The position numbers were made by a program, and so were the translations under genes. Below, in pieces: positions 1 through 64,000 of a DNA stretch of 64,000 nucleotides. The notes under the pieces are model-generated. The model did no database searches and was not told the origin of the DNA. It saw only the letters and a list, made by a program, of their open reading frames with translations. Origin of the DNA: Zootoca vivipara (taxonomy: Eukaryota); assembly GCF_963506605.1 (NCBI RefSeq), contig NC_083285.1, forward strand, positions 42,036,001 to 42,100,000. The letters run 5' to 3'. The first letter of the stretch is position 1. Every line of letters starts with the position of its first letter.

Positions 1-168
1 ACTCTTTACAAATATAAAATATCTCATTTAGAGATCCAAAAAGTGCTACACAGACAAAGTCTGGTTGCTGGATAGTTCTGTAACATTTTCTCCTTTACAT
101 TCAAATGTAAAAGATTTCTGTTGATCTAACTAAAACAAAACTTTGCTTTAATCTCATTCACATTAGTT

Positions 169-174
169 TTTATT
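169..174 (-). terminator. Candidate polyadenylation signal for XPNPEP3
   Basis: AATAAA on the minus strand ~1.4 kb past the stop codon. Confidence 0.35.
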
Positions 175-1573
175 TTTTGATCTTGGGCATGCAAGACAAT
201 TTACAAAAAAAAAATCACATTTATCTAAGGATTGCATCCTGCCTTACAATGGGTATGAATACCCAAATACAAAATACTGATACCTTGCATTAGTTCAGAA
301 TGATGCAGTCACATTTAAATTGCTGCATTTCTCAGGAAAAAAAATATGGAAGTGGAGAATTTCTCATTTCCTGGTCTCCATCTCTCTGTATTTGGCCAAG
401 GAAACTTACACATGGCTTAATATTCTAAAGGTGGTGATGAGATTTCTGCAAATTCCCCACTCCCAATGCAGCTCTCTGCATCATGACCCACAACATTCCC
501 AATAGTTCCACAACCCTAAAGAGAAGATTTTTGGAGGGTTCAGTGGGCTGTAAACAGAAGGAGTCAGAAAATCTCATTCTGTGAACATGAATTAACTCTG
601 CCCCTTTCAGGGAAGGAAAGTCAGGTTTTAAGATACTGAATGCAAAATGCACATATTATGTACTTGGTTATCTACACCTAAATACAAACAGTTGCAGAAT
701 GTCATTGCCAGTGACTCTTCAAAGAACCAAGGAAAAGGGGGCAGAAAATGTATAGAAAAAAGTAGGAACCCAAACCCCATGGCAAGCTTCCTCAGTGAAA
801 CTACATGCAAGCCACCAAACTAGCTTATACACCCCAAACTGTCATTTGTATGCCTTGTACTGACTGATCTAAAAGTTTGGTCTGCTTAAGCTCACCATAT
901 CAATGCTCTTTGGCACACCTCATTTTCATAGGATTGGGTTGTGAGTTGTTATTCACAGAATGACTTTGACATCATTTCCTAAAGCTAAAGCTCTTCTTTT
1001 GCCTTCAAAGAAAGAAGTGTGACTTAAATGTTAAGGTTTTGTCTCTCGGCTTTCTATTCATCAGCTGGAGCATTTGCGCTGCTACCTTCAAAAGACCACC
1101 TTTTGCAAGGGAGAAAAAGGAAAGGACACTTTTTCCTGCTTTTGAAATTAAAGCAAAGGGCAATCTCATCAGAAGTCAAAATTCAGCTCTGCCCCCACAA
1201 CCCAATCTGAGAAACTAAGGAACAACCACGCCACAATTCAATACATCACTGTAAGTGACAAACAAGATTTGCACAGGGGCAATAAATAGTCCAGGTGGTG
1301 GGATGTGAAATCCAGCTTCTGTGCCTGATTTGCTTTAACATTTGCATCAAAGTTGACGACTTGTCATGCAACTACATTTTCCCCACTTAAATACTTTGTT
1401 CATGCTGTCCAAAAATATTTACACACATTTCCCTGCAGGTAACATTTTTCCAGCGGCACCACTCTAAAAATCCTATAAATACACTATAAAGTCTATAAAG
1501 GACTACATAATGTTTGGGAGAGCATATTTCTTGATCTGTACCTGAGCAAGGTGTCAAAGGCAGTGAAGGACAG

Positions 1574-1740
1574 TCAAGGGCGGCAGTCACAAACCTGCTC
1601 AATGTCATAGATCTCCTTTGGGCAGTCTGCAGACAGGATTAATGGTGTGTTCTCTGTCACTACAACATCATCTTCTATGCGTATACCAATGCCACGAAAA
1701 CTTTCAGGGGCACTCACATCATCCTCGGGGATGTAGATGC
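1574..1740 (-). CDS. XPNPEP3: XPNPEP3 last coding exon
   Basis: Acceptor tttccag; [54 protein letters not shown] then TGA. Confidence 0.95.
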
Positions 1741-4700
1741 CTGGAAATAAATGTGGCAATCCAAAACTAAAGGGCCTGGGTTAAAAACTACGTCACAAAT
1801 ACGCAACATGTCTCTAATGATTTATTTTAAAACATTTATAAACCGCTTAATATTTCAGAAAACTAACACGATTTAGAAGGCAGGATACATGAATACAGTC
1901 ATAACTCGGCTCCCAAACACCTTAGGAGTCGAACGTTCCGGCTCCTGAACGATCGAAAACCAGAAGTGAGTGTTCAGTTTTCCAAATTGTTTTTTGGAAG
2001 CCGAATGTCTAGCGTTGCTTCCGCTATTGTTTCCGGCGCACCTGCGCAATCAGAAACCAATCAGAAGCCACGCCTTGGTTTCCAAACATTTTGGAAGTCG
2101 AGCCGTACCAATGCAGAGGTTTTTCTAAGACACTGAACCATGGATACATCCGCAACAGAATAAAGCTTGTGGAATCTCTTTCCTTAACAGATGTTAATGA
2201 ACTAACCTACAGTATTGCAAGTTCTACTAAAATAATATGCTATTTTATGGGCTCAGAGCATTTTGGAAAAATGTAAGTTGTTGTGTTGTGTTGTGTAGTA
2301 TAGTGTCAGTGCCCCTAGCAGTTCAAGTGTTGCTCAGCCCTCAGGTTACTGTCCTAGGTTTATACCAGATGCAGCTTACACGTCTCCTAGCTTTTCATTG
2401 TTGCTGTAAAAGCTAGAAATGTAGGAACTTTAGAAATGTGAGAACTAGGATTCTCAGGAAGGCAAGTTAGGAGAAAATACCATATATGCCAACCGAATGG
2501 CAATTCTGTGAACCCATGGTATACATGCGGAGACATGTATGTTTATAGTTGTAGGCATTTGTATACACAAGTGTCTATACATACACACACAGTCCTGCAA
2601 ACTTTATTCCAGCATTGTTGATTGTTGATAAGGTGTATTTTTACCTGGCTCAATGGTGATCACCATGCCTGGCTGGAGGGGGATTGATCGAGATACATCG
2701 GGGGTGTCGTGAACATCCATTCCCAGATAATGTCCCACATGATGAGGGCAGTATTTCCGAACAGCCTACAAGTCAATGACATGTTCGTAAAGCAAGTGAA
2801 ATGTGAAGGGATGTACACATTTCTTCAGCGCTGAGAGTGGAAACATACATTGAAAGGGAAGTATGCAACTGATTCATAGTTCTTGCTTCTGTACAACCAG
2901 CATCATTTGCGTGGTCAACCCCTTTGATTCCTCTCATTTGCCTTCTTTTCCCTGAGCCTCTCTCACAAAACCACAATGTTTAGGTCCTAACGTTCAAATT
3001 CACAGGCAGCTGGCTGAAGATAAAAAGAAAGCCTCTAACACAAACAATATAAGGCGTTTATTGTTGTGACTACAACTAGCTTTAAATGTTTTGCTTTAAA
3101 TTGCAGGCCTATCAGTGGGAATCAGCTTCAATAGCCAAAAATGCAACCTCCATTTTGAGATACAGTTTTTCTCTGACCTCTTACCGGTAGATACACTTAA
3201 ACTGTGCTCATGAAGCTCCCTGAAACATTTCCCTGACTACCACTGGAAGGCAGGAGTACTGCAGCTAAAAGGATCACTTGTCTGTCTCACCACAATAATT
3301 CAGATTTCCCAACAGCTAATTCACAAAATGCTCTTTTTAATTGGGCACTGTGTAGAATTAGGATCTTCACCTTTTTCCACTAGCCAACATAGGCAGTGGT
3401 TGGAATTGCTCCTAGTACCAGTACTTACCTTCTCTCAGTGAAGGGGAATAGCAGGATACACACCAACTGCTGTCCATCTCGAGCAGACAAGTGCCTTTTT
3501 CTAGCAGGTTGTCCCCAGGGTTTTTGTTTTTGTTGCGTGTGGGGAGTGCATTCTGCATTTTTTTGGTTTATTTATTTTTGTACATTTTAATTGCTTTTTC
3601 ATATAAACAGAAGAAAACTAGGACAAATTCAGAAGTATTGCCACAAAGTTGCTATGTCTGATTTCCAACCAAACTGTAGCACGTATACTGTACTTTGAAA
3701 CTCTCTGCACACTGACATCATGCAAGCATCTTCACTGTACAGTACTGTACTCTATTCACCACCTGCTTAGAACATTTTTGTTTAGCCAAACCAATCCAGA
3801 CATGTAGATGTTGATGCATTTTAATCTCTTTTTCCGTTTGCATTTCATCGTTTTTAAATACAGGTAGGTAGCCGTGTTGGTCTGAGTCGAAGCAAAATAA
3901 AAAAATTCCTTCAGTAGCACCTTAAAGACCAACTAAGTTTATATTTTGGTATGAGCTTTCGTGTGCATGCACACTGTGTATCTGAAGAAGTGTGCATGCA
4001 CACGAAAGCTCATACCAAAATATAAACTTAGTTGGTCTTTAAGGTGCTACTGAAGGAATTTTTTTATATTGTTTTTAAATGTCTTTCATTACTTGCTTTT
4101 ATTTAGTTTTAATATCTCTTTTACACCACTTAAGAGATTTTGTTACAATCAAGTGGAATATAAATTTTGTTAAATAAAATACTGTACTCCCCCCCCCCGC
4201 AACCCAAAATCTTCCTCCACAGTAGTCAACATGTTCTCAAGTGGCTGACAATAATCGTTTTGCACAGTAAATAAAAAAAGAATGCCATGTAGAATAAAGG
4301 TCTTCGCTAGTGGTTTGAGTTCTAAGCGCTTTACATTTTTCTGTTAACTTCTCCATCAAGGCTAAGGTCTAAATAGTTTGTACCATTTGTCAAAGGAATT
4401 TAATGTACCTCCAACCTCTAGCTACAATGCGTTTGGCTGCCACAAAAAGGAAATATCAAGAAGTTCTTAATACATCAAATTCCCAGCCTCACCTTCATAA
4501 ACTGACAGCAGTGCTAGCTCAGTATTGATGTCACTGAGCTGCAGCGACTCTCCAGGGTCTTTTATACCTGGCAATGCCAGGGATTGAACCAGGGAGTGTG
4601 TTAATGCAGCTGACTTATGGCTCATCCTCTGTGTGCATTTTTAAAAGGACATATTCAGCCTGATCCAAGTCACAGGATTGGCTTTTACTTTGAACAGGGT

Positions 4701-7700
4701 CTCTCTAATTTGCAACATCTTTCGACGTATCATAGAGAGGGAATTGAATTTAACTTTTTTAAAAAAGCTTCCTATAGAGGTGAACATCTGACCTCCCTCA
4801 AATAATTCCGGGGAGTGGCAATCAAAAGAGGGAAATAACCTGTGCTGAAATACTATTTGTGCCTGTATCTGTCCATCAAAGAACAAAGCAAGAAAAACAC
4901 ACCTGTTGTGTGTGCAGCATTACCCAGCGAAGCAGAATCAAAGTGACTCATTAATAGAAACTTCCCGAATAGTCGGATTCCTACTTTTTATGAGAACAAA
5001 ATCCCGCTGTGAGAATACCTCCCGTAACTCTCACCACCACCAAAAAACGAAGCATTTCCCTCTCCTCGCCTGCCCCCTGTGGCAGTTCTGTTTAATGATA
5101 TCACAGGCAAGTTAGAACAGTCCCACCCCACTCAAATGACACTTGTCAGGAATTAAAACTATTGCATGCCTGAGTTAGCTGAATGTTCTGCCATCTGCGG
5201 GACGAGAGAGGTACTGCTACCAACCCTTGGTTTTACAAGACACATCCTTTCTGGACCTGGAACAATACCAGAAGCACCCACATTGACAGGAAGTTGGCAC
5301 TTCGAAATTGCAATGGCCAGTTTTGAAGGGCCTGTTTGCTTTTTTTTTAATGGAGAAAGGCAGCAGATTACTTCCTTACATCATTATCTACTGAAAGTAC
5401 CTTGAAGAGGTGGCTCTCAGGGGTGCTTTTCTGTAAGATCCCCAAATCTTTTAGCTTCTGTCCAGTGAGGGTCAGCATGAGACTGTAAATGTTCTCTAGG
5501 CTCACGCCTGGAGAACACAGCCTCAGGCAGGACTTCTGGACTTCCAGTACAGCCTCGTACAATTCTGCTTGGGGACTGGTGAACCTGAGGAGGAGAGAGC
5601 AATGCAAACCACTTCAAGCAGGGTTTGAACAGGAAGGAAAGCCTGTCCAGGCTACAAAATAATGATGTGATGTGACCCTCCCGAAACTGTTCCACATCAG
5701 AATGCAGGTGGAGAAGTGCACGTTCGAATACTTGCCTCTTATCAAATACTCTGAAGAAGTGTGCATGCACACGAAAGCTCATACCAATGACAAACTTAGT
5801 TGGTCTCTAAGGTGCTACTGGAAAGAATTTTTTTATTTTGCATCAAAATTTGGTATGTTAAGGAGAAGACAAGGCTTAAAATGCTGGCTTTCCACACAGG
5901 AAGGGGAATGAGTGCCCCATCTGTAGTCTTTTTTAAAAGTAACTTTTACTGTATTTTCCAGATAGAACATACAAAGGATGCACAAAATATGAATACAAAC
6001 TAATTCTCCCAACAGAAGCCCCACCTGCATTCTGAAGTGGAACAGAACCATGTGAAATATCTAAATGAGTAGAGTAGTTCTGCATCACCACAGCCATAAG
6101 CCATTACCCTCATGCTGAAGTTTGTGAAACAGGCTGATCGTTCTGTACTGAGCAAGAACATGCAAGGATAAGCAGGGGAGAAAAGCCCCTGAAGCACAAC
6201 GAACTAGAGAAAGGACAGTGGTGAAGCAGAGACACTTTTCAGGAAACTCAACAGAGCAAAGCTATCACAGGTTTATTGAAATTGTACCTGGATTCATTTT
6301 CCCAACACCCTCCAAAAACTCCCCAACAGATAGATGCAGGCATGCTCAGGAGGCTGCAAGTTGCAGCTCTTTCACGGCCTCAAAAACAGCGTGGGATTCT
6401 CCTGCTGGGAACAGAACCTACCTGCCATTGATGGGCCAAGTGCGGGTGATGTCGCTTACATAACAAGAGTATTCGCATCCCCCATCCAGTAAAACCATTT
6501 CTCCATCCTGGGGCAGAAGAAAAAGCAATTCATGCAACCAGAGGCAGAAAATAAGAGAGAACTCTTTGAACTTGAATTTATGCATAATAGTGGGTGGGAT
6601 AAACTACTACTACTTTTTCGTCAGACAGAAGACCAGGGAGTTGGAAGCTGTTTTCCAGCTGTAGTCCTGCCCTTTCTTGAACATCCAGTCTGCCTACCTA
6701 GGTTAGGCCAAAGCAATTTTAAAAAGTTGGTGCCATGTTTGCTCAAGAAAGTATGAGATACAAAATAAGCATCTTCTAATCAGATCAGCTTCTCCTAGTG
6801 CAGAGCTTTAAAATAAAATTCTGAGTTACACAGAACTCTACCAGCCAATAGATTAGCCAGGCATGTCAAACTAGCGGACCTCCAGATGTTTTGGCCTACA
6901 ACTCCCATGATCCCTAGCTAGCAGGACCAGTGGTTGGGGAAGATGGGAATTGTAGTCCAAAAAATCTGGAGGGCCGCAAGTTTGACATGCCTGGATTAGA
7001 CAGATGGGAGATTCTTAGCTATACAAAAGAGGAAAAGCTGTTTATGCTCAATTACAGATTGCTCCAATGACCCATGAAGCCAACTGCAGGTAATGCAGGA
7101 ATGAAGACCTGTGACCTTCCAAATGTGGTTGGACTACGATGCCCATAATCTTTGAGCATTGGCCATGGTATCTGGAGATTATGGGTGCGGAAGTTCAACC
7201 ATACTTGGAGGGCCACGGGTTCCCCATCTGTGTCCTAATGGTAAATGAATATATTTGAAATGTTTTGCGTTGTCCATGATTTAGCTGAAGTAACTAAAAT
7301 CTTTGTCATAGATGACGACTTCATGCTCTCTACTTTATATAAGTCCCTCTAAACGTAAATGGTCACCCTATTTTGATGGGCTCTTCTTAAAATCACAGAC
7401 TGCTTGCATTATAAGGCCTGCCTGCAGAGACTTGAATGGGACAGACGTAATCATCACACTCACTGTCTTTAAAAAAACAAAACCATTCACTTATTTTAAT
7501 AGAATTGATATAATATTATTTTATAACATGCTGGAAGCATATTAAAAACCTTATTGTGATCTCTGTGACAGTTCAGCTCAACTGGATGGAATGCGTACAA
7601 AAGATTCTGATAAACCTCGAAATCCATTTCAGGGCAGCTGTGATCAGTGTTCTTAAGTTCCAGAAGGGAACGGTGGAGATAAAAGACCTTGTTTTAAGAA

Positions 7701-10700
7701 CTGAGTCTCACTAGTAATATGCTACTCTCGAAAGAGTCCACCTGCTGCCCTGCGACAAGAGGGCCTCCCTGTGCTTGTGCACTTCAGCTGTTCGTTATCA
7801 TTCCTATATCCCCCCCAATCTCCCTCAAAGTAATCAGAATAGGGAAATCCCTTCCTTAGTCAAAAGCCTCCCTTTCCCCCAGCAATTATTAGTCACCTGT
7901 TAAAAAGTATCATAATTTTGGAAACTGGCATTCACCAGTCTCTTTGTAAGGGAAGGAAGGAAGGAAGAGAATATCTACTTCTGAAGAAATACTTTTTTTA
8001 AATGACTGAATAATAAAGACCTGGACTCTGTGACACTACATTCAAACCAAGAAGGGGAAAACAGTGTGAGAGGAATTCTGCAGGGACCATCCAGATATGA
8101 GAACATGCATTAAATCTGTTCAGTTTTTATGTGCAGAAATATAATCCCTTATTATTTCCCACACAAGGAGCATCATGTTTGATGTAGATGTATGAGAATG
8201 TCCCAGAAGTTATTTGCTTGGCTTTCTCAAGAGGGAGTCCCTCTCTCTAGACACAGGGTAGGCAGAAGTACCCTGGGACAGAGCAGAGCTGGTTTTACTT
8301 AATAAACCATTCAGGAACAGGACTGTGTAGTCCTCTTTTTAAGATGTCTGAGTCCTGCTCTTTCTTCACTGCTCTCTTCAATGGACCAATGATCACACGC
8401 CCCTCAAGGACAGGCGCTGCTGCAAAACCACTTGAGTTTGAGGCTTTGCCATCATGGCGGTTAATATATACAAGTACCAGTCGTGTAACTGGGCCAGACA
8501 GTGTGATTATTTCTACGCCAGCAACCCTGATGGTTGATGGCATCAGCCAGACCATTCAGTCAGGTTGATTCATGCAATACGAGCCACAATAACTTACAGC
8601 AAACATGGGACCCTCCAAGCTCATGGCATCCGAATAGGTATCTAGTCAATTACCAGAGTTGAAGAAAGGGTGATACGGAAGATGACTGTTTGAAAATATT
8701 CTCTAAGGTAGATCTTTTCTACACTGACTTGGTAATTGGCTCTGCTCCCTGGAGGACCTTCTTTGCTTTCAAACACATTTTCGTTGCCTCCAGCATCTTT
8801 CTTCTACCCTTCACAAATCAACCGACGACACTGGTACACAGTAGGAAATAATATAACAGTCTTCCCTTAACCTGGTGCCCTGCAAGCGTTTGGGACTACA
8901 ACTCCCATCAGCCTCACCTAGCAAGGTCAATGGTCGTGGATGATGAGAGGTGCAGTCCAACAACATCTGGATGGGTTAGGTACAGGCACCCCCAAACTTC
9001 AGCCCTCCAGATGTTTTGGACTACGATTCCCATCATCCCTGACCACTGGTCCTGTTAGCGAGGGATCATGGGAGTTGTAGGCCAAAACATCTGGAGGGCC
9101 GCAGTTTAGGGATGCCTGGGTTAGGCCGTAGCTAAGACTCTAGCACTGTATAGACACATTGGATTCGCAGGACACTTCCATGGTATGCTGATTACTAGAA
9201 AAATCTGTAAGGGTGATGTTTGTATAGCTCTCATTCAGAATGGGGGACTCAAATTGTACCTCCAAAATCAATGTGCTCCCACACTAGCAAGAAAGGTTAA
9301 GTTTAGTATACATGTGGTCATATAGCAGGGATGGGGAACCTTTGGCTCTCAAGAAGATGCTACATTACAGCTGCCATCACCCCTGATGGACTGGACCGGC
9401 GGATGAGAGTTGTAGCCCTGCAACGTCTGTTGGGCCACATGGAGCTGTTTATAAATCACTCTTCAACATAAATAAATCACTCAGCTACCATATCAAAATT
9501 CAGCACATAGCAATTTTCAAAAAGTATGAAAACCTGGCATGTTGGTCTCTTACGGTTGAAACTTGAGACATGAAGTTTAAAGCATAAGAGAGACCAGGCA
9601 TGCCAACACAGAGTAAGCCAATCGGCACAGGAGGTGGAATGTTGGGCCCCAGGGGTTCCACTGTCTCTTCCAATATTTGCATTTGGGAAAGGGGTGCTTC
9701 CAGTAGCAGGCAGGAAAAACTGATGCTTGCTGAATGCAAAAAAATTGGAGAGAAATCACAATTAACAGAAAAAAGACAGGGAATGAAATATTGGCTTATG
9801 AAACAAGGCTTATCTGATCTAAACACTATTTGCTCACTGAGCACACAGTGGTATGTTAGGAGTGCTTCTGACTGAGTTGCTGTTCAGCACATTTCAAAAT
9901 GTATTGGGCCAAATAAATCTTGTTTTGGCAACTTCCGAGATTTCATCACTCCTTTCTTTGCTTGCAGAATGCAAGCCTCCTTTACCAAGACACACACACA
10001 GAACACTTTATGTGCAGACACCCTCTGAAGGCAATTACTATCATTGAACAGTGAAGGTTCAGTTGTCAAACCGAAGATCGTAATGGGAAGAACAGTAGTT
10101 TTGGAACAAGTCCATGTGAACTCTGTGAGGACAACACCCAAGATAAATGTTACAGCTTCTCGGATTCAAGTCAGATATGCAAACCTAACAAGGAAAAAGC
10201 ACCGCAGAGTCACTCCATAAGCTCAGGCTTTGCTGAGGCATACTCCTGACCACACCCTCTCCTCCATGTTAAGCTAGCTATGGTAAGAGATGGCGTGGAC
10301 ACACACCCAGGAAGCAGAGGTCACAACTCTGAGGGGTGCTTAAAACAGCAAACATGGGTCAGAAGAAAACTTCTCCAAATAGTTTTGCAAGGCTTCAGAG
10401 ACATGAAGTTATCGGTAGGTTGCAGTAGGAAGTGTCAGAATCCATTTGGTTACCTTGATGAGCTGGTTGTTTTTCACATAATGCAAGGTGTTGGATCTGT
10501 TGCCACCTGCAACCACAGGAGGATAAGCCAAAATATCAGCACCACGAGCCCGGCACTCAAATTCAAACTGGAATAATTAAGTTGGAAATAAGAAAACCCA
10601 TTAGTTCTAGCTCAGGATTGCACAGGACACATCCGAGCCCTTTTCTGCCTGTGCATCGGACAACAAACCAATATGGTAGAGCAGGGGTCAGCAAACTTTT

Positions 10701-13700
10701 TCAGTAGGGGGCCGGTCCACTGTCCCTCAAACCTTGTGGGGGGCCAGACTATATTTTGGGGGGGGAAAGTGAACGAATTCCTATGCCCCACAATGCATTT
10801 TAAATAAAAGGACACATTCTGCTCATGTAAAAACATGCTGATTCCCGGACCATCTGCGGGCCAGATTTAGAAGGTGATTGGGCCGCATCTGGCCCCCGGG
10901 CCTTAGTTTGGGGACCCCTGTGGTAGAGGATACAATGTTGGGCTTGAATTCACTGGTAGTTTTTAAGTGGCTAAATCAATTTCAGATTTACACAACTCCC
11001 TTTGCCTCGGACAATTCTTCCGTTTGTTGTATTTATCTGGCTCCTTGATGTTTCTGATTTGGGCTCATTGGATGAACTATTCGAAAGAAATGTGTAAAAC
11101 CAGGAGGCACTTCTAATTCCATTAAGCGCATTCTCTGTGGCAGGCTTAATCCATATCCTAGGCAAATCATTACTTATGCAGGGAAGAAAGACTGTACACA
11201 TTCTTGGATACAAAGGTATAAAACCCTCATATGAGAGTGCATATGAAATAAAAAATATTTGTTGTTTGACTAACAAATGCAAAATTATAAACACCTCTTA
11301 AGGTTTGTCAGGTTTGTCCTCAACTCCTCTGAAACCTCACTCACATATATGTTATCCTTTTGAAAGGAAGTAAGTTTAGGGAAAGATGCATAATGAGTTG
11401 TGGCAGAGCAAAGGCCTATATTAAGCTCCCATTGTTGTCTTAGAACAGGCATCCCCAACCTGCGGCCCTCCAGGTTTTTGGCCTACAACTCCCATGATCC
11501 CTAGCTAACAGGACCAGTGGTCAGGGATGATGGGAATTGTAGTCCAAAACATCTGGAGGGCCAAAGGTTCGGGATGCCTGTCCTAGAAGGAAAACTAACA
11601 GTGCAATCCTCCACATGTCTACTCAGAAGCCAGTCCTAGTAAGGCCAATAGGACTTATTCTGAAGTATACTGTAAGGTAAGGTAAAGGTAAAGGACCCCT
11701 GGACGGTTAAGTCCAGTCAAAGGCAACTATGGGGTGCGGCGCTCATCTTGCTTTAGGCCGAGGGAGCATATGTTTGTCCACAGACAGCTTTCCAGGTCAT
11801 GTGGCCAGCATGACTAAACTGCTTTTGGCACAACAGAACACCGAGACGGAAACCAGAGTGCACAGAAATGCTGTTTACCTTCCCGTCACAGTGGTAACTA
11901 TTTATCTACTCATACTGGCATGCTTTTGAACTGCTAGGTTGGCAGAAGCTGGGATAGAGTAACAGGAGCTCACCCCGTCACGCAGATTTGAACCACCAAC
12001 CTTCTGATTGGCAAGCCCAAGAGGCTCAGTGTTTTAGATCACAGTGCCAGCCGTGTCCCCTCTGAAGTATGTGTGCATAGGACTGCTGCCTAAGAGGTCA
12101 ACGCAATACTAAGAGGGGAGATGTTATTGTTTCATTTTTGTTCTATTTATCTGTGCTTTTATCTTGTATTTTTATCTTATGAAGAGCAGTATATAAATTC
12201 AATCAATCAATCCCAACTGCATGAAGAATTATGATGCTTTCTAGGATACTACAAAGCACATACCTTAGCATACAGAAATGCTTCATCCACTGGAGCTTTG
12301 CTTGCAAACATTGTCTCCACAAACGCCTGTCAAAACATCAAATATAGAATAAACATAACTTAGGACCCAAAACCAATCTATGGCCTGTGATGACAAAAGA
12401 AGGCTTTTACTGCTGGGCAGGTTCGCCAGAGGTGCCAATAACTGCCTCTTTCACAGCATTCCCCATGCTGGCTTTTGCACCACAAAAGAGGGAAATATTT
12501 GTGTTAGGATTGTATAAATTTTCAAAACCATACCCCTGTTTCTGTCATTACCCTCAAAAGCTGACAGAGGTTTGTTCATGGAAGTCTGAAACAAAGCGGA
12601 GTCAATTATGTACAGCATCTTTCAGTTTCTCAAACAGTTGTTAGTTTGTGTCTGTGATATAAAACCCACCTGGGTCTGGATGTAGATCTGCCTGGACTGC
12701 TGTAAATACATTCTAATCCTGGTTGAGGAGGGAAATATGGTGGCAAGATTCCAAATGCTTGAGATCTCTTCTTGGCTTTGGGAAAACCACCATTAGTCAG
12801 CCAGGTCCCCAACATCTAACACCCAGTTAAACAAGGTAGCCAGACATGGGAGAAAAACACATTGCATGCTCCCATACAGATCTCAAGGCAATCTGTCCAG
12901 ACCAGTCACTTCTGGCTTTATGGTACAGCAGCCTCCGGAAGCAGAGCCATAACTACTCGATTCAATTCAAACCAAGCCAGTTAGCACAAGCCATGGTTTC
13001 TGATACTGATCTGCTATCTAATCTAAAGTACTAGTTACAGGTAGGTAGCCGTGTTGGTCTGAGTCGAAGCAAAATAAGAAAATTCCTTCAGTAGCACCTT
13101 AAAGACCAACTAAGTTTATATTTTGGTATGAGCTTTCGTGTGCATGCACACTTCTTCAGATACACTAGGTGTATCTGAAGAAGTGTGCATGCACACGAAA
13201 GCTCATACCAAAATATAATCTAAAGTAGTGATTCTTTACTTGAAAAATCGTGCTTAACCTTCATTAATCTTCCGTAATCATGGCTTAATGTGATGCCCGA
13301 ATTAAGCCTGTATCCTCAGTCACTTCTCATCAAACCATTGTTTTCTTTTACAATGCAATAAAATAATGTCCTTAATGAGTAAGTAAAGTTGCAAAGCTTA
13401 TCTAAAGCAACATGAATATTTATGGTAACAAGCGTCAACACAGCAACATAGTATATGCCAACAAAACAACAAGTTGTAATATTAAGAGCAATAATCGTGT
13501 CAGATTTACAAACACTTTCACAGGGTTTGGTACCGGTACCCACTTGTGGGTCCCAGACCATAGGTTGGTAAACACTGTTCTAGAGAAGAAATCTGAGTGT
13601 TGGAAGATTCTGGACAGAGAAATGGAATCCACCACTACAATATATAATTACGAACACCAGTTTGGATAGCTTTAAAAGGGCTTAAAAGAATTCATGGATA

Positions 13701-16700
13701 ATAGCACCATCAATGGCTGATAGCTGTGCTGGCTGTGTACCACCTGCAATGTTTGAGGTGCCATGCCTCCGAATATTAGTTGCTAGGTAAACAAAAGTGG
13801 GGAGAGGACTGTTGCATTGATGTCCTGCTTGAATGCTTCCTATAGGCACCTGACAGGGTGCTAGAATAGATGGGCTTTTGGTCTGATCCCAAGAGGCTGC
13901 TTTTATTCTCAGTAATAGTCCAATTTGGAAAAGGCGAACCAGGAATTACTATCATTAAATATATCATTATAAAAATCTATAGCCAAAGAGCATGTTTTCA
14001 AATTTAATTTGAGATTGATCTTATCCCACAACATCAGAAATCATTTCCATAATGGATTATTATGGATTTGTAAAGGCCAGTTCTGCTTCTTAAAAATGCC
14101 CCTCAAAGTTTTATTTCAAAACACTGCATTCTAAGACCAACCACGGGATGTCACTAGATACATAACCCAAGATGGAATTGGCTCAGATTGTGAAACTAAG
14201 TAATAACAAAGAAGATCAAGTAGATTTGGTTCCCACTCAATTGGTGTTTTGTTCAATTACTTTGTATGAAATTAATTGTTGTGTTAGCCAATAAAGGTCG
14301 TGCTGTATTGGAAAGCTTAGTATACAAATGCCTTCCCATAAAATTGAAGAATATATTTTCTTTGGGATTACCCACTTATAAAAAAGAACAGTCCCTAGAA
14401 CTATCCAACCAGAAGCAACCCAAGTAGGTCCACATCCCATCTACCCTTTGAAAAGTGTTTCTGCACCATGACAGATTTTCTGTTGACACCGTTAGGCACA
14501 ACTGCCTTGTCCCATACCTGTGATGTCACCTTGCCAGCAATCTTCATTCTCTCAATCTCTGCAGCAGATTTAACCAGTCGCAGGTTTTGCACTAAGTGCC
14601 TGATTGCTCGGATACGATTCTTGCTTCTAGCTTTGATTTCTGCCAGGTGTAGCAAGTAATCAGAATGGAGTTGTGGATGCACAGGTTTAGCAAAATCATA
14701 CCAAACCATACTAGATTCATCTGTGAAACAGAATATAAACACGTTAGTTTAATTTGCCATATATATCTCGGGGGAAATCGGTACTTTGAAAATCTGCCTG
14801 AAAGGAATTAGCAAGAACTATTGCTGAAGCTATTCTTTCTATTCTAATGCACCATCCACTTAGAAACAAAATTGTATACTTCTATCGACTATATCTTTTG
14901 GAAAGTTTGCCTGTTCTCCATGCATCTGAGGACACCACTTAAGGTATCTTAACCAAGCTTTACATGATGGTTCCTGAGATCAAACAGCAGGTTTTCATCT
15001 CTGTTTGAATACAATTTTGAATCAAGGTAGCAGACTGAACCATTCAAACCTGCACTGATTTTAATACTTAAAATTCCTGAGCAATGCAATGTATGAGGCT
15101 GCAAGCTAATTATAAGCTGAGAAAATCATAGAGTTGGAAGGTACCTTGGAGGTCATCACCATAGCTGCCAAGTTATCCCTTTTTTTAAGGGAATTTCCCT
15201 TATGCTGAATAGGCTTCCTCGCGAGAAAAGGGAAAACTTGGCAGCTATGGTCATCACCCAGTCCCCCCGCCCAATGTAGGATCTACAATGCAGGATACAA
15301 TTATAGATATTTCACAGCAGAAAATCATCTATGTAAATAGGATATCCACTTCCCTCAATGTAAATAGGTCATCTAATCTTATGGAAAACCAGGCCTTTGG
15401 ATGATATATGTCAGAAAGAAGTAAGCCTGCCAAGTGGGCACATTATTCTTCCCTAATAGTCATTCTTCAAATAAAGGGATCCTGAAGGGACAATGCAAAT
15501 GTTTGCCATGGTACTGAAGACCTCTGTGATTTTTCTACTATATTAGTAAAGATCCCTGAGCCACAGGCCATCCAACAGCCGCAGGAGAATCTAAAATGTC
15601 AATTATGTAACTTTTCTCAAATATTTTTAAAGGGTGGGGGGATTACAACCAGGTAGCTGGGAGCACAAAATTTCTTTGCATGTTTCCACTATGCTCTCCA
15701 CCTGTGAGCAACCCACCCAAAAGCTTTGTACACCCTGCCAAAACTCCTACCAATCCACATCTCCTATATGTTTCTTCTTATTCTTACCTTTCAATTTAGC
15801 CACCAGGTGCCTAAACTCTTCTATGGTATATGCGTCATCCACGCCCGTGAGAGCCACTGCCCCGTCTGTCCCAGACCGTGGTCCATCCCACAGCTCTCTG
15901 CTTGGATCCCGCCGTGGGACAAACAGCAGAGCTTTGTGGGATGGCAAAGGTTTGCCAGGCACAGTCTGTAGCACCAAGATGCTGTCAGGCTCCTGGAACC
16001 CGCACAAATACAGGAAGTTAGTGTCCTGGTGGAAGGTGTATGGAATATCATTGCTCATGTAGTAGGTAGGATTGGATAGCAGAATCACTGTGTGGTCCAT
16101 CCCTGGCACCTCTCTGTGTATCTCAGCCATCAACTTGTGCCTACGGAGAGCATACTCCACTTGCGACAACCCCGGTGTTACTTCTCCTGTGAACAGAAAT
16201 CAAAATAGCTATTCTTGTTTCAAAAACACCTCTTCATGCTGTTAATTTTCCACGCTATGCTGCTAAGCAGCAAATTTTCCTCCTTTCAATTGACTCTCCT
16301 TTCCACCTCACACCCCCTTTTCTCCTCATCACTATTCTTTTGCCTTCTGCAAGGTGGGAAACTTGCTGGACTCTAGCTCCCATCAGCATCAGCCAGAATA
16401 ACCAATGGCTGGGGTGATGGGAATTACAGTCCAGCAACATCTGGAGGGCTACAGGTTGGCTACCCCTGCCCTGCTCCAATGTGTACACATTCTCAGCGTA
16501 TTTCACAGTCATGTGTAAGAAAAAAGCTCCATTTGATATTAACAAACATTAATTCTCAAGGCATTCCACAAGCTAACATAAGAATATTAATTTTTAGATT
16601 GGAGAATAGGTGATGGTGGAGAAAGAAAATAGGTACACTTTAACCCAATTGAAATACTACACTTTTTCAGCTTCTGGATATTGAACAGACAATGCTAGTG

Positions 16701-19700
16701 CTGGGTGCAACCTTTAATGTGAAGTCAGAAGAGATATTAGGTTGCCCAGCGAAAATTTCTCCAAAAATCAAACAGTGAACAATCATCGGACTATTTTTAG
16801 TATTATAAGCTATGTACCTAATAGCTCCAAGGAAAAATTCACTTTCTCGGAACTGCAGATTTAATCTGTCAACCACATTTTATCTGCAAAGAACAGAGTC
16901 TTTTTAACAAAACTGGACTGAAGAAACAAGAGCTGCTGATTGCAAATGAGGTACACTCTTGGCATAATCTATGACCACAATCCTGCACTCATAAACGTTA
17001 ATGAAGTTAAGTGGGACGTTTTATGTGAGAACTGCACCCTTAGGCTACAATCCCTAAGCAAGCTTACATGGAAGGAAGTCCCAGTGAAACTGATAGGAGG
17101 CTCAGGCTGCAAGCAGTTAAATATTACTTTAAAAGGTCTTTGCCTAGAATGTTTATGCTACCTGTTTCATATGGCTACCTTGCATTCAGAATTTTTTCCT
17201 TTACAATAGTCTGGGTTGCCTCTAAAGATCCCATGAGTGGCATTCTACTCCTAGAAAGGTCACTCCCAACACCCGCTAATGAAAGGGGGTGGAGGCCACC
17301 TCTGTTCATTCCAGCCTCTTCCCCTCTGCTGAGGGACCCCACAGAACAGCATGGGAGGTGGTGCAGGCAAGAGGTAGAACTGGTGAAAATTATGCCTCCC
17401 ACTTCCATTAACAGGTGCCTCCACTGGATCAAACCCATAATGAAGTGACATGTGAACCAGCCCATAGTAATGTAATTTTAACTTACTAGTAGAAAGGCAG
17501 GGTATAAAATAATACACAAATAACCACACAGTCCATTCCTATACCAATCTGATTGAACTCAGTGGGACTTAAACATGCATGACAACAGGACACATGTTTG
17601 GAGAGAGAGGCAAATCATAGAATACAAATGGAAAATAAAGGTGTTTGAGATAAAGGAAAAGGATTGTCACTTGTGGAAGAAAGCATGGTTGAACAACAAT
17701 GAGTTTCAAGTGTGGGTGAATGATTCCATTTCTGGAAAATTGATTGCTAGCTATACGGTCATACCTTGGATCTCGAACGCCTTGGCTCCCAAACAAATCA
17801 GCGCCCCAACTACTGAAACCTGGAAGTGAGTGTTCCGGTTTTTGAAAGATTTTTGGAAGCCAAACGTCCGTTGGGGCTTCCACAGCTTCCTGCAGCCAAC
17901 TGGAAGCCGCACTTTGGTTTTTGAACGTTTTGGCAGTCGAATGGACTTCCAGAACGGATTCCGTTCGACTTCCAAGGTATGACTGTACAATTAAATGTCT
18001 GGCCCAGGCCTAATTTACAAATGTCAATCAAGCAAACAGAGATTTTTTTATTTACAAACTTTTTTATTCCACTCTTCTGTCAGAAGCACATCATTAAAAT
18101 GGCCTAAAGGCCTAGTGGAATAAAACTGTCTTCCCTGCCTACTTGAAGACCCATAAATATGGGCCCAGACTGACATGGGAAGGTATTCCAAATTTTCACT
18201 GCTATGATAAGGAAAGACCTGGCATTCTGCCCACCTGCTGCAACTCTGAAGGTAGGAAAATATGGAACTGGTGTTCAGAAAAGTTCTTGGGGAAGGATAT
18301 AAGTTTGTTATCTGGAGAAGTGTGCATGCACACGAAAGCTTATACCAGAACAAACTTAGTTGGTCTTTAAGGTGCTACTGGACTTTTTAAAAAATGTTTT
18401 AATTTATTTCGACAGCGTCAGACCAACACGGCTACCCACCTGAATCAAGATAAGTTCTGTCAATCGTAAGAACTATGTGGATTTTTTTTCTGCTGCTGCT
18501 GTCATGGAAATATTTGTTGGCCATACCTGCTTGGTTTAGATGTTGCCTTTGCTGACAGAAATGTACATTTTCCATTCCCCCATTTCACTGTTCTATACGT
18601 AAAATGTTTGCTGTATTTATCTCAGTTTTATCTCATATTGGGATGCTCTATTATTTTAAGCAATGAGTCTGAACTGATTGAGAAATGCATACATAGGGAT
18701 GATACCTCTTTGGAATTTTAGGAAATACTTTCTGAATGTGAATTCCACTAAGGATGTACAGTACCATTTTCCTCATCTTTGTGCAAAATAAAAAGAATCT
18801 AATGACACAGCTCAGAAACTAGTGTCCGTGGTTGCTATCCTATGCAAACATGGCAGGGAGTAAGTCCCAGTGAATACAGTGTTTCTTACCTCTGAGTAAA
18901 TATGCTTAGACTGTACTGAAATGATCCTTACCTGCTTTCAGAAGATGTGGATGTGTGAAAGGGCTAGGTTGACCTAGGTACCGGTTTGGAATCTTCCTTT
19001 GCTGAACAGGCTGGATGGACAATTTCCGAAAGAAACAGAACTTGCAGTCTAAAAGAAAACAGCTGCATTGTGTCAAGCTGAAAGACCTTTCCCTTTCTAG
19101 GTGTAATACAGTCAAGTCACACGCTTGCCATTCTTTTCACCTTTTTTCTAAGGCAAATCCACATGGAATAACCTGCAGTGCAAGCCTATAAATGTCTACT
19201 CAAGATGTAAGCCCCACTGAATTCACAAGTACTTACTCCAAAAAGTACTGTAGGTTATGGATGGGAGATTCAAAAAGATTTAAATCTTCAAGTTACTTAC
19301 AAATGTGACAGAACAGAATTGCACAAATTCTCTTTAACTTTCAGAAAGGACATCAGTTTTAAGAATTTTTTTGTCCTCAGTATTTCCATCACAAAGGCTG
19401 CAAATACCTTAGCTGTGGCACTTACCCTCCTTTTACCAGGGTAAGGTTAACTAATACTCTTCTACTAGAGGGATAGGAAACCTGTGGTTATCCAAACATT
19501 GGTGCTCTCCATCTACCATCAGCCCAAGTCTGTATGGTCCATGATCAAGGATGCTGGGAGCTGCAATCTAATGACCTCTGGGGAGGACACAGGTTCCCCA
19601 CACCTGTTCTACAATATAACTAAAATATTGTAGTGATGCTTCTATTAACCATCCTTCCAAAACTATACAATGAGATTAAAGTGTGTGTGTGTGTAAGAAT

Positions 19701-22700
19701 GTGACTGTATTGCAAGTTACATTCTGGTACAGTAGTACCTCGGGTTACAAACGCTTCAGGTTACAAACTCCGCTGACTCAGAAATAGTACCTCAGGTTAA
19801 GAACTTTGCTTCAGGATGAGAACAGAAATCGTGCTCCGGCAGCACGGCGGCAACAGGAGGTCCCATTAGCTAAAGTGGTGTTTCAGGTTAAGAACAGTTT
19901 CAGGTTAAGAACGGACCTTCGGAACGAATTAAGTTCTTAACCAGAGGTACCACTGTATTCCTTTTATCTCTTCCTGTGCAACACAGTATTTTTAATAGTA
20001 TTTGTTTTGTAAGGACACTGTCCTAACTCTCCTCTGCCCTGGTAGACCCTGTAATGCTTTTTTCTCTTCCTTGGAACTGAGTAGGGGACTACCACATGAC
20101 ACGAAAACATTTTACCGCCTGTCCAATTATTAATGTACTCTTATCAATATAGATTTTATTCATATGCACTTGGAATACACTGAAAATATTGAGAATCGGA
20201 CTTATTTGAGGGGGGCGGGTATCAAAGTATTTCATTCAAGTGCCAAAATACTACGTTTGCATAAACTGCTAACACTCACAAGAGTGGGCAACCAAGTAAG
20301 TGCATAAAAATTGCTAATAGATGTCATTACAGACCAAGAATACAATCTAGAGAAAATCAGTAGTAGTTGAGGTTGAAATCCTATGCATAAAAACCATTGA
20401 ATTAAGTTGGGTTGGGGGTGCCAAACTCTGCATAGGTTCAGGGTCTCCTATACACACTTCCTTAGCAGCAAGCCCAGTTGAACACAATAAGTGTTTCCAA
20501 GTAAATATGCATGGGATTGGATTGGACTACATACACACTGAAGTAAATGGAAACTAGAGTGATGGCTGTCTACTACAGTGATGGCAAACCTATGACACGT
20601 GTGTCAGACATGACACGCAGAGCCCTCACTGCTGGCACGCGCCCCATCGGGCAATTCACGCTGTTGTTGCCCCCCCCCCCAATTCTCCTGCTCCTCCTAC
20701 AGCTTGTCTCCGCTACAGCTTGTCTCCACTGTTAAAACCCGGATAACTTTTTGTTGTTGTTGCTGGTAGCCAGATTGGTTTTTTAAAAACTTTCTGTGCT
20801 GTTTCTTTCTGGCGCTTTTGCAGACTATGTCGGTGCTGCATGTTAGTTCTAGCGAAGGTATTATTCGTCATTTATTTCTGTTCTCTTTCTCCCCAAAAAA
20901 ACACAGCAGCTTTGGGGCACCCCCAAAAAAGCAAAGCAACTTTTGCACCCCCCCAAAAAAACCTCCAAAACTTTGGTCAGCAGCTCCCCCCAAAAAGCTC
21001 AACAACTCTGGGTTTTTGGTTTGGTTAAATAATTAGTTTTTGGTTTATTAAATACAGTTATATATTACAATTATACATTTTTGTTATTTAAACTATAAAT
21101 ATCACAAAATAATGGTTTTTTTTCACAAAGTGACAAACCACCCGAGTTATGCTTGGTTTTTTGGTGAATTTTGACACACCAAGCTCAAAAGTTTGCCCAT
21201 CACTGCTCTACTAGAAGGAAGTACCCAATTATTACCCCTCATAAATCTGCTCAGGAATGCAACTTTTCAGCTTTATACTTAGCATGTTTACCCAGAAACT
21301 CAATAGGACGTATTCCAATATAAGTACTGTATGAATAGGTTGCCCACATTTTCATGCAGAAATAAATCCAACAGAATTTAAAGGGTCTACCATCAGGTAA
21401 ACATGCATAGGAATACAATCTCCCCCACCACTTGCATTTTGCAGCAGTATCCCCAGGTGCAAATACTACAAAGCTCCATAGAACTTTCTTCCTAGAAAGG
21501 GTGCTCAGGACTACAAACTTAGCACCCAATCCAGTCATTGCATTTTCCTTTGAGTTTTCTTTAAAACTCAATGTGATCATACAGGTCTTCCTGTCATATA
21601 AATCTTCATTTTTTACACATTTTGAAAGGTGACATACAGTATAGTACAGGCATCCCCAAACTTCGGCCCTCCAGATGTTTTGGACTACAATTCCCATCAT
21701 CCCTGACCACTGGTCCTGTTAGCTAGGGATCATGGGAGTTGTAGGCCAAAACATCTGGAGGGCCGCAGTTTGGGGATGCCTGGTATAGTATGAAAAATAT
21801 AAAAGAACTAGGTTATCTTTAGCATTCACTTTCTCAATTAAAAACCTTTAATGTATGTCCTTTTAATCTGTAATGTGTAACGGATTGTTTCAAAGGTTGA
21901 CAAGGAAGCTTAACCTTATTATTATTTTTCAATTCAACAATTCAAAATTAGTAAGATAAACAAAAGACTTTGCAACAATGGATATTTTTATTTGCTTTTA
22001 TAGAATTGCACAAATATATTCTATCAGAAATGTACAAATGGAAGGGCCAAAATAAAGCAGCCACAGTTACTTGATTTAATGAATATTAGGGAGAATCAAA
22101 TCATTTCAATAAACAGAGGTTTGAACAAATGCAAGTATAAGAGAAACTATACCAGGTAGTTTCACAAACTACACAAAATCCAGCCATACTGTACTTGAAA
22201 ACACAAGTCCACTAATCTCTGTGTGGAAGAGTTAAAACACATAATTTCTCCAACTGAGAACAATGAGACTTAAATGAGTATAAAACTCAGCTAATTCATG
22301 GCCAGAAATGAATTAAGGTAACGAAATTCAAATTAAATGAGAATTTCCACTACATAATATTTTGGTCCTATCTTGAACTGCATTGTCTGAAAACCATGCT
22401 CTCTTTTTATGACCTCAGTTCTGAATTCAGAGGTTGATTTAGTTTTAGCGACCCTAAACACCCGAGAACCTTTGTCTTTCGTCTTTATAGCGGTATGGTC
22501 TTCCGCTTAACCTAATATGGCCTTCTGTAGATTTTGTGTCTTATCATAGAAATGTATTTTAACTGGATTAATAACCCAGTTACATGAACTGGTTTCCGTT
22601 GTCCATGGTGGAAACTAAAGTGCACACACAGTGGAACCGAGTGCCTAGCGTAAGAAACTCCCACCCTCCCCAGAACGAAGGAAGCTCATCTTTAGAAGGA

Positions 22701-22776
22701 AAGAAAGTCTCTGACCTGAAAAGTTGCACATGCCCCTTACAGGCTGGATAAGTCTCTGTGCTAGGAACAACACCAT
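1574..22776 (-). CDS. XPNPEP3: Xaa-Pro aminopeptidase 3 (M24B, Icp55 orthologue), spliced gene, 10 coding exons, 1515 nt, 504 aa
   Basis: Exons in transcript order: 22776-22716, 19048-18932, 16186-15788, 14720-14518, 12326-12264, 10567-10454, 6507-6422, 5584-5401, 2765-2645, 1740-1574. All junctions are GT-AG and phases are consistent. Motifs: [68 protein letters not shown] (M24 metal ligands). Confidence 0.96.
1896..2102. mobile_element. Truncated copy of the 17756 MITE family
   Basis: TA-CAGTCATAACTCGG start; shared GAAGTGAGTGTTC.G.TTT and TTTTGGAAGCC blocks; right TIR missing. Confidence 0.65.
2645..2765 (-). CDS. XPNPEP3: XPNPEP3 coding exon 9
   Basis: 121 nt, AG/GT flanks; [40 protein letters not shown]. 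Confidence 0.95.
3861..4067. mobile_element. Penelope-like element end (pseudo-LTR), inverted pair
   Basis: Perfect 79-bp arms 3897-3975 and 3989-4067; flanking direct repeat GTTTTTAAAT (3850-3859, 4071-4080); GTAGCCGTGTTGGTCTG terminus recognised as reptile Penelope-type. Confidence 0.75.
3978..4015 (+). ncRNA. Minimal type I hammerhead ribozyme motif
   Basis: GTAT-CTGAAGA-A-GTGTG(CATG)CACAC-GAAA-GC-TC-ATAC: stem I GTAT/ATAC, CUGANGA box, stem II hairpin, GAAA, palindromic AGCU in place of stem III, UH = UC. Confidence 0.65.
5401..5584 (-). CDS. XPNPEP3: XPNPEP3 coding exon 8
   Basis: 184 nt; [50 protein letters not shown]...HLFK. Confidence 0.94.
5750..5842 (+). mobile_element. Penelope-like end fragment with hammerhead core but no 5' stem I
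   Basis: CTGAAGAAGTGTGCATGCACACGAAAGCTCATACC...TTAGTTGGTCTCTAAGGTGCTACTG. Confidence 0.7.
6422..6507 (-). CDS. XPNPEP3: XPNPEP3 coding exon 7
   Basis: 86 nt; [28 protein letters not shown]. Confidence 0.95.
6858..6993. mobile_element. ~136-bp palindromic hAT-type MITE (family A)
   Basis: CAGGCA...TGCCTG ends; internal CCAGATGTTTTGG.CTACAA.TCCCAT inverted pair. Confidence 0.8.
8983..9118. mobile_element. hAT-type MITE family A
   Basis: Same consensus; inserted at the end of an older related palindromic repeat. Confidence 0.8.
10454..10567 (-). CDS. XPNPEP3: XPNPEP3 coding exon 6
   Basis: 114 nt; [38 protein letters not shown]. Confidence 0.95.
10682..10920 (+). mobile_element. hAT (Charlie-like) MITE family B
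   Basis: CAGGGGTC...GACCCCTG TIRs; TSD TGGTAGAG. Confidence 0.85.
11446..11580. mobile_element. hAT-type MITE family A
   Basis: 8-bp TSD TCTTAGAA/TCCTAGAA. Confidence 0.82.
11673..12060 (-). mobile_element. Sauria SINE
   Basis: (ACCTTT)n tail, tRNA-derived head; TSD TCTGAAGTAT (11659-11668, 12061-12070). Confidence 0.88.
12264..12326 (-). CDS. XPNPEP3: XPNPEP3 coding exon 5
   Basis: 63 nt; [21 protein letters not shown]; not in the ORF track because it is short. Confidence 0.94.
13126..13163 (-). ncRNA. Minimal type I hammerhead ribozyme motif (sense to XPNPEP3 pre-mRNA)
   Basis: Reverse complement reads GTATCTGAAGAAGTGTGCATGCACACGAAAGCTCATAC, all core elements intact. Confidence 0.65.
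13171..13208 (+). ncRNA. Minimal type I hammerhead ribozyme motif
   Basis: Same 38-nt motif as 3978-4015. Confidence 0.65.
13660..13910 (+). mobile_element. Degenerate CR1 3' end
   Basis: TTTAAAAGGG...ATTCATGGA...CATCAATGGCT...TAGATGGGC...GGTCTGATCC. Confidence 0.55.
14518..14720 (-). CDS. XPNPEP3: XPNPEP3 coding exon 4
   Basis: 203 nt; [21 protein letters not shown]...[22 protein letters not shown]. Confidence 0.95.
15160..15249. mobile_element. 90-bp hAT-type MITE nested in a CR1-type tail
   Basis: TIR CATAGCTGCCAAGTT; TSD GTCATCAC; interrupts ATCATAGAGTTGGAAGG...GGTCATC...CAGTCC. Confidence 0.8.
15788..16186 (-). CDS. XPNPEP3: XPNPEP3 coding exon 3 (AMP_N domain)
   Basis: 399 nt; [19 protein letters not shown]...[20 protein letters not shown]...[11 protein letters not shown]. 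Confidence 0.96.
17756..17985. mobile_element. Tc1/mariner (Tigger-like) MITE
   Basis: TA-CGGTCATACCTTGGA ... TCCAAGGTATGACTG-TA. Confidence 0.8.
18310..18446 (+). mobile_element. Penelope-like end fragment, hammerhead core mutated (CTGGAGA)
   Basis: Same family; ends CAGACCAACACGGCTACCCACCTG. Confidence 0.7.
18932..19048 (-). CDS. XPNPEP3: XPNPEP3 coding exon 2
   Basis: 117 nt; [38 protein letters not shown]. Confidence 0.93.
19730..19955. mobile_element. Tc1/mariner (Tigger-like) MITE
   Basis: TA-CAGTAGTACCTCGGGTTA ... TAACCAGAGGTACCACTG-TA. Confidence 0.82.
20576..21205. mobile_element. Non-autonomous hAT element with CAGTGATGG TIRs
   Basis: CAGTGATGGCAAACCTATGACACGTGTGTCAG ... AAAGTTTGCCCATCACTG; TSD GTCTACTA/CTCTACTA. 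Confidence 0.8.
21647..21782. mobile_element. hAT-type MITE family A
   Basis: Perfect 8-bp TSD GTATAGTA. Confidence 0.85.
22716..22776 (-). CDS. XPNPEP3: XPNPEP3 first coding exon (start of predicted mitochondrial presequence)
   Basis: gccATGG Kozak context; [20 protein letters not shown] (Arg-containing, no acidic residues); phase-1 donor CAG|gtcaga fits the next exon; acceptor tgtccttgcag upstream puts the exon start at 22791. Confidence 0.75.
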
Positions 22777-23101
22777 GGCTGAACCCCCTGCCTGCAAGGA
22801 CAGCACCCACCACTACAGGGCGATCTCTGAGGGGAAACCGGAGTCCCTCTTCCTCTCTTTCCCAAGTCCCCACTCCCTAGCATGCCAGCCTAAACTAAGC
22901 TCAAATAGAGCACAGGCACGTTGAGAGGACCTTCTCTGCTTTGAGTCGAAGCTTGATGGCGTCATTACGCCCATTACGACCGGAGATTGCATCCCACTTC
23001 CTTCCTTCCGGGTGTGTGCGGTGCTCGCTAGGAAATTTTTATTTAGGCGACTAAGTAAAACGCCTGCTTGTAAAAACACACACGGGGAGACCCATACTCA
23101 C

Positions 23102-23210
23102 GCGCAGAGAGCCCGTTTAGTTTCAGTTATTGCCCTCTGGCGAGTGAAATAACTCGGTGTTACTATCCAAGTGGGAACGGCGGGGGCGGGACAACGGAAA
23201 GAGGCAAATG
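23102..23210 (-). other. XPNPEP3: Putative non-coding first exon of XPNPEP3 (5' boundary uncertain)
   Basis: Strong donor GC|GTGAGT at 23101-23096 inside the CpG island; no ATG in the preceding ~100 nt. Confidence 0.5.
23131..23143 (-). promoter_or_regulatory. CTCF-like motif
   Basis: Minus strand TCGCCAGAGGGCA resembles the CTCF core; motif match only. Confidence 0.4.
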
Positions 23211-23231
23211 TATTGGGCAACTCAGGTTTCA

Positions 23232-23246
23232 TTTCTGGAAAATTCC
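23232..23246. promoter_or_regulatory. Heat shock element (HSF site)
   Basis: tTTCtgGAAaaTTCc, three perfect alternating nGAAn units upstream of an Hsp70 co-chaperone gene. Confidence 0.7.
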
Positions 23247-23520
23247 GGTCCGCCCCGCGCGAGCGTCGCTCGAGGGGCCACGGCGGGTGGGTGGCGAGGG
23301 CGCAGTGGGAGGAGCAAAGGGGGAAGGCAGCCAGCGCAGCGGGAGCGGCAGCCTCGAGCGAGCGAGCGAGCGAAAGCTGACAGGGGGCGGGGCAGGAGGG
23401 GCGGGGAGCGCGTGCGCGTGGCGCTGAACTGAATTGCGCGTGACAGGCAGCGGGGCCCCGAGCAAGAGGGAGGGGAAGGAGGCTGGGAACTTTCGTTACT
23501 CCACTTGGAGGGAAGCTCAA

Positions 23521-23548
23521 GCGGCGGCGGCAGCAGCAGCAGCAACAA
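23521..23548 (+). repeat. (GCG)3(GCA)5 trinucleotide tract in the ST13 5' leader
   Basis: GCGGCGGCGGCAGCAGCAGCAGCAACAA. Confidence 0.8.
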
Positions 23549-23603
23549 CCACCGCAATAGTAGCAGCCGCGCGGGGGACGCGCGGGAGGGAAGTGGGCGA
23601 GCC

Positions 23604-41203
<17,600 letters not shown>

Positions 41204-42527
41204 AATCCCCTTCCATTGCAAGAGGTGGGGGATGTTGCAATAACACAAACCATTGTACCTCTAATTCTCCGAAGAGAATTAGGGTGCTCTGGGTAGAATC
41301 CCTTTTCCTCCTCCCTCCATGCTTCAGAAATGGCAGTCAGTTTGATTGTATTCAGGTTTTATTTCAAAAAAATACATTTCCCCCTCTCAGCACCTTTGCC
41401 CAGGAGTTTGTCTTACTCAACAGTAGTGCAGTTTCTTTTAAATTTTTAATAATTGTAATCTTCCAGTAGATTGTACCAAAATGTGTTGGGTGGGTGGGAG
41501 GCTATTTTTGGAGGGGCGTGTGGTTATTTTTTTTTTTAAGTAATAGCGTTGGGTTTCTGCTTCCCAGTAACTGAACTCCTTTGTAAGAGCTTGTAACAAT
41601 TCTTAAGTTCTAACATAAGTGAAGATCAGTATTTTTTATTTTAACTGAAAGAAATAATACACAATTAATATTCTTTTTTTTATATTCACAAGGGTGACTT
41701 AAATAGTTGCAGTCAGATTCTTCACAGATCAGATCCCTGCAGCAGTGGGTTAGGCTTTTAATATGTTGGTTACAAATGCTGTTGAGGTTGGACTACTTAT
41801 ACAATCAATGTTGAGCCGATTAACTTGTTAATTGTCTCTGTCAAGTTGTGTAGGGGGCAAATGTTTTTATTAACATTAGTCAGCTGAATAACTTCAAAAG
41901 GTAGGAGCCTTTCTGTAACTACTGAACATTATTCTTGGTTTAATTTCCTAATATTGTAGGAGGAAAACAAATTGGTTGCATTCATTCTTTAAATAATTCA
42001 GAATGAATATATACAGCATAGATCTTAAGATTGGTGAAGTTCTGGATTCTCATTTCATGGAAGCTCTAATTACATATCTTTTGCCAGAACCTTATATCTT
42101 TTGCAGCTGAGTACTTCCCCATTTCCATATATCCTAGTTAGAGTATCAAATACTGATTTTTATAGGGCGGGGTTTGTTTGTCACACTATCATATTGATAC
42201 TTGTGGGGCTTGAGTTTGAAAGGAAGGAGAGAAGGAAGATCTTTGTTGGAATGGCAAATCTTCAGTATAATTACAGCATGTGTATTCATTGGACACTTTG
42301 CTGAAATGTTCATTGATAACTAATACAATTAAATCTGTTATTTTCTGTCTACTAAAATTTTGATTCCTGCTCTTAATGTTGGAAACTTTGTTATAATTAC
42401 GTCTGGGTCTCTTCTAGGGCTTTTGAATGTTTCCTGTTCTGTGCTCTTGTAATTTTGTCTGAACCCATAAGTGATGTATGCTTTCTGTTTGTTTAAATCT
42501 GAACAGATTTAGGAACTCACTTCTAAA

Positions 42528-42988
42528 AATAAACTCCAGAAAGTTTTTTCCCTTCATACAATAATAATCTCATTGAATGAAAAAAGATGAATTCATTTTT
42601 GCTTAAGAATTAGTTCTGAAAATACTTCTAGTTGCCTTTCAAAACAATAAAGACTGGTTTTGAATAAACTTTTTTGTTAATTATTGCATGTGGTGCTTAT
42701 ATAAGTCTTAAAACAAATTCATGGGAAGCTATTCCAAGTTTAAAGTTGGAGGGGTTATTATCTGTCTATTATTGTCCATTCTGGGTTGCTCAAACATTGG
42801 TGCTGTCTTTTCTTTTAGCAGATCAAGATGATCAGGTGACAGCAAAAACTGCAATGTTTTTAGTGGGGGCAATTAGAATAAGATGTAAATCCCCGAAATG
42901 TATTTTCTATAGTTAAGTTTTTACCTCTATCTTCAGTACAGTTTTTATTTTAATTTTAGTGCTATGGCTAGTGGATGATGCAAATAAA
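42528..42988 (+). terminator. Cluster of AATAAA polyadenylation signals, ST13 3' end
   Basis: AATAAA at 42528, 42646, 42663 and 42983; 42663 is followed by a T/GT-rich tract. Confidence 0.55.
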
Positions 42989-43249
42989 GATTCTTCTGAT
43001 TCTGCAGCTTCTTTTAAGTTATCTCAGCAGTTGCAATCTTGCCAGTCTAGAAGCAGTCTAGAATCCTGTCGATGAGGGGAAATCTAAGGCAAATCAGAAT
43101 ACAAGAGCTTGCTGAATCAGCCCAAAGGCCCACTTTGTCCAAAGTCCAGTTGTCACATAAGTGGCTTATGGGAAGCCTGAAAGCATGGGACGCTTGAGCA
43201 CAACTTTCTCCAGTTGTTCCTACAAATGCAGATCGGGTATTGTGTGGCA

Positions 43250-44250
43250 CTTGTAGGTGTGCCGATCGAAGCGGCCGAGCGGCCACACGCAAAGCCATCT
43301 CGCAGTAGTTTAAAGTAGATAAAAGCCAAATTGCGGCGGCGCCCTCAGCTTTTGCGTTTCCATGCCAAGGCTTCTTTTCTGCGGGTGCTCACTCCTGGGG
43401 GCCTGACAGGACATGCCGGGAAAGTTTTACTGCCTGCCCTCGCCCTCGCTGTACACCCTACTGACGCGGGTGCGCCTGTCCCTCCACAAACCAGCCCGCT
43501 TCGAGCTGCTCTTTATTCTCCGCCTCCCTCACTCGCGCTAGCCGTTGACGGAAGAACCGTTTTCAGAAAAACGAAACAGCCGTAACCCCCGCCAGCAGAA
43601 ATTCGCGCGCCTGAGCCGGGAGTAAAGAGAACACGCCCCTTTCTGCCTTGCCGGGGGGGGGGGGGGCGGCAGCCGGCGAATAGCGCTCCTGCCAGGCGAG
43701 CCCTCCTACCTGCGCCGAGGTATTATGAGCCGCCGCCTGATTGGTGCGGAGCCGGCAGAAACGTCGCTGCGGCGCTGGTGCCACGTGACGCCGAGTGTCA
43801 TGGAGCGGGGCGGTGACGGAAACGTCCGCTCTTCCTTGGCTCCCGCGGCGCCGCACGGACCGCGCCGAAGGTTCAGCCATGGCCGTGGTGTTCTCCTACG
43901 AGAGCTTGGTCCATGCTGTGGCGGGGGCTGTGGTGAGTTCGACTGCAGCGGAGATGGCCCGGGAGGGCTGCGTTAGTGGGCTTCGGCGGCGGGAGGCTGA
44001 GGGGGCTGCTGGGCTCACTCGCCTTTCGCGCAATACAACTAGGCTAGGTGCTAAAATGCACCTGGTCGCCTTGCGATGAGTATTCGGGGCAGAGATCCCC
44101 CGCACTCGCACTAATTTCTGCCTTAGTGGGTGCCTCTCGCCTAGTCCATGCCGCTCCGAGTGAATACAAACGCCCACTGTATGATTTTGCGTGCCCCCAG
44201 TTAGTATAGTCGTCGTCAGTGGTGGGGAGGATTTTATCCCTTCTGTATTC
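43250..44250 (+). promoter_or_regulatory. CpG island promoter of SLC25A17
   Basis: CpG-rich; inverted CCAAT (ATTGG) at 43740; E-box GCCACGTGAC 43780-43789; GC box near 43807. Confidence 0.88.
43879..43932 (+). CDS. SLC25A17: SLC25A17 exon 1 (coding part)
   Basis: [18 protein letters not shown]; donor gtgagt. Confidence 0.95.
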
Positions 44251-47200
44251 CTCTCCCTCACGGTTTTTGTGGTGTGTGTATTGCTATGATCGTTACTGTT
44301 ACTGTTACGGTGTGGGTATGGGGTAATTCTCCTCGCCCCTGAAATAGGATGCTACAGGTGAACTGTCCTATCGGGTGCACGTTCCGTTGTTAAGTTATCA
44401 CTTTGATTGCCTATACTCGCCTGCCAGGGTTTTCTGCCTGGGATTTAAATGCCTGTCTGGGGACAATCAAATCTCCAAACTTGCTGTTGACCTGCAGAAG
44501 CAAAATCAAACAGGGACAGTGGTTCAGAAAGTGTAAAAGGGTTGGGGAATTGTCCTTTATGTTCCAAGCTACAGGATCAATATTTGTAGTAACCTAGAAA
44601 TAGGTTGTATATACCCAAACACTCTGTGCTGTATTGGGATGTCAGGATTATCATTTTTTCCTGTCTTCCCTGTTTTTTCAGCTTCTTGTTACACAACTGT
44701 CTAAATGGTAAATATTTTCTTTGATACTAGTGACTTTTGAGGCCAGAGTGCTGTTGGATGCAGCCGGCAAACCTGACTCAGGTCAACTGCACAGATCTCT
44801 CATATAATATCAGGGCAGGTTACAACCATTTAAAATTCAGTATTAAAAACAGAGAAAACATAAATTAGTTACAAATACATATCCATAAAATGAGAATTCT
44901 CTGAATCTTGCAACTTTCCCCCATCACCTCCATGGGTCTTATTGTCCGCATTTCCAGCTGCATATTATTTCATAGCCTGTGTTCTGTATCTATCCATATT
45001 ATTGCAATAATAGGTTGGGTCCTGAAAGCATAAATCTCTGGTGACAAAGCCCAAGGTAAAAAGGTGTGCATTTAACATTTGCCAAAAACTGCCCCACATA
45101 GAGTGCATTCCAGTAATCACACCCAGAAGTTGCCAGAGCGTGGAGTACCATGACCTAGTGAGCTCTGTTCAAAAGGGACCATAGCTTGCAAACAAGATGG
45201 AGCTGGAAGTAGACACACCTAGCCACCTGGGTCTCAAGTGACCACCCAGGAGTACCCCCAGGTTACAAAACTGCTCCTTCCATAGGAATGCAACTCTGTC
45301 AAGAGCAGGTCATCTTTTCACCTCGTGGACTTAAGAATTGGAATACATAACACCTCTGTCTTTTCAGGATTCAGTTTTGATATGTTGGCCCATCACTGCC
45401 CCCAAACACCCATCTAGTACCTTGGCCACCTCTACTGATTCAAAGTTAACAAGGAGATAGAACTAGGTGTCATCTGCATATGGGTAACACTTCACTCCAA
45501 AACTATTGAAGACAGTTCACAGTGGCTTCATATAAATGTTAAATAGAATGGGAGAAAAGATGCAATCCTGGGGCACACCACAAGAAAGTTTCCATAAGTT
45601 ATTACCCCTACAACTGCTTTCTGCAAACAGCCCTGGAGTACAGTGCCCCTTCTTGAGCCACTTCAAAATAATACCATCATTATGGTGTTGCAAGCCCAAT
45701 AAAAAAGAGCAGGGTTGCCCTCCCTCACATCTCTCAATGCAAGGTCACCTTCTCAGTGAATTGTGCTTAGAGCCTAAGCTGTGGGGGTAGATGTAAATAT
45801 CCCCCCACTCCCAGCCTGATAGCCCCTGGGTCAGCATTGTTGGTTCACACAGCAACAGGCTTTATCTAGCTTTTAGGCATACTGTTTTATGTTTGCTGTC
45901 CTGTGCTCCTTTTTGGGAGGATGGATGAGATACAAAAATCACAGGTCCATAAATATAAGCAAGTTATAAAGCAATGGTCCCAATACAAATGCAAGAGGGA
46001 CATGGGCATGGCAGGGGGGCACCTGGCCCCCCAAACAAGTAATAAGAATACTTAACCAACTGACTAATTGCATCATAGAAAACTTTGTTCTGCTTCCCAC
46101 CCAGTGTTAGAAACTGGGATAGAAAAGCTAGGAGCCAAATGGCTCTTGGGACCTGGGTTAAGGACACCAAAACAAAATGTCTAGTCACCATTTTGGGGGG
46201 AGGGGGTTGGCAACACTTTTTATTTATTATTTTGATAAGCATGAACTAATACACAATGCACATAAGCAACACATTGTTAAAATCACATTTTAACAGAAAT
46301 TGTTAATACATGTTTAATTTTGTGTTTACAATAAAAAATATTGGCAGCAAACTTCAGTTTTCAAAGCACTCTACTATTTATTGTTAAACGCCTTAACATA
46401 TTGTCTATCCTTAACATATACAGTACTTCATGGCTTCAAAGCACATACATTTCAGTGATCCTTGAGAGTCAGCCAGGCACAAAAAAATGGCACCTAGACT
46501 TTTTAAGGTGCTCGCAAATGGATACTCTTTTGGTGCAAAATGCACCTGGCACCCTGCTAATTTTGAATTCTGTCCTCAACATAAAACCTGCTCCCCCCCC
46601 CAATAAATCCTGGCTATGCCCATGATGGAACAGCCCATTTCTTACATCTTTCCGTTGTGAGAACTGGCCATTTATTCCTGCACACTGCTTCCTACTTAAC
46701 CGATTAAAAAGTCTCTAGCAGAAATTGCTACTTGTCTTTAAATTATCTTCACAGCCACAAAGGCCATGCATTCTTTGAGAAATATGATCCTCAGTTTTCT
46801 AGCAAACACCAGATTCTTTATTGAAAACCAGATACTGTAGTTCTTGGAACTGTGCAGATTTCCCCCCTGTACTTTGTCCATAACATTCTGTTATCACTGG
46901 GTTAGGATACGTTTGTAAATAATAAACTTTGTGGGATGACTTGTCCTCAGTATACAGCTTAATACTTTTACATTGATGTCTGTAGCCTTAGTACTGAGAG
47001 GATCAATTAGTTTGTGTAACTTGTTGAAGGTGCAATCAATCCTTACCTGTCTTCATCTACCCATCCCACTAATACATTGTTCAGACTTGTAAAGGTGGAG
47101 CAGCAATAGGAATGAAGTTGAGCTATTTTATCTGCTCACTGACTTGAGGCTTTCACAGCAACATTTTAATTTCTTTAAAGACTTTATAGGATTTAAAACA

Positions 47201-50200
47201 CAAACTTCAAGCCCTTCTCTAACCATGTCTGAGAAGTCTTGGTATTCATAAAGAAATTGGTACTTTCTGCTCCAAATAGCTGCTGCTTAGATATGTGTTA
47301 TGCAAATTGGTGTTGTTTAGTTGGGAGTGGCGCTGCCCCTAAGTCCTTTTCACATGAGAATCATAGAATCATAGAGTTGGAAGAGACCACAAGGGCCATC
47401 CAGTCCAACCTCCTGCCAAGCAGGAAACACCATCAAAGCATTCCTGACATATGCCTGTCAAGCCTCCGCTTAAAGACCTCCAAAGAAGGAGACTCCACCA
47501 CACTCCTTGGTAGCAAATTCCACTGCCGAACAGCTCTTTAAAAAAGCTTCTGAATTTTTGAAGAATATAACTTGGGAGTGCCATAACATGCATATGGAGC
47601 CTAACCCAAACAAATAAAGAAAACAAACTTACAAAAGTGTAGTCCCACTGCCTGCATTAAGGCTACTTTCAGAACCAAGTGCAGGGAAAAGCCGGCTGTG
47701 CCCTCCAGGTGTTTTGGGCTCCATTCAACTCCAGGCCAGCATGATCAATGATCAGGGATGATGAGAATTGCAATTCAAAGTGAAAGTAAAACTCATTGTT
47801 ATCAAATGGAACTTTATTTTCCTTGTCATTTTTTAAAGATTTCAACTGTTTATCTTGCAAAAACCTGTGTTTTTAACAATAAGTTCATTCAAATACAGAA
47901 ATACTTCAAGGCTTGTTTGCTCAGATATTTGTTAATCATTGTTCTAGCTTTATTACAGATTTGTAAGGAAAAACCATGTGGTACAGCAAAGTTAACTTTG
48001 TTTTTAAACTTTTTAGGGTAGCATGACTGCAATGACTGTCTTTTTCCCCCTGGATACAGCTAGACTAAGACTTCAAGGTAAGCAAAGATGTACTAGGTCA
48101 TCTAAGAAAGAAAGATATTCATCTGGTCCCATAAGAAAATGTCAGAATCCATAATAGGACAATGCCTTCATTAGGTCAACAATAATAGTGTGGAATCTTT
48201 CTTCAGAACTTTTAACCAGGCTAGATAGTAAAAGTGGAATGGGGGGAGCTAACAAAGTTGGCTAATAGAATTTATGTCTGGTCAGTCTTGAAATGATGTG
48301 TAGGACGATAAACCAGATAGTCATATGAAGCTCTGATAGGTTCTCTGCAGGTTTCAGATTGCACCTTCAGAGCATCTTGAGACTGACCAAAGCACCCTCC
48401 TTGACTTCACCAACAACCAACTTTTTTGCCCCTCTTCCACATGCTCTATTGACTATCTAGCCCAGTGATGAACAGTTGGATCTTCCCCACCCTGTACATG
48501 CCATCTTTTGATAGGTGGGGTGGGAGCATAATGATGTCAGGTGACTAGTTACAAGTAGGTAGCCGTGTTGGTCTGACGTAGTCGAAACAAAAAATTTAAA
48601 AAATCCTTCCAGTAGCACCTTAGAGACCAACTAAGTTTGTCATAGGTATGAACTTCACTGTCAAAGTTCCAAGGAGGTCAAAGTTCCAAGGAGGTCAGTA
48701 GATTATGGATTATTATTGCAACAACCTCCTTTCAGTTCCAATCAGCTGATACGAAGTTCTGAGGAACTCAAAAGTTTGCACACTATTTTGTGATGTTCTG
48801 CTTGCACTAATCAATGTATTGCCCTAATATTCAAATATATGTTATGTTTACCCTTTGTGTATCATGTCTTATTGTCTTCCAGTTGATGAAAAACGCAAAT
48901 CTAAAAGAACACACAAAGTTCTCTTGGAGATAATAAAAGAAGAGGGCCTGTAAGTATAGAACCTTGTAACAAGCAGCATGTGAACATTCACAAATGTTGA
49001 GCATTCATCACGTCTTTGTCCCGCTACTTCACATACAGTATTGTAGTTTCTTAATTTGCCCAATATTTGAGGGGTATTGAGTTTCACACAAAAATATATG
49101 AGCTCCTTTGCAACAAAGCTTTAAAAAAAACAGAGTGCAATCTTTTTTAGTCACAAAGGCTTAAGTCTTTTTGGGTCATCTTAAGGCAAACTCCTTCATT
49201 AGAAAGGGGGAGAGTCCGGTGATAAATAGCAGGTCTTTCTATAGCCTCTGTAACTCTTGTTGTACATAAAATATGTAGAAACCAAGGGCATGCTTTTGAA
49301 AACGAAACTTGGTGCCACAGATTGTAATTTGGAAGTGTGAGGGGGGAGTCCAATCCTTGTCCTTTTGTGATCAAATAAAAATGACTGGTTGAAAAATGGG
49401 AATTACTTAAAAAATACAGTACAAGCAAGTTGATGTCATATTTGCATTGTAATTCAAAACACTGTAAAAAACAAGGGATCAATTATTCCGGTTGTAGGAA
49501 ATACCGCTGCAATACCATCCCATTCTTTGGAAAGGGCTGAAACACCTGTCAGAACCAGTTTCCCCAACCAGCCAGATGCTTCTGGACACATGCAGGCATC
49601 TTTAAAGGCATCAGTCCAGGCAGTGTGGACTGAATAATGTTCTTAATTGTTATAAGGAACAGTTGTAGTAACTGTCAGTTTAATAAGCATGCATAATATG
49701 ACAAGGAACTATTTCTGCTAGGGAACCTTGGGACAGTTGTACTGTTATTTCCCCCCCCCCCCATCCTGTCCATCAGTAAAACGTCTCTAGTGATTTGCAC
49801 ATTTATTCAGAAGTAAGTAGCACAGAATTCATTCAGAGTTATTCCCAAGTAAGTTTGTCTAGGATTCTGATTGTTAAAATATACTTTGTTGTACCTGCTT
49901 ATAAATACTTAGTTTATTTTGTAGGCAAATACTATGACTTCCCAGGTTCTGGATTAGGCTGCAGGTGCTGTTGCTTTATTTCTTCTTGGTGATTGCATGA
50001 TAGTTACTTTTTGCTTTTATTGCTTGTTCCTTAGCCTGGCACCATATCGAGGGTGGTTTCCTGTCATCTCCAGCCTTTGTTGTTCCAACTTCGTCTATTT
50101 CTATACATTTAACAGTTTAAAAGCTGTTTGGGTCAAAGGACATCATTCAACCACAGGAAAAGACTTGATTCTTGGGGTGGTTGCAGGTAATAGAATCCTA

Positions 50201-53200
50201 TCAGTTGTGCTACAAATCTGCTAAGATTTTAAGGGGTTGAACCAGTTTGTTACATTCCATGCATGCACTTTTTATGCTACTGATGCTACCTTATTATTAT
50301 AATTTATATTACTCGAATGCATGTAATTTGTAGTCAATAGAAAAACATAGATAAAATCTAAACCTGACACACAGCCTCTTGAAGCTTTACTTTTAAAAAA
50401 TAATTTGGCATTTCTGATCTTCATTAAGAAGTACATGATTCCATGACCTAGAATGAATGTGGGAGGCTTGCGTCAATCCAGGAAAGGTATTTGTGAGCAC
50501 TAAGGTGTGTACCTGTTAGGAGAATAAACTTGCTTTTCCTGCTTGCTTAAGCAATTTGTGTGTATCATCACAAGGCATTCTGCCAGCTATTAGTATGGTG
50601 CAAAAATTAGAGCAAAATCCTCAGTACTGTATAGGATTTCAGAATGTGTGTCTTTGGTTTTTTTGGGGAGTGGGGGGCGTTTTACTTTTCTATGTAGCTT
50701 AATTATTTTGTACATTGGATCATTTTTGTACATGAAGATTAAACCTGCTTTTAAAAATGTTGTTAGGGCTCTTCTTACTCAACTTTTGGTTTGTGTTGTC
50801 TTAGGTATTGTGAATGTATTGTTGACTACTCCCCTCTGGGTAGTGAATACACGTCTGAAACTCCAGGGGGCCAAATTCAGAAATGAAGACATTGTGCCCA
50901 CTAACTACAAAGGTGTTGGAGGTAGGCATTTGTTGTTATTTCTGTTAGTTTGCATTGGTACTTTTTAGTAGATTTGTGGACTGAAGGCTTTCATTTAGAA
51001 AATGGATGCTATGGACAGCTCTTTTGCTGTTCAGCTTATAGATACAACCCCTTTTAAAACAGTGAACTATTAGATAATCAGGAAAGACATATTACAGTAA
51101 GAAAGTTTATAGTGTATTACTCTGAGATGGGATGAGTCTAACTGTAACTGAAATTAAACATGTGTGCCAGCATATCTAACACTGACTCAGCCATCACTCG
51201 TCTGTTCTCCTATGCTCAATCCAGTCTCTCCCCTTTGAAAAATGAAATCAGAAAGTGCCACATAAATATTAATACATTTAATAGTCATCTGTCCCCAACT
51301 TTTTTGTAATTAAATGATGTTGGTTTTCAACAATGTGATCCCTGTAGCACAATGACTTCATCTTCTCTGTGTATGCAGTCTAAGGCCCCCAAATTAGTCC
51401 TGGGTTTTCCCCCAACTCGCTGGAGAAGATCTGGGGAGGAGTATGGGGAGAAGAGAGGGAGAGGACTTTCCTTTAGCACAGGCAGAGAAGCCCTTGTGCT
51501 AACTGGACAATCCGGATACTGTATAGCCTTGATAGTTTAAATTGCAAAACAGCTTAGAAATGGGATGGAGGTCTCTTGGCGGTATTTTATTGGTGGGGAA
51601 ACTGCCAATCAGTATTGGAATCAGGACTCCTAGATTACCTGTTGTTGTGTTCAGAGTTTTTGAAGGTATGGTTGCCATGATTTAATTTTGTGAGAGGACC
51701 ATGGAAGCAAAAAGAGGCAGAAGTCTGGACTGGGTGGAATGAAAGGATTACATTACAAAACACGTTCCATTACAAAACATGTTCTGGGTGAACTAAGTGA
51801 TTGTCGTGTGTGATAAGAATGCTCACCATAGCATCCTATCATTTCACTTAGTCTCCATAACTGCGTGAGAATACATTAGAGCAGGGGTCCCCAAACTAAG
51901 GCCCGGGGGCCGGATGCGGCCCAATCGCCTTCTAAATCCGGCCCGCGGATGGTCCAGGAATCAGCATGTTTTTACATGTGTCCTTAAATAAAATGTGTCC
52001 TTTTATTTAAAATGCATCTCTGGGTTATTTGTGGGACCTGCCTGGTGCTCTTACATGAGTAGAATGTGTCCTTTTATTTAAAATGCATCTCTGGGCTATT
52101 TGTGGGGCATAGGAATTCGTTCATATTTTTTTCCAAAATATAGTCTGGCCCCCCACAAGGTCTGAGGGACAGTGGACCGGCCCCCTGCTGAAAAGGTTTG
52201 CTGACCCCTGCATTAGAGCAACATCTTCGGGACTGGGATGGGTTAAGAGGATGAGCAGAATATGTGAAATGACATAGCTTAGGCTACAAGATTGGGTTCA
52301 GCTGCAGGCTTCTGGTACAGAAAGTGATTGGGAAGAGAGAATACCATGTTTACTCTGATGTAAGTTGCAATTAATTAAAACAGGACTTACCCAAGTAAGA
52401 GTGCATAGCACTGCCAATTCCAGTGCACGTGGCTTGATATATTTATTTGCTTTACTATATTGGACATCCTTTGCTTTTTGTACCAAGAAAAACAAAAACA
52501 AAATATAAACAGTTTTTTTTAAAAAAGTGAACCCACTCTTGGCTCTCCAGGCAGGCAGTGCATTTAAATGCACATGGACTGTGTATGTGTGTTTTCTTCA
52601 GGTGGTTTGTGCCAAAAGACAAGCTGTGTTGCTTTTTTGTACATACGTGTGTGAGAAGAGTGGGAAGAGAGAGGTAACAATGAATTGGATAAATGTTGCA
52701 GGCACTAGATGGTGAAGCTTTGGCAGGGCCTGTGGGGGAAGAGATGAGAAACCCAGAGGAAAGGAAGGCAGGGAAGAAACTGCCCCAAAAGACCTAGTCA
52801 GATCTAGGTCCTGATGGATATTTCCCCCTGTACATCAATGAGACCAATAGAAAATAAAATAAAAATATTCCTCATCCCTGGATTACAAGTTGATAGGCAA
52901 AATATGCATTTCGTTTCTTCCTCTGTGTGCAAACTTGTTGAATATTTAAGATTCCTGTATCTTAAATATTCTTAAAAGATTCCTGCTGCTTCTTTATCCT
53001 TCCCATTAGATGCCTTTCATCAGATAATAAGAGATGAAGGAATTTCAGCTTTGTGGAATGGTACTTTTCCTTCGCTGCTCCTGGTATTCAATCCTGCCAT
53101 ACAGTTCATGTTCTATGAAGGGCTTAAGAGGAAGATTCTGAAGAGGCAACTGCAGGTGAGATTCCAAGGCCTGCAAAGAATTCAGTTAAACTCTGACTTC

Positions 53201-55383
53201 AAATGTTGGTCCTATGGAACATTTTCCTTTATACACTTTGTTAAATTCATATATTGCTAGATTTCTTTCTGCAGTCATATAACCTTTTCTTTATTTACAC
53301 TTACAGCTTTCTTCGCTAGATGCATTTGTTATTGGAGCAATAGCCAAAGCGATTGCCACTACCCTCACTTACCCTTTGCAGACAATACAGTCAATCTTAC
53401 GGGTGGGTATACATTGCACCAGATCACTTTCATTTTGCTGTTTCTTTATACAGTTGCCTTTGGCCAGTATTCCAGAACTCAAATTGACAAACATCTATTC
53501 CATCTTTAATTTGTCGCTGTGGCTGAAGAGCACACCTTCTCTTAACTAAGTCTAGAAAGTTCCTTGAGTCATAATCACTCTAACTGAATGGGCAAGAAAC
53601 TGCGGCAAATGTGAGGTTACACTTCTGATTGTAAACAAAAGTATATTCCTTTTGGGGAAAATGAGTAGCTGTTTTAGTGTCTTGTGTTCTAACTGCATAG
53701 CATATGCTCTCCATATTGGATGCTCTGGGCAACTTTTCCTACTTTCTAGAATACTTAACTACTTAGCACTTAGGCTAGATTTCCCATTTGGCTCTCTGCA
53801 TAAACATTGCATGTTGTTAAGCTGTGGGAAGAGTCTGATCACCCCATATTCTTTTGCTTAGAGGACATCTTTACATCTTTATTGTACCACTGCTACCACT
53901 CCAGCCATAATGAAAATACATAATTTTGATGTGTATGGCTTTGTTTGGTCAATATTTAACATATTTTGGGGTGAGGGGAGACCGCAAGCTGCTCTGACCT
54001 GAGCAAGAAACGTATTATTTAGCACTGAACAATTGGATATGGGAGAACAATTTGAATATAGGGCTGGATCACTGGTTTGAGATCAGGCATAGTAAATAGA
54101 AATTAGGATAAAATAAGGCAGGAAAAGTTGCTCATTGATTCATTTTGTCTCCTTTTCAGTTTGGACGTCACCAGCTGAACCCAGAAAACAGGAGACTAGG
54201 CAGCCTTAAGAATGTTATCTACCTTCTTCGACAGAGAATAAAGTAAGCTTTGTCTTTATTTTATCCACATATATCTTAACATTGTCCTCTACTGTATCAA
54301 CATCCTGATAATCTGCCCTAAATAGCTCTATAATTTTTGTTTAATAAAAAGTTGACCTTTAAAACACTAAATGGGTCATACAAGATCAATAATCCTTTTT
54401 ATGAAGACTTTTTGATCTAGTGTTATGGAAATATTAAGCAAGCCAGGTCATTATTTTCCAAATATAATAGTCACTGCTAAGTTTACCACTTAATTTATCC
54501 ATTTTCCCCTACTCTGCATTTGCACTCAGTAGGCATGTTAGGCAGCTTATAATGATAAAACTGCAATGTAACTTGGAGCAGCCTTATGATGAAATCAAGT
54601 TGACGGGCATTCATTGTAGTGCTAGGAAAATCTTAGTATGAGCAGGGTGATTTCCAGTTGCACAACAGGGCTCCCCTCCCCCACCCCCCGGCAGACCCGC
54701 TAAATTTGTTTGGGAGGTTCACCAACCCCTCTGGAGCAGAGGTCATTTTGGAGACTGTTTTCCAGGCACTCCCACCATCTGAAGTACAGATAGAGCTTCT
54801 CATTGGTGGCCCCCGTTGGTAGAATTCCTTCAACAGAAAGGCTCACCTGATACTGTATTATATTGGTATATAAAACACCCTAGAAGCTTTGAAGAAGGAT
54901 AGTACATACATAATTTAAACAAATAAACAGGCTTTTCACTTACCAGTAGTTTGAGATTTGGGGGAAAGCAGCAGATGAGAGAAGGGTTAAGCATTCTTCT
55001 GTCAGCCACTTTTCTCCTGAAAATCATGCTCCTCCCACCGGCACTCTTTTTGGAAAAAAGGAGCAGTAGACCTGGAGGAAGAACATTTCAATCCTAAGTA
55101 GTTTTAATAGTTGGTGGTGGAGGCAAGAACAGACATTCTTTATGATGTCCCGCAGAAAGAAGAAGACATTGTATGCCATTTGGCTACATTTGGAAACTAC
55201 TTTCTTACCATATGATAAATCTGTTTTCTTGATAGGCGTTTTGGATTAGTAGGTCTCTACAAAGGCCTTGAAGCAAAGCTGCTTCAAACAGTCCTCACTG
55301 CTGCACTGATGTTCCTGGTCTATGAAAACATTACTGCTGCTACTTTCACAGTCATGGGATTAAAACGTTCACTTAGGAACTGA
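43879..55383 (+). CDS. SLC25A17: Peroxisomal membrane protein PMP34 (mitochondrial carrier family), spliced gene, 9 exons, 924 nt, 307 aa
   Basis: Exons: 43879-43932, 48017-48077, 48883-48949, 50035-50186, 50805-50921, 53010-53155, 53307-53402, 54160-54242, 55236-55383. All GT-AG. Carrier signatures [29 protein letters not shown]; N-terminus [20 protein letters not shown]. Confidence 0.97.
44770..45750 (-). mobile_element. Decayed L2/CR1-clade LINE reverse transcriptase fragment
   Basis: [21 protein letters not shown] (ORF 45517-45699) followed by YADDT at 45467-45480; boundaries approximate. Confidence 0.75.
46102..46572 (-). mobile_element. Family C copy nested in an older element with CATGGGC...GCCCATG ends (46001-46624)
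   Basis: Reverse-complement similarity to 34154-34558 along its length. Confidence 0.7.
47357..47538 (-). mobile_element. CR1 LINE 3' end
   Basis: Minus strand encodes [27 protein letters not shown] (CR1 ORF2 C-terminus); (ATTCTATG)n tail. Confidence 0.85.
48017..48077 (+). CDS. SLC25A17: SLC25A17 exon 2
   Basis: 61 nt; [20 protein letters not shown]. Confidence 0.95.
48545..48652 (-). mobile_element. Penelope-like end fragment truncated before the ribozyme core
   Basis: CTAGTTACAAGTAGGTAGCCGTGTTGGTCTG...AGTAGCACCTTAGAGACCAACTAAGTTTG; followed by a 17-bp tandem duplication GTCAAAGTTCCAAGGAG. Confidence 0.7.
48883..48949 (+). CDS. SLC25A17: SLC25A17 exon 3
   Basis: 67 nt; [21 protein letters not shown]. 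Confidence 0.95.
50035..50186 (+). CDS. SLC25A17: SLC25A17 exon 4
   Basis: 152 nt; [50 protein letters not shown]. Confidence 0.95.
50805..50921 (+). CDS. SLC25A17: SLC25A17 exon 5
   Basis: 117 nt; [38 protein letters not shown]. Confidence 0.95.
51882..52210 (-). mobile_element. hAT MITE family B, opposite orientation, with an internal tandem duplication
   Basis: TSD CATTAGAG; TGTGTCCTTTTATTTAAAATGCATCTCTGGG occurs twice. Confidence 0.85.
53010..53155 (+). CDS. SLC25A17: SLC25A17 exon 6
   Basis: 146 nt; [48 protein letters not shown]. Confidence 0.95.
53307..53402 (+). CDS. SLC25A17: SLC25A17 exon 7
   Basis: 96 nt; [32 protein letters not shown]. Confidence 0.95.
54160..54242 (+). CDS. 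SLC25A17: SLC25A17 exon 8
   Basis: 83 nt; [27 protein letters not shown]. Confidence 0.95.
55236..55383 (+). CDS. SLC25A17: SLC25A17 exon 9 (stop)
   Basis: [48 protein letters not shown] then TGA. Confidence 0.95.
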
Positions 55384-56017
55384 AGTCTGGGCCTCCACAA
55401 CACATTAAACTTGGGGAAAGAAAGACACAAGCTGGAACACAACTGGGTGCCATGGAAGCTTCCTCTCAAAGGCTACAAGACTCTTCCGCTGTGTTCTTGC
55501 TCTCAAAGCTTCAGAATGTACTCGAAGGGGAATCTTGAAGAGTAATCTGGAACTCTGCACTGTCAGTCACCGTATGATGGCTTGACCATCTTTCTCCGCA
55601 GCTATTTTGATTAGGAAGCAAACTGGAAAATAAAATTTCACTATTGAGAAAAAGAAGTCTACTAAACTCATTGGAGAGCTTTAGTTACTCACAGTGTATA
55701 ATTCATTTTCAATTTGCTGTCAGTGTTTTTCACGGGTTTGATATTGTATAACCTCATTGATTATTGGCCCATTAAAAGACTTCATTAAATAACTATTCTT
55801 TTAGTATAAGCTTTCTTTTAATTTGTACAGTTGACCTAAAAGAACTGTCCTGTAGAGTCTTCTGCCTACAGTAGACTAAGGTCTATGCAAATACATTGCT
55901 TTAAGCTCAACTTTGTTTAGTATCCCAATGTCTCATCCATTGTGGTAAAACTTATTAAAATATATCAAGAATTGGTAACCTTTTTGGCCAGAGAGTCACA
56001 TTTGCACTTCACCAGGA

Positions 56018-56194
56018 CAGGGCAGTCTTGAGCAGGTTGGGCACCCTGGCGCTGAGGGGCGGAGATCGCTCTGGCGCCCCCGCCCTCGCAGCGCGTAGCA
56101 TGGCTTCTGCGCGGCTTTGCTGCGCAGTGCCCCGCCTACCAGCCCGGTGCCCTGACACCCCGCACCACCGGGACTCTACCTAGAGCCGGCCCTG
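56018..56194. mobile_element. GC-rich hAT-type MITE
   Basis: CAGGGCAGTCTTGAG / CTAGAGCCGGCCCTG ends; TSD CACCAGGA/CACCAGTA. Confidence 0.75.
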
Positions 56195-57185
56195 CACCAG
56201 TAGAATCACTAGAAGATCACCTTCCTCATTGCCTCTCACATTTCCCAATGGGGCATTAGGAGTGTTCAGTGGTCCAACAGCCCTTATGCAAACGGCTCAC
56301 TTCCCAAGATTATATTTTTCAAGTTGTGAGAGGAACCTTGTTTCAGGTGTTGACCAGTGCTCCTCAGATGTTCTCTGAGTACCCCTGAAGTACTCAGAGA
56401 TTCCTGAACACTCACAAAATTGGGAGTGGAGGACTCTGCAAGACTCCACTGCTATTACTATTATCATCCCACATCTGCATTGTTCGTTTTGTTTAGCAGT
56501 AGAGCCACTTCTTTCACCAGTGCTGCCACCACCAATTCCAACAGCAAATATGTCAGGTGTTTTTCAGGGCAAACAGAAGGTCCTTGCAGGCCAATTCTGG
56601 CCCATGAGGCAGTTGTTCCACGTGCTCAATATACACCAGTGATGAAAGTCTATCAGATTCCTGCTAGAACTGGTCTTAGCGGATTCAGATTCCTTAAGTT
56701 TAAGAAATTGAATAGTTGCTTATATTTTCTTCTGCACTGTGACATATTCGATCTGAAATGGAAAATTGGGAATTTATACAGGTAGTAATCTGAAGACTGC
56801 AAAACCATCTGATTCATATTCTAGTACTCTAGTACTCTACAAACTAGTTTTCATGAGTCTCAAAAATGCTTTACCTGAGGTTCTGGAAATCTGAATCATT
56901 GGCTAAAACCTAGTTTCTGTCAGTATCAAATAGAGTGGAGTATCTCTTTCTTACCTCCAACCCACCAGAAAGGCCATCTTGGAAATGATAGCTTCAACTC
57001 AGTATTATTATTACTATGTGAGCTGGTTCAAGCTTCATGATAACACAGGAACAGGTAATGTTCAGCCTTGGGCTTTCACAATTTTCCCTCCCTCTCTTGT
57101 AGGTGGAGCCACAAGGAGAGCAGCAACATTTAACTCCATTTTTCGCTAACTGCAACTGGTTTCATCTGAAGCCAACAAACTACCC

Positions 57186-57321
57186 CAGGCATCCCCAAAC
57201 TTTGGCCCTCCAGATGTTTTGGACTACAATTCCCATCTTCCCTGACCACTGGTCCTGTTAGCTAGGGATCATGGGAGTTGTAGGCCAAAACATCTGGAGG
57301 GTCGCAGTTTGGTGATGCCTG
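57186..57321. mobile_element. hAT-type MITE family A
   Basis: Perfect 8-bp TSD AACTACCC. Confidence 0.85.
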
Positions 57322-57714
57322 AACTACCCCAATAAAGAATCTCAAATAGTTGCTTGTTTGAAATAAGCTAACTTCACACCACATAATATTGAAGCTGTCT
57401 TGTTTTAACAGACCATACAGTAGTTAAGTTTCACCACAAGTTAAGGTTCAGATGTAAAGTGAAAGCTGCTGAAGAGGTTAATGGAACACATGAGCCAATG
57501 CTTCATTCTTCCATGACAAACAATGGTATACTGTTAGGCTGAAATTGGCTTTGTTTCTAAATAAGTGTAAATATGACACAGAATTAAAACTGCTCTGAAT
57601 TTTGAAGGAAAACAGTTGGACAAAACAAAAACCAAGTGCCAACCATATTATTGTAGCTTGTAATTTGGCAGTCTTTTGTTGCATTCAAAGCAGTGCAAAA
57701 CAGGAAAGTATGCA

Positions 57715-57935
57715 GTAGTGCTTTTTTCTATTTCTGCCAGCAGCTGCTGCCATTCCTTTTCGGACCATTAGGTCTGCTGCTTCATTTTTCATCAAACTGC
57801 TGCCTCTGCTGCTGGAACATCAGCTTCATCTGTTTTGGAGTGCTGCTGTTTCTCCATCTGTCCTAACTCAAGCACACCTCACTCAAATTCCTCCTCTAAT
57901 AAACCCAAATCCCACTTCTTACACCAGTGTTGTGT
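57715..57935 (-). mobile_element. Gypsy-type LTR retrotransposon remnant (LTR end, PBS, decayed Gag start)
   Basis: CA-c-TGGTGTAAGAAGTGGGATT (PBS 57926-57908), complementary to the tRNA-Leu 3' end with one mismatch; followed by Gln-rich broken frames. Confidence 0.55.
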
Positions 57936-58789
57936 GCTACCCCAGTCTCTGAGCAGTGAGAAATCCCAGGGGTTCCAAACACTTTATCAGTATACAATCT
58001 GAGGATGAGGGAGCTCACAGCATTTTAAAAAACCCATAGAGTCTGCTACCTCTTTATGTTTCCAGAGAAGCCCTGAAGTCCAGCTTAGGCTCAGCACCAG
58101 GCAAGACATGTGTCTCTGTCAGCCACTTCCAACCTTTCACATCCAGCATCCAACTCACTCACACACATAACAAATCTGGTTATTGTTCTCCTATGTACCA
58201 GCTAAGTAAGTGGAGCGAGTGAAGGGCTCCCCAATTTGTTCTACGGCACAGAACAACTTCTTTGGATATTCAAAAATCACTCTACTTAACTAGCCAGCCA
58301 AAGCCATTACCTTGCGCTGTACACACCTGCCCAGATTGAATGCCTGCGATGGGCAGACCAACTTTTGTGTGTGAGAGTCAGTTATCTCACTCTGTATTCT
58401 TCAGCAATAAAATGGGACAGATGCTATATGTAAATGCTTTATTTTGTAATAATGTATTAAACATATATATGTGTGTGTAATTTGGCCTGTGATGTGGCTC
58501 AATTGATTGCATTATTTGGTATGGTTTGATCTGCATCTTCATCCCGGCTTTCTGCATATGATGACAATCTTTTGTCTTTGGTTCAGTTGGGTTGAACTGT
58601 GAGAACTTCAAACTGTGTGGCTGTTTTGCTTGGCGGAAGGGATCTAAAAATGTGGCAATGCGATTCAGGGGGGCGAATACCGTTTGCTATCAATCCCTTT
58701 CTCCTCAAACTGATTGTGTTCCCTGATCCTACCCCAGTACCTACACCTATCTTTCATTTTAATTTATTTAAACAAATTTATATTAAAAA

Positions 58790-59144
58790 GGGACCCAGGT
58801 GGCGCTGTGGGCTAAACCACTGAGCCTAGGGCTTGCTGATCAGAAGGTTGGCGGTTCGAATCCCTGTGACGGGGTGAGCTCCCGTTGCTTGGTCCCAGCT
58901 CCTGCCAACCTAGCAGTTCGAAAGCATGTCAAAATGCAAGTAGATAAATAGGAACCGCTATAGCGGGAAGGTAAACGGCGTTTCCATGTGCTGCTCTGGT
59001 TCGCCAGAAGCGGCTTTGTCATGCTGGCCACATGACCTGGAAGCTATATGCCGGCTCCCTCGGCCAATAATGCGAGATGAGCGCGCAACCCCAGAGTCGG
59101 TCACAACTGGACCTAATGGTCAGGGGTCCCTTTACCTTTACCTT
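58790..59144 (+). mobile_element. Sauria SINE, full length
   Basis: A box TGGCGCTGTGG, B box GGTTCGAATCC, ACCTTT tail; TSD TTTATATTAAAAAG (58777-58790, 59145-59158). Confidence 0.9.
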
Positions 59145-61189
59145 TTTATATTAAAAAGTAGGTAGCAGCTCAATTCAGATTGGGCCACTTATCTCAGCCA
59201 ACTTGTGGCCTGCATAACACACATCAGAAAGATATTAACTACAGATTCATTACATATCTTGCATCAACCAAGCACATCTTTCCAAATCTGTCCCTGCATC
59301 TGTGCAGACCATTTCTCTGGATCTTCCTTGCTGATATAAGTAATAAAACTTTGCTACATTATATGAGCCCATTTGTCCTTTTGTGTGTGTGTGCACTTGG
59401 TTCACCAGTTTTTCCAGCTGAGCGACATTCCATACTATGAGGTATCACGAGTCCAGAGAAATCTCATTGCGTACTTTCCTCTGTTTTGAAACTCTAGCCT
59501 AGCTGCCACTAGCAAAAACACTTAAAGAGTAATAGGTCTTTTTCTGCATTATCCCCTTGTCTGCCATAACTTTCCACAAACATTTTTCCTGTTATTCATA
59601 ACCCTATAATGCTTTGTGTTGATTTAGAGTCCTTGTCAGCTTCAAGTTGACCATTCATAATTGAACAAATGTGTGAAAAGGTTAAGTGATCACTGGCAGG
59701 TCACAGACTTGGTCTTTATTTCTTACAACTTAACGTACTGCAACATTTTTGAGAAATCAATTGTTCATCCTCCACATCTCAGTCGGTACTGACAGGCACA
59801 ACCTACCTATAACTGGCTAATAGAGTTACAGTGGTTTCAGACACCCAGTTTTTCAACTGTATAATGGCACTTTGCAATTGATTTCAATAAGGCAAAAGTT
59901 GTGTGAAGAGTATCTTTCACATTTCAGCTGGCTCTGCATCCAGCAGAGTTGGTTGTTCTCAAAGTACTCTTCAGGTACCAGAATAGATACACAGATGCTA
60001 ATTGTGTTGGGACTATGGGCTAAGGTTACCAGATTTCTTTCAATGAATCCGGGGACACTTTTCAACTTCAATGGATTTTGTATGGGGACTGATTTGTAAA
60101 TCCGGGGAATGTCTCCGGGAAACGGGGACATCTGGTAAAACGTGGGCAGCACCACAAGGGAGGCAATAATGAGTTTTTAATTGAGCTTTAAAGCTTCTGA
60201 AAACTAGTATATTTATTAGTAAGATCAGAAACTTGCCTTTTAAATCACTGTGAATTCCAATAAGATTAGCTGTGTTACAATAAACTAGTTATGCCACTAG
60301 ATTCGTTCTGCTTTAAATGCAGTTGAAATTTTTTGTTATGTTCGCAGTCTATTGTAAACACACACCAGATTCTGGCACAATAAAATTGCAAAGAGTTTAA
60401 TATTCAAATGGTGTTGATTATAGTCATATCTAAAAACAATTTCCCACTGCTGTAACTTGTTCCAGTGATCTGTATACAGTACTGTAGTTTAACGTAGAAA
60501 TGCTATTATATGGCACAGCCGCTAGAGGTCATAGGATGCCAGGAAATACATTATGCTATGTGCAGTCTTAGGTATTTTTAAATGGAAGTGTTCAAAGTAG
60601 GTCTTAGGCTGCATACTTAGAATAATTTAATGGAAACCAGGTTATTCCTTGCACTGTTTAACCTCTGTTGGCCCAAAACAGAAAGGCCTTAAACAATACT
60701 TATATTGTTAAGTGGGGAACTTTTCCACTCTTTCAAATGATTGGGGAATTAAAAGGAATCTTATGCACTAGGCAGTGATTGAGAAAACAATATTGCAGGA
60801 TTGTAGTTATTTTGGATTAGTAAAAATAGAGCACAAGGGTGTTAATCTGTGCTTTATGTAGCATTAGTGAGTCAAAAGAGAGAGAAAATGTTGAAGACCT
60901 CATAAGATTGGGAGTGCTTATTTTAGGCACTGAAGCAAATAAAGCATGGAGTAAGTATCTGGTCTACACAAGAGGAAACTAGGGAACTAAATAATATACA
61001 AATAGAATAGCAGAATATCATTGAAGCATTCTAGTACCATTGATCAACAATATGTGGTGTATGTATTTAAAGTGTAAACAAAATGCCTTAATTACAAAAA
61101 GTGGGAGACAGATCAAGCATGTGACACTTAGGGAAAGCATCACAACTAATCAACCCTCTTCTAAAGATGTCCTTAATTCCACTGTGAAA

Positions 61190-61270
61190 TTTCTTTATAC
61201 AATTTCTTTATACAATTTATTGTACAAATTATACAATTTCTTTATACAATTTATAAATTTATTTATACAA
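61190..61270. repeat. Degenerate AT-rich minisatellite (TTTATACAATTTC-like)
   Basis: TATACAA core recurs about 5 times. Confidence 0.7.
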
Positions 61271-62193
61271 AGGGCCTCAGCCATTTGGAAAAGCAGGAAG
61301 AAGACCACTTGAAGAACCATATTCATTGAAGTATAATTTGTTTTGGAACCACAAACAGAGAGAAAACAGCAGGCAGCACCTCTATTTCTACAGCCCCTTA
61401 ACATGAATGCTTATATTTTTAGCAATATGCTGTCCTGAATTGACCCTGATTTTCTTTAGTAATCTCTGATGCTAGATAGGCGAAGTAGTATTAGTATTGG
61501 GGAATAGAGGGGCTGTGGTTGTGAACAAGCTGCCTTTGGTAATCCACAGTTATGCAATACATTTATTTGGACTAACCAAGGTGCCACAAAATAGTGAGCA
61601 AGCTTTTGAGTTTTTCTGAACATCAGGCTGGATGTTACCTATAGCCAGAGGTGGGAAGAAGGTGAAACAAGAACATACTGGCTTAATGTTGTAGCCAGGT
61701 CTGCCCCTACATCTGATGTAGGCAGCAGATATTGGAGGTGGCAAGAGCCACCCACTGCTCCTCCTAACCTAACCTAACCTGATCTGTACCCCTTAAGTTA
61801 GCATGCTACCGTACCACAAAATATAGTAGGGGATGTTATCTCAGCATTGAAATAAAATTCAAATGTTTTAAGTCATCAGTCCAGTTGGATTTTGTAAGTG
61901 CAAAGGGGGGGGGATAAACTGCTTTAAGTTCCAGGTCAGAGCAGAAGTATTTTTATATTAGCAAAGCTGAAGATCAGTTTTAGGTGATGTACTACTATGT
62001 AAAAAAAACGAAAGCCAAATTAGGTAGTTTTTTCTAGGAGTTGGAAAATACATAACCTACAAAAAGCAAACTCTCTCTTTAGCTGGTGGAAAATTCATCT
62101 GGTTGTAGATACACACATATAAAATCCGTTCTGAAAATGCCTTTTAAAAAAAGTTTTTTAAAAATAAATTGAATTTTCCATAAGGCTCACCAT

Positions 62194-62206
62194 TGCCATC
62201 TAGTGT
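62194..62206 (-). promoter_or_regulatory. CTCF-like motif
   Basis: Minus strand ACACTAGATGGCA, close to the CCACTAGATGGC core; ~450 bp upstream of the CpG island. Confidence 0.45.
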
Positions 62207-62639
62207 CACATCGTTTATTGCACTTAAAACACACACAAAAAGTTTTATTTGCAGCTGTATAATAAACTGTTCCTTTTGCTAGATTCCTCCTCAACATGGT
62301 AAGCTGTCTTATATCAACTCAGCCCTACCTTTTCCAGTCTTTTTCGCATTCCTGGATCGAGTTTGCCCCAGGCCTATCTGGAGGAGTCAGGCAGGAATGG
62401 AACCCTGTGGCCTTTTACCTGCGAAGCATCTGCCCTTTCAGAAATTTTGCATGCTTGATAGAATTTGTTTTTTAAAATGCTTCCAGTATGTTTTTTTCTC
62501 CAAAACTTTTACTGGCAAGTTAAATCGTGTTTAAATATACGATTTGCATGTTTATTTGGAAGGAAGCCCCTGAGTTTAATTGGGCTGTGTGTGTGTGTGT
62601 GTGCAGATATTTTAAGCCTCTGCAAAGGAGTAGCAGTCC

Positions 62640-63620
62640 GCTACATGCATAGGCTGGCGCACTGTCCCTTTAAGGGCTCCTCCCCCTCCTTCCTCGCGGC
62701 TCCTCCGCGGCGCTCGAGCACGCCAGCCTCACCTTCTGCCGATGACATAATTCCTATCCTCTAATTGGCTGCTTCCTTCTTCAGTCACCTTTCTCTGCCC
62801 CGCCTGCCCCTTTCCCCACCCCGCCTCTCGCCCGTTAGCACCCGGAGTTACTCGACACCCGTTGACGGGCGCTGGCGTCATTCAGTCTCCTCCGCGCCTT
62901 CGGATTGGTCGCGCCGCCTGCTCGTCCCGTAGCTCTGCGTTCTGGTGGGCGGGAGCTTCCGCGGCTGCGAGGAGCTGAGCCGGCGGCGGTGAGGGCCGTG
63001 GTTTTTTTTTTTGCGCGCTCGGGGAAGTTTTCGGTGGGAGGTTGCGGAAGGGGAAGGCGGCCAAGTGCGGGCAGCTGGGATGGAGTCGTGACCAGGTGAG
63101 TGCAAGGGAGGCCTCGGGAGGGAACATGCCGGCAGCTCCTCGCCCCGCCCGCCCGCTGGGGGGGGGGGTGGAATGTCCCTCCATGTATGGGGCAGGGAAC
63201 CGCCCCTCTGAGAAGCACGAAGCGGGGCTGCCCCGGTTGCTGGGAGAGCCTGGTCTTGGCTCGCTTCACGCTCCTCCTCTGCCCCACGGCGGAGGCTGGC
63301 GGGAGAACCGCGCCCTCCTTCTCCCGTCCCACACGAACCACGCAGCCCCCCCGTCCCCCCACGCCGTTCTCCTTTGCAGACCGGGCCTTTCATTCGGGCT
63401 ACGTGACCCTGGCCTTGCCCTCCCACTCCTTTGCTATTCGTTCGTAAGTAAAACGGCGAATGTTCCGTCTCCCCTGCCCCCAAATAATTTGCCTAGAAGA
63501 GCCACCGAAGGTATCATTTTTCTCCATCAGCCGCCAGCCAGGCTTCTGCTTTTCCCCGTAACGCCCCCCTCCGCCGTGTCATTTCACCCTTCGGCGTTTT
63601 CCGAACGGGTTTATCATCCC
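62640..63620 (+). promoter_or_regulatory. CpG island promoter and probable non-coding first exon (ending 63095) of the next plus-strand gene; identity unresolved (MRTFA is the syntenic candidate)
   Basis: CpG-rich; ATTGG at 62764 and 62904; GC boxes; strong donor CCAG|GTGAGT at 63095/63096. Confidence 0.7.
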
Positions 63621-63697
63621 TCCCTCTCCACAGTTTTCAGCTATTGGGTTTTTATTGGGCAAGAATAAACCTCCAGGATCACCACCACCAAAAAATT

Positions 63698-63702
<5 letters not shown>

Positions 63703-63735
<33 letters not shown>
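63703..63735. repeat. (TG)n microsatellite
   Basis: About 16 TG units. Confidence 0.9.
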
Positions 63736-63736
<1 letters not shown>

Positions 63737-64000
63737 TTTGAGACTTTTTTTCCTGCCAGAAAATTTTAATTGCAAAGGAGATGTAAATGTACTGGGTCTT
63801 CTCTATGTAATTTCAAGAATGCAAGATTGCCCCTGATTCAGTTTCAGAATTGCAATCTGTGTGGAGAACTGTTTGGAGAATATGGGCTGAGCCAATCACA
63901 CCCACCCACCGGCACATGTAGGAATCTGCGTTGAGCATATAGATTCATTTGATGCTTCCCAGAATCCTGTGCTTGAGGGTGGTTGAATGCGGCTGGCTCA

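What the first reader, a model, noticed from the sequence alone, without database searches (positions are those of the whole stretch)
13031..13227. Back-to-back hammerhead pair in an XPNPEP3 intron, one copy on the pre-mRNA strand
Seen: two intact copies of the 38-nt motif diverge around a 3-nt loop (minus 13126-13163, plus 13171-13208), giving a 50-bp perfect hairpin bounded by a 12-bp duplication. Transcription in either direction yields a ribozyme together with its own antisense. Known: minimal hammerheads with a palindromic AGCU instead of stem III act mainly as dimers. Inference: on either strand the antisense arm is made first, so the nascent RNA should trap the ribozyme in a hairpin; this self-neutralising layout could let a potentially cleaving element persist in a housekeeping intron. 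This is the best candidate for an undescribed system here; activity is unproven.
Basis: partly seen in the sequence, partly recalled or inferred. Interest (0 to 1): 0.7.

Follow-up and report, generated by a model that had tools for sequence, protein, structure and literature searches.

The report
Two-armed Penelope retrotransposon insertion, hammerhead palindrome
The back-to-back hammerhead pair is real, but it is a young insertion, absent at this site in other animals, of a very common Penelope-like jumping gene whose insertions often have two opposed arms, so the hairpin is likely a by-product of how the element inserts rather than a device that protects the host gene.

Summary
In detail: two exact 38-nt minimal-hammerhead motifs diverge around a 3-nt loop, form a 50-bp perfect palindrome inside a 12-bp duplication, and lie in an XPNPEP3 intron. 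The interpretation mostly fails. The motif is the 3' end of a Neptune-type Penelope-like retroelement (RT plus GIY-YIG ORF found in a long copy) with 13,219 exact copies; 381 sites have the same tight back-to-back junction. Of 120 sampled loci, 63 carry an adjacent inverted arm, with 12-13 bp target duplications. Inverted arms and opposite-strand hammerhead pairs are already described for these elements. The site is empty in a same-species sample and three other organisms. Only 1 of 146 arms starts at the cleavage site. One sharper result: 58 of 60 two-armed insertions pair a tailed with a tailless arm, which points to priming from both target nicks at the two known reverse-transcription start sites.

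The parts
13019..13030 (+). Target-site duplication, left copy (12 bp)
   Evidence: one copy only at the empty site; family mode 12-13 bp
13031..13168 (-). Long arm: 3' end of the Penelope-like element, from 5 nt before the hammerhead to the end of the tail
   Evidence: near-identical to the 3' end of the ORF-bearing copy L157
13031..13070 (-). About 40-nt optional tail (between the two 3' end clusters of the family)
   Evidence: 3' ends cluster at +88..96 and +129..132 from motif start; tail defined in PMC11167929, PMC8557442
13126..13163 (-). Minimal type I hammerhead motif on the pre-mRNA strand; predicted cut 13130/13129
   Evidence: features as in PMC4209133; activity untested
13166..13168 (.). 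3-nt loop = junction of the two arms (last three bases of the long arm)
13169..13215 (+). Short, tailless arm; ends unusually early, sharing 3 nt (13216-13218) with the duplication
   Evidence: only 4 of 266 arm hits end before +70
13171..13208 (+). Second hammerhead motif, antisense to XPNPEP3
13216..13227 (+). Target-site duplication, right copy
12327..14517 (-). Host XPNPEP3 intron (2,191 nt, GT-AG)

Best explanation
This is a young two-armed insertion of a Neptune-type Penelope-like retrotransposon, absent at this site in other animals, likely made when both nicks of a staggered 12-bp cut primed reverse transcription, both copies stopped just past the hammerhead and were joined end to end, which likely makes the ribozyme-trapping hairpin a neutral by-product. 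Shown: family identity, copy number, target duplication, empty site, two-armed layout as a common form, tailed/tailless pairing. Inferred: double priming, end-joining of the two cDNAs (templated filler at many junctions), neutrality. The hammerhead is predicted to be inert here for two reasons: the hairpin, and, from literature, the need of such minimal motifs for a second same-strand copy or the element's protein.
For: 13,219 exact motif copies; 381 tight back-to-back sites with differing junctions. L157 has the same layout on a large scale: inverted tailless arm, 841-aa ORF with RVT_1 (E 4.5e-11) and GIY-YIG (E 5e-5) and a CX4CxxC linker, hammerhead, tail, 13-bp duplication. 63 of 120 loci have an adjacent inverted arm; 41 of these 63 have a 12- or 13-bp duplication; 58 of 60 with both 3' ends defined pair tailed with tailless (p = 3e-15 against 50:50). 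Gap between two complete motifs runs continuously from 1 to 3,188 nt in 40 loci, so this copy is the short end of a range. Empty site in 4 of 4 runs laid. Unpaired intact copies: 7 sense, 7 antisense by exon calls; 30:30 (10:10 at strong skew) in 60 targeted loci and 9:6 in 15 incidental copies. 126 of 146 non-targeted arms were copied through the cut site, 1 starts at it. PMC11167929: an anole element cleaves and extends both strands, starts at two sites that define the tail, its hammerhead cuts only with protein and is not needed for insertion.
Against: Among loci with one intact arm and an incomplete antisense partner, 16 of 19 have the intact arm on the skew-inferred sense strand (sign test p = 0.004, post hoc, one of several subgroups); not explained. 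The sample is small, from two contigs, and chosen for young exact copies. The short arm here ends about 45 nt earlier than the usual tailless start, so its priming site is atypical. PMC11167929 saw no difference in start site between strands in vitro.
Confidence: 0.85

Rival explanations
1. Selection filter: unpaired sense copies cut host pre-mRNA and are purged, while paired copies are masked by their antisense arm and persist in introns.
For: Folding predicts complete masking. 16 of 19 intact-arm/incomplete-partner loci are sense by skew. Window: the intact copy at 3978 and the two degraded solo copies in XPNPEP3 are antisense. bioRxiv 10.64898/2026.07.22.740005 reports that tandem hammerhead retrozymes are under-represented in Xenopus introns (passage read; no strand analysis found in it).
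Against: Unpaired intact sense copies lie in introns of a DAAM1-like gene, a kinase gene, a CUB-repeat gene (2 copies) and a spectrin-repeat gene, and a YY1-like gene (name recalled; no Pfam or PDB hit). 7:7 direct, 95% interval 23-77% sense; complete loss of sense copies has P = 0.002-0.06 in simulation depending on the intronic fraction. Minimal motifs show no monomer activity (PMC4209133).
Confidence: 0.08
2. Snap-back or post-insertion fold-back: one cDNA folds back on the self-complementary stem II, or a later recombination event, and generates the inverted arm.
For: Stem II is a 14-nt palindrome; 5' ends cluster near it (22 of 60 inverted arms at -3..+17); arms of a pair are identical over 80 nt in 23 of 38 cases.
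Against: The arms differ systematically at their outer ends (tailed versus tailless, 58 of 60) with the target duplication intact on both sides, and have independent 5' extents up to 2 kb apart; a fold-back copy should be centred on one point and share the outer end.
Confidence: 0.04
3. The hairpin works as a double-stranded RNA source (small RNAs against the family, or an editing substrate) and is kept for that.
For: 50-bp perfect duplex inside a transcribed intron; hundreds of such hairpins exist. Small RNAs from inverted Penelope copies in Drosophila are recalled, not checked.
Against: The site is polymorphic and not conserved. No read of this locus was seen; A>G differences in family reads also occur in DNA contigs.
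Confidence: 0.03

Closest known systems
EN+ Penelope-like elements, Neptune-type, with inverted 5'-truncated copy and one-sided tail (PMC8557442, passages and Fig. 2 legend)
   Same: RT plus C-terminal GIY-YIG ORF with CX2-5CxxC linker, heavy 5' truncation, adjacent inverted copy, 30-40 bp tail at one end, hammerhead in the terminal repeat.
   Different: This copy is only the two 3' tips (185 bp); clear 12-13 bp target duplications; clade not tested by phylogeny.
Minimal hammerheads of metazoan PLEs (PMC4209133, results and discussion read)
   Same: Core boxes, extra base between positions 9 and 10.1, G10.1-C11.1, short helix I, palindromic 15.2-16.2; the paper already reports pairs on opposite strands 100-700 bp apart and motifs in reptiles.
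   Different: Here the pair is 7 nt apart and forms a perfect hairpin; no activity data for this sequence.
Anolis Poseidon element PAc (PMC11167929, main text read)
   Same: Two 3' end clusters about 40 nt apart; copies made through an uncut hammerhead; both target strands extended.
   Different: PAc is Poseidon clade; in vitro it showed no strand difference in start site, whereas 58 of 60 two-armed insertions here use one of each.
L1 twin priming (recalled)
   Same: Both nicks of the target prime cDNA, giving an inversion inside a target duplication.
   Different: In L1 the second primer copies upstream sequence; here both arms copy the same 3' region, so a palindrome results.

Membership tests
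EN+ Penelope-like element | ORF with RT and C-terminal GIY-YIG endonuclease in the family | tested here: met
   L157 ORF directly upstream of the same 3' end: RVT_1 and GIY-YIG over cut-off; 2 further copies give RVT_1 over and GIY-YIG just under cut-off
EN+ Penelope-like element | 5' truncation with adjacent inverted copy | tested here: met
   63 of 120 loci
EN+ Penelope-like element | Optional 30-40 bp tail at one end | tested here: met
   3' ends at +88..96 or +129..132; 58 of 60 two-armed loci have it on one arm
EN+ Penelope-like element | Full-length partial tandem (pLTR-ORF-pLTR) | tested here: inconclusive
   The longest copy among 120 loci is itself 5'-truncated; no full-length master was sought further
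Neptune clade | CX2-5CxxC zinc-finger linker between RT and EN | tested here: met
   CX4CxxC in P0001; shared with Nematis per PMC8557442
Neptune clade | Placement in RT phylogeny | not tested
   No reference PLE proteins were fetched
Minimal PLE hammerhead | Conserved core, extra base before helix II, short helix I, palindromic helix III remnant | tested here: met
   Sequence and fold against PMC4209133
Minimal PLE hammerhead | Self-cleavage as dimer or with protein | not testable with these tools
   No pile-up of read ends and 1 of 146 arms starting at the cut site give no sign of cleavage, but neither is a test of activity
Rfam hammerhead families | Match to covariance model | tested here: not met
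   No hammerhead family among 33 matches at E up to 1
Non-LTR retrozyme | Head-to-tail tandem monomers | tested here: not met
   Arms are head-to-head; no direct tandem at this locus
MITE / foldback DNA transposon | Fixed terminal inverted repeats and constant structure | tested here: not met
   Arms unequal, junctions differ between sites, sequence is the 3' end of an RT element
microRNA precursor | Rfam gathering score | tested here: not met
   Best 66 bits against 90

The most novel reading that the evidence does not exclude
The thousands of two-armed insertions in this genome record a specific mechanism: one protein dimer on one RNA primes from both nicks of a 12-13 bp staggered cut and uses each of the two start sites exactly once (58 of 60 tailed plus tailless), with both cDNAs tending to stop just past the uncut hammerhead. 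That would explain the tail and the inverted arm of Penelope-like elements by one step and is testable in the existing in vitro system. The strict pairing was not found in print in searches; the qualitative 'tail often at one end' is in PMC8557442.
Probability: 0.4. Interest if true: 0.45.

Novelty: new member of a known kind. Interest (0 to 1): 0.2.

Why it matters
The locus itself is one of hundreds of like palindromes and matters little. The family data matter modestly: how Penelope-like elements make their inverted and tailed insertions is described as unresolved (PMC8557442), and a young family with clean target duplications and near-strict tailed/tailless pairing gives a direct constraint. 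The data also suggest that intact minimal hammerheads are tolerated on pre-mRNA strands, in line with weak or protein-dependent activity.

Tried and rejected
Rfam: no hammerhead hit. Tiling 398 kb of four genes of known strand gave only 9 arm hits, 4 intact (3 sense, 1 antisense), too few alone. First skew grouping gave paired loci 36:15 and p = 0.048 for stronger skew; it misclassed some pairs as solo and oriented symmetric pairs arbitrarily; after regrouping p = 0.26. L258 and L259 were dropped from skew counts (under 3,000 unmasked bases). Exon prediction plus Pfam on 265 candidates left most loci uncalled: host strand for 14 of 77 unpaired intact copies. PDB search for the YY1-like exon gave nothing. 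No RNA holder was listed for the unique flank. RNA reads (3 runs, one study, about 6% of each read): family reads from other loci only, almost no cover of XPNPEP3, no pile-up of ends, strandedness unknown, so nothing on this locus. Longer arm, tailed arm or further-reaching arm versus host strand: 30:30, 27:33, 37:22, none significant. Dimer folding predicts an intermolecular stem II duplex rather than the active dimer and cannot judge activity. The 2017 paper on dimer cleavage of small PLE hammerheads is recalled only; it was not held. No earlier scan finding matched.

Full report
Observation. The described features are present: exact motifs at minus 13126-13163 and plus 13171-13208, a 50-bp perfect palindrome (13116-13165/13169-13218) with a 3-nt loop, and a 12-bp duplication (13019-13030, 13216-13227). 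The hairpin folds at z = -16. Flanking minus-strand exons belong to an aminopeptidase P gene whose best solved relative is human XPNPEP3; the insert sits in a 2,191-nt intron. The insert is 185 bp and asymmetric: the minus-strand arm is 138 nt, the plus-strand arm 47 nt.

What it is. The motif occurs 13,219 times exactly in the 1.44-Gb genome; an 81-nt version matching this subfamily 1,729 times; 381 sites have two motif heads within 0-9 nt of each other, with differing junctions. The window holds four more loci, one also two-armed. Upstream of the motif, long copies carry an ORF with RT and GIY-YIG domains and a CX4CxxC linker, which per PMC8557442 (passages) marks Neptune or Nematis Penelope-like elements. 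L157 shows the same layout as the finding on a larger scale, with a 13-bp duplication. That the host is a squamate reptile is my inference from recalled repeat types, not from a call.

Family anatomy. I fetched 120 ten-kb loci on contigs C1 and C2: all 78 distinct loci among the first 100 rows and the first 42 distinct loci. 63 of 120 have an adjacent inverted arm. Of the 60 with both 3' ends defined, 58 pair a tailed with a tailless arm, 1 has two tails, 1 is intermediate (p = 3e-15). 41 of the 63 have 12- or 13-bp duplications. In 40 loci both arms hold a whole motif, with gaps from 1 to 3,188 nt. Arms of a pair share the subfamily variant in 36 of 38 cases. Many junctions contain short re-copied pieces of the arm ends, as expected of end-joining (inference). 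The finding is the short extreme of this series; its short arm ends unusually early (4 of 266 arm hits end before +70) with 3 nt shared with the target.

Age. Laid on four further runs, single contigs cross the site without the insert: 13018 joins 13216 in a sample with the same species label (X7) and in organisms B and E; organism C also lacks it. In another same-species sample contigs run 22 and 24 nt from the unique flanks into the element, short of the tool's 31-nt bridging rule but consistent with presence. The insertion is therefore recent and likely polymorphic.

Is the hammerhead active? The sequence has the features of the minimal PLE hammerheads of PMC4209133 (parts 1-2 of 4 read), which showed no monomer activity and low dimer activity, and which already notes pairs on opposite strands 100-700 bp apart. 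PMC11167929 (main text read) found an anole PLE hammerhead to cut only with the element's protein, to be dispensable for insertion, and found no RNA reads ending at the site. Here, 126 of 146 non-targeted arms extend through the cut site, 1 starts within 2 nt of it and 19 start further 3'; family RNA reads show no pile-up of ends (weak, since cut RNA would decay and the reads come from other loci).

Testing the selection idea. (a) Direct: host strand could be called for 14 of 77 unpaired intact copies. Sense 7: L228 (DAAM1 hit), L199 (kinase, weak Pfam hit), L057 and L060 (between CUB exons), L080 (spectrin-repeat gene), L153:9530 (MROH2B-like, position inside the gene inferred), L171 (YY1-like, recalled). 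Antisense 7: L150, L181, L209, L234, L255 (Pfam hits; three have exons confirmed on one side only), L076, L244 (name recalled). 95% interval 23-77% sense. (b) Proxy: combined T-A and G-C skew of unmasked flanks was positive on the coding strand in 41 of 44 calibration segments. Unpaired intact copies: 30 positive, 30 negative, 10:10 beyond 0.04, mean -0.001 (60 loci, 2 dropped); incidental copies 9:6. Simulation puts complete loss of sense copies at P = 0.002-0.06 and a halving at P = 0.17-0.29. Paired loci are in strongly skewed DNA in 26 of 58 cases against 20 of 60 (p = 0.26). Against my reading: where an intact arm has an incomplete antisense partner, it is on the inferred sense strand in 16 of 19 loci (p = 0.004 before correction). 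bioRxiv 10.64898/2026.07.22.740005 (passages) reports intron avoidance for tandem retrozymes in Xenopus, a different class.

Mechanism. Most likely (0.85): the endonuclease makes a staggered 12-bp cut (duplication shown), both 3' ends prime reverse transcription near the element's 3' end (inferred; both-strand extension and two start sites shown in vitro for a relative), both cDNAs stop early, and their ends are joined, leaving two opposed 3' tips. The hairpin follows from geometry. Rivals: selection filter 0.08, fold-back 0.04, functional double-stranded RNA 0.03.

Novelty. A new member of a known kind. Inverted arms, one-sided tails and opposite-strand hammerhead pairs are in print. The near-strict tailed/tailless pairing, suggesting one RNA copied from both start sites, was not found in searches; figures and supplements were not seen. 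Interest 0.2; 0.45 if the single-template model holds.

Noticed in passing
window 3859-4074: Second two-armed insertion of the same young subfamily in another XPNPEP3 intron: tailed minus arm stops at stem II (no core), tailless plus arm intact.
   Followed up: partly
window 5750-5844, 18309-18442, 48545-48655: Three older single arms of related subfamilies; helix I broken, core changed, or motif missing; all antisense to the neighbouring or host gene.
   Followed up: partly
family-wide, L146-L265: 5' ends cluster at -3..+17 of the hammerhead (22 of 60 inverted arms), next to a pyrimidine-rich AG that looks like a splice acceptor; single copies ending there share no upstream sequence. PMC4209133 notes an intron ending at helix I in Drosophila Penelope.
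   Followed up: partly
subfamily: One subfamily carries AATAAA just 3' of the hammerhead; its unpaired copies leaned antisense (9:17, p = 0.12, first grouping), so a poly(A) signal could confound any strand test.
   Followed up: partly
L171:5005-5103 (minus): Unpaired intact motif with an 11-bp duplication on the sense strand of the first intron of a YY1-like gene (name recalled).
   Followed up: partly
window 22000-24000 and 43500-44100: GC-rich head-to-head promoter region of XPNPEP3 and an Hsp70-interacting-protein gene (HipN hit), and start of a mitochondrial-carrier gene further on.
   Followed up: no
window 6884-7205, 8884-9092, 11472-11554, 16359-16441, 21673-21756, 29344-29426, 57212-57295: Repeated hairpin element giving below-threshold hits to Rfam mir-5408; probably another dispersed repeat family.
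   Followed up: no
G000:C1:2777821-2779652 and C1:2216080-2216682: Four motifs in direct tandem at 598-bp spacing (a layout that could form an active dimer), and a duplicated back-to-back pair at 512-bp spacing.
   Followed up: no
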